54,898 bases of DNA from Nitrososphaeraceae archaeon (GTDB lineage: Archaea; Thermoproteota; Nitrososphaeria; Nitrososphaerales; Nitrososphaeraceae), in NCBI GenBank assembly GCA_044870765.1, contig JBIOZG010000022.1, positions 1 through 54,898 of the forward strand, in the 5' to 3' direction. The translations under genes and the position numbers were made by a program. The notes under the pieces are model-generated. The model was not told the origin of the DNA and ran no database searches. It saw only the letters and a program-made list of their open reading frames with translations. Shown here in pieces: positions 1-54,898 of this stretch (positions within the stretch are counted from its first letter, which is position 1; every line of letters begins with the position of its first letter).

Positions 1-26
1 AGCGATGGAGATTATTCCTAGACAAA

Positions 27-110
27 ATGAAATCTAAAAGTAGAAGGTATGCAACAAAAATAAAATTCACAGTGAAGGAGATGGAATTCCTTTCGAACAA
101 TGAGGATTAG
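27..110 (+). pseudogene. Truncated ORF resembling the N-terminus of a pyridoxamine 5'-phosphate oxidase-like (PPOX) protein
   Basis: Reads MKSKSRRYATKIKFTVKEMEFLSNNED*. The FTxKExEFL..NE stretch recalls thaumarchaeal PPOX N-termini (from memory). It stops just before a tandem-repeat block. Confidence 0.3.
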
Positions 111-113
111 CAG

Positions 114-227
114 TCTAGTTACTCAAATCTAGTTACTCAAATAAAGTCTGTAAAAAAATTATGGTAGACTTGGTGTAGACTTTAACAAATTAGTGGTAGA
201 CTTTAACAAATTAGTGGTAGACTTTAA
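114..227. repeat. Tandem repeats: 14-bp TCTAGTTACTCAAA x2 (114-142) and 21-bp GTAGACTTTAACAAATTAGTG x2.5 (175-227)
   Basis: Read directly from the sequence. Confidence 0.95.
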
Positions 228-596
228 AATAAAATATTGGCGCTACGCGCGTAGACTTATGTACACTTACAACTGATTGTCAATGTCCAATCTTAGATAG
301 CAACTAATCAATTGACTATACTGAAGAATTTTTTTTGAAATTTGTCTATTAATAACGGCTTTTGTAAATTATTTGCCGGCTTTTTCTAAATCATGTGACG
401 CCGCCAATAGTAACCGGCTTTTAGAAAACAGTTTCACTTTAGAGAAATTTAAAGCAAAAAATTTTCGGCAATCAAAATAATGCAAATGATTGCCCATGCT
501 GTCCATACAAAAATGAACATATTATTGAATAATCAAATATTAATATCTTCTAAATAGTCGATAAACTTAATTATTATTCATAATACTAGTAACTCG

Positions 597-929
597 ATGC
601 TCATTAGTACTTCAAAATATATCACACTTGCCACGGTAGTTTACCTGGTTGCATTTTTTGCATTTGCTTCGGGACTTGTAAATTCTATTATAGAGGGTGC
701 ACGATCAAGACAGTTTATTATCGAATCAAGATCAGTACAAACTGTCGGAGAAACCATTGTAATAGTAATGATACTATTTATGGGGATGTTCGGCGCCTAT
801 TTGCTATATAATTCAGGGAAAGCTGCAACGCCAAAGAGTCAATGGGCATATTTAGGGTCGGGATTTATTGTTATCACAATTGCTTTAATGGTTGCTTTCT
901 TTATAGTAAAAATTAAGACAGGAGCCTAA
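597..929 (+). CDS. 3-TM membrane protein, OST3/OST6 (OSTC/DC2)-like
   Basis: Three hydrophobic helices; F..SG.V..II, then QTVGET, then a C-terminal F..K..G pattern like the OST3/OST6 membrane region. Confidence 0.5.
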   Translation: MLISTSKYITLATVVYLVAFFAFASGLVNSIIEGARSRQFIIESRSVQTVGETIVIVMILFMGMFGAYLLYNSGKAATPKSQWAYLGSGFIVITIALMVAFFIVKIKTGA

Positions 930-1600
930 GTCCATTTCAAAACCTTGTCCTTCATAATAAAATTTTTATAATCGAGTTTTGGATGCCTGAGAACTGTAAT
1001 TGAAAGGTCATCAAGATTTCTAATTTTAACGTAAAAATTAAATGAACTTTTCATACTAAGCAGTCTATTACTTGTTACTCGTTCCTTTCCCATATATCGA
1101 ATCATACTAGTTACCAAAAATGGGATATTATATTCTGATGTATGTTTTAAGATTATCATGAGAACAAAGTAAAGTAACTGATTTAGACTTCCAATATTTA
1201 TTCTATTATTTTGTCTCAGTACAAGTCTGTCGTAAAAAAGATTATAAAATGAATTTATAGAATCAAAAATAACTAGAGAACATTCACTCATTGATTTTAT
1301 TATGTCTGTTGTGATAATATCGAAAATATCTTGAGATGGTAGAAAAATTTTCAAGATATTAGATTCAGATTGGTAATAATGATCATTTATTTTCTGTATT
1401 TTCATGGTCGGAATTAATCCGGCTTTAGCATACGAAGTAAATGCTGCATCAAAATCTAAATAGAATACCTTGTGATGATTGTCGTTATCATTCTTACATT
1501 GGAATTCTGATATAATTGAAGCAATAAGACATATTTTGGCATAAGAATCGTCAAAGATCAAGGTATTGAATCCTCCGTTATCTAGCATTTCTGAAATCAT
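926..1600 (-). CDS. Degenerate RecA/KaiC-fold protein
   Basis: VFYLDFD and Walker B-like LVIFDSINSFY motifs; no intact Walker A GKT. Confidence 0.5.
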   Translation of the reverse strand: MISEMLDNGGFNTLIFDDSYAKICLIASIISEFQCKNDNDNHHKVFYLDFDAAFTSYAKAGLIPTMKIQKINDHYYQSESNILKIFLPSQDIFDIITTDIIKSMSECSLVIFDSINSFYNLFYDRLVLRQNNRINIGSLNQLLYFVLMIILKHTSEYNIPFLVTSMIRYMGKERVTSNRLLSMKSSFNFYVKIRNLDDLSITVLRHPKLDYKNFIMKDKVLKWT

Positions 1601-1636
1601 GATTTTTATTATAATGAATTATTAAAAGGGGTTATA

Positions 1637-2842
1637 ATGGATTATCATGATACCAATGAAAATGATATAGACATAATACGTAAAGATTTTCCAGTCACAA
1701 AAAAAAAGATCTATATGAATTGTGGCTCATTCGCTCCGATGCCATTATCTACAATAAAATCAATCACTGATTTTCTAGTAAGATGCTCAGAGGAAGGCCC
1801 TGACTCGACCCCTGTGCAAGAGTACATTACATCACTAATGAAAGAACTTAGGGTTGACTTGAGCCGACTCATAAACTGTAAGCCCGAAGAAATAATCTTC
1901 ACTCAAAGTACTACTGAGGGCATAAACTATGTGGCATCTGGTATCGAATGGAAAAAGTCAGACGCCATTATTGCACGGGGCGGTCTTCATGAACACTATG
2001 CTAATTACTTCCCTTGGTTGAATATCTCGAAAAAATTTGGTATGAAACTTGAGGAAATTAAAATTAATGATAAGGGATTCTTTGATCTCGACAAGATTGA
2101 TAAGATTGCAAAGAATAAAAATGCAAGGCTGATAACACTCAGTCATGTTCTCTATAACAATGGAGGAATTATGCCTGTTGAAGAAGTTGGTGAAATTGCA
2201 AAAAGACATCAGATGCTATATTCCATAGATGCTGCCCAATCTGTTGGTACTATTAATGTAGACGTAAGAAGAATAGGTTGTGACTTTCTAGCATTTCCTG
2301 GTTTCAAGTGGATATGCGGTCCACCAGGCATCGCAATCTTTTATTGCAAAAAAGAATCAGCTCACTGGTTAACTCCAAAGTATATTGGAGGAGAATCCGC
2401 AATTATTACTGAAGAAAAAGACCTCGTTTACACGGATTCTCCACAAAAATTTCAAACAGGATTCAGAAACTATCCAGGCATTGCAGGTCTTGCTTCCTCA
2501 ATAAAGTACATTCAACGCTTGGGTGTTAATACAATAAGAAAAATGAATATGAAAATAGCAAACGAACTTGTTCAGGAGCTAAGAAGAATTCCCGGCATTT
2601 CTATCTTTGGACCTGAAGATGAAAAGGTCAGATCATCAATTGTATCTTTTACAATAGACTCAGTCAATCCTAAGACAATAGTATCTAGCCTCGAAGAGAA
2701 GGGTATAGTTGTTGCAGAGAGAGATATTGTAGGAGGAGGCAAGAAAAAGGCGGTACGAGCATCTCCACATTTCTTTAATGACCTAAGTGAAGTATCAACT
2801 TTTGTCCAAAATATAAAAAATATTCAAAACATATTAGGTTGA
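1637..2842 (+). CDS. PLP-dependent aminotransferase class V (cysteine desulfurase/C-S lyase-like)
   Basis: STTEGIN, EHYAN, IDAAQSVG, GFKW (PLP lysine) and VRASPHFFN motifs. Confidence 0.9.
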   Translation: MDYHDTNENDIDIIRKDFPVTKKKIYMNCGSFAPMPLSTIKSITDFLVRCSEEGPDSTPVQEYITSLMKELRVDLSRLINCKPEEIIFTQSTTEGINYVASGIEWKKSDAIIARGGLHEHYANYFPWLNISKKFGMKLEEIKINDKGFFDLDKIDKIAKNKNARLITLSHVLYNNGGIMPVEEVGEIAKRHQMLYSIDAAQSVGTINVDVRRIGCDFLAFPGFKWICGPPGIAIFYCKKESAHWLTPKYIGGESAIITEEKDLVYTDSPQKFQTGFRNYPGIAGLASSIKYIQRLGVNTIRKMNMKIANELVQELRRIPGISIFGPEDEKVRSSIVSFTIDSVNPKTIVSSLEEKGIVVAERDIVGGGKKKAVRASPHFFNDLSEVSTFVQNIKNIQNILG

Positions 2843-3096
2843 TTTTTCTTGTCTTTTCCTGTCTGACCTTCTATTACTATCATAGTCAGTGTGGACCTGA
2901 CTTTATCTATTCTTCTGACATGCCATGTTATGGTTTCTCTTAATTTGTCCATAGTATCTGCAGAAATCTTTACAATAATATCGTATACTCCGTATACACC
3001 GCTTACTTCACTTACTCCTGGGAGCTTCTTAATTTCCTGTAATATTTCCTCTTCGGAGCCGAGATCACAATTTATTAAAACATAAGCTGTTGGCAT
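2824..3096 (-). CDS. Stand-alone Lrp/AsnC ligand-binding (RAM) domain protein
   Basis: AYVLIN...VYGVYDIIVK...VRSTLTMIV; no HTH. Confidence 0.9.
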   Translation of the reverse strand: MPTAYVLINCDLGSEEEILQEIKKLPGVSEVSGVYGVYDIIVKISADTMDKLRETITWHVRRIDKVRSTLTMIVIEGQTGKDKKNQPNMF

Positions 3097-3134
3097 ACTA
3101 ATACAATAGTTCTAGGGAGTATTAAAACTCGATG

Positions 3135-3208
3135 TAGATTAAGGAATTTTGTACTATACTTCTAGTTTGATCTAGATTAAGGAATTTTGTACTATACTTC
3201 TAGTTTGA
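3135..3208. repeat. Direct duplication: two identical 36-bp copies separated by 2 bp
   Basis: TAGATTAAGGAATTTTGTACTATACTTCTAGTTTGA at 3135-3170 and 3173-3208. Confidence 0.97.
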
Positions 3209-3232
3209 GACGTTGATATACCAATGTAAAAT

Positions 3233-3886
3233 TTATTCTATTTTCCCAAATTTCTTGTCAACAGCAATGGCTCTTACGGGGGAACCAGATGCTCCAGATA
3301 ACTTCAAAGGTGTCATTATTAACGTAAAATATTGGTCTTGTAGTTTATCCAAATTACACAGATTTTCCACTATCAATACCTGATTGGATAATAGTATTTT
3401 ATGTACAGGAAAATTATTATCCGTCCCCCTATCAATGCTGGGTGAATCAATACACACAGCATTTACCTTCATATCGACCAAATAATTTGCGGCATCCTCT
3501 GAAAGACCAGGACTATGACTAAAATAATGGTCCTTATCTATTTCGTTCTCCCACGATGTTGAAAATACTATAGTATCACCCTGACCTATTCTTGCATTAG
3601 ATGCCACTATATCATTTGTTGTTATTAGTTGATCTATTCCCTTTTTTATCCTAATTAGGATAGCATTAGAAATGAATCTGGCGACTGTTATTTGGTCGAT
3701 CGATGAAACTTCGTTCACAAAATGAGATGGAGCGTCCATATGAGTACCCGTATGAGTACTCATAAAGATAACTTCTGAATGATATTGATGCACATCCATT
3801 TTAGTCCAAGTAATAAATTTGGGCGATGGCGAACCTGGAAAGACTTTGGTGTCATTTCTTATTTCTCGGGTTAAATCTATTATCAT
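3233..3886 (-). CDS. Cyclase family protein (kynurenine formamidase-like)
   Basis: HTGTHMDAPSH, IDSPSID, IVENL and GASGSPVRA motifs. Confidence 0.9.
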   Translation of the reverse strand: MIIDLTREIRNDTKVFPGSPSPKFITWTKMDVHQYHSEVIFMSTHTGTHMDAPSHFVNEVSSIDQITVARFISNAILIRIKKGIDQLITTNDIVASNARIGQGDTIVFSTSWENEIDKDHYFSHSPGLSEDAANYLVDMKVNAVCIDSPSIDRGTDNNFPVHKILLSNQVLIVENLCNLDKLQDQYFTLIMTPLKLSGASGSPVRAIAVDKKFGKIE

Positions 3887-4173
3887 CCAATTATGACTCT
3901 TATGATTTCTTCATATTTCTTTTGCCTCTAAGGCTGGACTTGATAATTCCATTTATGATGATAACACTCAAAAATCCAAATGAACCCATCAATAAATAGA
4001 ATACACCACTATGAGCTATTTCAGTTAATTCATCAATTATCATATCTAAAGTCAATGAAATTAAGTTAAGTAGCAGGTAAACAAATAAAATATTTGCTAT
4101 GAATCATATCGTTGTATTCTAATTAAAAATCGTATAACCGGATTGAGATTAGACGATTTTTTAGTTATTTGTT

Positions 4174-4500
4174 CTAATCACTTACTTTCAGCCAATTCCA
4201 AGCTTCAATACCTCTAATCGCACACTGTTTTCTAATAATCTGCCTTGCCCTACTTGCAGCTTCATTTTCATCCATCGATTTTGTTCTCAAAAACTGTATC
4301 AATAATTCTTCGTAAAGTTTTTTTGCTCTCTGCTCAGAAAATTCTTTATACTCTCTTTTAGTTCTTGATTTATTTGATGTTTTTCCCTTCCCTAGCCCCT
4401 GGTCATCAGGTTGATTGAAGCCTTTTAGCTCGGCATATTCAAGTTTACAATCATAACAGCCTTCAGCAAAAAAATTCTTATGAATATCGCAGGGACACAA
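4174..4500 (-). CDS. Hypothetical protein with N-terminal Cys/His metal-binding motif
   Basis: CPCDIH...CYDC followed by a helical basic domain. Confidence 0.65.
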   Translation of the reverse strand: MCPCDIHKNFFAEGCYDCKLEYAELKGFNQPDDQGLGKGKTSNKSRTKREYKEFSEQRAKKLYEELLIQFLRTKSMDENEAASRARQIIRKQCAIRGIEAWNWLKVSD

Positions 4501-4587
4501 TTACGTAATATTATTCAAAGTTAGATTTAAGGAAAGTGTCAATCTTAGGTATGAACCAATAAAGAAAGAATAGAGGACTAGGAGATA

Positions 4588-5874
4588 TTATATCGCATTT
4601 TTGGCGACCTTAAATTTGAGACGAAGTTTTGTAATTAATAGATATAGTAACGAGGAAGCAATTAAACTGGGAACAGTAGAACCTATAGTGGGTAGCTGCG
4701 ATACGTAAATGGGCGAAAGCTGAGAAAGTAGATAATATAATAATGCTCCAATAGCCCATGCTATGATAGCAGGATATCCTACTTTAATAAGATTGTTACC
4801 ATACATCATATCATTCTGATATTTACCATGCTTAATAACAAAATAGTCTGTCAATAAGACACCAAATAAAGGGATAAATAGAGCTCCTATCAATAACAAG
4901 AATTGTTCATATCCTTCAATTGAGATGAGAGTAGCCAAAATAGTACTCGCGATAGAAAATCCGATAATTAGATACCGCTGATTTAGATTCTGAAAGATAC
5001 TTTGTGACGAAATTGCTGCAGAATAGATATCTGCAAAAGCATTATCAATCTCGTCGACAATCATGACCAATAGAACAAAACCAAATAAAATCGCCTGAAT
5101 TGAGACTATTATCGATGAAATATCCGTTAATCCAAACAATAATCCGCCAAGATAAAAAATGATATTTGTTAAGGAAAATCCAATTAGTGTTCCCAGGAGG
5201 GCTCCCCTACTTTTCTTTGCGAATCTGTTGTAATCCGAAACAAGGGGCATCCAGGAAATTGGCATGGCAATTACAATATCAAGTGCAACAAAAAATGACA
5301 TGTCTTTACCTGATTCAGCTATGACACTTGAAAGATTTTGAAATAATAGGGTAACTAAGATTATTATTGAAGAACCATAAACTATCCATATTGCAAACTT
5401 TGATAGCCACTGTTTTACCAAAAATAAAGGACCAAAAATACCAAACAGAGCAATAATAATTCCAAATAAAATATTCCACACAAAAGTAACGTGTATATTT
5501 GTTAGTTGTTGAGCAGCTTTTGAAAGTATAAGAATCTCAAACGTAGTCCATCCAATCAGTTGTATTATATTTAGAATAGCGGCAAGATATGAGCCATACA
5601 ATCCAAAAGCCGGTCTTATTCCAATAAATGATGGTACAGCATTATCACTTCCTATTTTTCCTGTCAGCGATAAAAGCACGGAGCCGGCAATAGAACCAAG
5701 TATGATTGCAAGTAGTGCATGATAAAAAGGAGCATCCGACAAAAATGATCCTGCAGAAAAAACCAACAATCCAACTCCAAGACTAGACCACAAAATAAAA
5801 TAGTCAAAGGCCCCAAGAATTCTGTGTTTTGAAGGCACAGGATCGATACCCCATTGTGGCAAATTAGGCACCAT
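4588..5874 (-). CDS. NCS1 family purine/cytosine permease (CytX-like, possible HMP transporter)
   Basis: About 12 TM helices; QLIGWTTFE, AMPISWMPLVSDYNRF and FIPLFGVLLTDYF motifs. Confidence 0.85.
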   Translation of the reverse strand: MVPNLPQWGIDPVPSKHRILGAFDYFILWSSLGVGLLVFSAGSFLSDAPFYHALLAIILGSIAGSVLLSLTGKIGSDNAVPSFIGIRPAFGLYGSYLAAILNIIQLIGWTTFEILILSKAAQQLTNIHVTFVWNILFGIIIALFGIFGPLFLVKQWLSKFAIWIVYGSSIIILVTLLFQNLSSVIAESGKDMSFFVALDIVIAMPISWMPLVSDYNRFAKKSRGALLGTLIGFSLTNIIFYLGGLLFGLTDISSIIVSIQAILFGFVLLVMIVDEIDNAFADIYSAAISSQSIFQNLNQRYLIIGFSIASTILATLISIEGYEQFLLLIGALFIPLFGVLLTDYFVIKHGKYQNDMMYGNNLIKVGYPAIIAWAIGALLYYLLSQLSPIYVSQLPTIGSTVPSLIASSLLYLLITKLRLKFKVAKNAI

Positions 5875-6190
5875 ATTTTGACTACCAATTTTTGTGAATA
5901 TAAATTAATAAACCAAAAAAGCATTAGAATTCACACATTATAATTAAATTAAAAAACAAACAAAAAACATAAATTTTTTACATAATATTAATAAGTCTAA
6001 ACTGCATATATTAATATGATGTCTATTTGTGTTATGTGTCTGAAACTTTATGACGAGGATAATGTAAATCTTCAACGAAAAATATTAAAAGACAAAGATT
6101 TCTGCAACGAATGTTGGACAGAAGTTATGAATATAGAATAACGCTGTTAGAATCTGCTATTATCTTTCTTTGTTTTGATAAAGTTATGTC

Positions 6191-6682
6191 TCAGGAATTC
6201 CAATTCCTCTTTTTCGCTTCATATTCGTCCCTTGTATATCTAACAGTTGCCGGATGGCCCATTACAACTGCGTCAGGCGGGACATCTTTTGTTACAACTG
6301 CCCCCATGGCGACAACGCTGTTTTTACCTACAGTTACTCCAGCCCTAAATACAGCTCTTCCCCCGATTATTACTCCGTCCTCCACCACAACTCCTATCAT
6401 TTTCGGACTCATTGGATAAGGATCATTTGTAAATGCCGCGCAGGGTCCAATGAATACGTTTTTTCCGATTTTTGTTAAGGGAGGAATATAAACAGATCCT
6501 TCAATTCTTGTATTTTCTCCTATTTTTACATTGTAATCTATGTGGACAAGTGATCCAATAGAGACATTGTCGCCTATCTCAGTATTGTTACCAACGTAGC
6601 TAAAATGCCATATCTTTACGTTCTTTCCTATCTTGGCAGATTCCGAAATAAAATTTATCAAACTATCACTCTGCTTTTCCAT
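6191..6682 (-). CDS. Hexapeptide-repeat N-acetyltransferase (WbpD-like)
   Basis: Left-handed beta-helix repeats, VKIWHF, FTNDPYP, GAVVTKDVP. Confidence 0.85.
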   Translation of the reverse strand: MEKQSDSLINFISESAKIGKNVKIWHFSYVGNNTEIGDNVSIGSLVHIDYNVKIGENTRIEGSVYIPPLTKIGKNVFIGPCAAFTNDPYPMSPKMIGVVVEDGVIIGGRAVFRAGVTVGKNSVVAMGAVVTKDVPPDAVVMGHPATVRYTRDEYEAKKRNWNS

Positions 6683-6758
6683 ATTTGTCTTCTCTTATAG
6701 AGAATAATATACTATATCTATTATTCAAATTCAATTTACCGTTCCTTGGCATTCGTAA

Positions 6759-7049
6759 TCACTTTAAATGCCATGGTTTTGCGTTTTTTGTTATCTTATC
6801 TGGGATTTTTTGTTCCCATTTTTGTAAAAATTGAATATCTTTTTCTTTGTCACGCAGATCATCTGGTAGCATAACTGGAATCTCTTCAATAATTGGATAA
6901 AACCTCGAACACTCTGAACAAAAAAGTACTCCTTCCTTTATGACCAATTCTTTAACAGTCGTATTTTCAGCGGAATCAATTTGAATCAATTCCAATGGAT
7001 AATGTTTATCAATAGGACATGCCAGAATGTCTAGCATTGATAGTCTCAT
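6759..7049 (-). CDS. trm112: Trm112 family methyltransferase activator
   Basis: DILACPIDK...EGVLFCSECSRFYPIIEEIPVML. Confidence 0.88.
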   Translation of the reverse strand: MRLSMLDILACPIDKHYPLELIQIDSAENTTVKELVIKEGVLFCSECSRFYPIIEEIPVMLPDDLRDKEKDIQFLQKWEQKIPDKITKNAKPWHLK

Positions 7050-7081
7050 GCTTAATGTATTGACTGGTACATCTTATTATG

Positions 7082-8065
7082 TTATTTTAATTCCAAATAA
7101 ATTGGCGATCCAGTTTCGCTTGAAAGAAGTGCTGCCTCGGCTACTTTTGTAACATTTGTTGCCTCCACAGAGGTGACTACCGGCTTTTTTCTCTTCCCCT
7201 CTATAGTCTCAATAAAACTCTGTAATTCCAATACAAGAGGCTCTTGAAACTGTTGTCTTCTAGGAATTATGGTCGCCTCGCCATGATCAATTCTTATCTC
7301 CTGAGTAATAAAATCACCATTAACTGTACCTTCAGTACATACAGCAGAAAAAGTTCTGACCTTTTTCGGTGTAACCCAATTTGATGCAATTATTGCTACC
7401 TTTTGATCCTCAAATCCCAACATTATTGTTGCAAAATCCTCGAACAAATGAAACTTTTTGCCCGCTCTAGCAAAGACCATTTTTGGACCTCTACCGAAAA
7501 GGAACATTGCGGTATCAATATCGTGAACTGAGGTATCATAGATGACACCTACATCCTTGATGTGTAGCGGCATTCTGTTTTCCCTGTGGAATTCCATCAT
7601 CAAAAGGTCACCGTAAGTTTGTTCCTGGATTATCTTTTTCAAATCCTGAACAGCAGGATTAAATCTTTCTACATATCCGCATGTTAAAATCAGGTTGGCC
7701 TTCTCCGACATGTCTGTCATCTCTTCACATTCTTTGGATGAAAATGAAAGAGGCTTCTCCACAAATGCATGACAGCCATTTTGAATTACCTCCTTTACTA
7801 CCGGTAGATGGGATTTAGTAGGTGTGCAAACTAAACAAGCATCCAACCCTCTTTCATTGGAAAATAGATCCTTTAATGAGGAATAAAATTTCGTATCATA
7901 TTTTTTTCCAATTTCTCGCGCACGATCTTTAGACAGATCACAAACTGCTTGGAGGACGCCCATATTATGGAGAACCCTGACATGATTCTTGCCCCAACCA
8001 CCTACTCCAATTGCACCAATTTTTAGTCCACCGTTCTTGTTTCTTACCAAATGGGCGTTAACCAC
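7082..8065 (-). CDS. Gfo/Idh/MocA oxidoreductase (WbpB-like)
   Basis: GVGGWGKNH, VEKP, ERFNPAV and HDID motifs; the true start may lie slightly downstream. Confidence 0.9.
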   Translation of the reverse strand: MVNAHLVRNKNGGLKIGAIGVGGWGKNHVRVLHNMGVLQAVCDLSKDRAREIGKKYDTKFYSSLKDLFSNERGLDACLVCTPTKSHLPVVKEVIQNGCHAFVEKPLSFSSKECEEMTDMSEKANLILTCGYVERFNPAVQDLKKIIQEQTYGDLLMMEFHRENRMPLHIKDVGVIYDTSVHDIDTAMFLFGRGPKMVFARAGKKFHLFEDFATIMLGFEDQKVAIIASNWVTPKKVRTFSAVCTEGTVNGDFITQEIRIDHGEATIIPRRQQFQEPLVLELQSFIETIEGKRKKPVVTSVEATNVTKVAEAALLSSETGSPIYLELK

Positions 8066-8961
8066 CCCATAAATTTTTCAACTTTTCCAATAACAATCCT
8101 TTCGTAATTTTCTCGTATACTTTTTGTTATGGCACCTTCCCTTCCATTTCCAACTACATTTCCGTCAATCTTTGTAATTGCTATTATTTCAGCGGCGGTT
8201 CCCGTCAGAAATATCTCATCAGCCAGATACAATTCTGTCCTTGAGATTGGACGTTCAACAACTTCATAACCAAATTCTTTTGCAATTATAATGGCAGTAT
8301 TTCTTGTTATGCCTTCTAATATCGAATCTGATAACTGTGGTGTGTGAAGCTTTCCATTTCTGACAATAAAGATATTTTCCCCAGATGCTTCACTAACACA
8401 CCCATTCGTATCTAGAAGTATCGACTCGTCATATCCATTTCTTCTGCATTCTTGGGTAGCCAATATAGAATTAAGATAATTGCCTGAAGCCTTTGCCATC
8501 GGAGGAACGGATTCATCACTAATTCTTCTCCAAGAAGAAATGCAGGCAGAAATGCCATCGCCCTTAAAGTACTTTGCGAATGGAAATATTATGATCGTTG
8601 TGTGTGTTGGAGAATTCTTTGTTACGTTTAAATCTATTCCATGGAGGCCAACAAATGTTAGTGGTCTAATATAACATGATTCCTTTATAGAGTTTTTTTG
8701 AATTAATTCAACTGTGGCATTACAAAGTTCGTCAACTGAAAATTTTGTTGTAAAGCAATACACATTAGCTGATTTATGGAGCCTTTCCATATGCTCCTTT
8801 AATCTGAATATATACAAATTCTCATCAGATGAATATGCACGTATTCCTTCAAAGACCGCGGTTCCATAATGAAGAGCGTGAACAAAGATAGGAATCTTGG
8901 CATCTTCCCATTTTAGATGCTGTCCATCGAACCAGACAAAATCAACAGCCTTATCCTTCAT
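8044..8961 (-). CDS. ilvE: Branched-chain amino acid aminotransferase
   Basis: HALHYGTAVFEGIRAY, AKASGNYLNS, ILEGITR and FLTGTAAEI motifs. Confidence 0.95.
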   Translation of the reverse strand: MKDKAVDFVWFDGQHLKWEDAKIPIFVHALHYGTAVFEGIRAYSSDENLYIFRLKEHMERLHKSANVYCFTTKFSVDELCNATVELIQKNSIKESCYIRPLTFVGLHGIDLNVTKNSPTHTTIIIFPFAKYFKGDGISACISSWRRISDESVPPMAKASGNYLNSILATQECRRNGYDESILLDTNGCVSEASGENIFIVRNGKLHTPQLSDSILEGITRNTAIIIAKEFGYEVVERPISRTELYLADEIFLTGTAAEIIAITKIDGNVVGNGREGAITKSIRENYERIVIGKVEKFMGWLTPIW

Positions 8962-9028
8962 AGTGGGAAATCAATAATTGGATAATAAAAGTATTCAAAT
9001 CCAAATCCTCCGTATTCAGAACGTTAAA

Positions 9029-9742
9029 CTAATTGAGAATACCTTCTGTTGGGAACTTCATCCCAAATATTTTAATGGTTTTGTCAGTTGATTGGGCAAA
9101 TTTTTCAACTGTGCTCCAGTTATCCATAATTACATTGGCAACAGATTTAGGTACCATTGCTTCCCATGATTCTCTAACTCTTCCATTGTATTGTTCTGTA
9201 TGTTCTTGATGATTGTTTTGGGCTGAGTGGTTCATGTTATTGTGAGTATTATTGTCAAGTTCGTCCTTTCTTAACTTCTCTATCGCCTCTTGATAAAGTA
9301 ACTCTTTTACATTAGATGAAGATATCTCAAGTCTCTTTGCTCTGATTGGATGAAGATTATACAATCGCAGAGCGATTCTTTCCGCTCTATCTCCTGTATA
9401 CGAAATATACTGCTCCTCGAGGACGTCACGTAGAATCCCTGCACGCAACATCCATGAATATGGGGACACAATCGGCGGAAGGTATTTGATATATGGAGAA
9501 ACAAATTTGTAATTAGGTAGGATCTCTATATTATTATGACCATTGAACAAGCTTAGTAGCATCTTTTTTCTTATCTCATACGAGAATGGAAAAGTTCTTG
9601 TATTTACCTCTCTATCTTCTCTTAAGAAAATAACTGGAAAAATATACACATGATATTCTTTAGCTAATTGAGAAATTATTTTTTCATGCGAATTTGTGAT
9701 TGGATTTAAATGTGCTAGATATAGCGCTGCAGTATTTTCCAA
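9029..9742 (-). CDS. HxGH-class nucleotidyltransferase (NMN adenylyltransferase-like)
   Basis: HLNPITNSH, PFSYEIRKKML, ISSSNVK and WEAMVPKSV, which parallel NadM-type motifs. Confidence 0.65.
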   Translation of the reverse strand: MENTAALYLAHLNPITNSHEKIISQLAKEYHVYIFPVIFLREDREVNTRTFPFSYEIRKKMLLSLFNGHNNIEILPNYKFVSPYIKYLPPIVSPYSWMLRAGILRDVLEEQYISYTGDRAERIALRLYNLHPIRAKRLEISSSNVKELLYQEAIEKLRKDELDNNTHNNMNHSAQNNHQEHTEQYNGRVRESWEAMVPKSVANVIMDNWSTVEKFAQSTDKTIKIFGMKFPTEGILN

Positions 9743-9789
9743 TTATCAACCTTGATAGAAAATAATAACAAAAAGTAAGGAGGAAGCCC

Positions 9790-10101
9790 CTATGCTTTCT
9801 TTACTTCGATTTCAATAGTGGAGACATTCCTTGTTCTGCCATCTTCTGCTTGGAGCGTTTCTGAACCAATCCTTACATCACCTATTGCATATCCTGCATT
9901 TTCCATTCTCTTTAGAATTATTTGTGAGACATCGACAGCTCTTCCGATACTAAGACCTCTTGCCTTTATGGTTACTGATGGTTGATTTGCCAATTGAATA
10001 AGCGTAGAGGTTACATACGCCATCAGAGGTTTCTTGCCTATGTATATAGAATCGCGTGGTCCGTCTCTCTGTGTTTGTGCATTCTGTTGTACTTCAGACA
10101 T
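9790..10101 (-). CDS. albA: DNA/RNA-binding protein Alba
   Basis: IYIGKKPLMAYV, KARGLSIGRAVDV and VSTIEI motifs. Confidence 0.95.
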   Translation of the reverse strand: MSEVQQNAQTQRDGPRDSIYIGKKPLMAYVTSTLIQLANQPSVTIKARGLSIGRAVDVSQIILKRMENAGYAIGDVRIGSETLQAEDGRTRNVSTIEIEVKKA

Positions 10102-10292
10102 GAAAACCGTTAGTCAAAAGGATAATTTAAATCTAAAAGATGTTTACTGAATTGAAAATATCAATGTTCTGAGGAGTAAGTAACTTGAGTCGATGCAGTT
10201 ACAGGAAAATCGTGAAGTCAAAGGCAACAAAAAATAATAACCAATTGCCTTTCACGGTTATATATCTTAGTTTACATTTGTAATATTGAGAT

Positions 10293-10811
10293 ATGGAGAA
10301 GAGAACCAGCGAAAATGGAACAAATGCCGAAGACAATCTAGCTGAATCAAACACAGATACAGACTCAGGCATTCAAGGCACTGATTCTGATTCTGAAAAT
10401 TTATCTATCGATAATAACGACGATGAAATTCAACCAACCCGAAAAACACCTAGAAGGTCAAATTCAAACGTCAAAATTGAAGATTATGACTTGATAGTGA
10501 ACAGTCTAAAGGAGGCCACCACATCCTTTAAAGATGTAATTTATTCCATCAGCAAAAAAGCCCAAGAAATTAGAGAGAAGGCTGAAGAAACATTTACAGT
10601 AGGAGCAAGGAGAGATGCAAGAGATATCAAGGCACTTGGAGTTTATGTAGAAAGTGTCACCAAGGGTTTCGAAGATACTATGATGGAAATCAAAAAGAAT
10701 GGTTATGGTGACGAGGAAAAGCTTTTGAAAGGTTATAAGAAGCTACTTGAAGAACAAATTAATCTCATTAACGCTAGAATAGAAATGGTAAAGAGACTTA
10801 AATCTAGATGA
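10293..10811 (+). CDS. Hypothetical protein (acidic N-terminus, coiled-coil C-terminus)
   Basis: 172-aa ORF with a TATA-like element about 30 bp upstream. Confidence 0.75.
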   Translation: MEKRTSENGTNAEDNLAESNTDTDSGIQGTDSDSENLSIDNNDDEIQPTRKTPRRSNSNVKIEDYDLIVNSLKEATTSFKDVIYSISKKAQEIREKAEETFTVGARRDARDIKALGVYVESVTKGFEDTMMEIKKNGYGDEEKLLKGYKKLLEEQINLINARIEMVKRLKSR

Positions 10812-10976
10812 TCAAGCCGTAGTAGAAAAGTGCAATTTAAAGATCTTTATATCCACATTTACCGAAGTCTAGAAACAATATTATTCATTTGATTTGGTAC
10901 ATTCATTTGAATTATTTTGATGTCCTGATTCCTACTTGATAATATTTAAGAGCATCCAGATCACCAATTAGAAAAC

Positions 10977-11591
10977 ATGGTCATATTCGATGAGATGAAT
11001 CACACCAAATTATCAATTGTATTATCAGCCCTTACCATTTTTTCAATTTTTCTGATAGTAGATTACCTGGAACACAATCTTGCCTTTGGTTCATTCCATG
11101 AGAATCCGATAATTACTATTGGTTTGGATTCAGAATTCCTGACATATGATGATATTATAACTGGATTTAGCATAAAATATCCTCCTGATTGGGAAAGGGC
11201 CCAACATTTGGACAAATCAGTCACATTTCTAGCTCCAAGAGAAAGTAATTCAGATACAAATCCGGCAGGCCTTGGGATTATGGTTATAGAAGTTGAATCG
11301 AATAAGTCACTTGCTTCAATCACTCAGAACCAACTAAATACACTAAAGAATCTGTACCCAGACATTCAAATTCTGGAATCAATGGAAACTATATTTCTAG
11401 GACACCCTTCCCATATGATTATTTTTACAGCCACTGATAATACACAAAGTATGAGAAAGGCTATGCAGATCTGGTTTAAGGAAGACAATAAAGCATTTTT
11501 AATGACTTACAAATCAGATAATCAAAGGTACTCAAAATACCTACCCACTATAGATAAAATGCTAAATTCATTTTACACATACAAAAAATAA
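10977..11591 (+). CDS. PsbP-like exported protein
   Basis: N-terminal hydrophobic segment; FLTYDD..GFSIKYPPDW and YSKYLPTIDKMLNSF motifs. Confidence 0.8.
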   Translation: MVIFDEMNHTKLSIVLSALTIFSIFLIVDYLEHNLAFGSFHENPIITIGLDSEFLTYDDIITGFSIKYPPDWERAQHLDKSVTFLAPRESNSDTNPAGLGIMVIEVESNKSLASITQNQLNTLKNLYPDIQILESMETIFLGHPSHMIIFTATDNTQSMRKAMQIWFKEDNKAFLMTYKSDNQRYSKYLPTIDKMLNSFYTYKK

Positions 11592-11722
11592 TTAATGAAT
11601 GTTAATTGATTTGATTTTAGTGATATCATTTCACATACCTATCAAAAATATTTACTAATTATAACCTTAACTTGTCAAAACCTGAATTTGACAAGGATAT
11701 TTTATTATTATTAACTTTTCTT

Positions 11723-13855
11723 TCATTCTTCGGGAAGCTTTGAAATGCTCAACAGATCTTCAATATTTTCTTCGCTAACACCTTTTTTGGCTAATTCTCT
11801 TCTCAGTTTCTTCTTGTCCTTTATCTTTTGGGGAACATTTCTTGTATACTGCGTTATATAATCAATGAATTGTAAATCATCTATTATTGCATTGTTAAAC
11901 TCAGTACTGGAATTAACGGTTAAGGATTCATAGTGAGGATTTATTATTATTGAGTTTGTTAGCTCCGTATGCTTAAGATCTGCACCGCCAAGGTCGACTC
12001 CTACTAATCGGGCACCACCGAGATTAGCTCCTACTAATCGGGCACCACCGAGATTAGCTCCCATTAATTTGGCACCCACAAGATGCGCATCTCTCAGGTT
12101 AGCCCCCCAAAGACGAGTGCTTATTAGATTAGCCCCCCAAAGACGTGCTCCCACTAGATCGGCACCACCAAGATTGGTGCCTACCAGTCTGGCTCCGCTC
12201 AAATTCGCTCCCATTAGATCTGCTCCGCTCAAATTCGCTCCCATTAGATCCGCTCCATCAAGATCTGCTCCGCTCAAATTCGCTCCCATTAGATCCGCAT
12301 CCCTTAGATCCGCATCCCTTAGATCCGCATCCCTTAGATCCGCATCCCTTAGATCCGCATCCCTTAGATCCGCATCCCTTAGATCCGCATCTCTAATTGA
12401 TAAAATCTTATATTCTATCGCTCTCTTGTCATTGAATTCATTAATCTTTCCACTCTGCAGTAACTTTACTGCTTCATAGTTTACAGTTTTTCCAGGGATG
12501 CCAGTAGGTTCAATAGCCACTTCTATTGCACGACTGTATATGCTCCAATCGCGTATGTTTCTTAAAGTATTTGAATTTTTTACCAAAAAATCCCACAAAT
12601 CCGAATCTGATTTAAAATCTCGCAACACCTTCCATACTTTCGTATCAATTTCATCTTTTTTTTCTTCGTACAAGTCCAAACTTTTAAGACGAGTCTCGTC
12701 ATCCATCTTGAGATATTTATCTAGTCCTCTAAAGAAAGATTCATCGGATTTTACTAATATATTATAAAACTTATTCCATCGTAAATGCACAGCTTGTACT
12801 ACTAGTAATTCCTTTGCTTCAAAATTTTTCTTACCTGAAAAAATGAATTCCTTTGCTTCAAAATTTTTCTTACCTGAAAAAATCTCACAAGCCACAAAAA
12901 AGTTGTTCAAGAATCTTTTAATTTCTCTAGGATTATTATCTATTGCAACTGAAATTAGTTCTATATTCTTGTCTACAACATCTTTGAATTTATCATGAAT
13001 CATACCTTTTTTTATGAGATCCTTTACTAATCTGACGATGTCTTGGTTACTCCATTTAGGTAAAGTTATTGGTACTTGGATCAACTTCTTAATGTAGCGT
13101 TCTCCATCAATGCTAGATTCGCTATTTCCAACTTTGCTGAACTTGACTATCATATCATGGCTTAATCCTATTACGTAAATAAAACCCTCAATATCATGAA
13201 ATACTCTTATCATCTCTAATATTTCAAAAGCTTTCCCTGGAGAACATTTGTCCAAATCGTCAACAAAAATAACAATCCTAAAAGCAGGATTATCTTTTCG
13301 CAGATTCTTTATCTCCTTATTTATTTCCCTAAAACCATCAAAGTAGATTGAATCCCTATCTAATTCTGCAATTAATTGAATCTTCGAGTTTAGCTCTTTC
13401 TTGAATGTATTTATCATTTCGTGGGAAATTTCATCCTCTTCTGACGCGTACTTTGATATAATAGATGTAAGAATATCCGGAGTTCTCTTCAGAAAATTTA
13501 TTGCACTTGTTTCTAATTTCTGCTTTAAATTTTCAAATTCTTTGTCAGCAGGTAACGTATAAGCTATATTTTTTAATAATGAAACCAGCGGAAACATTTC
13601 CCTTTTGTACCGTGACGCTTCGAGTCTTATTTTGACTAAGTCCCTGTCAGTTTGAAGGGCTTTATCAACAGAATTAATTAAAGTTGACTTTCCAGTCCCC
13701 CAATCACCAAATACTCCGATACTAAATTTCGGATGAGAGTTTTTTATAATATTGACAATGGCATTAGAGTATAAATTAAAATCAAGGATTGGATCAATCA
13801 CCGTGTCGTCTGTTAAGATTAATCCGCTTTGAACCAGTTCACCCTCTCTAGACAA
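11723..13855 (-). CDS. KAP family P-loop NTPase fused to a C-terminal pentapeptide repeat domain
   Basis: Walker A GDWGTGKST, Walker B IVIFVDDLDKC, YIKKLIQVPITLP, NNPREIKRFLN, then about 30 A(D/N)Lxx repeats. Confidence 0.9.
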   Translation of the reverse strand: MSREGELVQSGLILTDDTVIDPILDFNLYSNAIVNIIKNSHPKFSIGVFGDWGTGKSTLINSVDKALQTDRDLVKIRLEASRYKREMFPLVSLLKNIAYTLPADKEFENLKQKLETSAINFLKRTPDILTSIISKYASEEDEISHEMINTFKKELNSKIQLIAELDRDSIYFDGFREINKEIKNLRKDNPAFRIVIFVDDLDKCSPGKAFEILEMIRVFHDIEGFIYVIGLSHDMIVKFSKVGNSESSIDGERYIKKLIQVPITLPKWSNQDIVRLVKDLIKKGMIHDKFKDVVDKNIELISVAIDNNPREIKRFLNNFFVACEIFSGKKNFEAKEFIFSGKKNFEAKELLVVQAVHLRWNKFYNILVKSDESFFRGLDKYLKMDDETRLKSLDLYEEKKDEIDTKVWKVLRDFKSDSDLWDFLVKNSNTLRNIRDWSIYSRAIEVAIEPTGIPGKTVNYEAVKLLQSGKINEFNDKRAIEYKILSIRDADLRDADLRDADLRDADLRDADLRDADLRDADLMGANLSGADLDGADLMGANLSGADLMGANLSGARLVGTNLGGADLVGARLWGANLISTRLWGANLRDAHLVGAKLMGANLGGARLVGANLGGARLVGVDLGGADLKHTELTNSIIINPHYESLTVNSSTEFNNAIIDDLQFIDYITQYTRNVPQKIKDKKKLRRELAKKGVSEENIEDLLSISKLPEE
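12291..12391. repeat. 15-bp coding minisatellite AGATCCGCATCCCTT x6 plus a partial copy
   Basis: Perfect tandem copies encoding (ADLRD)n on the minus strand. Confidence 0.97.
12807..12883. repeat. In-frame 39-bp tandem duplication inside the KAP NTPase gene
   Basis: 38-bp identical copies at 12807-12844 and 12846-12883; protein reads IFSGKKNFEAKE twice. Confidence 0.97.
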
Positions 13856-14342
13856 AATCAGATCTTACTTTAACTTGATTCATTTTTAAGTATTTGTTGC
13901 TATCCTAGATTTAGCTATAGTATGTTTTGGTGAACTGAGTTAATAAAACGACTTAATTATGTATTACCAACATTATTAATTATCTAATTGGACAAATACA
14001 AATTAGACCTTTTGAGAGGTTCATTCAATTGATTTGGACTTGAATTCTTAAATCATTAATTGAAATTTGAAAGTTTTTAAAGATATAATTAGGCATTTTC
14101 GTGATTTGGATTTGGGTTTGGATTTGAATGGTATTCTTTTAGACTTTCAATGAAACAAATGATTACTAAATAAAAGACTTGTTAAGCTAATTTTAAAAGG
14201 TTTTTTAATATTTGTTTGGTCAGATTCTGATATGATACTAGAAAAGATTAATATTATTCATAGTAACAAATTATTCAAGGTAACACAACAACGCAACAGT
14301 AAATTTTTATATTTTAATTCTGCACAGCGACTACCAGTTCTA

Positions 14343-14696
14343 CTATTGTAGAGGATTGATAGAATGTCCTATTATACTATCGCCTTTCAGAATAATACAG
14401 CAGGGACACTTTTGATCCAGACAAACTGCTGCCTGTTCATGCTTACATACAGAGCAAATACATTGTTGCTGTTGTATCTTTCCTAACTCCTCCATCTCCT
14501 GCATCTCTTTCTTTTCTTTACGTGATCTTTCATCAGCGTATAACCATAAAAATACTACTGGTATCCCAATTGCAAAGAAAATGATCATTGTGCGTACGGG
14601 AACTCGTAAAGTAAATAATGCCAAACCAAAAATCAAGGCCCCTATGCCGAGAGCTGCAAGCCAGCGATTCGTGAGATTATCTACATTCAAATTCAA
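14343..14696 (-). CDS. 2-TM membrane protein with C-terminal Cys-rich metal-binding tail
   Basis: Two hydrophobic helices, then CICSVCKH...CLDQKCPCC. Confidence 0.75.
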   Translation of the reverse strand: MNLNVDNLTNRWLAALGIGALIFGLALFTLRVPVRTMIIFFAIGIPVVFLWLYADERSRKEKKEMQEMEELGKIQQQQCICSVCKHEQAAVCLDQKCPCCIILKGDSIIGHSINPLQ

Positions 14697-14706
14697 ACCA
14701 CTTTAT

Positions 14707-14991
14707 CTACTGTATGTAGCTTCCCTCTTCATTTTGAATATATCTGTCTTCGTTCGAACTACCATCATTTGATCTAACCGGATTCATTTTCTTTTTCTTT
14801 CGTAGCTTTCTCACTTCTTCAAGTATTTCTCTTAATCTATCTTCCGATATCTTTGCTATTCTAGCGTCACATTCTATGCCTCTAGCATCAAGAACCTGCT
14901 CTGTTAGACTAATCATCTCTTGTTTATCTCGTTCTTCCTCTTCACTTAACATGTTAGCACTTTTGAATCGAAAGAAGGCAAATTCGCTCAT
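14707..14991 (-). CDS. Hypothetical protein
   Basis: 94-aa charged ORF, 10 bp upstream of the next minus-strand gene. Confidence 0.65.
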   Translation of the reverse strand: MSEFAFFRFKSANMLSEEEERDKQEMISLTEQVLDARGIECDARIAKISEDRLREILEEVRKLRKKKKMNPVRSNDGSSNEDRYIQNEEGSYIQ

Positions 14992-15088
14992 CTCACTATT
15001 ATAATACTACAACAAACTTATTATTATTATTGATGAGCAAATTGGAAGACGAAATATTACTAAATAAGAAATTATAATACGTGCCAAT

Positions 15089-16129
15089 CTAGGTTTTCTT
15101 CTTGCTCATTTCAAATTTCCAACTCCTCTTATAATTTTCATCCCGAAGATTGAATCCTTTAAAAAGCTTAAAGTACGCTTCCTTAATCACCTTTTGATTA
15201 TCAATATCCGATTGAATCCAGAGAAATTCAAAGATGGATAACAGGGAGTTGAGCTTGATTTCATTATTGGAATATACGCTTAACCCTTTCGCACCTTCTA
15301 GGTTTCTACTAAAATTGAAATCTGGGGAAATGTCAAGAAATGTCCTTCTATCAAATATCATTGTTGTCATTCTTGTTTGTAAGGGTTTTTGTAAGTATTG
15401 AACAGAGATATTGGGGAAGTTATCATGAAATGAATCTCTTATTTCATCCTTAACTTTCTTGTTCTCACAATAGACTATTGTCCTTACCCTTATGCCATTC
15501 TTTGAAGCCTCTTCCAATAAATTCAATATACCTAATTTCTTTGAATGAATCAAAACTTGAAATTCTGAAAATAGAACCAATATTTCATCTATTGATGACG
15601 TGATAGATTTCCTTATGATATTGCGTATCTCGTATGACTTGGAAACATTTTTTGTAAAAGATTTTTCTTTATCATATTCGAATTCTTTAATTTTCTCTTT
15701 GTAAGGCAACGCAATACTCCACAACGAATTAAATAGGAACTGCTGAGCAGACACGAATGATTTATCAGAAATGCGTAATAATCTTCTCCTATCGTTATTC
15801 TTCTTAAGAAACATCACAAATTCTGCGTCGTCTATGAGCATGATATTGGATGCGATTTTATCAAAATGCCTAATCTCAAAATAGTTTAGAAAGCCTCTAT
15901 ATAATGAAGCCTGTTTCACACCTATATTGGAAATCATTCTTAATTTCAATCCCTTCTTTTTAAGATCAAGAAATTTTAGTGATAGGCCATTAGACTCAAC
16001 GTAGCTCAAAAATTCACTGGCAAGAAAACAGTCAATACCTGCTGTTGCCCTAGACATAGTCTGTAATGTAATTTTCGCAATGGAGCTGGACGCCACACTA
16101 ATTTCATTACTAGCAGGGTTACGTGACAA
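15089..16129 (-). CDS. Tandem TrmB/PLD-like sensory domain protein without a kinase domain
   Basis: Two repeats (KGLKLRMI..EIRH..QQFLFNSLW; NGIRVRTI..TMIFDR..SIFEFLW) like thaumarchaeal sensor-kinase N-termini. Confidence 0.6.
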   Translation of the reverse strand: MSRNPASNEISVASSSIAKITLQTMSRATAGIDCFLASEFLSYVESNGLSLKFLDLKKKGLKLRMISNIGVKQASLYRGFLNYFEIRHFDKIASNIMLIDDAEFVMFLKKNNDRRRLLRISDKSFVSAQQFLFNSLWSIALPYKEKIKEFEYDKEKSFTKNVSKSYEIRNIIRKSITSSIDEILVLFSEFQVLIHSKKLGILNLLEEASKNGIRVRTIVYCENKKVKDEIRDSFHDNFPNISVQYLQKPLQTRMTTMIFDRRTFLDISPDFNFSRNLEGAKGLSVYSNNEIKLNSLLSIFEFLWIQSDIDNQKVIKEAYFKLFKGFNLRDENYKRSWKFEMSKKKT

Positions 16130-16263
16130 TTAACACGTATTTACAGAATTGATCATGATATAAAAGATATGTAAGATCAAATTATTGATTGACAAAAACT
16201 GAAAATTCTGGTATCATTGAAATTGTTTAATTAATAAAACACAAGCAACTATATCTGTCAATA

Positions 16264-16677
16264 TCACATTAAGTCTTCAACTGGAGCAAAGCCATGATAA
16301 TAGGGAATCTGTCCTAATTCGTCTTTTGGCGGAATCTCTACAATAGATATCAGGTGACCTTCAGGATCCTCTATTATGGCATGCTTTCCAAAAGATTCTT
16401 CAGTTATCTGCTTATGAAATTTGACATCCTTATCTTCGAGTTTTTTACACACAGATTCCAAGTTACTCACACTAAAACCTACTAACATATTTGAAGAGCG
16501 TTTCTGTTTGATACGTGCAGGATGCAGCGCCAACACAGCACTTTGACCCTCATTCTGAAATTCAACCCAATCAGGTGATTGGTTTTTTATTTTCAATTCA
16601 AGGATATCCCTATAGAAAGCTATGCACTTCTGTAAATCTTCGACTAGAAGTATTGCGGCACCAAGTCGTTTGAACAT
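16264..16677 (-). CDS. VOC/glyoxalase family protein
   Basis: LVEDL...AFYRDILEL...FGKHAIIEDPEGHLISIVE. Confidence 0.9.
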   Translation of the reverse strand: MFKRLGAAILLVEDLQKCIAFYRDILELKIKNQSPDWVEFQNEGQSAVLALHPARIKQKRSSNMLVGFSVSNLESVCKKLEDKDVKFHKQITEESFGKHAIIEDPEGHLISIVEIPPKDELGQIPYYHGFAPVEDLM

Positions 16678-16958
16678 CTAATCCTACTTATTTTCCCTAT
16701 GTCCTAAATTTTATTCGGTTCAGACTATTATCCCCTTAAATAATTCGAAATGTCTTAATTTAACAAGATTGTCTGTACAAGGTTCAATTAAAACTACCAT
16801 GATTATTGTAATCAATTGCCATTTACCAAAAAATGCAATGCTCGTAAAATAAAATTATTAGTTCTCCTAGAACAGAATTATTAAACAGAGTAAAGAAAAC
16901 AAATCAGTAGAATAACAAGACAATATTTCAGGTTGGTAATTAAAATTATTACACCCAA

Positions 16959-17177
16959 TTGAAAGGTCACTATTTAAGAAACGGTATTATGTCATGTTGT
17001 TTTATATACGGTATGTCTGGCAAGCGCCAGCACTTTGTAAACGTAGTGGGTCAATATGAAGATGTAATTTGCGACTATCGTACCTGTCGCCATAAGCTTT
17101 CAGAACATGGCTCATCAAATCGTAAATGTAGATGCCGCCATCCTAGTAATAAGGTAATTGGAATAAATTTTTCATAG
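16959..17177 (+). CDS. Small Cys/His metal-binding protein (start uncertain, possibly 17013)
   Basis: CDYRTCRHKLSEH...CRCRHP. Confidence 0.65.
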   Translation: MKGHYLRNGIMSCCFIYGMSGKRQHFVNVVGQYEDVICDYRTCRHKLSEHGSSNRKCRCRHPSNKVIGINFS

Positions 17178-17292
17178 GTATCAAAGGTGCTGTCAAGTTT
17201 TATGATACATGATCGATAAATGAATGCGGCGTTCTCTTAAATGGTCAAGTGAAATGAGCGTAGAAAGAGTTGGATTCTCACTGTTATGAGAG

Positions 17293-17311
17293 TACTCTGT
17301 TTAACAGAGTA
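17293..17311. promoter_or_regulatory. 19-bp palindrome between convergent genes
   Basis: TACTCTGTT-T-AACAGAGTA. Confidence 0.35.
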
Positions 17312-17334
17312 TCATACAAAAGATTAAAATCTGC

Positions 17335-17643
17335 TCACTTGAGCTTATTCATCACAGAGTCAACTTTCTGATCCAGATTCTGTTCCTTATCCAATCTTTC
17401 GTCAATGTGCACTATAGAGATTACTCTCTGGATTCCAGAAGACTTGACAGCTTCATGGGCAATATTTATTGCATTGAGGATGTCTACCATGTTATTTGAT
17501 TGAATTTGAGTCCCAAGTGGCGTGAGGGTTGCTTTAAGGTCTTTGATTCCGCTAATAGCATCAAAAGCTAATGCTATTTCCTTACTCATACTCGTGCCAG
17601 AGCGTATTCCAACAGGTAGCACACTAATCTCTGCGGTAATCAT
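17335..17643 (-). CDS. MTH1187/YkoF-like thiamine-binding protein
   Basis: AEISVLPVG..TSMS...TPLGTQI...HE...RV...IDERLDK. Confidence 0.88.
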   Translation of the reverse strand: MITAEISVLPVGIRSGTSMSKEIALAFDAISGIKDLKATLTPLGTQIQSNNMVDILNAINIAHEAVKSSGIQRVISIVHIDERLDKEQNLDQKVDSVMNKLK

Positions 17644-17824
17644 CCTGATAGATTATTCTCGCAGGGAAAATATTTAAGCCCTCCTAATTTTGAATACCAT
17701 TCGATAGAAAAGAAAAAAACTATTCTCGATTTAACATAATACTTGTAAGAACTATGGATTACTATTACTATTGTTTTTACATTCTTTGCGATTTAAAGTT
17801 TAAACCTTCAAATAATTAGAATCA

Positions 17825-18280
17825 TTATTGTGTTTTATTTAGAACTAAATTATTTGTTAACGAATTTGATAATGGTGAAGTTTTATTCAAATCCGTAAAT
17901 AGAACAATAGTGGTGATTGATTGAAGTGTACTGTTTGGTAAACTGGTAACAAATTGCTGGAAACCAGCCTTATCAACTTTGAATCCATTTGGAATTGAGG
18001 TAGTTTTAATTAAAGTCCCATTCGATGTGTATATTTTCATTGTTGCACTGATTTGCTTACCTACTGTGGCAGGATCAGAAACTAAATATGTAGTAGTTAA
18101 TTTAATTTGCTGGACGTTCTTGCCTGGCGGTAAATAAAATTGACCATCACCTAACTTCAGTAGTATCTCTTTTCCATGATTTGCAAATAGTGGTTGGTGT
18201 ACAATTGAAAGAATAAATATGCTAATCACAACAAACAGGACAGTATTTCTGTAGTTTCTTGTTTTCTTATTCCAACCCAT
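17825..18280 (-). CDS. Exported hypothetical protein
   Basis: Signal-peptide-like N-terminus and beta-rich body. Confidence 0.75.
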   Translation of the reverse strand: MGWNKKTRNYRNTVLFVVISIFILSIVHQPLFANHGKEILLKLGDGQFYLPPGKNVQQIKLTTTYLVSDPATVGKQISATMKIYTSNGTLIKTTSIPNGFKVDKAGFQQFVTSLPNSTLQSITTIVLFTDLNKTSPLSNSLTNNLVLNKTQ

Positions 18281-18313
18281 TCAAATACTCACCTTTTTAG
18301 TCATTGAATATCA

Positions 18314-18332
18314 TTTGAACTTTTAGTTCAAA
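18314..18332. promoter_or_regulatory. Palindromic operator-like site
   Basis: TTTGAACT-TTT-AGTTCAAA, lying between a minus-strand TATA (about 18353-18360) and the start at 18280. Confidence 0.45.
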
Positions 18333-18417
18333 CTCGACATATCAACGGTAGAATATAAAAATTGATGTTAATTAACTGATAGTTTATGATAATTGATTTT
18401 ATAGCAGAATAAATCAT

Positions 18418-19572
18418 TCATTTTAGTTTCAATACCGGAAGCACCAGTAATATCATTGTCACACCTCCCAACAACCATGCTATCTCATAGCCCACTCGAT
18501 TCACAACGATTGAAAATAGTACGGGAATCCAAAAAACCCCAAATAATGAGAGACCATTTACATAACTTACAGCAAGAGTCTGATATTGAGATTGAGATTT
18601 GTTGATTTCTTTGGCTTTCGCGTATACGATTACAAAACCTGCTGATAAGCATAATCCCCCTATCACGACTGAAATTATGATTATGTATAGTGAGTCTGTG
18701 GCAAAACCTACTATGCTGATAGCGCTTATGATACCTGATATAAATAGGAGCTTCTTTGCGTTACCGATTTTATCATAAATTCTTCCAAACAGTGGTGAGG
18801 ATACTAGAGCAACTACTAAACTCAGACTAGCTATTAGCCCTGCCTCAACTGGATGAATATTCAAATGATTCACAAAATAGAATACGCTAAATGTTAAAAT
18901 CATGCTTGATCCTGCCTGAAACCCAAGTAAGGTAAAACCGAGAATTATCAATGATTTGTTAAATATGGTTTTTAATATATCCGAAATCTTGATTCTAAAA
19001 TCCTCTAATAGTTTAACTTCTTCCTTTATCAGCGCTCTGCTCAAAATGAGTGCTGTAGCTATTCCCAAAACACCACCCAGAATTAGTGAGGCCCTCCATC
19101 CTAGAGACTCAGCTAATACAACCCAACCAAACAATCCCACAATTCCACCTAGGGCATGCGCAGAGTTCAAGAGTCCGATGCCCAGTCCTTCAGATTCTTT
19201 CCCCAGATATCTTGAAACCAGTATAACACTGGGTCCAAAGAAACACGCCATGCCAATCCCAATAAAGAATCGCAAGATAGTAATCTGCGTTGTACCACTT
19301 GCCAACCCAGTAACTAACGCTGCAGTTGAAGCAATCATTATTCCATAAATAGTCATGTTTCTCAGACCGTACTTTGCAGCTATAATTCCCGCAGGTACTT
19401 GGAAGAGGCCAACACCGATAAGAAAACTAGCGCTAATTATTCCCAACATGGCTATGTCTTCTCTAAAATCCAAAGCTATGAGGTAAAATATTGAAGCAAT
19501 ATTAAACCAGTTAATTGTGTATATTATTCTAGCGAGCAATAAGGAAAGTGTCGCTACTCTGAATCCACCCAA
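18418..19572 (-). CDS. MFS transporter
   Basis: 12 TM helices, motif A-like GIIAAKYGLR and GRIYDKIG, LGWR. Confidence 0.92.
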   Translation of the reverse strand: MGGFRVATLSLLLARIIYTINWFNIASIFYLIALDFREDIAMLGIISASFLIGVGLFQVPAGIIAAKYGLRNMTIYGIMIASTAALVTGLASGTTQITILRFFIGIGMACFFGPSVILVSRYLGKESEGLGIGLLNSAHALGGIVGLFGWVVLAESLGWRASLILGGVLGIATALILSRALIKEEVKLLEDFRIKISDILKTIFNKSLIILGFTLLGFQAGSSMILTFSVFYFVNHLNIHPVEAGLIASLSLVVALVSSPLFGRIYDKIGNAKKLLFISGIISAISIVGFATDSLYIIIISVVIGGLCLSAGFVIVYAKAKEINKSQSQYQTLAVSYVNGLSLFGVFWIPVLFSIVVNRVGYEIAWLLGGVTMILLVLPVLKLK

Positions 19573-19637
19573 TACGATCCCAACTACATAATGGACTTGA
19601 TTGTAAAAATACTAATTCGTTCCGAGATCTAGAAACT

Positions 19638-20693
19638 CTACTTCTGACCTAGAACTGTGTAATATTCCTTAATATCTTCAAATGCCTTTATTTTATCTTT
19701 TATCTGAATAGTCTCTAAGTTGAATTTTTCTAGAATTTTTTCTTTTGTATATTGTGAAATAACTATTTGGTCGGATTCAGCTATTCCTTCCAACCTACTT
19801 GCCAAGTTCACATGTGTTCCTATTACAGTGAACTGATCCCTTTCTTGGCTTCCCATGAGCCCAACTAAAACCGAACCTGTGTTAATACCGCATTTTATTT
19901 CTATTCTTATATCAGAATTAGTAACCGTCTTCCATATATCCAGCCAATTTCGCTTAAAAATCTGGAATGCCTGCTTCAGCTTTAGGGCGGCAAGAAGCGC
20001 ATTAGAAGCTCCAATTGAACCATCATCTTCTTGTTCTTTGAATCCAAAATATGCAAGTATCCCATCTCCAATGAATTTATCTATAATTCCGCCGTATTCG
20101 TGTATTATAGGCACCGCCACACCCAAGTATTCATTGAGAAAAACGGCTATCAGCTCTGGATGGTCTCTGAAGATCTCTGTTAATTTTGAAAAGTTAGTAA
20201 TATCCCAAAAAACAATGGTCAGAACTCTATTCTGGATCAGTGTTGCATAAGGATCGCTTAGATACTCAATAATTGCAGGATCTAGCTGTCTCTGAAGGCG
20301 AGTTAATATTTTTTGATTTGCGTTGTCAGATATGAACAAGTTCATGTCCTCTAAGAATTTGGATTTGTCCTGTTCTGTCATTTGGTCCTCTGGTATGGGA
20401 AATATTGCTATCACTCCTCTCTCAGAAGGATGTATAGAACAATAGTATGGTATGCTCTGCTGATTACTATCAATCTTGACGGAAGTTGATTCCCCTGGCA
20501 ACATACTGCCAGTCTGAAAAAAGGGACTTTGCAAAGAGGAGTTTGCATCCCCCGAAATCAAGTTATGTACTTTTGTATCCCGATTAATCCAAGTTATGGA
20601 ATCGCCTTTGACTATCTTGACAATCCTTGGTTCAAAATACATTATTTCAGTAGTATTCTCTTTAAAACTAGGAATAACCACAAATTGTTTCAA
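19638..20693 (-). CDS. Cupredoxin-class III adenylate/guanylate cyclase fusion
   Basis: N-terminal FEP..VKGDSITWIN.D..HNLISG...YYCSIHP; C-terminal FWDITNFS, DKFIGDG, FTVIGTHVNLASRLE. Confidence 0.9.
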   Translation of the reverse strand: MKQFVVIPSFKENTTEIMYFEPRIVKIVKGDSITWINRDTKVHNLISGDANSSLQSPFFQTGSMLPGESTSVKIDSNQQSIPYYCSIHPSERGVIAIFPIPEDQMTEQDKSKFLEDMNLFISDNANQKILTRLQRQLDPAIIEYLSDPYATLIQNRVLTIVFWDITNFSKLTEIFRDHPELIAVFLNEYLGVAVPIIHEYGGIIDKFIGDGILAYFGFKEQEDDGSIGASNALLAALKLKQAFQIFKRNWLDIWKTVTNSDIRIEIKCGINTGSVLVGLMGSQERDQFTVIGTHVNLASRLEGIAESDQIVISQYTKEKILEKFNLETIQIKDKIKAFEDIKEYYTVLGQK

Positions 20694-20848
20694 TCAATCG
20701 TAAATAATTATGAGGGAATATAACCTTACGTACTTCATACCTTGTTTTAGCTTCACAGTTTTACTTGGTGTATAATAGATATGTTATGCGAATCTGAATA
20801 TTGTTAACCAAGAAAGACATTAATTAAGGTTCTAGAGCTTAACAAATA

Positions 20849-20995
20849 ATGGAAGGCATTCAAAAATTAAAGTGTAGTTCCTGTGGGATTACATTTATGT
20901 CTGAAAATAATAGTCCACTTTGTCCAACATGTTCTGAGAATTCTACTGCTCATCATCACGGAGAAGAACATGGTTGTGGCTGTGGTGGTCACTGA
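20849..20995 (+). CDS. 48-aa zinc-ribbon microprotein with His/Cys-rich tail (not in ORF track)
   Basis: Manual translation MEGIQKLKCSSCGITFMSENNSPLCPTCSENSTAHHHGEEHGCGCGGH*, followed by a T-run. Confidence 0.85.
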   Translation: MEGIQKLKCSSCGITFMSENNSPLCPTCSENSTAHHHGEEHGCGCGGH

Positions 20996-21207
20996 CTATT
21001 TTTTTTAGGATGGATTATCTATTTAGTTCTTATTGAAGTATCAAATTTTTATTTATTCTGAATTCTAAATTTGATTCTAATGCTAGTTATACTCTAGTCA
21101 TAGTCAGACCAGATTGGAAACTAGAATGCCTTTTTGGCAAAAATGGAAATTATCAAAAATACAAAATGGCGAAGTGCGACTGAAGTGTTTGTCTCGGCAA
21201 AACTTTC

Positions 21208-21615
21208 TTAAACTACGACAATTTCTAACTCGTCATAAGAGTCTTTTACCGAAAGTTCAACCAAAGTATCTTCATAGATTAATAACCAATCTCTTATACC
21301 AATTACAGGAAGCTTTCTAACAAATATTTTGCCGGTTTGGATCAAATTTGCCCTTATGTATGCAAATCGTAAAGGATCTTGATTTTCAGGATTCTTAATC
21401 TTAAAGAGGCTACCCTGAAGTTCGATCCCTGGTCGGCCCCCCTGTATGTTGAGTGTAACGTTTTCAGCGAATCTGTTTTGTATTTTTGCTGTAACATAAC
21501 TTTGTCCGATTTCAAATTGGTGAATATTCAGCAATACTTGAGACCTTACATTTGGAGCTTTTGGTAACTCGCGAAACAATCCTTCAGATATATTATCAAA
21601 GAACAACCCAATCAT
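21208..21615 (-). CDS. Hypothetical protein
   Basis: 135-aa ORF with natural composition; longest of the overlapping frames. Confidence 0.7.
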   Translation of the reverse strand: MIGLFFDNISEGLFRELPKAPNVRSQVLLNIHQFEIGQSYVTAKIQNRFAENVTLNIQGGRPGIELQGSLFKIKNPENQDPLRFAYIRANLIQTGKIFVRKLPVIGIRDWLLIYEDTLVELSVKDSYDELEIVVV

Positions 21616-21803
21616 TAGTTAGTTTCATACATGTGGCCTATATACAAATTACCACGTTCTTAACGGACAATTTGATTCTAACAATAGCTTCTACGTATCT
21701 TAAATCAACTTGTATTTCACACTGTCTTTACTGCAAATTGAGTTCTCTTAAAACTCGATCTTTATAACACTTAATAATATTATTTGATCTTAGTCTACCA
21801 TCT

Positions 21804-22466
21804 TTGGTTACTGTCGAGGAGCTACTCCCTTTATATGATTATTTTGGATATCCAGGAATTCTATTGGTAAGCTTTATCATAAATATATTGTTCTTTTTAC
21901 CAATACCCTATTTTCCCCTTCCTCTACTAGCGGCATTCAACAAGAACTTGGATCCACACTTAATCTCTCTATTTGGCACAGCTGGTGCTGTTGCGGCGAA
22001 GATGATAATTTTTTATCTTGCCTATTCTGGACGCAATATCATCACCAGAAAATCAAAGGGAAAAACTATATCACTTCAAAAATTCCTAGGCAAATACGGC
22101 TGGATAGGTGCACTAGTAGCCCCAGTAATCCCATTTTCAGAAAATCTCATTTACATTACATTGGGTCTGACAAGATATAGCCCACAGAAATTTGCTGTTG
22201 CTGTATTTATTGGAGTACTATTATATAATGAGTTTATTGTATGGGTAGGAATCCTTTTAGGAAGACCATTTGTTGACAGCATGATTTCAACGTTTACAAA
22301 TACAGATAATCCAGTCGCTATCATAACAGCCGTTATTCTAAGTATCGCTGGAATTTTAATAACCCTGTACTTATTAATAAGAATAAATTGGAATAAGATA
22401 ATTGGAAAAAGGTTCCCATGGACCAACACCAACACCAACACAAATAATAGTAATGAAGGGTCGTAA
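21804..22466 (+). CDS. DedA/VTT (SNARE-associated) membrane protein
   Basis: FFLPIPY, KYGW...PVIPFSE.LIYI.LGL.RY...KF motifs. Confidence 0.85.
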   Translation: MVTVEELLPLYDYFGYPGILLVSFIINILFFLPIPYFPLPLLAAFNKNLDPHLISLFGTAGAVAAKMIIFYLAYSGRNIITRKSKGKTISLQKFLGKYGWIGALVAPVIPFSENLIYITLGLTRYSPQKFAVAVFIGVLLYNEFIVWVGILLGRPFVDSMISTFTNTDNPVAIITAVILSIAGILITLYLLIRINWNKIIGKRFPWTNTNTNTNNSNEGS

Positions 22467-22567
22467 CTATTAGTTTGCTCTCTAAGTTATGATTATTTAG
22501 CCTTCTAATACTCAAAAGTTCCTTTATAGAATATCGAATTAAAGCTACTTTTGAATTTTTCCAAGAT

Positions 22568-23311
22568 TTGTATCGGAAATTTTATTTAGAGAGAGTACTT
22601 AACCTAACCATATTGCATTATTGGGTAGGATCATTTTGTCGTATCACAGATAAGAAACAGCGAACACCAATATTTCCTGCAGGGGCAACAGCAGCATCAG
22701 ACGTCATCAAAATAGTAGCTGATTTAGGAAACCAAATACCTGACAAATCCTGGATGCTCTACCTGTTGGAGTTATTTACAATCCACAATGTGCCAATTGA
22801 ATTGAACCTTATCTGTCAGTTTGACAATCAGGACTACTTTGAAGCAATATTTCAAGGTGTCAATAGATATAGGTTTACAAAAGTATTACCAATTATTGAA
22901 CATTCATACCTACGGATGTTGGTGCTGGACAAAATAAATAAACAAATTAAATATTCTATCACTGATCAAATCACAGGAATATCAGAAACCTTTAATTTTT
23001 CACTCGGTTCTATGAACTTTGATTATATTGCGGGAAATCAGTTTTCGGGGATTGAGTGGTGGAATAAGATGGGAAACTTTCCCTACTCAATCAGGTATAA
23101 AGTAGAGCTATCTCAACTTATGGTTGGTTTTATAGATAAGGATGACCCAGAATCAGTTACTTTCATTCCACATGACTCGTTGATACCAAATAAAGATAAC
23201 TCTGGAACAGCTTATCCGATAACATTTCAAAATATAATGTTAAGAGATGGTTGTGTATGTTATTCAATCCAATCAGGTAAATGTAATACTGGAATTCATT
23301 ACAGTATTTAA
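22568..23311 (+). CDS. Hypothetical protein
   Basis: 247-aa ORF, beta-rich, no family recognised. Confidence 0.7.
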   Translation: MYRKFYLERVLNLTILHYWVGSFCRITDKKQRTPIFPAGATAASDVIKIVADLGNQIPDKSWMLYLLELFTIHNVPIELNLICQFDNQDYFEAIFQGVNRYRFTKVLPIIEHSYLRMLVLDKINKQIKYSITDQITGISETFNFSLGSMNFDYIAGNQFSGIEWWNKMGNFPYSIRYKVELSQLMVGFIDKDDPESVTFIPHDSLIPNKDNSGTAYPITFQNIMLRDGCVCYSIQSGKCNTGIHYSI

Positions 23312-23386
23312 AAACCATACTACTGAAAGCAATTTTGGCATAAGATTCTCAAAGTTTAAAGCATACATAATGAGAAGTAATTTTTA

Positions 23387-23602
23387 TTGATAGGATGGAT
23401 TGTACTCATACTGATCATTTTAGTTATTCTTGCACTAATAGGTTTAGGCTGGGATACATTTTTTGGCGGAGTAAAAAGAGGTATCGAGAAAATTGGAGAT
23501 CTTCCAGAAGTAAAGAATCTGACCAACAAAGCAAAGAATGAATTTGGTAGTATTATTGGTAATTCTACACTAGATATTATATTGGTTATCAAAATCATAT
23601 GA
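23387..23602 (+). CDS. Small single-TM protein
   Basis: Hydrophobic N-terminus, then IGLGWDTFFGGVKRGIEK. Confidence 0.7.
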   Translation: MIGWIVLILIILVILALIGLGWDTFFGGVKRGIEKIGDLPEVKNLTNKAKNEFGSIIGNSTLDIILVIKII

Positions 23603-23635
23603 AATCCCTGAACCTGTAAAAGTAAGTAATAACTT

Positions 23636-23746
23636 TATGAAAGGGAGTCGCCAGCCCCGTGTTTGGCATCCCTTCCATATTAGTTGGAGCTTGGACTTTC
23701 GGTGAACGGAGTCAAAAACCGAAATCCTTTCCCTACTTTGTTGTAG
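23636..23746. ncRNA. Candidate structured RNA (two to three hairpins)
   Basis: GC-rich island with stems AAGGGA/TCCCTT plus GCCA/TGGC, and TTTCGGT/ACCGAAA plus GGA/TCC. Confidence 0.35.
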
Positions 23747-24428
23747 CACAACAAAACATAATAATGATTTATTAGAATCTCAGAAACTAGCACATTTTAA
23801 ACAGCTTATTGCATTACTAAAATGAAAACGTGACAAAAAATAATTTTAAAGCGCTGAGCAAGAGGTTGAAATTTTGTTTGATATAATAGGTATTTGATAC
23901 GGCTGAATTATAATCTGGGTATGAGTATTGGTAACGAGCAAACTTAAGTATACCTTGGACATTTAATATTAGTCTTGCTAATACTAATCTATATCATCTT
24001 AGATATCATACATTGATAATAACTAAATTCACAATTCAATTAACTGATTGGAAAATAGCGTTACTCATAAAGCTTCTTCGTCCACCAAGTTCCTATATTG
24101 TCAACAAGATTGCCTAGCTAATTCTAATCTTCATAAATTACCCAATTTTGTGTAAATCGGGTAAATCTAAAAGAAAAATTAAAGCTCCAAATTATGTGGT
24201 AGGAACAAAGTAATTTCCGATAATTTAGAAATCGATAATGGACATCTTAAAAAAAGTCGAATACAAATAGCGTACGCGAGAGGATTTGGACTAAATAAGA
24301 CAAAAGCACATCCAAGAATGGTAAAAATTAGCACAAACGGCGAAACGAGCTTAAGTAACAGATTTAAATGATGGAGTGGATTATTATACATGTTCCACAA
24401 CACTCCGAATAATGGAGATGGTTCTTGA

Positions 24429-24563
24429 TTGTCACAGGCAGTATCTGAAGGTAACAATTTAAAATGTCATATTTGTGGTATAATGTTTGCAACTCAACAA
24501 GAAAAGCAACAACATATGAAATTAGAACATCAGAAGAAAGAAGAACCAACCGGAGTTGGCTAA
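24429..24563 (+). CDS. 44-aa C2H2 zinc-finger microprotein (TTG start; not in ORF track)
   Basis: MSQAVSEGNNLKCHICGIMFATQQEKQQHMKLEHQKKEEPTGVG*, i.e. C-x2-C-x3-F-x8-H-x4-H. Confidence 0.85.
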   Translation: MSQAVSEGNNLKCHICGIMFATQQEKQQHMKLEHQKKEEPTGVG

Positions 24564-24745
24564 TTCCAAGCGTTTGTATATTAACAATTTAATTAACAAT
24601 TTAATTAATATAAGTTCAGCTTATTAGATTTATTGTAGCAGATCTAATTACCATACAAAGTAATGCTCTTAGATTGCCTTTTCTGGTATCATTTCAAGTA
24701 CTGAATTTAAAACTGATTAATAAATATTATATACCATATTAAAAT

Positions 24746-25840
24746 ATGACAGAAATCGGATATTGGGCATCGCAAGAACAATATTCAATGCAGCAATTGA
24801 TTGATTTTGTAAAGGAGGCAGAAAGGGCAGGTTTCGAGTCAACTCTCACAAGCGACCATTTTCATCCATGGTCGCATACAAATGGACATGGAAATTTCAC
24901 ATGGGTCTGGATTTCAGCCATCGCCGAAAGAACAAAAAAAATGAAATTTATAACGGGAGTTACTGCTGCTGTATATCGATATAATCCTGGATTAATCGCA
25001 CAAGCTTTTGCTTCCCTAGATGTATTATATCCTGGACGTATTGGTCTTGGTGTGGGATCTGGTGAGGCAATGAATGAAGTAACTTTGGGATTTGATTGGC
25101 CCCCTGCAGAAATTAGGGTCGAAAGAACTGTCGAATCAATTCAAATCATCAAAAAATTATGGAACAAAAGTGAAAATAATTTCAACGTTTTAGAAAAGTC
25201 ACGACGGAATAATAATAAAAAAGATAGTAATAGCAACATTCATTGTAGCGTAGATGAGGATGGCTTTGTAACATTTATAGGAAAATATTTTAAAATCCAA
25301 AACGCCAAACTGTACACACCTCCTTCAACGAACATACCTTTGTTTATGGCAGGTTCAGGTACGAATGCAATCAAAGCAGCGGCTGAATATACGGATGGGC
25401 TGATTACAACTTCAAAACCTGAAGGAGTAAAAGAAACATTTGAAATATTTGATAGTGCTGCTAAGAATGCCAACAAGGATATTAATTCACTTGAAAAAAT
25501 AGCAAAACCAAAAGTATCTTATTCTGAGGATTACGATAAAGCATTTAAGGCAACCGAGTTCTGGCGTACTACGCAAATAGACGATGCGTTTGATATTAAT
25601 ATTAATGATCCAAGGGTTTTAGAAGAAAAAGCGAAAAGAGAAGTGTCAGATGATGAACAAAAGAAATCAACTATAATAGTTACTTCCATAGAAGACCTAA
25701 TTTCTCCGATCGAAAAATATCTTGATGCTGGTTTTACAAAAATTTACATACACAGTACAAGTCCAGATGAAATTGAATTTATTAGATTATTTTCAAAAAA
25801 AGTCTTACCTTACTTTAGAGATATGTGGAAGAAAGCTTAG
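24746..25840 (+). CDS. F420-dependent LLM-class oxidoreductase (G6PDH-F420-like)
   Basis: ASQEQY, SDHFHPW and GVGSGEAMNE motifs. Confidence 0.92.
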   Translation: MTEIGYWASQEQYSMQQLIDFVKEAERAGFESTLTSDHFHPWSHTNGHGNFTWVWISAIAERTKKMKFITGVTAAVYRYNPGLIAQAFASLDVLYPGRIGLGVGSGEAMNEVTLGFDWPPAEIRVERTVESIQIIKKLWNKSENNFNVLEKSRRNNNKKDSNSNIHCSVDEDGFVTFIGKYFKIQNAKLYTPPSTNIPLFMAGSGTNAIKAAAEYTDGLITTSKPEGVKETFEIFDSAAKNANKDINSLEKIAKPKVSYSEDYDKAFKATEFWRTTQIDDAFDININDPRVLEEKAKREVSDDEQKKSTIIVTSIEDLISPIEKYLDAGFTKIYIHSTSPDEIEFIRLFSKKVLPYFRDMWKKA

Positions 25841-26001
25841 ATCTTGGTACAGGACAAAAGCAAACATATTTCGTTTTGTAGATTTCACTAGTTATATGGA
25901 ATTGAGATTTATTATCTGTAAATTCTTTGTGAATGGAATGGCATCCATCAATAAAGAAGTTAAATCAACAGATTGATCAACCAATTTGCAACTTTATCCA
26001 A

Positions 26002-26601
26002 TTACATTTTTTCTAAAAGCTGCTGTTTCATTTTCTGGAATTCAGATTCACTCAAAACTCCTTTTTTCATTAATGTAGAGAGCTTCTCAATTTCATCTGC
26101 AATTGAGATATTATCAACACTTATTGATCTATCATCGCTCGATTCTTTCATTCGCCGCCTGATTATTTCTAAAAGTTCTTCAGACTTGTCCTTTGAGAGA
26201 GCCTCCATCACACCTTCTTGGTCATCCTCTCCGGATATATTCTCATCAATAAGGCCTAACTTGCTCTTGTTTACCAACGATGGTGCCTTAAATAAAATAG
26301 TTGAGGTAAATACACCCTTCTGGAGTTTTACGCTGGTTATTACATCATAGGGAATATCAATAAGTTCAGATTTTAAGCCGAGCATGTATGGGTCTCTCAT
26401 AATTATTCTTCTATCGGTAGCTATGATAGTGTCTGGTGTTAGAACTGAGCCACCAGGCATCAATCTGGACTGTCTAGCAACTAGGAGAACTTTTTCATCC
26501 GAGCTCAATATTTTCTCAACCTTTTCAATCTCCCTCAATTCTTCTTCATCAGTTATATCAGTGTTAAATGAGTGTTTATCAGACGAGACCAAAATTATCA
26601 A
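26002..26601 (-). CDS. Bacterial-type PH domain protein with C-terminal SHOCT domain
   Basis: IIATDRRII...DIPYDVITSV, then IADEIEKLSTLMKKGVLSESEFQKMKQQLL. Confidence 0.85.
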   Translation of the reverse strand: MIILVSSDKHSFNTDITDEEELREIEKVEKILSSDEKVLLVARQSRLMPGGSVLTPDTIIATDRRIIMRDPYMLGLKSELIDIPYDVITSVKLQKGVFTSTILFKAPSLVNKSKLGLIDENISGEDDQEGVMEALSKDKSEELLEIIRRRMKESSDDRSISVDNISIADEIEKLSTLMKKGVLSESEFQKMKQQLLEKM

Positions 26602-26804
26602 TATTATCTAGGTTTACATATTTTATATAAAAGCTACCCAAAAAGTGATCACAGTTAAAGGAGTAAATAATTTTCTTATGGGAGTAGCTTTCTATGGAGT
26701 ACAAGTTAATTTATCTAGTGATCCACATGTTTAAGAGTTATAAGTAGCGATATCTATTAAGGTAATGAATTTTAGTCCTAGCGAATTAAGGTACCGTCTA
26801 ACCA

Positions 26805-26939
26805 TCAAGCATTGATTTTCCCTGGGTAGAATACATGGGAAATTAATTTATGATAACAGGTATTACAGACGAACATATCCAAGAAGTGATTTAAGGAGTG
26901 TATTTGCTTTCTACAATAATCACATTTCATCGTTTCCAT
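26805..26939 (-). CDS. 44-aa CxxC...CxxC zinc-finger microprotein
   Basis: METMKCDYCRKQ...FVCNTCYHKL; ATG 26939 follows a TATA-like element, so it is preferred over the longer ORF-track start. Confidence 0.6.
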   Translation of the reverse strand: METMKCDYCRKQIHSLNHFLDMFVCNTCYHKLISHVFYPGKINA

Positions 26940-27166
26940 TAAATTAATGTCTTCATTATAATTTAAATAGTTTGTATAATCATTTAAGCAATTATTTTTC
27001 TTGCTTATTTTTCTATATGAATCTGCTGTAGGAAAAAGTCCACACGCACGTACTAAATTAATGAGTACACATTGATTCAATTGATAATACAAGAAATCCA
27101 ATTGATTATCATCTAGTCTAAATAGAAACAATTAAAGGACTCATTCGTTACTTCTCGATAAAGACT

Positions 27167-27820
27167 ATGAATTTATTTACTAGTAGATTATTGACAATTT
27201 GCGGATTAATTAGTACTGCACTCTTATTTCAAATAATGATCTCATCAAATCTTGTTGTTGCAATTGAAAGCTCAGAGTCAAATACGAATAAGATTAGTTC
27301 TGGTTCTGAACTAGAATCAATCGTTACTAATGGATCATCGACAAACCAGCTTGCTTATAGAAACTCACAACATGGAATATTTATGTTGTTTCCTTCAAAC
27401 TGGACTTTCTCCAATAGCGGTCTACCAGAGTATACTCAGGTAGCAGCATTTTATGGGCCACTACAAAATCTTTCCGATCCAATTCCACCTAGATTAACTA
27501 TAACTGTAATGAACTATCAACAAAACGTATCTCTCAAAGATTTTACAAATATGACACTTTCCTCCCTTAATCAAACAAATCAAGTAAAAATCTTAAGCTC
27601 TGAGCCTACCACTCTAGCTGGCCATCCTGGTTATCAAGTTGTTTTTTCAACGTTACCAAATATCGGAAATCCTGTTTCCTTCGAGATAATGCACTCATGG
27701 ATATCTATGGGCAAAAAGATTTATGTACTCCAGTATAGCGCAGAAAGTTCTAAATTTGATACCTATTTACCCACTATCAAGCAAATTTTACAATCACTGA
27801 GAATAGATACAACTAGGTAA
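27167..27820 (+). CDS. PsbP-like exported protein
   Basis: Signal peptide; YRNSQHGIFMLFPSNW, TTLAGHPGYQVVF and FDTYLPTIKQILQSL motifs. Confidence 0.8.
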   Translation: MNLFTSRLLTICGLISTALLFQIMISSNLVVAIESSESNTNKISSGSELESIVTNGSSTNQLAYRNSQHGIFMLFPSNWTFSNSGLPEYTQVAAFYGPLQNLSDPIPPRLTITVMNYQQNVSLKDFTNMTLSSLNQTNQVKILSSEPTTLAGHPGYQVVFSTLPNIGNPVSFEIMHSWISMGKKIYVLQYSAESSKFDTYLPTIKQILQSLRIDTTR

Positions 27821-27955
27821 TTCTCTCAAATAAGACTAATCAAAGAATATTTGTCAGACTTATGTCATGATAACCAAGCCTATTATCTATAGGCTTAAAA
27901 CACAGATCAGAAGATTAACAATTATAAACTTTATAATTATGAGGAGTAGGGATGG

Positions 27956-28822
27956 ATGAGAACTAGGAATACCAGGTTGTTTATTACATTAACTTTGATT
28001 GTCTGCACTTTTGCAATAACCTACTATGTTCCATTTTCAAAGACATCTCTATCAGATATTATGACTATGACAAACTCTGACAAATTTGGAATATTGGAAA
28101 TTTATCCTACAAAACCTGGAGGCAGAGAATGGTTTATTGATATGAACAATCCTACAAAGGATCCTGGATTCAACGCCGCATCAAATATTTCTCGTCAAAT
28201 GGATGGTTCATGGCAGATAAGCGGACGACTTGAAAACGGGAAATACGCTGGTGAGGTCAGAATGGAAGTGCTAAGACTCCCAGGATCTGAGGAGTGGAAA
28301 AACGTCGAGATGACTGGATACGCAAAGATAATTCCAACAATGAATCCAAATGATTCTCTTGTCTGGTCTGTCAGAGGTGGGGTACATAATGATACTGCTC
28401 CTTGTGAAGGAACAGCTTTGAAGGGTGAAATAGATGTTAATGGAACTGTTTCTTGGGTAAAGGAGATATGGCATACAGGTGGCTATACGAGCAAACGTGC
28501 AGAAACACAAGTCACTGATCCTATCGTTGGAAGGTGGATTGGATGGAAGGTAGTTGTATACAATATTAATAATGACACAGCGGTAAAGATGGAATCTTAT
28601 CTAGATGATAAGGCCGATAATCGGTGGTTAAAGGTTACCGATCTAACTGACAACGGTAGATGGTACGCCAACAGCCCTGATAGTGTATTTTACAGTGCAA
28701 ATTGCGGAAAGACCAAAAACTACATAATAACAAATGGGGGACCGTTAGCTATCTTTAGATCAGATAATATGACATGGAATTTTAGGGGCTTGAGTGTAAG
28801 AGAAATTAAGGTCCCTTCATAA
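27956..28822 (+). CDS. Exported beta-sandwich protein (possible carbohydrate-active or carbohydrate-binding)
   Basis: Signal peptide; WKNVEMTGY, RGGVHND, KEIWH, WIGWKVVVYN, FRSD; Trp-rich. Confidence 0.6.
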   Translation: MRTRNTRLFITLTLIVCTFAITYYVPFSKTSLSDIMTMTNSDKFGILEIYPTKPGGREWFIDMNNPTKDPGFNAASNISRQMDGSWQISGRLENGKYAGEVRMEVLRLPGSEEWKNVEMTGYAKIIPTMNPNDSLVWSVRGGVHNDTAPCEGTALKGEIDVNGTVSWVKEIWHTGGYTSKRAETQVTDPIVGRWIGWKVVVYNINNDTAVKMESYLDDKADNRWLKVTDLTDNGRWYANSPDSVFYSANCGKTKNYIITNGGPLAIFRSDNMTWNFRGLSVREIKVPS

Positions 28823-28902
28823 GCGTGAACCCTTTCTGTTTCACATCTACAAGATCTACAAAAATCAAGTTTAAATCACTCTCAGAATATGCCTCGGGAT
28901 AG

Positions 28903-28918
28903 GTAATCGATCGATTAC
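28903..28918. promoter_or_regulatory. Perfect 16-bp palindrome upstream of a TATA box
   Basis: GTAATCGATCGATTAC, about 10 bp before TTTTTAAA of the 28958 gene. Confidence 0.45.
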
Positions 28919-28957
28919 TGTGGATACTTTTTAAAGGTATTCGTAATATGCATCAGC

Positions 28958-29251
28958 ATGGAATACGAAGATTATGGCAAAAAAATGTTGATTTATGCAA
29001 GTGTTGCGATTGTGGGAATATTCTTTGCATTACAGGCTCTGTTCGGATTTCCTTTATTCAAATCATTTGAGAGTGATATTATCAGTGATGCACGGGTTGT
29101 AATAAAAGATGCTAGTGGGACTTGCATCCTTGAAGCATCTGATAAAATACCTAGAGTGATTCATAATTGTTCCTATGACAAGGAAGATATTGTAACAATA
29201 ACGTACAAGAAGGGTTCGCCAGATATAAAAGGACATAGTCCAAAATCATAA
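28958..29251 (+). CDS. Single-TM hypothetical protein with small OB-like domain
   Basis: N-terminal TM helix and two Cys. Confidence 0.75.
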   Translation: MEYEDYGKKMLIYASVAIVGIFFALQALFGFPLFKSFESDIISDARVVIKDASGTCILEASDKIPRVIHNCSYDKEDIVTITYKKGSPDIKGHSPKS

Positions 29252-29449
29252 ATTCAAACTTTGATATTGTGAGAGCGATTATTACTATTAGCAGTAATAC
29301 ACTAATTTTTGCCACAGAAAAGCTTTTACTCTAGTATAGAAATAATTATTACATTTTACACCATCGGTTAAAATATCCTTTATAAATTGATTATTTCATC
29401 TAATGCTTAGAAAATTCAACTTTTTAGTCGTATCCAATCATTATATTAA

Positions 29450-29740
29450 ATGTTTTACATAATACAATATATGTCAGAAGACTTTACTAAAATGTCGACT
29501 TGTTTATTATGTGATACTAAAATTGATGTAAAATCTGGAATTCAGATTTGTTCTACCTGTGCAATTATAGCAATGCCAGACGAAGATTTTCAAAAACTGT
29601 GTTATATTTCTCTCTTAGAGAATGTAAATTCTAAAGAAATAACTGAGAATGAGCGGATGAGGATTTCTGATTTGTATATTCACTCGACTCAACAAGAGCG
29701 TCCTATAGTACATCCTAAAAGGGAAATGGACAATAGATGA
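29450..29740 (+). CDS. Small zinc-finger-like hypothetical protein
   Basis: CLLC...ICSTC. Confidence 0.65.
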   Translation: MFYIIQYMSEDFTKMSTCLLCDTKIDVKSGIQICSTCAIIAMPDEDFQKLCYISLLENVNSKEITENERMRISDLYIHSTQQERPIVHPKREMDNR

Positions 29741-29891
29741 AAGCAGCCTTAATCAAACACAAATTGTTAGACTGTTATAGCTCCTTTTGGTATTGGTATT
29801 GAATACTTACCATTATGAATCCGGCCGATAATATGACATCTTTAGATGCAGTAAACAGGAAATTATAAAATAAGAGTGAGAATAGTATGGT

Positions 29892-30128
29892 TCAGTCTCT
29901 CTTAAAGGCCTTGGCCTCATCTTTAGTAATGTTGAACCATACTTTATTCCCATCATAACGTACAACTTTATTCTTTGGCAAGTAAAACTTGTCTTTATCA
30001 ACTACTCCTCTTTTTGTAACAACTACCTCTGCGTCTAAATCATGGACTTCGCCCAAATCATAGTCGTCAATTCCTCTTGCTTCCTTTTTTTTGATATCAT
30101 CCCAATCTGTTATTCCACTCATGTACAC
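29892..30128 (-). CDS. Small PRC-barrel-like protein
   Basis: DWDDIKKKEARGIDDYDLGEV...FYLPK..V.RYDG..VWF. Confidence 0.75.
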   Translation of the reverse strand: MYMSGITDWDDIKKKEARGIDDYDLGEVHDLDAEVVVTKRGVVDKDKFYLPKNKVVRYDGNKVWFNITKDEAKAFKRD

Positions 30129-30397
30129 TTTAATGCAACATCTAATATAAGACTTAAAATCTCACATCTTTGAATTCTCATTTCAAGTTACTAACTGGAT
30201 GCCCGAAAGCCTCAATAGCTGACTCCTTTAATAAAGATCAGTGCTATATTTTGATATATTTCTAGTTTGCCGACCAACTATGAATGAGGCCTAATAGATG
30301 AGTTTAGTAAGGCAGAATAAAAGGCGGAATAAAAAGGTGGAGAAACGAGATTATTAACACCTCACTTGTTCCTTACAATAAAAAAAGGGATTTTGCA

Positions 30398-33049
30398 TTG
30401 ACAAGTGAGCCCAAAGGTCGGATCAAAAATTACGACACAAATACAAAGTTAAGAAATTTTGTCGTGCAAAAACATGAAGCAAGACGATTACACTATGACC
30501 TTAGATTAGAGTCCGAAGATGGAGTTCTTAAATCGTGGGCCGTACCTAAAGGGCCTTCAATGGATCCTGAAATTAAGCGCTTAGCCATCATGGTAGAAGA
30601 TCATCCTTTTGACTACCTGCATTTTGAAGGAAGTATACCTGAAGGAAATTATGGGGCAGGAACAGTAATAGTTTGGGATACTGGCAGTTATAGTAGTGAT
30701 AGCCCACTTTCAGAGCAGATAAATAAAGGAAAAGTAACCGTTGAACTTTACGGAAACAAACTGAGGGGCTTATTCTATCTAATAAGGACTAAAAAAAACA
30801 ACCAATGGTTACTGATTAAGATTAAGGATCAGTATATATCAGCCGATGACATTACTTCAACGCAGCCCGAATCTGTCCTTACCGGAAGATCTAACTCGGA
30901 TATTGAATTTAAGCACAGATCTCAAAAGTCTAACAAGAGATATTCAGAAGATAAGATTATTACAAGCGCAAGTACTTCTATTAGTAATAAAAGCGAAATA
31001 GAATCCCTTTTCCAGAATATAAGACCAATGTTGGCTTCGCCTCTTGACAAAGCATTTAACAACAAAGATTGGGTCTTTGAAGTCAAGTGGGATGGAGTTA
31101 GAGCAATTTTATTCAAGGGAAAAAAAGGAATCAGGATCCAATCGAGAAATGGTAATGACATAACAAAAAGGTATCCTGAAATAGTAAATTCGGCAAGAAT
31201 TTCTCTTAGAGATTGTGGTTCCGTAATAGTTGACGGTGAAATCGTTGTCCTAAATGAGCAAGGACTTCCGGATTTTAACACTCACCAACATCGAATGAAT
31301 ATACAGGACCCTAATGAAATAATGGCACTTTCCGTAAAGTTTCCATCAACGTATTATGCTTTTGATATACTTTACAAAGATGACAAAAATGTAAAAGGAT
31401 TAGCATACTTGGACCGGAGACATTTGCTACTAAAAGCATTGAAAACTAATGACGCAATTAGAATATCTGATTATATCGAAGAAAAGGGAATTGAAATACT
31501 GAGAAAAAGTAACGAATTGAAATTGGAAGGCATCGTAGCCAAACACAAAACGAGCCTGTACCAGGAAGGCGTGAGATCTAAAGACTGGCTAAAGATAAAG
31601 AACACAAAAACTCAGGATTGTGTAATTATAGGCTATACAAAAGGGATGGGGAATAGAGTCAATTATTTTGGTTCATTAGTACTCGCAATATACTGTCCAA
31701 AAGAAAAGAAATTAAAGTTTGCCGGCCATGTAGGAACAGGATTTGATGACGAGATCCTTGGTGTGATACATTCTAAATTAAAAAATCTTGAGGCAGATAC
31801 CGTACCAGTAGACAAAGTTCCATATCTTAATAGGGAGACTAAATGGTTAAGACCCGTACTGATAGCAGAAGTTAAGTTTGGCGAATGGACTAAAGATGAC
31901 ATCCTTAGAGCGCCGGTTTTTTTACGATTTCGTGAAGATAAGAACGCCGAAGAATGTATTATCGAAGCGGATAATGTAACTAAGGATCGTTCCGAATTAG
32001 ATAATGAAGTAGAAACTAGAAAAAATAGGAATGCTAGGAAAAAAGGTATCAATTGTACTGGTATCGACAAGATGAAGGTTACAAACCCAGACAAGATTTA
32101 TTGGAAGGCGACGAAAGATCATCAGCCAATATTAAAAAGAGATTTAATAGAATATTATGAAAAAATAAGTGACTATATACTGCCTCATTTGAGGGATAGG
32201 CCGCTTTCTTTAAGCAGATATCCTAATGGAATTTACGGCAAGTCCTTCTATCAGAAGGATTGGAACCAAAAAAAACCAAATTTTGTTTCTACGGCCAAAG
32301 TTCATTCTGAACATAAGGGCAATATCATCAATTATATCATATGCAATAACATCGAGACCCTTTTGTGGATTACTAACTTGGGTTGTATAGAAATGCATCC
32401 TTGGTACAGTAGGATTAAGGATTTTGAGAGCTGTAATAGTTCTACTTTGTTGTACGAAGAAAAATGTGGTTTGAATTTTCCGGATTTTATTGTCTTTGAT
32501 CTTGATCCGTATATTTACTCTGGTAAAGAAAAAAAAGGGCAAGAGCCAGAATACAATATTCCTGGTTTTAAAGCGGCAGTTGATATTGCTCATGAACTCA
32601 ACCACATACTCAGCGAGCTAAAGATAAGGTCATATTTGAAAACATCTGGAAAATCAGGATTGCATATTTATGTTCCTATTTCAAATATATATTCCTATGA
32701 GCAGACAAAAAGTTTCGCCGAAGTTATAGCCAAAATGATTATTTCAAAATTTCCAAAAAAGGTAACATTAGAGTGGAGCACTTTAAAGAGGAAGGGAAAA
32801 ATATTCTTTGACTATAATCAAAATGCCAGAGGCAAAACGATTGCCTCAGTATTTTCCTTGAGACCGACTCTAAATGCAACCGTTTCGATGCCCATAGAAT
32901 GGAAAAAATTAGATTCTAGCTTTCCAACAGATTTCACGATTTCCTCCGCACCTGAAATCATAAGAAAAAATAATGACTACTGGCAAAATGTTCTATCTGA
33001 TAAACAAGATTTGAGAAAAATAATTTCTCAGGTTGACGAACTTCTGTGA
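30398..33049 (+). CDS. ligD: NHEJ DNA ligase D (phosphoesterase-ligase-polymerase)
   Basis: PE domain FVVQKH..RLHYDLRLE..SWAVPKGP..VEDHP; ligase EVKWDGVR and EGIVAK; polymerase FDLDP, KTSGKSGLHI, DYNQN. Confidence 0.95.
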   Translation: MTSEPKGRIKNYDTNTKLRNFVVQKHEARRLHYDLRLESEDGVLKSWAVPKGPSMDPEIKRLAIMVEDHPFDYLHFEGSIPEGNYGAGTVIVWDTGSYSSDSPLSEQINKGKVTVELYGNKLRGLFYLIRTKKNNQWLLIKIKDQYISADDITSTQPESVLTGRSNSDIEFKHRSQKSNKRYSEDKIITSASTSISNKSEIESLFQNIRPMLASPLDKAFNNKDWVFEVKWDGVRAILFKGKKGIRIQSRNGNDITKRYPEIVNSARISLRDCGSVIVDGEIVVLNEQGLPDFNTHQHRMNIQDPNEIMALSVKFPSTYYAFDILYKDDKNVKGLAYLDRRHLLLKALKTNDAIRISDYIEEKGIEILRKSNELKLEGIVAKHKTSLYQEGVRSKDWLKIKNTKTQDCVIIGYTKGMGNRVNYFGSLVLAIYCPKEKKLKFAGHVGTGFDDEILGVIHSKLKNLEADTVPVDKVPYLNRETKWLRPVLIAEVKFGEWTKDDILRAPVFLRFREDKNAEECIIEADNVTKDRSELDNEVETRKNRNARKKGINCTGIDKMKVTNPDKIYWKATKDHQPILKRDLIEYYEKISDYILPHLRDRPLSLSRYPNGIYGKSFYQKDWNQKKPNFVSTAKVHSEHKGNIINYIICNNIETLLWITNLGCIEMHPWYSRIKDFESCNSSTLLYEEKCGLNFPDFIVFDLDPYIYSGKEKKGQEPEYNIPGFKAAVDIAHELNHILSELKIRSYLKTSGKSGLHIYVPISNIYSYEQTKSFAEVIAKMIISKFPKKVTLEWSTLKRKGKIFFDYNQNARGKTIASVFSLRPTLNATVSMPIEWKKLDSSFPTDFTISSAPEIIRKNNDYWQNVLSDKQDLRKIISQVDELL

Positions 33050-33200
33050 ACATTTGAGACGTTCTCTTGAATTTTAATTAGAGCTATAGAACGTCATAGA
33101 GTTTACATCTTGAATTGATTATTGAATACAATATATTACAATATCATTCTGAAAAAAGAGGATCTTTCAGATGTTGATGTCGTAATAAAGAAATTCGGTC

Positions 33201-33647
33201 CTATTTCCTCTTTACATTCTTCCGACTGTTTTTAATATCCTTACCTAACTTAGTAACTTCTTTTACACTGTCAACTTGAATATCATCACTTCCTGTTATA
33301 AAAGAGCTTATTGTAGGAGTTGCTTCTCTACCCAGGCTAACAGCCTTTTTACCCTTTCTTAGTATAGATAATGTTAGACCTTTTGAATTCAGTATTTCTC
33401 CTAATTTCTTGGCAGTCTTAAGGCCATCGAATATTCCTACACTGGTATCACTTTCTGCCAAACCAAATATCGAAGGATCTTCAATATCAAGAAGAACTGT
33501 ATTGCCATCTAAAGCGAGCGATAAGGCCGGCCTTTTTTTTATTTGTATGCTAATTTTTCCTTTAATACATTTCAAACCTTCAACTACATTATTCATTGCT
33601 GAAGTTTGTGGATCTAAATTTGAATCAGCAGATACAGTTGCGTTCAA
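33201..33647 (-). CDS. Hypothetical protein
   Basis: An in-frame TTG at 33647, just after the upstream stop, removes the overlap seen in the ORF track. Confidence 0.7.
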   Translation of the reverse strand: MNATVSADSNLDPQTSAMNNVVEGLKCIKGKISIQIKKRPALSLALDGNTVLLDIEDPSIFGLAESDTSVGIFDGLKTAKKLGEILNSKGLTLSILRKGKKAVSLGREATPTISSFITGSDDIQVDSVKEVTKLGKDIKNSRKNVKRK

Positions 33648-33649
33648 AT

Positions 33650-33925
33650 CTATTCCATGCTGTTTGACTTGTCTAAAAGTTGAGTCGAGAAAATGAATTT
33701 GCCATTTATCTTCCACTTTGCGCTGCCCAGATTCCTTCCATCGGGACCAGTTGCTTTAGGCACATCGATTTCAAAATTCTCAAAATTATATGTAACATCC
33801 ATATTCTTACCGGTTAGTTTATCCACAACTTCTTTTAATATGTCAGACCAGTGGGAGACATTTTGCTCGATTTTATCTCCTTTTTGTTTTGTAATCTCTA
33901 ATGTTTCTTTCGTCGTGTTTTCCAT
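33650..33925 (-). CDS. Hypothetical protein
   Basis: 91-aa ORF with TATA about 25 bp upstream; probably operonic with the next gene. Confidence 0.75.
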   Translation of the reverse strand: MENTTKETLEITKQKGDKIEQNVSHWSDILKEVVDKLTGKNMDVTYNFENFEIDVPKATGPDGRNLGSAKWKINGKFIFSTQLLDKSNSME

Positions 33926-34201
33926 ATAAAATTACAATCTACATTCCTTATATCAATTACAAAAAGAAATTACTATGCATAAAAGAGGAAAATGATGTTC
34001 TTTATCATTCAAAGACAATTTTAGATGTCCTCTGAGCGATTAGGAGAGTTTTTCGTTCTTTTTCGTTCTTTGACGCATTTTCGAAAATCACGAACACAAT
34101 AAGCAGTATGAATTCTTAGTACGAATATTGGTAACATTAAAGTGTGCGTCCAAAAGATAAATGGATAAGAAAGGAAATGTAGTAAAAATAATTTTTAATA
34201 A

Positions 34202-34741
34202 CTAGTTAGCTGTTGGTTGTTGCTGATCATTTCCCATTGTCATTACCTTGGATCTAATAGAAATCAATGATTGGTCAATTTGATATAGGGCCAGTTTGTC
34301 CCTTCCGACTATTTCAAACTTTTGCAGAATGGTTTCAAACAATGTTTCTTCTTCTATCTGTTCGCTAACAAACCATTGTAAGAAAGAGTAGGTAGCACGA
34401 TCTTTTTCATTTTCTGCAACCTCTACTAAATTATTAATAAGTCCAGTAACCGTCTGCTCGCTTTTTAGGCCAGCTTGGAAAGTAGACTCTAGTGAATCGA
34501 AATTAGCCTGAGGTTTTTCTATTGCTGGAATAATCGGTTCTACTCCAGAATTATTGAGGAAATGAATGAACTTTAACATATGTCTATGTTCCTCATTGGC
34601 CTGTTCAAAGAAGAATGCAGCACTTCCATCATATCCAGTTCTTTCACACCACGATCCAATAGCAATGTACGCATGGACAGCGGATGCTTCATAAGCTATT
34701 TGATTATTAATTGCCTCTGTCATTTGTGATGAAATTCTCAT
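34202..34741 (-). CDS. ftnA: Non-heme ferritin
   Basis: INNQIAYE..A..AY, EEHRHMLKF, FLQWFVSEQIEEE ferroxidase motifs; start taken at MRISSQM. Confidence 0.9.
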   Translation of the reverse strand: MRISSQMTEAINNQIAYEASAVHAYIAIGSWCERTGYDGSAAFFFEQANEEHRHMLKFIHFLNNSGVEPIIPAIEKPQANFDSLESTFQAGLKSEQTVTGLINNLVEVAENEKDRATYSFLQWFVSEQIEEETLFETILQKFEIVGRDKLALYQIDQSLISIRSKVMTMGNDQQQPTAN

Positions 34742-35057
34742 TGATAATCTTGGGATGATTGACATATCTATATTTTTGGAAATTGATCTTAACATCATGA
34801 ATTTACGCTTTAGATTATTTTCTAAGTGATTATTATCAGAAAATAATTGGTCGACAAAACACCCTGGTCTTTCTGTGTTCCTATCGTGATAGTGAGTCCT
34901 ATTGCACCTATTACAGTATCTTTAATTGAAATGGCACCATTTACCTCGTTCCTGTCACTGCCTTACCTTTGTGCAGATTGTAAAACATATTCATTGTAAG
35001 AATCCCAAAATCTGGAAAAAGTAAGATAAATTAGACCGAAGCCTGGAGGTACTATCC

Positions 35058-35189
35058 TTGGAAAGAGAAGAGGTCGCTGAATCAAATAAATGTCGTGAAT
35101 GTAATCACGAAAGAGAATTTCATTTTACTGATGAGCAAGGATATAATGGTTGCAGAAAGTGTCATTGTCTCGGATACCTAGAGAAATAA
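35058..35189 (+). CDS. 43-aa Cys/His microprotein (TTG start; not in ORF track)
   Basis: MEREEVAESNKCRECNHEREFHFTDEQGYNGCRKCHCLGYLEK*; GGAGGT Shine-Dalgarno 7 nt upstream. Confidence 0.8.
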   Translation: MEREEVAESNKCRECNHEREFHFTDEQGYNGCRKCHCLGYLEK

Positions 35190-35519
35190 TTGTCTCTTGT
35201 TTTACCAATCCTCGGATGACGTTGAGTCTGGATAATTTTTAAATGATGGTATCGTAAATCAATCGAATTAGAAAATCGATCAGCATAATATTTTGTGATT
35301 AATCATCACGAAAGAGGAAACGGCAGTACAGTTTACTAAAACAGCTTTATTCAACCTATGGCCAAGGAAGTTTAAAAAAAAGTCGAGATAGTTCATAATT
35401 CGCAAGATGGTCTTTCACAAGGTATTAATGATAACTAAACTAATAGTAGTATCAAAATTCTGAATTATTTTAGATATTTTTTTCTTTGAAAACTTAACTA
35501 TTTTTGTGTTCTAGATAAT

Positions 35520-35768
35520 TTGATGGATTACAAACGAATGCGTCTGATATGTACAACTTTGTCAATTGCACTGTTTATACTAAATATGATGATTCCAAAT
35601 GGAGCATTACGAACCGAAGCTGCGAAATCAATCCCATCTAACGATTGGTGTTACGTATCGGCATTTCCCGAAGACCGATGGGTATGCTTCCAAGATCATG
35701 ACGAGTGTAATAAAGCATACGCATTAGACATTTTCAAATTAGATTCCTGTCTAAAAGATAACTACTAA
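35520..35768 (+). CDS. Small secreted Cys-rich protein
   Basis: Signal peptide ending near EAA; four Cys in the mature part (WCY..VCF..ECNK..SCL). Confidence 0.7.
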   Translation: MMDYKRMRLICTTLSIALFILNMMIPNGALRTEAAKSIPSNDWCYVSAFPEDRWVCFQDHDECNKAYALDIFKLDSCLKDNY

Positions 35769-36109
35769 ACCAATAATCATGCCCAAATTTTCTGTCTACA
35801 TAGAAATTTCAAAAAAATTGAAATCTATGGCTGTTAGTGTTCAAAATTTATTGTTGAAATTTCCCTATCCAATATATCATAAAATTGGTAACATGAGTAG
35901 CAGACTGCAATAAAGTTGCCCTAAATCAAAATAGCCATTTTACTAGGCAAGGTCGTCTTCCATTAATAATATGGGCATCAACTTATTAGCCTTCGAACAC
36001 AAAACACAAATTTAGATTCTATATTCAACGATGTGACTTGATATTAAAACAAACGCCACACTCAAATGGATAATTGTGAATAACGAATCAGTAATACATA
36101 TTAAATCTA

Positions 36110-37771
36110 TTGAGAGCTTTTATTATTATTACCTTGAATTTGGCAAATACCAGAATATTTTTTGTTTTTATTCTAGTCTTTGTTCTTGCCGCTGTCCTTA
36201 TTAACTCTACTCCATTAGGCTCATATGCATATGCATCGAAAGATGAATTGACAAGTAGGCAACCCATCAATGGAGTTGCCATGAAAGGAGCTTTTGTCAA
36301 TATGAAACAGCATGACGAGCGCTGGCTTTCGGTTCCACCGAATTACATTGAGAATAGCTTGAGAATGATTTCAGGTGCGGGTTTGAATCATGTAAGGATA
36401 GTTTTCTACTGGGAAGCTTATGAAAGAGATCCCGTGGCTTTCATAAAGGAAATACAATCAATAGCCACAGCAGGAGATAAGTACGGACTAAAAATCATTT
36501 ATGACAATCATCAGTGGCACACTTCTTCATGGCTTGAAGCGAGAGGAACAGGTTTTCCTTGGTCTTTATTTGAAGATTCAAAATATTCCAAAGGAGGTGG
36601 TGGTAATACTCAAGATAAAGCAGCTCAACTCTTTTGGAAGGACTGGTGGAACAGATCCGTCAAAGATAAGCAAGGAAATGATGGCTGGACACTAATGGCA
36701 GATTATCTAAAGAAAATAGTATTGGCAGTCGATAATCATTCAAGTACTCTAGGTTACGAAATCCTAAGCGAGCCACACGTTGACACTAAACAACAATGGA
36801 CTAAAATAGGCAAATTTAATAGCTTTATTACTGCAGAGTTGAGAAATATTACCAGTAAAACGATAGTCTATAGCATGAATGTTCCAGTAGACTTGAATAG
36901 CCAGATTAGCATCTCACCAAAAAACTTGGCAAAAATGGCACCCTCGTCTAAGGATAATATCGCTTTCAAAATAAGTGTGTACGGAATTCCTAATGGAGAT
37001 GGGTATCAGGAGAAGAGATTCGACTTGTTTTTGAAAACAAGGGACTTGACTGGAATTCCATTATACATTGGAGAGTGGAATAATGTTGTAAGGACAAAAG
37101 AAGGCGGTGTATCCAAACTCAATCCAGATTTGAGTGAGCTTACTAAAACGGATGCGAAAAAAATACTCGGAGCTTTGAAGAAAGAAAAAGTATGGGGAAC
37201 GGCTTTTTGGAGATGGGATTATCAGCCAGTGATTACGGATAATTTTAACTTGGTTTCTGACAAGAGCGGCAAATTAGTGCCCACCAAATACTTTGGTATC
37301 TTAAAAGACACAGTGAAAAAGGTTTATGGTTCTTCTGGCAGTACATCAACCGATTTTACAACTCCTGTCGGAACATCAAGTATCGATCATGGTCAACAAA
37401 CCAAATTTATTAACGAGCTTGTAAGAACTGGTAAATTCACAGAAGCTGAAGCCAAACAATTCGTATCAAGAATAATCCAGGATGGAGCCAACGATACTTC
37501 AATTTCAGATGTTACCGAGTCATTTAATAATCAAACCAATCCTGAAGAGTATGAAAATCTCAAAGAACTAGTCGATGACATAAAAAATAACGTTATAGAT
37601 ATTGAAGAGTTATCCTTAAAGACTTTCCAAGATTCCGCTGCTTATAAAGGGGCAGATATACAAACTCAAAATTGTATAGACCTAGCAGGGAAAATAGGAG
37701 ACAATCTTGGTGACCAAGAAATCGTGCGATGTTCTGAAGATGCTAACTATTATCAAAATAAACTATTCTAA
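36110..37771 (+). CDS. Secreted clan GH-A (GH5-like) glycoside hydrolase with acidic C-terminal extension
   Basis: GLNHVRIVFYWE, IIYDNHQ, GYEILSEP (acid/base), PLYIGEW (nucleophile), FW.W. Confidence 0.8.
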   Translation: MRAFIIITLNLANTRIFFVFILVFVLAAVLINSTPLGSYAYASKDELTSRQPINGVAMKGAFVNMKQHDERWLSVPPNYIENSLRMISGAGLNHVRIVFYWEAYERDPVAFIKEIQSIATAGDKYGLKIIYDNHQWHTSSWLEARGTGFPWSLFEDSKYSKGGGGNTQDKAAQLFWKDWWNRSVKDKQGNDGWTLMADYLKKIVLAVDNHSSTLGYEILSEPHVDTKQQWTKIGKFNSFITAELRNITSKTIVYSMNVPVDLNSQISISPKNLAKMAPSSKDNIAFKISVYGIPNGDGYQEKRFDLFLKTRDLTGIPLYIGEWNNVVRTKEGGVSKLNPDLSELTKTDAKKILGALKKEKVWGTAFWRWDYQPVITDNFNLVSDKSGKLVPTKYFGILKDTVKKVYGSSGSTSTDFTTPVGTSSIDHGQQTKFINELVRTGKFTEAEAKQFVSRIIQDGANDTSISDVTESFNNQTNPEEYENLKELVDDIKNNVIDIEELSLKTFQDSAAYKGADIQTQNCIDLAGKIGDNLGDQEIVRCSEDANYYQNKLF

Positions 37772-38111
37772 TACCAATGACAATAACAACACTGATGGTA
37801 CCGGTGTCCAAGAAGATTCACCGTAAAGCCATGATAGGTAGAAATTTACCACACCCGAATCCAACACTGCATGAAGGGCAGTGATTTCAAAATCTTTACC
37901 AAAATCAAATACTACATTGATGAATTTAATAGAAATCTCTATTCCTCTTCCTCAAAAGAGATGGAGAATTGATATAGATATTGGATATATGGTAACCTTG
38001 GGTTGATTATCAAGTATACCAGAAAATATAGCGCTGGCCATCCCATTAATTTCTCACTAAATCTGTAGGTTTACTAGTAGATTTAAGTAAGGTCATTCAT
38101 ATCAAATCAAT

Positions 38112-38510
38112 ATGTTAGGTGAAATAATTGGAGAAATGAAAGGTAACGTATCAGGTCAAAGAGTTACGGATATTGAAGGTCCTACAATTGAAACAAGTAT
38201 ATCGGCAAGTGGAAGCCTTAGAGGAGTACAAGTTACTGAATTACTAACCTATATCGCAAGCCCTTCTTCTAATAGAATGTTGCGTGGAATCGGTAATGGA
38301 ATAATTAGAACTTTGGACGGAGAAATTACAACGTATACTGGTGAGGGAATTGGGCGATTTAATTCCTCGGGTGTACTAAAATGGCGAGGAGCAATATTTT
38401 TTCAGACTTCGGAGGGCAAATTGGAATCCCTTAATAATGTAGTAGGAGTGTTCGAAGCAGAGGTTGACATCGCAGGCAATTTCGTAGACAAGACGTGGGA
38501 GTGGAAGTAA
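38112..38510 (+). CDS. Hypothetical beta-barrel protein
   Basis: 132-aa Gly-rich beta ORF with TATA about 25 bp upstream. Confidence 0.8.
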   Translation: MLGEIIGEMKGNVSGQRVTDIEGPTIETSISASGSLRGVQVTELLTYIASPSSNRMLRGIGNGIIRTLDGEITTYTGEGIGRFNSSGVLKWRGAIFFQTSEGKLESLNNVVGVFEAEVDIAGNFVDKTWEWK

Positions 38511-38608
38511 ACGTCGTAATCTTCCAAATTAAATAAAGGACTATTTTATTCTTCCAAGTGTTTTTTAACCCGAAAATAATCCTCAGTTTATAGGCTTGTC
38601 GAATAACT

Positions 38609-38678
38609 TTCAATATTATATGAAGTAAACGTTACTAATAGCATTCAATATTGAATGAAGTAAACGTTACTAATAGCA
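38609..38678. repeat. 35-bp tandem duplication (2 mismatches) with a 16-bp palindrome at the junction
   Basis: TTCAATATT(AT/GA)ATGAAGTAAACGTTACTAATAGCA x2; CATTCAATATTGAATG at 38642-38657. Confidence 0.95.
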
Positions 38679-38686
38679 CAAATAAT

Positions 38687-38926
38687 TTACTCATTCTGCA
38701 ACAGCTTCATTTTCTGCTTTTCAAGTTGAAATTGACACAATAAATCATTTGGAGTATATTTACATTCTGGGGGAATAGAGTCAGGATTGGGAAAAACAGC
38801 TGTAGATCTATTCTGCAAATTCTTGTTTTGTAGATTTTCAGTTTTGAAATAACCAATACCGAATACAATAAAGAAAACAATTCCAAGTATTACAAAAATG
38901 AATATAAGTATGACACCCAATTGCAA
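38687..38926 (-). CDS. Small single-TM protein with Cys pair
   Basis: TM helix, then PPECKYTPNDLLC. Confidence 0.7.
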   Translation of the reverse strand: MQLGVILIFIFVILGIVFFIVFGIGYFKTENLQNKNLQNRSTAVFPNPDSIPPECKYTPNDLLCQFQLEKQKMKLLQNE

Positions 38927-39202
38927 TTTCCTGATATTCCTATATTATCCAGAGTTATAGAATGGGAGTTATTATTCATTATCATGTGTAATTGACCTGA
39001 AGGAAAATAACGAAGGTTAAATGGACACTCCGGTCTTTTAACATCGGTCATTCTTCTTGCTGTGTTAGTTTCAGGCGTCGATCAGATTTATTTGGGATTC
39101 GTAAAATTGAAGACTTCAATAATCGGATGGATTATGCGGAAAGCGAGCAGCCAAAAGACGAAATAAACCTAGAAACAAAAAAACTTATTGAAGCTGAATG
39201 GA

Positions 39203-39304
39203 TTAGACCAAGTGGGTAACTTTATGACAATCACAAGGACATTCTGCTATATTTCTAACTAAATCTTCAGAAGAACTTTCATGCTCACATTTAGGACATT
39301 TCAT
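39203..39304 (-). CDS. 33-aa Cys/His microprotein (not in ORF track)
   Basis: MKCPKCEHESSSEDLVRNIAECPCDCHKVTHLV*. Confidence 0.75.
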   Translation of the reverse strand: MKCPKCEHESSSEDLVRNIAECPCDCHKVTHLV

Positions 39305-39313
39305 TTTATTATT

Positions 39314-39413
39314 TCACCAATTACTAGTATCATATAAAATTTCATACCAGACCATTCCGACAATAGTTACTGAAGTAAGTATTGCCAAAACTGAGATAAA
39401 AAAGAGGCTTCAT
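39314..39413 (-). pseudogene. Frameshifted small membrane protein
   Basis: Removing one base from the A6 run at 39398-39403 gives MKPLFISVLAILTSVTIVGMVWYEILYDTSNW*. Confidence 0.4.
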
Positions 39414-39790
39414 ACGTATGCTAGAATCTAATATTTATTAAGTCTTTTCTACTCACTAGAATCATATAAATACATGTTCTTACTCCTTAGGATTTAACTT
39501 TTTTATAATTTGTTGACCAATATATATCACCGTTATGCAAAATATCATCCTGATGGGCCAAGATGTAAAGCGGCCCATCAGTGTCTTCTAAACTTGCATA
39601 ATTTAAACAATATTTCCTTTATTTATTTGGCCTTAAATTTCGGAATCTTCATGTTCTCCTATTTTAAATCTGCTTCTAACGCTTTTTACCTTTTCTTCGC
39701 CGATTTGCTCTGTTATCAACCAACTTTCACAAACCTTCAATTGTAAAGAACTCCCACAAAGCCCACTACATCAGTACATATTCTTAATAC

Positions 39791-40336
39791 TTGTTGCTCA
39801 CTCATATAACAATGGCAGACGACGTAAATAAAATTAAAAAATGGATTAAAAAATGGCAGAAAGATAAAGGAGATATCGGAGCAGGAGAAGAGAACCCACC
39901 TGTTACAGGGCCGGAGGAAAAACTTCGAGAAGCAGAGAAAAACTTTCGAGAAGAGGCAGCGAAAGTTGACAAAGTTGAGAAGTCTGGCGATACCATGCCA
40001 CCCGAAAACATAGTAGAACATGAGCTTGCCGAGGTTAAGCGATTTAAAGATAATTCAAAGATAGTTGAAAAAGGTAGAGTCGGTATAAATCTGCTAACAC
40101 ATAAGCCCATAGTAACAATGTTAGTTATAGTGGCAATAGTATTGGGTGGCTTTTTACTTTATTCGCAGATGCAATTAAGTAACCAATCATATAAAATTGA
40201 GAACTTTAACGCAAATTGGAACCAATCCTTAGCAGATCTTCGCAGTGGAAACACATCGATAGTTGAATATTGCAATAACCCTGTTCATGATGAGGATCTT
40301 TGCAATCAATTTAAGAGTCTACAGTACATGAATTGA
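39791..40336 (+). CDS. Single-TM hypothetical protein (likely start 39812)
   Basis: Charged N-terminus, TM helix, C-terminal YCNNPVHDEDLC. Confidence 0.75.
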   Translation: MLLTHITMADDVNKIKKWIKKWQKDKGDIGAGEENPPVTGPEEKLREAEKNFREEAAKVDKVEKSGDTMPPENIVEHELAEVKRFKDNSKIVEKGRVGINLLTHKPIVTMLVIVAIVLGGFLLYSQMQLSNQSYKIENFNANWNQSLADLRSGNTSIVEYCNNPVHDEDLCNQFKSLQYMN

Positions 40337-40599
40337 AACTACACGAATTGCAATTGCCACAATTGTAGTATTCGGACTTAGAGGCAAAAGGATGTATTAA
40401 TCCTAATGCGCCTTGTGGAGGAAGTCTAGCATTTAATGCATGTCAAGGACGCTGCGCGTTAACTGCTTGTTTTTTAATTGACAATCTTCTTTACTAGTGA
40501 TTAGAATCATATAAAATATTCATAATGTATGTATCGTTGGTTTCTCTGAGAGAGCACCATAGTTATAAACAAATGACAGGATTAATATTGTTTTAGAAA

Positions 40600-40673
40600 T
40601 GGGGCTGGTCGGATTTGAACCGACGACCTCCAGCGCCCGAGGCTGGCATCATACCAAGCTAGACAACAACCCC
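40600..40673 (-). tRNA. tRNA-Pro(CGG)
   Basis: GGGGTTG/CAGCCCC acceptor stem, CCAGC-CTCGGGC-GCTGG anticodon arm, GGTTCAAATCC T arm; no intron, CCA not encoded. Confidence 0.97.
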
Positions 40674-40766
40674 TCAACAGTTTATTTCAAAATTCCCTTA
40701 ATATACTATAATATAATATTTGATGCAGATTAGCTATCATAGAATACTTTCACGAGACACTAACAA

Positions 40767-42068
40767 TTACATTTCTTCGTCTGTTAATGGAGAATCAACA
40801 ACTTTTCTTGATGTGGGATTTACTATATTCTTTTGAACCAATTGTCTTACAATATTTGCCGCAAAAGGAAGTGCTCCAGTCGCACCAGGCGAATTGTAAT
40901 TTAATATATGCAACGAAGATTCATTTTCCACGAGTAAACTCTCTGCTGCAAAGTTTCCATTTTTATCGATTAACAAAGATCTAATACCAGATCTACCTCT
41001 TTGTTTAAAATCAGATGAATTCAATGAGGGCAAAAATCTCTTTACTCTATTTATCATGTTTGTTTTGGATAAAGAACTAGATAACTCATTCGATACCAAT
41101 CGTATAAACTCTTTATTTAAAAACAATTTTACAACTCCTAATTTAGAGGATTCAAAAATTTTTGGAACTACATTTTTCAAGTTATCAGCCAAGTTATATG
41201 AATACGGACTAAATACTGGAACCGCATTTGGTCCTATTTCACATCTTCCATCAGTTCTCCTAATCCAGTGGGGATCTAAAAAAGGATAATCTGTATATCG
41301 CGGTACCGAGTAGATACTTCTTTTGGTAAGGTTACTATATTTTGGTGGCGCTGTCAAATATTCTCCTCTAAAATGTAGGTCAGTAAATTCCTTGGCAAGA
41401 TCAACGCTATGCGCAATATCGAGCGAATTACCCCCAGCTGCATTTATTACATAATCTGAAGTTATATTTTTGGCAGTCCCAATGATGGTCATTCTTCTCT
41501 TTGCTCCTGTATTTTTATTGGAAGAAATTTCTCTGAATTTATTTTCAAATGATGTATTACAACCAAATTTGATTGCGTCTTCCTTTAGTTTTTGATTTAT
41601 GAGACCAAAATCAGTTGAGGCGTCCTGGAAACACACGAGTCCAGATTCACACTTTACATTAGGCTCAATCCCAAACATTTCACTTTTACTTAAAAATTTT
41701 ATATCCTCGTTATTCAGTCCGTTCCTGCGTGCCCATTCAACATGTTTGATCAAGACATCAATTTCACTGTCATCTGTTGCAACTTCAACAACTCCATCTT
41801 CTATAAACGGTAAATTATGAAGAGCGCAATAACGCTTTATCATTTCATATCCCCTTATTGTGTAAGCTGCAGTGGATGGTTTTTTTTCTGGGTCATAGTA
41901 AAAGGGCGCATGAACTTTTCCAGTGTTCCTGCTACTTGTATGCAGACCCACGTTTTTTTCCTTTTCCATTAACATAATTGAGGAATTTGTCATGATGGAA
42001 AGGAAATAAGCAATGGAACAGCCTAATATGCCACCACCAATAATCAATACATCATAATTGTCGTGCAA
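40767..42068 (-). CDS. FAD-dependent oxidoreductase, L-2-hydroxyglutarate oxidase (LhgO)-like
   Basis: IIGGGILG, HTSSRNTGKVH, FRGEY, PFLDPH, GPNA, SPGATG motifs. Confidence 0.85.
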   Translation of the reverse strand: MHDNYDVLIIGGGILGCSIAYFLSIMTNSSIMLMEKEKNVGLHTSSRNTGKVHAPFYYDPEKKPSTAAYTIRGYEMIKRYCALHNLPFIEDGVVEVATDDSEIDVLIKHVEWARRNGLNNEDIKFLSKSEMFGIEPNVKCESGLVCFQDASTDFGLINQKLKEDAIKFGCNTSFENKFREISSNKNTGAKRRMTIIGTAKNITSDYVINAAGGNSLDIAHSVDLAKEFTDLHFRGEYLTAPPKYSNLTKRSIYSVPRYTDYPFLDPHWIRRTDGRCEIGPNAVPVFSPYSYNLADNLKNVVPKIFESSKLGVVKLFLNKEFIRLVSNELSSSLSKTNMINRVKRFLPSLNSSDFKQRGRSGIRSLLIDKNGNFAAESLLVENESSLHILNYNSPGATGALPFAANIVRQLVQKNIVNPTSRKVVDSPLTDEEM

Positions 42069-42151
42069 ATTATTTCATCTCTTTACTTGATCAATTCGCA
42101 TACAAAATAATTATTGTCATTTATCACAGTCCAATCAATTACAATACCATT

Positions 42152-42709
42152 TCATTTTTTATTTTTGTAATTTATATGAAACTCCAATGATTTGTAAAAA
42201 GCAACAATCGAAGATGCATTTAATATTTTTCCATCATATAGTAACTTTTTAATTTCATCAATTGGCAGAATCGCCGTCTCTATTATCTCCATCATACCCA
42301 AATTTTGTTTCCTTTCGTTAACCAAATCGTAACCCACAAACAAATTGCCTGTCTGTTCAAACATGGTATAATCCAATGTGTATGAACCCAGGTCGATAAT
42401 ATTATTTGCTCTGTAGCCTGTTTCCTCTTTTAATTCTCTCACCGCTGCCTCTAATGGAGTCTCGCCTGGGTCAATATAGCCAGAAGGAGCTTCAATTTGA
42501 TATGAATTGACCAAATGTCTGTAACTTTTGATTACCAGAATCTCATTATCTGAAACAAACGGTACTATCGTAGAATAGTCTTTTCTTCTTGCCCTTGTAT
42601 AGATCTTCTTTTTGTTTTTAATGTCCAGAACGTCCTCATATAGTTCGATGTATTTGTTGGAGTATATTTTCCGTGATGATTCGAGCTTCCATCCAGTCGG
42701 TAGATTCAT
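42152..42709 (-). CDS. NUDIX hydrolase (ADP-ribose pyrophosphatase-like)
   Basis: Nudix box GYIDPGETPLEAAVRELKEETGY. Confidence 0.93.
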   Translation of the reverse strand: MNLPTGWKLESSRKIYSNKYIELYEDVLDIKNKKKIYTRARRKDYSTIVPFVSDNEILVIKSYRHLVNSYQIEAPSGYIDPGETPLEAAVRELKEETGYRANNIIDLGSYTLDYTMFEQTGNLFVGYDLVNERKQNLGMMEIIETAILPIDEIKKLLYDGKILNASSIVAFYKSLEFHINYKNKK

Positions 42710-42839
42710 AGCTTTTATTCATACTTTTACTGATATTTGCTTTTATGCAAGTCGTCTAATTAGAATAGGATTGCTTAGTATTTCCAAAGTATTGATAATT
42801 TCATATTAAATGAATTATGCCTGTGCCAGTCTACAGAAG

Positions 42840-43157
42840 TCATACTCCTGCAAGCTTGACATTTCCATAAATACACGCGTTTTGCAAATCCTTGATCTCA
42901 TGAGGTTTATGCTTTCTGATCTCGACTGTATATCCACTCGTAGAATGATAAAAAATAACCATATCTGTTGGATAAAGCGACAGCATTGCATGATTTTCAG
43001 GATCAGATGTCATGTGTCTTAGGTGTACTCGTTCCCAGGAAAACAACTCATCGATATTTCCATTAAAATGGAAATTACTGCCACACGGGCATGATGAATC
43101 TCTCCAATTTCCTTTGATGTTCTTAAGCCATTTATCCTCTCTGTCAGTTGATTGCAA
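42840..43157 (-). CDS. Hypothetical protein
   Basis: 105-aa ORF with SCPCG..W...H motif and TATA upstream. Confidence 0.6.
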   Translation of the reverse strand: MQSTDREDKWLKNIKGNWRDSSCPCGSNFHFNGNIDELFSWERVHLRHMTSDPENHAMLSLYPTDMVIFYHSTSGYTVEIRKHKPHEIKDLQNACIYGNVKLAGV

Positions 43158-43252
43158 TATCTCTTTGTATTACATCTACCTCAACATATATACTATTAAA
43201 TCTCTTTTTAACAAAATTTCACTTACAGAATAGCTGATTTCAAACAGGTTTG

Positions 43253-45115
43253 TTAGGTATTCGTAGTTTGTCGTTGAACCTGTGCGTTGTTTGAATCAAT
43301 ACCATTCCAAATAATTTCATAACCCATTTTTGTAATAAGTAAGGTAACACATTCTTCAGGTATATTACTTTGACGCAGCAGTCTAACTGCATCCTGTAGC
43401 TTTCCAATTTTATCAAGCTTTGGTAACAATTCGCTAATTTTATCATTGGATATCATATAATTGTCAACTAATAAGAATTCCCTCAGTTTCTCTGTCATCA
43501 CTTTTTCTGAATTGTTAGTATTTAATTGAAGGTTTCTAATGGTCTTTACCACTGATTCAATCGGAATATTGTACCTGTCTGAGATTTCTCCAAGTGATAT
43601 AACACTATTTCTTTGCCTGTCGTGAATTACCTTACCCATTTCTAAAGCAATCGTATCATGCAGATTGACCGATATCTCGTCAATTATTTTATTATCGATA
43701 TCCTTTAGATAGCTAATTATTGGACCAAATGGAATTTCGTCTTTTCTATAAAAAATTAAATGTTTTTTATTCACAAATTTAGAAAAAACAGAATCGATGG
43801 AAATCTTTTTTCCATTTTCAGAAATACAATTATCCATATTTGCAACAACTAACAAATCAGGACCGGTTGAAGTTTCAGTTTCGGATTTGCTGGTCAGGTC
43901 TTTTATCTTTTCTAATTTCCTTTTCAAATAGTCCTCAGTCCAGAAACCTACTATCTCTAAATAGACTTTAACGCCATATTTTTCAAATACAAAATCAGGT
44001 ATGAATGCTTTACCGCTCGAAAGAATCAATGGATCCGGTTCTCTGACTAGGTGCCATCCAGTAGAAAACTTGAGAAATTTATCCATAAATTTTTTTTCAA
44101 CGCTGCTATCAAAGTACTCCATACTGTAGTTGTCATATGATAATCCTGGTCCTGATTTTTGCTCTGATTGAAGGTCAAAAGTTGACGCATCAAATAGAGG
44201 TATATCCTTGCCTGTGCTTGAGAGCTCAAAATCATAGGTCTTTTTCATACCGGAGATAGATTTTCTTAGTATTGTTGCATTAATGGACCAAATTTCACTA
44301 AAGATTATTGAAGGAATTAATTTAGCCATTGCCATACCGTATCTATCAGTCAATCTTACAATGCTAAGTGGACCATTAACTGTGCATATAATCTTGTTTT
44401 CCTTTTTGTTTTTCAATAATATTTCGTCCCTTTTTGTCTGAGCATTTGATTCTGATCCGTAATTGGATTCACGGTACAAAGAGTACATCAGTCCAAGTTG
44501 TTTTATTTTGTGCAAGATTTTCTTCCAACTGAAACCACCATAGATACTGAATTCCATTTTTACACTGTTTAGCAAAAGAGTTTGAAGAGCGGAAACATTG
44601 TACCAGGCAACCAATTGTAATGAAGTTAAAGAATCAAAATTTTTCAAATATTTATTTTTCTCAAGGTCATTCCACATTGCCATTTCCACATCATTTACAG
44701 ATAGATTGTTTTTTGAAGCAACTTTTTGAAGGATATTCTTTCTTTGGTTTTCTGTTACGGGATAACCTAGCAGAGAAGCTATTTCGAATATTTGCCTTCG
44801 AAGGTGTATGGCATTCATTGTATCATTGTTCCTTGCATTAGAAAATCCACTTTCGTGAGATGCATATTCACATCTCTGTTCTAAAAGATGACATAGAGCC
44901 CTAACAAGTTTATAGTCTGGGTTTTTTGCTTCTACCTCTGAAAGATTTTCATCTACATTTGATTTTGATAATTTCGTATCGGCCATATCTTCATACATTT
45001 TGATAATCTTTGATGGTAAGGCTGGTTGGTTATCTTTTTCAGAGTCAATAAATATTGGCTTTATTTGATTCTTCTTACTTGAAATCTGCACTCTTAGTAG
45101 CTCAATTGGGAACAT
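43253..45115 (-). CDS. DUF790 family / Bax1-like endonuclease
   Basis: DYKLVRAL, YNVSALQTLL, GPLSI...RYG..MAKLIP, FDSSVEKKF, REPDPL..FIPDF..YLEIVGFWT.DYL.RKL. Confidence 0.88.
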   Translation of the reverse strand: MFPIELLRVQISSKKNQIKPIFIDSEKDNQPALPSKIIKMYEDMADTKLSKSNVDENLSEVEAKNPDYKLVRALCHLLEQRCEYASHESGFSNARNNDTMNAIHLRRQIFEIASLLGYPVTENQRKNILQKVASKNNLSVNDVEMAMWNDLEKNKYLKNFDSLTSLQLVAWYNVSALQTLLLNSVKMEFSIYGGFSWKKILHKIKQLGLMYSLYRESNYGSESNAQTKRDEILLKNKKENKIICTVNGPLSIVRLTDRYGMAMAKLIPSIIFSEIWSINATILRKSISGMKKTYDFELSSTGKDIPLFDASTFDLQSEQKSGPGLSYDNYSMEYFDSSVEKKFMDKFLKFSTGWHLVREPDPLILSSGKAFIPDFVFEKYGVKVYLEIVGFWTEDYLKRKLEKIKDLTSKSETETSTGPDLLVVANMDNCISENGKKISIDSVFSKFVNKKHLIFYRKDEIPFGPIISYLKDIDNKIIDEISVNLHDTIALEMGKVIHDRQRNSVISLGEISDRYNIPIESVVKTIRNLQLNTNNSEKVMTEKLREFLLVDNYMISNDKISELLPKLDKIGKLQDAVRLLRQSNIPEECVTLLITKMGYEIIWNGIDSNNAQVQRQTTNT

Positions 45116-45318
45116 TTACAATTTTTACCTCTTGTAATGATAATTAGTAGATTTAAATCATATCATCACCTTAAAAATTTTTCATTTTAGAGTGCTTGAA
45201 ACCCAATACAATCTGCAATATTAGTTCAAATTGAATGGATTTTGTAAGAGCGTACCACCCACCCACCCTCCTACTAGTGTGTCAAGCCTTAAATGTAATT
45301 CGCTGCATGATGTATAGA

Positions 45319-46497
45319 ATGAGAAACAAAAAATCGACTTATTCAAATTCTCACATGCAAGAAGAAAAAGATGACAATACTGAAAATATTTCTAATGATT
45401 ATGCCGAAAATATTGTAAACGAAGCGGAACAACCAGTAAAAGAAGATAATGAAAATACCATTATGAATAGTGATGCATCATTAGGTACGTTATCAGAACA
45501 ATCTCAGATTACCGATTTAACTAATCTTGAAATTCAGGATATTGAAGGAATAGGTCCTACAACTGCTAAAAAGCTCAGAGAAGCAGGAATTTTTTCCGTA
45601 ATGGATCTTGCTGTAGCCGGAGTTGAAGATCTAGCTGTAGATATTAATGCATCCAAAGATAGTGCAGCTTCATTTATAATGGCAGCCCAAAAACTCCTAA
45701 GAGAATCAGATGTTCTCAATAAAGAATTCATTACTGCTGATACTGCACTAAAGAAAAGAAGATCTTTGTTACGATGTTCTACTGGCTCAAGTATGCTTGA
45801 TGATCTATTCCTTGGCGGTATCGAAACACAGGCAGTTACTGAACTTTATGGCGAATTTGGCTCAGGTAAGTCTCAGATATGTCATACTATGTGTATTACT
45901 GCTGGACAACCAACCGAATTGGGTGGATTAAATAGCGGCGTTATTTACATTGATACTGAAGGAACATTTAGACCTGAAAGACTGGAGCAAATATCTAGCA
46001 ATAGAAATATAGATCCAGTACAAGCACTGCAAAATGTAGCCGTGTGTAAAGTCTATAATAGTGCACATCTAGAGTTAATCGTTAAAAATCTTGGCAAATA
46101 TATAGATGATTACAAAGCAAAATTAGTAATTGTCGATAGTATAATCTCATTACATAGAGCAGAATTCTCTGGTAGAGGAACACTTGCCGATAGACAACAA
46201 AGACTTAATTCTATTATGCATAAACTTCTTCGAATTTCAGAAATTTATAACATTGCAATAATTGTTACAAACCAAGTGCAATCTGCTCCAGATACATTCT
46301 TTGGTGACCCAACAAAACCTACTGGTGGAAATGTAATTGGCCATGCTTCAACTTATAGAGTATACCTGAGAAAATCCGGTGAAAACAGAATAGCGAAAAT
46401 GATTGACTCTCCATATCATCCATATAGTGAAGTAAGATTTACCGTCAATGAGAAGGGAGCCGATAATCTAGATGAGAGCAAAAAATCTAAAAAATAA
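45319..46497 (+). CDS. radA: DNA repair and recombination protein RadA
   Basis: HhH IEGIGPTTAKKL, GEFGSGKSQ, YIDTEGTFRPER, IVDS, GGNVIGHASTYR; start inferred from TATA at about 45288. Confidence 0.96.
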   Translation: MRNKKSTYSNSHMQEEKDDNTENISNDYAENIVNEAEQPVKEDNENTIMNSDASLGTLSEQSQITDLTNLEIQDIEGIGPTTAKKLREAGIFSVMDLAVAGVEDLAVDINASKDSAASFIMAAQKLLRESDVLNKEFITADTALKKRRSLLRCSTGSSMLDDLFLGGIETQAVTELYGEFGSGKSQICHTMCITAGQPTELGGLNSGVIYIDTEGTFRPERLEQISSNRNIDPVQALQNVAVCKVYNSAHLELIVKNLGKYIDDYKAKLVIVDSIISLHRAEFSGRGTLADRQQRLNSIMHKLLRISEIYNIAIIVTNQVQSAPDTFFGDPTKPTGGNVIGHASTYRVYLRKSGENRIAKMIDSPYHPYSEVRFTVNEKGADNLDESKKSKK

Positions 46498-46592
46498 ACA
46501 ACACAATTTTTTTATAATTTGTCTAGGAAAAATAATGCCTTCAAGTATTTTCGCGTTTATGTTTTCACCGCGATTTTCATCAGGTTCGCTAT

Positions 46593-46814
46593 CTAAGTGG
46601 AACTATCAATAGCAAATGATATCTTTACGCAGGTTCGATATTTTGATATTTTTCCTGAGCTGGGATCCACATTCGCAGTCATATCGACAACTTCAATACC
46701 ATGAATTCCATGTAAGGTCCTCTTTGCTTCATCAACTGCAACTTGTGCAGCATCTTCCCATCCTTTATCGGAGCTCCCTATTATTTCAATTATCTTTGCA
46801 ACATGATGAGTCAT
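46593..46814 (-). CDS. Dodecin family protein
   Basis: VAKIIEIIGSS.KGWEDAAQ.AV.EA..TL...YR..VKISF. Confidence 0.9.
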   Translation of the reverse strand: MTHHVAKIIEIIGSSDKGWEDAAQVAVDEAKRTLHGIHGIEVVDMTANVDPSSGKISKYRTCVKISFAIDSST

Positions 46815-46943
46815 AACAAAAGCATAATGAACTGCATTTGTTATAAACTTTATAAAATCAAGTGGAAATAAACACAATTTAGAAACGACAAAGCCAATTT
46901 GAAGTTAAGCAACGATTAAAAATGATGTTTACTACAATTTATT

Positions 46944-47648
46944 ATGATTAATCACAATAATCGAAGAGTAAGAGGCGATGGCAACTTTACTATTTTGCTT
47001 TTCAGTTATTCGTTAGTGTTGTTTTCTGTTTTATTGTCGATTCAACTAAACAACTTCAAGATATTTGCATCTGATGCTTGGGTTGAAAATGCGTTGTCTG
47101 AAGGTGGACAGGTTTGTCCACTTGAATCTGAATGTGATAGACAGAATGAAAATCAAACAGATGCTCATAATATGACTATGAACGTCCCAGCCCCGGGAAA
47201 AACTGAAAGTGGACAAGGTTCAATCGGCGACTCTGGTTCAATAGTTAATAATTCAAATTCAAACAAGGTTCAAAATGAAACCAACTTGGCTAATGATACA
47301 TTCGTTAATGGAGAAATCAAAAATTCAATAAGTGATATAATAAACATTACAACTGATAAGCAAATTTACAATCCTGGAGAGATTGTTGGCATTTCGATAA
47401 AGAACTCGGGATCAGAACAATTAATATTTCCAAACTCTGCGTTGGGGCTTAAGATAAAAAATTTGGCATCAAATGAATTATATCCGATTCTATCTTCGCA
47501 GGTGATAACGATTCTCGGTCCAGGTGATTCAAAATCTCTTCAGTGGGACCAAATTGGTATTGACGGAAATCAAGCTCCGTCGGGAAATTATTCGGCATCA
47601 GTAAATTCAGGCATTAACACAGCGGAAACAAGTTTTTCAATTAAATAA
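46944..47648 (+). CDS. Exported protein with C-terminal Ig-like domain
   Basis: Signal/TM segment; TTDKQIYNPGEIV.ISIKNSG...WDQ..DGNQAPSGNY. Confidence 0.75.
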   Translation: MINHNNRRVRGDGNFTILLFSYSLVLFSVLLSIQLNNFKIFASDAWVENALSEGGQVCPLESECDRQNENQTDAHNMTMNVPAPGKTESGQGSIGDSGSIVNNSNSNKVQNETNLANDTFVNGEIKNSISDIINITTDKQIYNPGEIVGISIKNSGSEQLIFPNSALGLKIKNLASNELYPILSSQVITILGPGDSKSLQWDQIGIDGNQAPSGNYSASVNSGINTAETSFSIK

Positions 47649-47763
47649 ATTTTACTGTAGCTTTTTATTGTAGGTGCCATGCCAACGGGATCAAGTTGAC
47701 TTGAAATTTCTTTCTCAATAAATTTTCAGTATATCAAAAGCAAATTAAAAAAATATGCATTCA

Positions 47764-47838
47764 TGGGCCCGGAGGGCTTCGATCCCTCGATCTGTGGTTC
47801 CGAAGACCACCGCGATATCCTGGCTACGCTACGGACCC
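47764..47838 (-). tRNA. tRNA-Arg(TCG)
   Basis: GGGTCCG/CGGGCCC acceptor stem, GTGGT-CTTCGGA-ACCAC anticodon arm, T arm GAGGG-ATCGAAG-CCCTC. Confidence 0.95.
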
Positions 47839-47977
47839 TTTGTTTCTAACTTTTAAAATTAGATTCAAACTTCTATATCAATTGAGCTAATTAATATTCA
47901 GTATTTACAATAATACATAAAATCACTGAATAACAATCAATTTATTATCTCAAATATTTCTCAGTAATTGTAATTAA

Positions 47978-49162
47978 TTGAAGGTATCCGACAGAATATC
48001 CAATGTTGAATATGCTATCAGGGACATAACACTGCATGCAAGACAATATGAAAAAGCTGGAAAAAAAATTATTTACCTAAACATTGGAGATCCAGTAAAA
48101 TACGATTTTCCCACTCCGGACCACATAAAAAAGGCATTGATTGATGCGGTCGCTAGCAATTTTAATTATTATGCGGATTCTGAAGGCATTTTAGAATTAA
48201 GACAGGCCATAGTAAAGAAAGAATCCCAAAAAGGATTATCCATCACTGTTGAAGATGTTCTTGTCACCAATGGTATTTCTGAAGGACTCGACATGGTAAC
48301 CGCATCCATAGTGGAACCAAATTCAGAGATTTTGATGCCAGGGCCTTACTATCCGCCGTACGCCTCATATGTAAAATTTTACGGGGGTAAGCCTATTGAA
48401 TTTAAAATTACAGAAGATGGAACACCCGATCTTGACGATATTAAATCAAAGATTACACCAAAGACAAGAGCATTATGTGTTATTAATCCTAATAATCCTA
48501 CTGGCGAGGTGTTTGACAATAAGAGCCTTAAACAGCTAATTGACGTGGCTAGCGAACATGATATCTACATTATATGTGATGAAATTTACGATCGATTGGT
48601 ATTTGATAAGGAATTTACTGGGATTGGTAAAGTTGCAAAAGACGCACCGGTGATACTACTAAATGGATTTTCAAAAGTTTATCTTATGACAGGATGGCGT
48701 TGCGGATACATATGTATGAATAGCGATTGTCAGAAATTAGAGAATATCAGGAACAATATTCCTAAACTTGCTAGGGTTCGAATTGCTACTAATCTACCAG
48801 TACAAAAAGCTGCAGTTGCTGCTCTGGAAGGTCCCCAAGGATACATTGCCCAAACTGTAACTAAATTAAAGAAAAGAAGGGATTTGGTAGTCAAAAGACT
48901 AAATGAGATAGATGGAATTTCCTGTAAATTACCAAACGGTGCATTCTACACATTTCCGAAAATACTTCATGACGGCTGGAAGGATGACAAAAATTTTGTT
49001 CTCGATCTGTTAGACAAAACTGGTATTCTCACTGTGCATGGTTCTGGTTTCGGAGAATTGGGTAAAGGTCATTTTAGGATAGTTTATCTTCCAAATGAAC
49101 AAGTACTTGAACAAGCAATGGACAAGCTTGCTGCTTTTGTTAACACTCGCAACAGAAATTAA
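47978..49162 (+). CDS. Class I/II aminotransferase (alanine aminotransferase-like)
   Basis: EYAIRDI, LNIGDP, NPNNPTG, DEIY, GFSKVYLMTGWRCG motifs. Confidence 0.92.
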   Translation: MKVSDRISNVEYAIRDITLHARQYEKAGKKIIYLNIGDPVKYDFPTPDHIKKALIDAVASNFNYYADSEGILELRQAIVKKESQKGLSITVEDVLVTNGISEGLDMVTASIVEPNSEILMPGPYYPPYASYVKFYGGKPIEFKITEDGTPDLDDIKSKITPKTRALCVINPNNPTGEVFDNKSLKQLIDVASEHDIYIICDEIYDRLVFDKEFTGIGKVAKDAPVILLNGFSKVYLMTGWRCGYICMNSDCQKLENIRNNIPKLARVRIATNLPVQKAAVAALEGPQGYIAQTVTKLKKRRDLVVKRLNEIDGISCKLPNGAFYTFPKILHDGWKDDKNFVLDLLDKTGILTVHGSGFGELGKGHFRIVYLPNEQVLEQAMDKLAAFVNTRNRN

Positions 49163-49220
49163 TTAAATCTTAATTGTTATTATATCAAATTATCCATTTC
49201 TTACTTTCATCATTCTTAGA

Positions 49221-49508
49221 TCATCCTGACATCCTAACATCATCATAATTGGAATCCGTCCTACTTCTAAATTTACCCCAATATAGTAATACTCCCCCAC
49301 CAATCAACATTGCTACTACAAATTTTTCGTTTGTCATTGAATTATTTGTGTAGTTATCAAGATAGAAACCAACAGACAATTCTGTAGAATAAAGATAAAG
49401 GTTCCTTAATGCAATGACTGTAGCCATCACAATAAATAATATTCCCATTCCGTACATCCAATTCTTATCGTGCTTATCATCTGCATTCCTAATTTGAAAC
49501 GGGTTCAA
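49221..49508 (-). CDS. 2-TM hypothetical membrane protein
   Basis: Two hydrophobic segments; 4-bp overlap with the upstream gene. Confidence 0.7.
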   Translation of the reverse strand: MNPFQIRNADDKHDKNWMYGMGILFIVMATVIALRNLYLYSTELSVGFYLDNYTNNSMTNEKFVVAMLIGGGVLLYWGKFRSRTDSNYDDVRMSG

Positions 49509-50188
49509 GTGAGCTTTATTCCAGGATGCTTTATCTTGTTCTTTTTGGATGCATTTAATAACATTGGAGTAAGAACTTCTGCTTGATAACTAAGAGACAG
49601 TGATCCAAGGTAAAGCGGTCTTAGACCTTTTATTTCTGCTATCAACTGATTTAGTTTTGCAACGGCTTCCTGATCGTCACCACAAACAAACGTATCCGAA
49701 TCAAGACTTTCAGTGATATTTTTTAACTTGACTTCTGATATTGTATGAAATGCAGAAACAATTTTCTTGCCCGGAAGATTCTCGGCCAAAATATGTGCTG
49801 CAGATTTCATAGTTTTTTCAAATGGAATGTATGTAAAACCAAAATCATTTCTTTCCATAGGAACAATTGGGGAAACTATTATACAATCATTCTTTATTTC
49901 GTTAGAAATCGAATCACAAGTTAATTTTATAGATTCATAGGGTATTGATAGTATCAATATATCCGAATCTCTTGACGAAGAGATATAGTCAGCACCTTTT
50001 ATGGTACCTCTCGTACTATTTCCATAAGACGTTAATGCAGTATTCATGTACTGTTCTGCTGAATTGACAGCTTTTTGGGCATCGCGGGAACCAATAGTAA
50101 TATCGTGATTTACAACCCATCGAAGAGCAAAACCTTCTCCCATTCCACCGGTGCCACCAATTATTGAAATTTTCATATAATCTGTCAT
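49505..50188 (-). CDS. npdG: NADPH-dependent F420 reductase
   Basis: MKISIIGGTGGMGEGFALRW, IGSR, VSAFHTIS motifs. Confidence 0.9.
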   Translation of the reverse strand: MTDYMKISIIGGTGGMGEGFALRWVVNHDITIGSRDAQKAVNSAEQYMNTALTSYGNSTRGTIKGADYISSSRDSDILILSIPYESIKLTCDSISNEIKNDCIIVSPIVPMERNDFGFTYIPFEKTMKSAAHILAENLPGKKIVSAFHTISEVKLKNITESLDSDTFVCGDDQEAVAKLNQLIAEIKGLRPLYLGSLSLSYQAEVLTPMLLNASKKNKIKHPGIKLT

Positions 50189-50359
50189 AAAGTGTCGAGC
50201 ATACTAATTAAGGTTATAATTGATACTTTGTTGAACAAATTCATTGATTGATTTTTCCATTGTACTATAAATTAATGAATTGAACTATGAGAGACAAATT
50301 ACAGATTAAAGAAAACAAAAATTGGAAAAACAAATTTAAGACTTTGTATGTTAATTTGA

Positions 50360-50989
50360 ATGGTTTTGCCACTTATAGTTTTTGTACGTCACGGAGAAGC
50401 AGACAATAATGTCAAACGGCTACTTGTAGGTAGACACATAGAATCACATCTCACAGAATGTGGAATACATCAGGTTAAAGACACTGGCCAACATTTGAGA
50501 AAATTGAAAATCGATAAAGTATATGTTAGTCCGGTAACAAGAGCCGTTGAAACTGCCAAGATAATTTGTGAGATAAACCATTTAGAATATGAAACTGACG
50601 AAAGGTTATACGAAATTGAATTAGGTGATTTAGTTGGCATGAATTATGATGACGTTATAGAAAAGCACGGAAATCTTTTTTTGAAATTCTATACTGGCGA
50701 CGATCCAATTCTTGACAGTTACGGTATAGAAAGTTTTTCAGCGGTCAAAAAAAGAATCAAGAGTTTACTAGATGATTCTATGAAAAACTATCCTGACAAA
50801 AATCTGTTATTTGTAACTCACTTGGATCCAATCAAGGCAGCAATATCTATAATGTTAGGTCTTCCTCCGGAAAGCCTGTATGGATGGCACATCCGAAATG
50901 CATCAATGACTGTTCTAAAACATGAAAATAATACGCTTTCACTTTCAGGAGTTAATGTAATGGGCTTTCATAGATATATCGAGGAATGA
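50360..50989 (+). CDS. Histidine phosphatase family protein
   Basis: FVRHGEA, SPVTRAVETA, RLYEI.LG, FVTH motifs. Confidence 0.92.
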   Translation: MVLPLIVFVRHGEADNNVKRLLVGRHIESHLTECGIHQVKDTGQHLRKLKIDKVYVSPVTRAVETAKIICEINHLEYETDERLYEIELGDLVGMNYDDVIEKHGNLFLKFYTGDDPILDSYGIESFSAVKKRIKSLLDDSMKNYPDKNLLFVTHLDPIKAAISIMLGLPPESLYGWHIRNASMTVLKHENNTLSLSGVNVMGFHRYIEE

Positions 50990-51049
50990 AATTGATCAGA
51001 CTTGCAAAAACCTTAAATTAGATAAAGTAATGATTTCGGACAAGGAAAT

Positions 51050-51316
51050 TTGATGTCACCAAGATCAAATATATGGTTAATCCTTTTGTTGTTCTCACCA
51101 CTCGTTGTTATAGTTCTTTCATCATTTGACAATGTATTCGCACAAGAATCAGAAGAATTTGTTATCAGAAGAGTGGAAATTTGGGCATTATTTTACAGGC
51201 TAATGGTTGCAGCCTTTGTCGTTGGAGCTGTTGTTCAAGGTGCCATAGTCTACGTATGCTGGCGGTTTAGAGAATCACACAAGAAAAATAGGTTAAGAGA
51301 AATAGAGGGCGTATAA
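51050..51316 (+). CDS. Heme-copper oxidase subunit II N-terminal TM piece (split gene)
   Basis: Signal peptide, then IWALF...AFVVGAVVQGAIVYVCWRFR, like COX2 helix 1; 1 bp before coxB. Confidence 0.65.
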   Translation: MMSPRSNIWLILLLFSPLVVIVLSSFDNVFAQESEEFVIRRVEIWALFYRLMVAAFVVGAVVQGAIVYVCWRFRESHKKNRLREIEGV

Positions 51317-51317
51317 A

Positions 51318-52175
51318 ATGGGACATGCAACAATCGAATGGGTTTACGTTGGTGTTGTTATAGCCTTGCTTACGTGGGTGGGAGCCGAATCTTGGAATGT
51401 TGAAAGGTTAGTTGAGCATGTTCCAGCCGAAGCAGAAACAATCAAGGTAATCGGTCAGCAATGGTTTTGGACCTTTGAACATGAGGATGGTAAGAAGGAG
51501 ACAGGCCAGCTTCATGTAAAACAAGGAGTTCCGTACAAATTTGAGATTGTTTCAAAGGATGTTATTCATGATTTTAATGTGCCAGATTATACAATATTGA
51601 TGGACGCAGTTCCTGGAAGGGTAAATGTGGTCTGGAATCTTTTTGACGAGCCTGGCGAGTTTCCAATTCAATGCAGGGAATATTGCGGATTCGGTCACGC
51701 AACTATGAGAGGAAAATTATTTGTCGAACCACAAACTGCAGAAGCTGCTGAAAAACCAGCTGCAGGTCAAAATGCTACCACAGCACCAGCACCGGCACCA
51801 GCTCAAGGTCAAAATGCTACTACAGCTGCAGGTCAAAATGCTACTACATCTCAAGCACCCACTGCAGCAGGTCCACCTGGAGCCGCCTTGACAATATTAG
51901 AAGGATCTTCAGTACAAGGAAGTCCTGACTTTGATCCAGATACACTTACAGTAAAGAAAGGCGACAAGATAACAGTAACCAACAAAGATACTTTGCCACA
52001 TACTGTTACAAGTGGAACAGGACCAACCGATCCGAATAGCGCAAAACAATTTGATACAAGCATTATAGAACCTGGAGCAACAGCAGACATTGAGACTACC
52101 AACCTAACACCCGGAGACTATCCATTCCATTGTGCTGTTCATCCATACATGACAGGAAAACTTGTGGTACAGTAG
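51318..52175 (+). CDS. coxB: Heme-copper oxidase subunit II (CuA) with fused C-terminal blue-copper domain
   Basis: GQQWFW, DVIH, CREYCGFGHATM (CuA); A/P/T linker; PHTVTSG...FHCAVHPYM (type 1 Cu). Confidence 0.92.
   Translation: MGHATIEWVYVGVVIALLTWVGAESWNVERLVEHVPAEAETIKVIGQQWFWTFEHEDGKKETGQLHVKQGVPYKFEIVSKDVIHDFNVPDYTILMDAVPGRVNVVWNLFDEPGEFPIQCREYCGFGHATMRGKLFVEPQTAEAAEKPAAGQNATTAPAPAPAQGQNATTAAGQNATTSQAPTAAGPPGAALTILEGSSVQGSPDFDPDTLTVKKGDKITVTNKDTLPHTVTSGTGPTDPNSAKQFDTSIIEPGATADIETTNLTPGDYPFHCAVHPYMTGKLVVQ
51851..52175 (+). repeat. 325-bp direct repeat, copy 1
   Basis: 17 mismatches by hand count versus 54071-54395. Confidence 0.95.
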
Positions 52176-52279
52176 TTTAGCCATGACATATTATATTTCC
52201 ACTTCTGATAAAAACAGCCAAAATACTTTTATTGATAGAATGTTTGAAATAAGTTCAACTAAAAGAGGTAGTTAGAAAA

Positions 52280-53806
52280 TTGGTTTTAGAAGTTAAACAA
52301 CCACGTCCTATGTGGGAGATATTATTTTCCACGCATCATACTGATATTGGCTTGTTGTACATGATATCCTCAATAACAGCATTGATGCTCGGTGGGGCAC
52401 TTGCACTTGCCTTACGTGCAGAACTTTTCCTTCCCGGTTTACAAATTATACAGGATCCTACATCTTTTAACAGATTCTTTACCGTTCATGGGACCACAAT
52501 GCTCTTTTTGTGGGCTATTCCATTTGCTGCTGGTGTAGGAAATTACCTTATTCCACTCATGGTAAGGTACAAAGATATGGCATGGCCCAAACTAAACGCT
52601 GTTGCCTTTTGGATGATTCCTGTAGGGGCCGCTTTGGTATGGCTCGGATTCTCTGATACTGGTTGGACAGCTTATCCGCCATATTCTATTATAAGGGCAC
52701 CTGGTCCGGCCGCCGAAATGTGGATCTTTGGTTTAAAGATATTAGGAATATCATCGATACTTGGTTCGATTAACTTTATTGTGACAATTCTAAAGTGCAG
52801 ACATCCTGACTTGTCTATCATGAAGATGTCTCTTTTCGCATGGTCTATACTTTCAATATCATTCATGACAATAGTTGCAGTGCCAACATTTGCAGCATCC
52901 TTAATTATGCTTTATACAGATAGGCTTGGCATCTCAGGGTTCTTCAACCCAGCTATGGGTGGAGATCCAATTGCTTATCAGCACCTTTTCTGGTTTACAT
53001 TCCATCCGGAGGTATACATATTCTTGCTGCCAGCTGTGGGCATGCTATATGAAATAATACCCAAGTTCTCCAGAAAACCGCTGTTCAGCTATCAGTCTGG
53101 GGTCGCGGCTTTCGTGTTACTTGCATTAATAGGGTTCGCATCATGGGCACACCATATGTTTGCAACCGGCATGAGCTTCACAGAAAAAACAGTATTTATG
53201 GTAGGAACGTTGGCTGCCGTCCCGGCCTCATCAATGCATGTATTTAACTGGATTGCAACAATGTGGGGAGGCAGGATAAAGTTTGGAGCGCCAATGCTAT
53301 TTGGAGTAGGTGGAATCATGTTGTTCTTTGCTTCAGGAGCTGGTGGAGTAGTAAATACAGCACTACCACTTGATTTCATTACTCACGATAGTTACTGGGT
53401 TGTAGGTCACTTCCATCTTATACTGATGGGAACAGTCTCACTCACATTCACCGGATTCATATACTATTTGTTCCCATTGATCACAGGTAGAATGTATAAT
53501 GAAAGGGCAGCACAGGTACACTTTGTGTTGGCATTTGTCGGTGTAATCTTTGTCTTTATGACTCAGCATTTGTTAGGATTGCACGGTATGCCTAGAAGAG
53601 TAGCAGACTATGACGGAACCATACCAGGATGGCTTATAATGAATCAGATTGCAACGATAGGCGCATGGGTGGCTGGCTGGTCTTATGTTATCATGCTGGT
53701 TAACTTGATAAAATCTGCAGGAAGAGGCAAAGAAGCAGATGTAAAAGATCCGTTCCAAATTGGAGAAGAATATTATGACTACACACGACGAGAGCCCCAT
53801 CACTAG
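52280..53806 (+). CDS. coxA: Heme-copper oxidase subunit I (A-type)
   Basis: HGTTM, DMAWPKLN, HPEVY, WAHHMF, HFH and GMPRR motifs. Confidence 0.97.
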   Translation: MVLEVKQPRPMWEILFSTHHTDIGLLYMISSITALMLGGALALALRAELFLPGLQIIQDPTSFNRFFTVHGTTMLFLWAIPFAAGVGNYLIPLMVRYKDMAWPKLNAVAFWMIPVGAALVWLGFSDTGWTAYPPYSIIRAPGPAAEMWIFGLKILGISSILGSINFIVTILKCRHPDLSIMKMSLFAWSILSISFMTIVAVPTFAASLIMLYTDRLGISGFFNPAMGGDPIAYQHLFWFTFHPEVYIFLLPAVGMLYEIIPKFSRKPLFSYQSGVAAFVLLALIGFASWAHHMFATGMSFTEKTVFMVGTLAAVPASSMHVFNWIATMWGGRIKFGAPMLFGVGGIMLFFASGAGGVVNTALPLDFITHDSYWVVGHFHLILMGTVSLTFTGFIYYLFPLITGRMYNERAAQVHFVLAFVGVIFVFMTQHLLGLHGMPRRVADYDGTIPGWLIMNQIATIGAWVAGWSYVIMLVNLIKSAGRGKEADVKDPFQIGEEYYDYTRREPHH

Positions 53807-54395
53807 AACTAGTTCTAAGAGGATGGCCAAAGGCATCCTCATAGTAGTAATTACCCTAGCTTTTGGCGCTGCCATTATAGTACCTTTCTGGCAGACCATG
53901 ATTCATCATCCGCCAGTAGCATCAACACTCAAACACGAAGAAGCTCCACCCATAGCTACTGGTACTCAAACTAGTATCGGGACAGTTGATGGAGTTACAA
54001 AACAGCAGCAAAAAAGTAGTGCAAACGCAAATGCTACTGCCGGCAATCAGACTTCCACAGCAGCACCGGCTCAAGCACCCACTGCAGCAGGTCCACCCGG
54101 AACCCCATTGACAATACTACAAGGATCTTCAGTACAAGGAAGTCCTGACTTTGATCCAGATACACTTACAGTAAAGAAAGGCGACAAGATAACAGTAACT
54201 AACAAAGATACTTTGCCACATACTGTTACAAGTGGAACAGGACCAACTGATCCGAATAGCGCAAAACAATTTGATACAAGCATTATAGAACCTGGAGCAA
54301 CAGCAGACATTGAGACTACCAACATTACTCCCGGAAACTATCCATTCCATTGTGCTATCCATCCATACATGACTGGAAAAGTTGTAGTACAGTAG
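53775..54395 (+). CDS. Membrane-anchored blue (type 1) copper protein
   Basis: TM helix, low-complexity linker, PHTVTSG...FHCAIHPYMTG. Confidence 0.9.
   Translation: MTTHDESPITRTSSKRMAKGILIVVITLAFGAAIIVPFWQTMIHHPPVASTLKHEEAPPIATGTQTSIGTVDGVTKQQQKSSANANATAGNQTSTAAPAQAPTAAGPPGTPLTILQGSSVQGSPDFDPDTLTVKKGDKITVTNKDTLPHTVTSGTGPTDPNSAKQFDTSIIEPGATADIETTNITPGNYPFHCAIHPYMTGKVVVQ
54071..54395 (+). repeat. 325-bp direct repeat, copy 2
   Basis: Offset exactly 2220 bp from copy 1, no indels. Confidence 0.95.
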
Positions 54396-54464
54396 TCATG
54401 AAATTAAAAGTCGGATTCAATCCATAAAAGGCATGATAATAGTCCAGCAATAGTATTATATGAA

Positions 54465-54898
54465 ATGCTCCTGACAAGACTTTCCTTTTCTACATTATCC
54501 ATATTATTTGCCCTAATCTTTATCGGAGGTTACGTTAGTTCGTCTGGAGTGGGACTGAGCTGTCCTGAATGGCCCTTATGTCCTGCAGGTCTTGTGCCAA
54601 TGAGAGATTTTATTATTGAATATTTTCATAGAACTGTTGCTGCTACCACCGGCATAATGGTATTTGTAACCATGTTTTTTACTTTAAGATCACAGGAAAC
54701 TAAAAGAAGTACAAAAATTGCATCAATAATTGCAGCAGCATTAGTAGTGGCCCAAATTACTCTGGGGGCGTTTGTAATAGTTGAAAAATTACACGCGGTA
54801 CTTGTAACTATGCACCTGGGAATGGGATTAATTCTATTTATTATGATACTTACGATAACGCTAGACACACATCAACTTTCAAAAAGCCGGTTGCAAAA
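54465..54898 (+). CDS. ctaA: Heme A synthase COX15/CtaA family (runs off window end; not in ORF track)
   Basis: Manual translation MLLTRLSF...IGGYVSSSGVGLSCPEWPLC...IEYFHR...QITLGA...H. Confidence 0.88.
   Translation, partial: MLLTRLSFSTLSILFALIFIGGYVSSSGVGLSCPEWPLCPAGLVPMRDFIIEYFHRTVAATTGIMVFVTMFFTLRSQETKRSTKIASIIAAALVVAQITLGAFVIVEKLHAVLVTMHLGMGLILFIMILTITLDTHQLSKSRLQ

Follow-up and report, generated by a model that had tools for sequence, protein, structure and literature searches.

A conserved fusion of a cupredoxin and a class III cyclase in Nitrososphaeraceae, with glutamate at the predicted axial position of the metal site

Class III cyclases borrow many sensor domains, and several described enzymes resemble part of the protein reported here. 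The best solved cyclase relative by sequence is CyaC of Spirulina platensis (1wc0/1wc1; E 3.4e-25), and CyaB of P. aeruginosa (3r5g) matches at E 1.8e-23, with a Foldseek TM of 0.92 on the target and an rmsd of 1.8 A. Cyclases of the CyaC/CyaB group respond to bicarbonate, and a bicarbonate-soaked CyaC entry is among the fold matches of the cyclase domain. Both share with the fusion the pair of metal-binding Asp residues, the Lys/Thr and Asn/Arg pairs, and a predicted head-to-tail homodimer, but they carry other regulatory modules where the fusion has a cupredoxin, and identity is only ~30%. The overall layout recurs in bPAC and OaPAC (5m2a, 4yus), homodimers of ~350 aa in which an N-terminal sensor of ~100 aa is joined through a paired helical linker to a class III cyclase. 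Foldseek aligns them with the fusion across ~290-380 columns, yet their sensor is a flavin BLUF domain that reads light. The nearest cyclase relatives of the same length are response regulators of the REC-cyclase type (e.g., WP_207338747.1 of Fibrella aquatilis; this one named example is bacterial), which take phosphorylation as input and are homologous to the fusion from about residue 125, at the linker. REC occupies the same N-terminal slot in 35 of the 39 same-length cyclase relatives scanned.

Cupredoxins are textbook extracytoplasmic electron carriers, built for minimal change on redox cycling. Amicyanin is one such carrier, periplasmic and with Met98 as axial ligand; its structures (1aac, 2idt, 3rym) show the same short loop as the N-domain of the fusion, Cys-x2-His-x2-axial residue and then Arg-Gly, at a fold TM of ~0.6, whereas the fusion has an axial Glu, a cytoplasmic location, and an attached cyclase. 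Among PDB entries, the N-domain comes closest to Nmar_1307, the purple cupredoxin of N. maritimus (5FC9), both in sequence (E 2.1e-7) and in fold (E 5e-7, TM 0.71/0.76 in Foldseek). Both proteins lack an axial Met and both come from ammonia-oxidizing archaea, but Nmar_1307 is a free-standing chain of 95 residues with Arg at the position of the fusion's Glu, and identity is 26%. Nitrosocyanin, the red copper protein of Nitrosomonas europaea, draws its Glu ligand from a different part of the fold and, unlike the archaeal fusion, has no output domain attached. PMC13746201 gives nitrosocyanin of ammonia-oxidizing bacteria a (His)2(Cys)(H2O)(Glu)Cu site, the ligand make-up (His2-Cys-Glu) predicted for the fusion, and a proposed role in NO oxidation; the same paper describes Nmar_1307 as a type 1 copper protein of high potential, with an NO oxidase activity known from cited work, and reports that NO bleaches its copper signals. 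The copper ligands of Nmar_1307 are His43, Cys83, and His86, according to PMC12998224.

The gene described here lies in a window of 54,898 nt from a Nitrososphaeraceae archaeon, the window being the whole stretch of DNA that was analyzed. Its features are as follows.

20717..20723, reverse strand: candidate archaeal TATA-like box TTATATT, ~27 nt upstream of the TTG codon, found by eye
20702-20712, reverse strand: second A/T-rich run, ~27 nt upstream of the GTG codon, found by eye
19638..20693, reverse strand: complete gene, 351 codons and a stop, spanning cupredoxin, linker, and class III cyclase, from ORF reading
20400..20693, reverse strand: cupredoxin domain, residues 1-98, an eight-stranded beta-sandwich (PF00127 and AlphaFold2)
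20565..20567, reverse strand: codon of His43, predicted N-terminal copper ligand, aligned with ligand His43 of Nmar_1307
20421..20441, reverse strand: predicted ligand loop Cys85-x2-His88-x2-Glu91, codons TGT...CAT...GAG, from alignment
20235..20399, reverse strand: helical linker, residues 99-153 (AlphaFold2 helices and conservation)
19641..20234, reverse strand: class III (IIIb-type) nucleotidyl cyclase catalytic domain, residues 154-351 (PF00211)
20202..20204, reverse strand: Asp164 of FWD, first of the two metal-binding Asp residues, in register with its counterparts in CyaC and CyaB
20064..20078, reverse strand: Lys206 (substrate-defining) to Asp210 (second metal Asp), in DKFIGD, aligned with CyaC and CyaB
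19827..19829, reverse strand: Thr289, second substrate-defining residue, in register with Thr in CyaC 'ftaig' and CyaB 'ytiig'
19794..19808, reverse strand: Asn296...Arg300 (VNLASR), transition-state pair, aligned with CyaC and CyaB

The initial annotation had read this ORF as a cupredoxin joined by a helical linker to an intact cyclase, and for the 351-aa product that reading holds throughout: the copper-site motifs VHNL (H43) and YYCSIHPSE (C85, H88, E91) are present, as are the cyclase motifs FWD (D164), DKF (K206), IGD (D210), FTV (T289), and VNLASR (N296, R300), and AlphaFold2 places four helices within residues 107-151. We propose, with a probability of about 0.5, that the protein is a soluble, cytoplasmic, homodimeric class IIIb adenylate cyclase gated by a His2-Cys-Glu metal center.

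Evidence for a cytoplasmic location begins at the start codon. The ORF opens with TTG at 20693, immediately after an in-frame TGA, so there is no room for an N-terminal leader. TTG is common to all five close loci, but a GTG at 20681 (residue 5) may be the true start; some database copies of the fusion start at residue 1 and others, like the ESM Atlas record, at residue 5. A leader is absent under either start. Both A/T-rich elements upstream lie at about the spacing expected of archaeal promoter elements, and either would imply a leaderless mRNA. The absence of a signal peptide or transmembrane segment, already noted in the initial annotation, is confirmed by hydropathy: the highest 19-residue Kyte-Doolittle mean is 1.50, at residue 179 within the cyclase fold, and the N-terminal maximum is 0.32. 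None of 14 family representatives has a hydrophobic window of at least 1.6 (maximum 1.50), while the two cupredoxins of the cox cluster in the window have hydrophobic N-terminal segments, with maxima of 1.71 and 2.66. The export or membrane anchoring that is usual for cupredoxins with type 1 copper was not found in the fusion.

The N-domain is recognizable as a cupredoxin of the plastocyanin/amicyanin type, if a distant one. Pfam matches Copper-bind (PF00127) to residues 15-91 at E 2.4e-7; the score, 31.5 bits where 21.2 is required, is modest. Of 16 diverse members whose sequence covers the N-terminus, only 6 score E <= 0.01 with a cupredoxin Pfam model. AlphaFold2 places strands at residues 3-7, 18-28, 32-37, 43-48, 55-64, 69-73, 80-85, and 91-98, and the top Foldseek matches are cupredoxins only. 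NCBIfam equivalogs for plastocyanin, amicyanin, and pseudoazurin score 26.3, 20.9, and 17.7 bits, far under their cut-offs of 87.85, 110.2, and 109.85, which argues for a divergent cupredoxin that is none of the three.

H43, C85, and H88 are in register with the crystallographic copper ligands of Nmar_1307, and the earlier observation that Glu sits where an axial Met is expected is borne out by sequence and fold comparison, as E91 shares its alignment column with amicyanin Met98. That column holds Met in 1sfd, Gln in 2idt (the M98Q mutant), and Lys in 3rym (the M98K mutant). The cox-cluster cupredoxins read CAVHPYM (51318-52175), the form first reported, and CAIHPYM (53760-54395) here. For azurin, a C112D/M121E double mutant is treated in PMC8915257.

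Conservation of the site extends across the family. Across 17 diverse representatives and fragments (~28-85% identity), H43, C85, and H88 never vary, and 15 of these sequences have Glu as the axial residue, the other two having one Gln and one His. Both E91 with every catalytic motif and the VHNL motif of H43 are kept in all 120 near homologues listed, and among 154 stored fusion proteins Glu is axial in 151 and Met in none. A single fragment, P0296, has Asp in place of His43. On these alignments, Glu at the axial position is a signature of the family.

Nitric oxide is an intermediate of archaeal ammonia oxidation, and the same site could be read as an NO sensor, with NO reacting at the copper or its cysteine and switching the cyclase, much as in the heme-based soluble guanylate cyclase. 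Nmar_1307, as the closest cupredoxin and one with NO oxidase activity and NO bleaching in PMC13746201, keeps alive the NO/redox idea of the initial annotation, and the nitrosocyanin ligand set in that paper matches the predicted His2-Cys-Glu. However, Nmar_1307 carries Arg rather than Glu at the axial position, and the likeness to nitrosocyanin is one of ligand composition only: nitrosocyanin is absent from PDB matches at E <= 10 by sequence and E <= 1 by profile, and from the Foldseek matches listed. We consider an NO sensor in this narrow form quite improbable.

In the catalytic half of the protein, Guanylate_cyc (PF00211) matches residues 158-328 at E 2.1e-16 and 60.5 bits, against a cut-off of 21.9, and D164, K206, D210, T289, N296, and R300 are each at least 90% conserved in the family alignment; exceptions among diverse representatives are P0131, with Ser for Lys206, and P0124, with Gly for Asp210. 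Lys together with a Thr that replaces Asp is the hallmark of class IIIb, and Lys/Thr is an ATP-type substrate pair. Judged by its residues, the cyclase domain is complete, belongs to class IIIb with all canonical catalytic residues, and is a predicted cAMP producer.

Structure models support a dimeric enzyme. The AlphaFold2 model of the fusion has a mean pLDDT of 83.5, and the homodimer model passes, with a median ipSAE of 0.69 (runs 0.67-0.72) where the best of 3 controls gave 0.00, contacts agreeing to at least 74%, and a partner pLDDT no lower than 78; in calibration, this pass mark was met by 20 of 30 solved homo-pairs and by 1 of 23 single chains. The pass may stem from likeness, since solved class III cyclase dimers exist. 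Its interface consists of the head-to-tail contact of the cyclase domains, with K206-D210 of one chain set against 285-296 of the other, and of the last 30 linker residues, with residues 125-155 in symmetric contact and 133 facing 133. The cupredoxin was not found in the confident homodimer interface, and its placement relative to the cyclase is undefined in the model. Within the linker, AlphaFold2 places helices at 107-121, 125-136, 139-145, and 148-151, with pLDDT below 50 at residues 120-133. Alignments show a conserved helix cap, acidic-x-M-T/S-x-x-E-K/R, directly after the last cupredoxin strand and a conserved L133...D-P segment just ahead of the cyclase.

The initial annotation named a unique chimeric assembly as one outcome that would undo its reading, and the fusion proves instead to belong to a conserved family under purifying selection. 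Both Pfam domains occur in 117 of 120 homologues listed, on many independent contigs of up to 997 kb, and the gene is intact in five independent genomes. A contig search of genomes recovered one distant locus and five close ones, the latter at 94-97% identity; measured against these five, dN/dS lies at 0.05-0.10 in the cupredoxin, 0.04-0.13 in the linker, and 0.05-0.09 in the cyclase. An assembly chimera or a decaying pseudogene is refuted by these three lines of evidence (117/120 two-domain homologues, five intact genomes, dN/dS of ~0.05-0.1), and we give it next to no credence. All named sources of the fusion are Nitrososphaeraceae/Nitrososphaerota. The further statement that no protein of this architecture has been characterized stands in that we found no published study of a cupredoxin-cyclase fusion in the literature; the architecture itself, however, is already held in databases under automatic names, as 'class 3 adenylate cyclase/plastocyanin' at JGI and as three ESM Atlas clusters (112, 50, and 50 members) named for both Pfam domains. 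It is uncharacterized rather than unseen.

No evidence in favor of a chimera or pseudogene was found; in L006, a distant MAG, cupredoxin and cyclase are encoded by two ORFs that lie in different frames.

Free-standing close relatives of the N-domain (55-177 aa) account for only nine matches, and these look like fragments of the fusion, since one is labeled partial by its source and several extend into the linker. When the same N-domain was sought in larger proteins of 616-2000 aa, there were 27 candidates and none of them scored, which is weak evidence. For a tree of the cyclase domain, 134 of 151 rows were kept and 17 dropped for having no match or fewer than 165 residues of the query domain. 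Twelve of the 14 cupredoxin rows fall within a 51-row clade (SH-aLRT 94) beside 39 rows with no recognizable N-domain, and this clade contains no REC rows; P0138 and P0164, with axial His and Gln respectively, are placed apart, with a REC row. The cupredoxin label changes 12 times on the tree; shuffled labels need 13.5 changes on average, and 49 of 500 shuffles need no more than 12, so a single origin of the fusion is not shown by this 134-row tree. Also in the clade of the fusions are stand-alone cyclases of ~253 aa that have the same linker segment and no cupredoxin.

The cupredoxin-like domain might bind another metal, such as zinc, or none, and serve as a structural, dimerizing, or partner-docking module; the cyclase would then answer to a different signal, such as the bicarbonate that regulates other IIIb enzymes. 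Consistent with this are the stand-alone cyclases, the position of the bicarbonate-responsive CyaC and CyaB as best cyclase relatives, and the plausibility of His2-Cys-Glu as a zinc site. Against a mere scaffold, three invariant ligands and a near-invariant Glu, kept at ~28-45% identity, argue for a working metal site, though zinc is still compatible with it. On balance, we judge a domain with another metal or none, and a cyclase controlled in a different way, to be rather improbable.

The surroundings of the gene offer limited guidance. Its neighbors encode an MFS transporter, a 135-aa ORF, and a DedA/VTT protein, which give no functional hint; a conserved small Cys/His-rich ORF lies divergently upstream (20849-20995), and Rfam finds two tRNAs in the window and nothing else. 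Elsewhere in the window lies a copper-rich respiratory cluster, which includes two cupredoxins of the Met type, both membrane-anchored. One reading of this setting is a copper-supply sensor, in which the domain would change between its apo and Cu-loaded forms and the cyclase would signal how much copper is available in the cytoplasm. The respiratory cluster, the Cys/His-rich ORF, and the same ligand conservation that speaks for metal gating all fit, and such a signal would be useful where energy metabolism relies on copper enzymes. Yet coordination chemistry would lead one to expect a Cu(I) sensor to select against, not for, the exchange of a soft Met for a hard Glu, and no gene for a copper transporter or chaperone adjoins the fusion gene. 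We hold this reading, too, to be rather improbable.

Since PADLOC models of PycC recognize the cyclase domain (78.6 bits and E 1.2e-22 for the best of them), an anti-phage Pycsar-type cyclase making a pyrimidine cyclic nucleotide was also considered. That match is unspecific, because the PycC models are class III cyclase homologues and match any such domain, and the solved cytidylate cyclase 8jsf is far weaker (E 8.9e-4) than CyaC. The ATP-type Lys/Thr pair likewise speaks against it. No Pycsar effector model matches any of seven nearby proteins, six of which have no PADLOC match of any kind; the seventh, a distant KAP NTPase (11723-13855), matches only QatA, PifA, and PDC-S20 models. Pfam found no cNMP-binding domain, and hence no cAMP receptor, near the gene or among the scanned window ORFs of at least 90 aa, and the fusion gene sits in conserved synteny with housekeeping genes, a pattern visible only across five near-identical genomes. 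An anti-phage role is thus very improbable.

Returning to a cyclase gated by its metal center, we suggest how such gating could work. The N-terminal cupredoxin would hold one metal ion, most likely copper, at His43-Cys85-His88, with Glu91 standing in for the usual axial methionine. The ligand loop (85-91) would pass any change on to the last strand (91-98), then to the helix cap, the paired linker helix, and the catalytic dimer, and this continuous path suggests that a change at the metal center could reach the active sites as it does in other sensor-linker-cyclase enzymes. The output of the switched enzyme would be cAMP. As an axial ligand, Glu is expected from coordination chemistry to prefer Cu(II). 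In a redox-switch version, in which the oxidation or ligation state of bound copper is the input, the hard carboxylate of Glu91 would bind Cu(II) and release Cu(I), and its ligation would lower the potential and create the redox-linked movement that a sensor needs and that electron-transfer cupredoxins avoid. Among the possible inputs this is the one we favor, though we offer it tentatively, as a possibility more specific than metal gating itself and less probable.

Several points weigh against metal gating by copper: the modest Copper-bind score, a cupredoxin placed outside the confident dimer interface, the diverse members that lack a key residue, and the absence of a cNMP-binding domain among the scanned ORFs and of functional hints from the neighboring genes. 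In addition, a His2-Cys-Glu site suits Zn(II) too, and copper in the cytoplasm is Cu(I), a poor partner for a carboxylate.

We found no description in the literature of a cupredoxin as the sensor domain of a class III cyclase. The combination of a conserved cytoplasmic cupredoxin, a carboxylate in place of the soft Met, and a second-messenger enzyme suggests a fold turned into a sensor. A natural His2-Cys-Glu site, here predicted in an amicyanin-type loop, is of bioinorganic interest in its own right. Copper supply, NO, and redox balance are central to ammonia-oxidizing archaea, and to our knowledge almost nothing is known of their signal transduction; a small soluble protein makes the questions of what these archaea sense and what their cAMP serves directly testable. 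The boldest form of the proposal, which we regard as doubtful, is a copper-based gas and redox receptor, in which NO or another oxidant of ammonia oxidation would act at an open His2-Cys-Glu center and a change in Glu ligation would trigger cAMP production. If true, this would be the archaeal, copper-based functional counterpart of the heme-based soluble guanylate cyclase, the first cupredoxin known to act in signaling as a sensor instead of carrying electrons, and, for ammonia-oxidizing archaea, the first input to cAMP signaling to be defined.

The reading frame at the centre of this analysis and its two recognisable domains are as follows.

19638-20693, minus strand: cupredoxin-cyclase fusion gene, a single ORF of 351 codons
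Fusion residues 15-91: Copper-bind domain (plastocyanin/azurin-type), Pfam, E 2.4e-7, 31.5 bits against a cut-off of 21.2
Fusion residues 158-328: adenylate/guanylate cyclase catalytic domain, Pfam, E 2.1e-16, 60.5 bits against a cut-off of 21.9

The initial annotation had described, from sequence, a cupredoxin joined to an intact class III adenylate cyclase, and this is confirmed by the ORF, by both Pfam domains and by every motif residue that it had quoted (H43, C85, H88, E91, D164, K206, D210, T289, N296 and R300). The start codon in the window is a TTG immediately after an in-frame TGA, so a longer N-terminus is impossible. NCBIfam equivalog models for plastocyanin, amicyanin and pseudoazurin all score far under their cut-offs against the N-terminal domain, which is thus a divergent cupredoxin and none of these named carriers.

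To place the fusion in a family, we compared it with sequence databases. A word-indexed search returned 2891 proteins at E ≤ 0.001 out of 4641 candidates. The best 120 of these 2891 share 83-87% identity with it and are 348-353 aa long, with N-termini at residue 1 or residue 5 and never farther upstream; precomputed annotation gives both Pfam domains in 117 and PF00211 alone in 3, and the source contigs are many, reaching 997 kb. The named ones among these 120 are Nitrososphaeraceae/Thermoproteota MAG proteins or "class 3 adenylate cyclase/plastocyanin." The ESM Atlas holds three clusters (112, 50 and 50 members) automatically named for both domains, the commonest known phylum being Nitrososphaerota, and its copy of the fusion begins at residue 5. 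A scan of genome contigs found close relatives plus one locus in a distant Nitrososphaerales MAG (L006). A chimeric origin of the fusion is rejected, given both domains in 117 of the best 120 and the many, long contigs. Against five close genomes of the same synteny (94-97% identity), dN/dS is 0.05-0.10 for the cupredoxin, 0.04-0.13 for the linker and 0.05-0.09 for the cyclase.

Conservation extends to the putative metal site. The axial Glu, the His43 motif and all cyclase motifs are present in 120/120 of the best 120 of 2891 proteins. An exhaustive search against 1.84 billion representatives at 50% identity yielded 63268 matches at E ≤ 0.001, 103 of them at E ≤ 1e-30. Of 151 sequences examined, made up of the query, the representative of its cluster and 149 further top-ranking representatives, 19 (the query included) match the N-terminal domain. 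From these comparisons a diverse alignment of 17 sequences (the query plus 13 representatives of full length and 3 fragments, at ~28% to 85% identity to the query) has N37, D39, H43, Y83, C85, H88 and G93 invariant, with Glu at the axial position in 15, Gln in one (P0164) and His in one (P0138). Among 154 stored proteins in which a ligand loop precedes a cyclase motif, 151 have Glu and one each His, Gln and Tyr, the lone Tyr probably being a spurious pattern match. By sequence, then, Glu at this position is a signature of the family. A two-member cluster of N-terminal fragments (P0296) has Asp at the His43 position and keeps Cys85, His88 and Glu91.

The solved protein closest to residues 1-101 is 5FC9 (PDB sequence search, E 2.1e-7), and next come the C-terminal cupredoxin domain of a multicopper protein from Nitrosopumilus (9cck) and, after it, amicyanins and plastocyanins. 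Modelled alone, the domain has a mean pLDDT of 73.4 (below 50 at residues 1-20), and a fold search with the model again places 5FC9 first (E 5e-7, TM 0.71/0.76) and amicyanins next. 5FC9 is Nmar_1307 of Nitrosopumilus maritimus, whose Cu lies in the trigonal plane of His43, Cys83 and His86 (excerpt of PMC12998224); in the sequence alignment these ligands coincide with H43, C85 and H88 in the fusion. Unlike the fusion, Nmar_1307 has Arg in the column of E91. The ligand loop of the fusion is of the short amicyanin type, Cys-x2-His-x2-X-Arg-Gly. Amicyanin entries have Met (1sfd), Gln (2idt) or Lys (3rym) in the E91 column, the latter two named in the fold-search listing as the amicyanin mutants M98Q and M98K; the column is therefore amicyanin position 98, and E91 is the counterpart of the axial Met98.

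Our main reading, with a probability of about 0.5, is that the fusion acts as a soluble, dimeric, one-component adenylate cyclase controlled through the state of a His2-Cys-Glu metal centre. The version that we tentatively favour is a copper redox or ligation switch: a hard carboxylate in place of the soft Met would lower the potential, and would give redox-linked ligand movement beside the linker. That the cyclase instead reports copper supply is doubtful, since by coordination chemistry a family-wide exchange of soft Met for a hard carboxylate would be hard to explain in a sensor of Cu(I) occupancy. Sensing of NO, also proposed initially, is unlikely. Passages of PMC13746201 describe bleaching of the Nmar_1307 copper signals by NO and cite for that protein NO oxidase activity and a potential of +361 mV; they also give nitrosocyanin of ammonia-oxidising bacteria, with proposed NO oxidation, a (His)2(Cys)(H2O)(Glu)Cu site at +85 mV, a ligand make-up matching that predicted for the fusion. 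However, nitrosocyanin is absent from the PDB sequence matches and from the fold-search matches listed.

The proposed absence of a signal peptide or transmembrane segment was borne out by hydropathy. The highest 19-residue Kyte-Doolittle mean in the fusion is 1.50, inside the cyclase fold, with an N-terminal maximum of 0.32, and no such window reaches 1.6 in the fusion or in any of 14/14 diverse family members. With neither a leader nor a membrane segment to separate the two domains, and with ATP required by the cyclase, the entire fusion should reside in the cytoplasm, and with it the cupredoxin.

The linker provides a possible route between the domains. The ligand loop (85-91) leads into the last strand (91-98), past which the model has a conserved cap, acidic-x-Met-Thr/Ser-x-x-Glu-Lys/Arg, and helices at 107-121, 125-136, 139-145 and 148-151, with low confidence at residues 120-133. 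The segment around L133, which is nearly invariant, and the Asp-Pro after it may correspond to the "cyclase transducer element" known from class IIIa/b enzymes. The nearest cyclase relatives of the same length are homologous to the fusion from about residue 125 on; of 39 that were scanned, 35 have a receiver domain in the N-terminal position (E ≤ 0.01, a few below the Pfam gathering score), one is fused to PAS and the remaining three show no Pfam domain at the N-terminus, and one named relative is from the bacterium Fibrella aquatilis. Photoactivated cyclases (BLUF-linker-cyclase, ~350 aa) likewise align with the fusion model across ~290-380 columns. The cupredoxin thus occupies the regulatory sensor position of related enzymes.

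The catalytic half is closest, among solved cyclases, to CyaC of S. platensis (E 3.4e-25), CyaB of P. aeruginosa (E 1.8e-23) and Cya2 (2w01). As in CyaC and CyaB, with which they align, D164 and D210 would serve the metals and K206 and T289 the substrate, alongside N296 and R300; each of the six reaches at least 90% conservation across an alignment of 36 family sequences, with Ser for Lys in P0131 and Gly for D210 in P0124 as exceptions among diverse members. Lys and Thr together make up the ATP-type pair of subclass IIIb. A structural role for the N-terminal domain, holding zinc or no metal, perhaps with the IIIb domain regulated by bicarbonate, is as doubtful as the sensing of copper supply. 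PADLOC models of PycC, the cyclase of the Pycsar anti-phage system, match the catalytic domain (E 1.2e-22), but PADLOC found no effector-like neighbour among 7 nearby proteins, and ordinary adenylate cyclases are much closer to the fusion than the solved cytidylate cyclase is, which makes a Pycsar role very improbable.

The full-length model (mean pLDDT 83.5, pTM 0.62) superposes on CyaB with TM 0.92 on target and an rmsd of 1.8 Å. The homodimer model passes, with a median ipSAE of 0.69 (runs 0.67, 0.69 and 0.72; best of 3 controls 0.00), contact agreement of at least 74% and partner pLDDT of at least 78, by a mark that 20/30 solved homo-pairs and 1/23 single chains reach and that is rough here, with a custom alignment. 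As solved class III cyclase dimers exist, the pass may come from likeness to them. The modelled interface combines the head-to-tail cyclase contact (206-210 with 285-296) and symmetric linker pairing over 125-155 (133 with 133); the cupredoxin is absent from its confident part.

Several variants occur within the family. Six members of the 17-sequence alignment (P0130, P0131, P0134, P0135, P0138 and P0164) are longer, at 454-629 aa, owing to additional sequence at the N-terminus, and hydropathy reveals a leader in none of them; P0130, P0134 and P0164 have weak, sub-threshold Pfam matches to MG2, and P0138, whose sensor has the axial His, begins with an additional cupredoxin of canonical Met type. 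In L006 (positions 6001-7165, 39% identity), cupredoxin (138 aa) and cyclase (241 aa), each recognised by Pfam, are adjacent ORFs 22 nt apart in different frames, which means either that the gene is genuinely split or that long-read sequencing introduced a frameshift; its ligand loop reads as Cys-x2-His-x2-Met or as Glu-ended with a five-residue insertion. A 39-member cluster of ~253-aa stand-alone cyclases shares the pre-cyclase segment of the fusion but lacks the cupredoxin. A search of 616-2000-aa proteins, weak as evidence, gave no fusion of this cupredoxin type to other output domains. A quick tree of 134 cyclase domains groups 12/14 cupredoxin forms in a 51-row clade free of receiver forms (SH-aLRT 94), places P0138 and P0164 apart, and does not show a single origin.

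The surroundings of the gene, in a window of ~32-42% G+C, include the following.

20849-20995, plus strand: 48-aa ORF upstream of the cyclase gene (~155 nt from its start) and divergently oriented
21208-21615, minus strand: conserved neighbour of the cyclase gene, no Pfam family at E ≤ 0.001
22568-23311, plus strand: the same
17825-18280, minus strand: the same
15089-16129, minus strand: the same
11723-13855, minus strand: 710-aa KAP-family P-loop NTPase with C-terminal pentapeptide repeats (Pfam)
51318-54896, plus strand: terminal oxidase cluster, typical of ammonia-oxidising archaea

The 48-aa ORF has two Cys-x2-Cys pairs in a zinc-ribbon pattern, a tail rich in His, Cys and Gly, and only weak, sub-threshold Pfam matches (HypA zinc-ribbon region, E 0.0025); it could encode a small metal-binding protein. 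By tblastn it is matched in 5/5 close loci across 40-48 of its 48 residues and has no match in L006. The 135-aa ORF directly upstream of the cyclase gene, one of the four conserved neighbours without a Pfam family, is 83-98% identical in 5/5 close loci. The KAP protein may be defence-related, given its matches to the PADLOC models QatA (E 1e-24), PifA and PDC-S20. The oxidase cluster comprises a COX2-cupredoxin fusion, COX1, a second membrane-anchored cupredoxin and the start of a CtaA-like gene. Its COX2 is joined to a C-terminal Met-type cupredoxin by a long low-complexity Ala/Pro/Gln/Thr linker, and the C-terminal domain of the second cupredoxin is nearly identical; the two cupredoxin domains look like a recent duplication. 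Both proteins have hydrophobic N-terminal segments and, as first noted, keep the axial Met in canonical Cys-x2-His-x2-Met loops. Elsewhere in this archaeal window, 30398-33049 (plus strand) encodes a full three-domain LigD of 883 aa (phosphoesterase, ATP-dependent ligase and primase-polymerase).

A full-text literature search on archaeal cyclases combined with cupredoxin, plastocyanin or blue copper returned nothing on the fusion. In passages of PMC13577086, the clusters conserved in Nitrososphaeraceae include class III adenylate cyclases and, listed apart from them, proteins with blue-copper domains, and those of PMC9289680 report enrichment of class 3 cyclases in sponge Thaumarchaeota and there leave domains unmentioned. 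The initial interpretation stands in part: the fusion is conserved and not a chimera, but its architecture is already in databases under automatic names, uncharacterised as far as our searches reach. The fusion is a sensor-linked class III cyclase whose type of sensor is, as far as literature searches reach, unprecedented.
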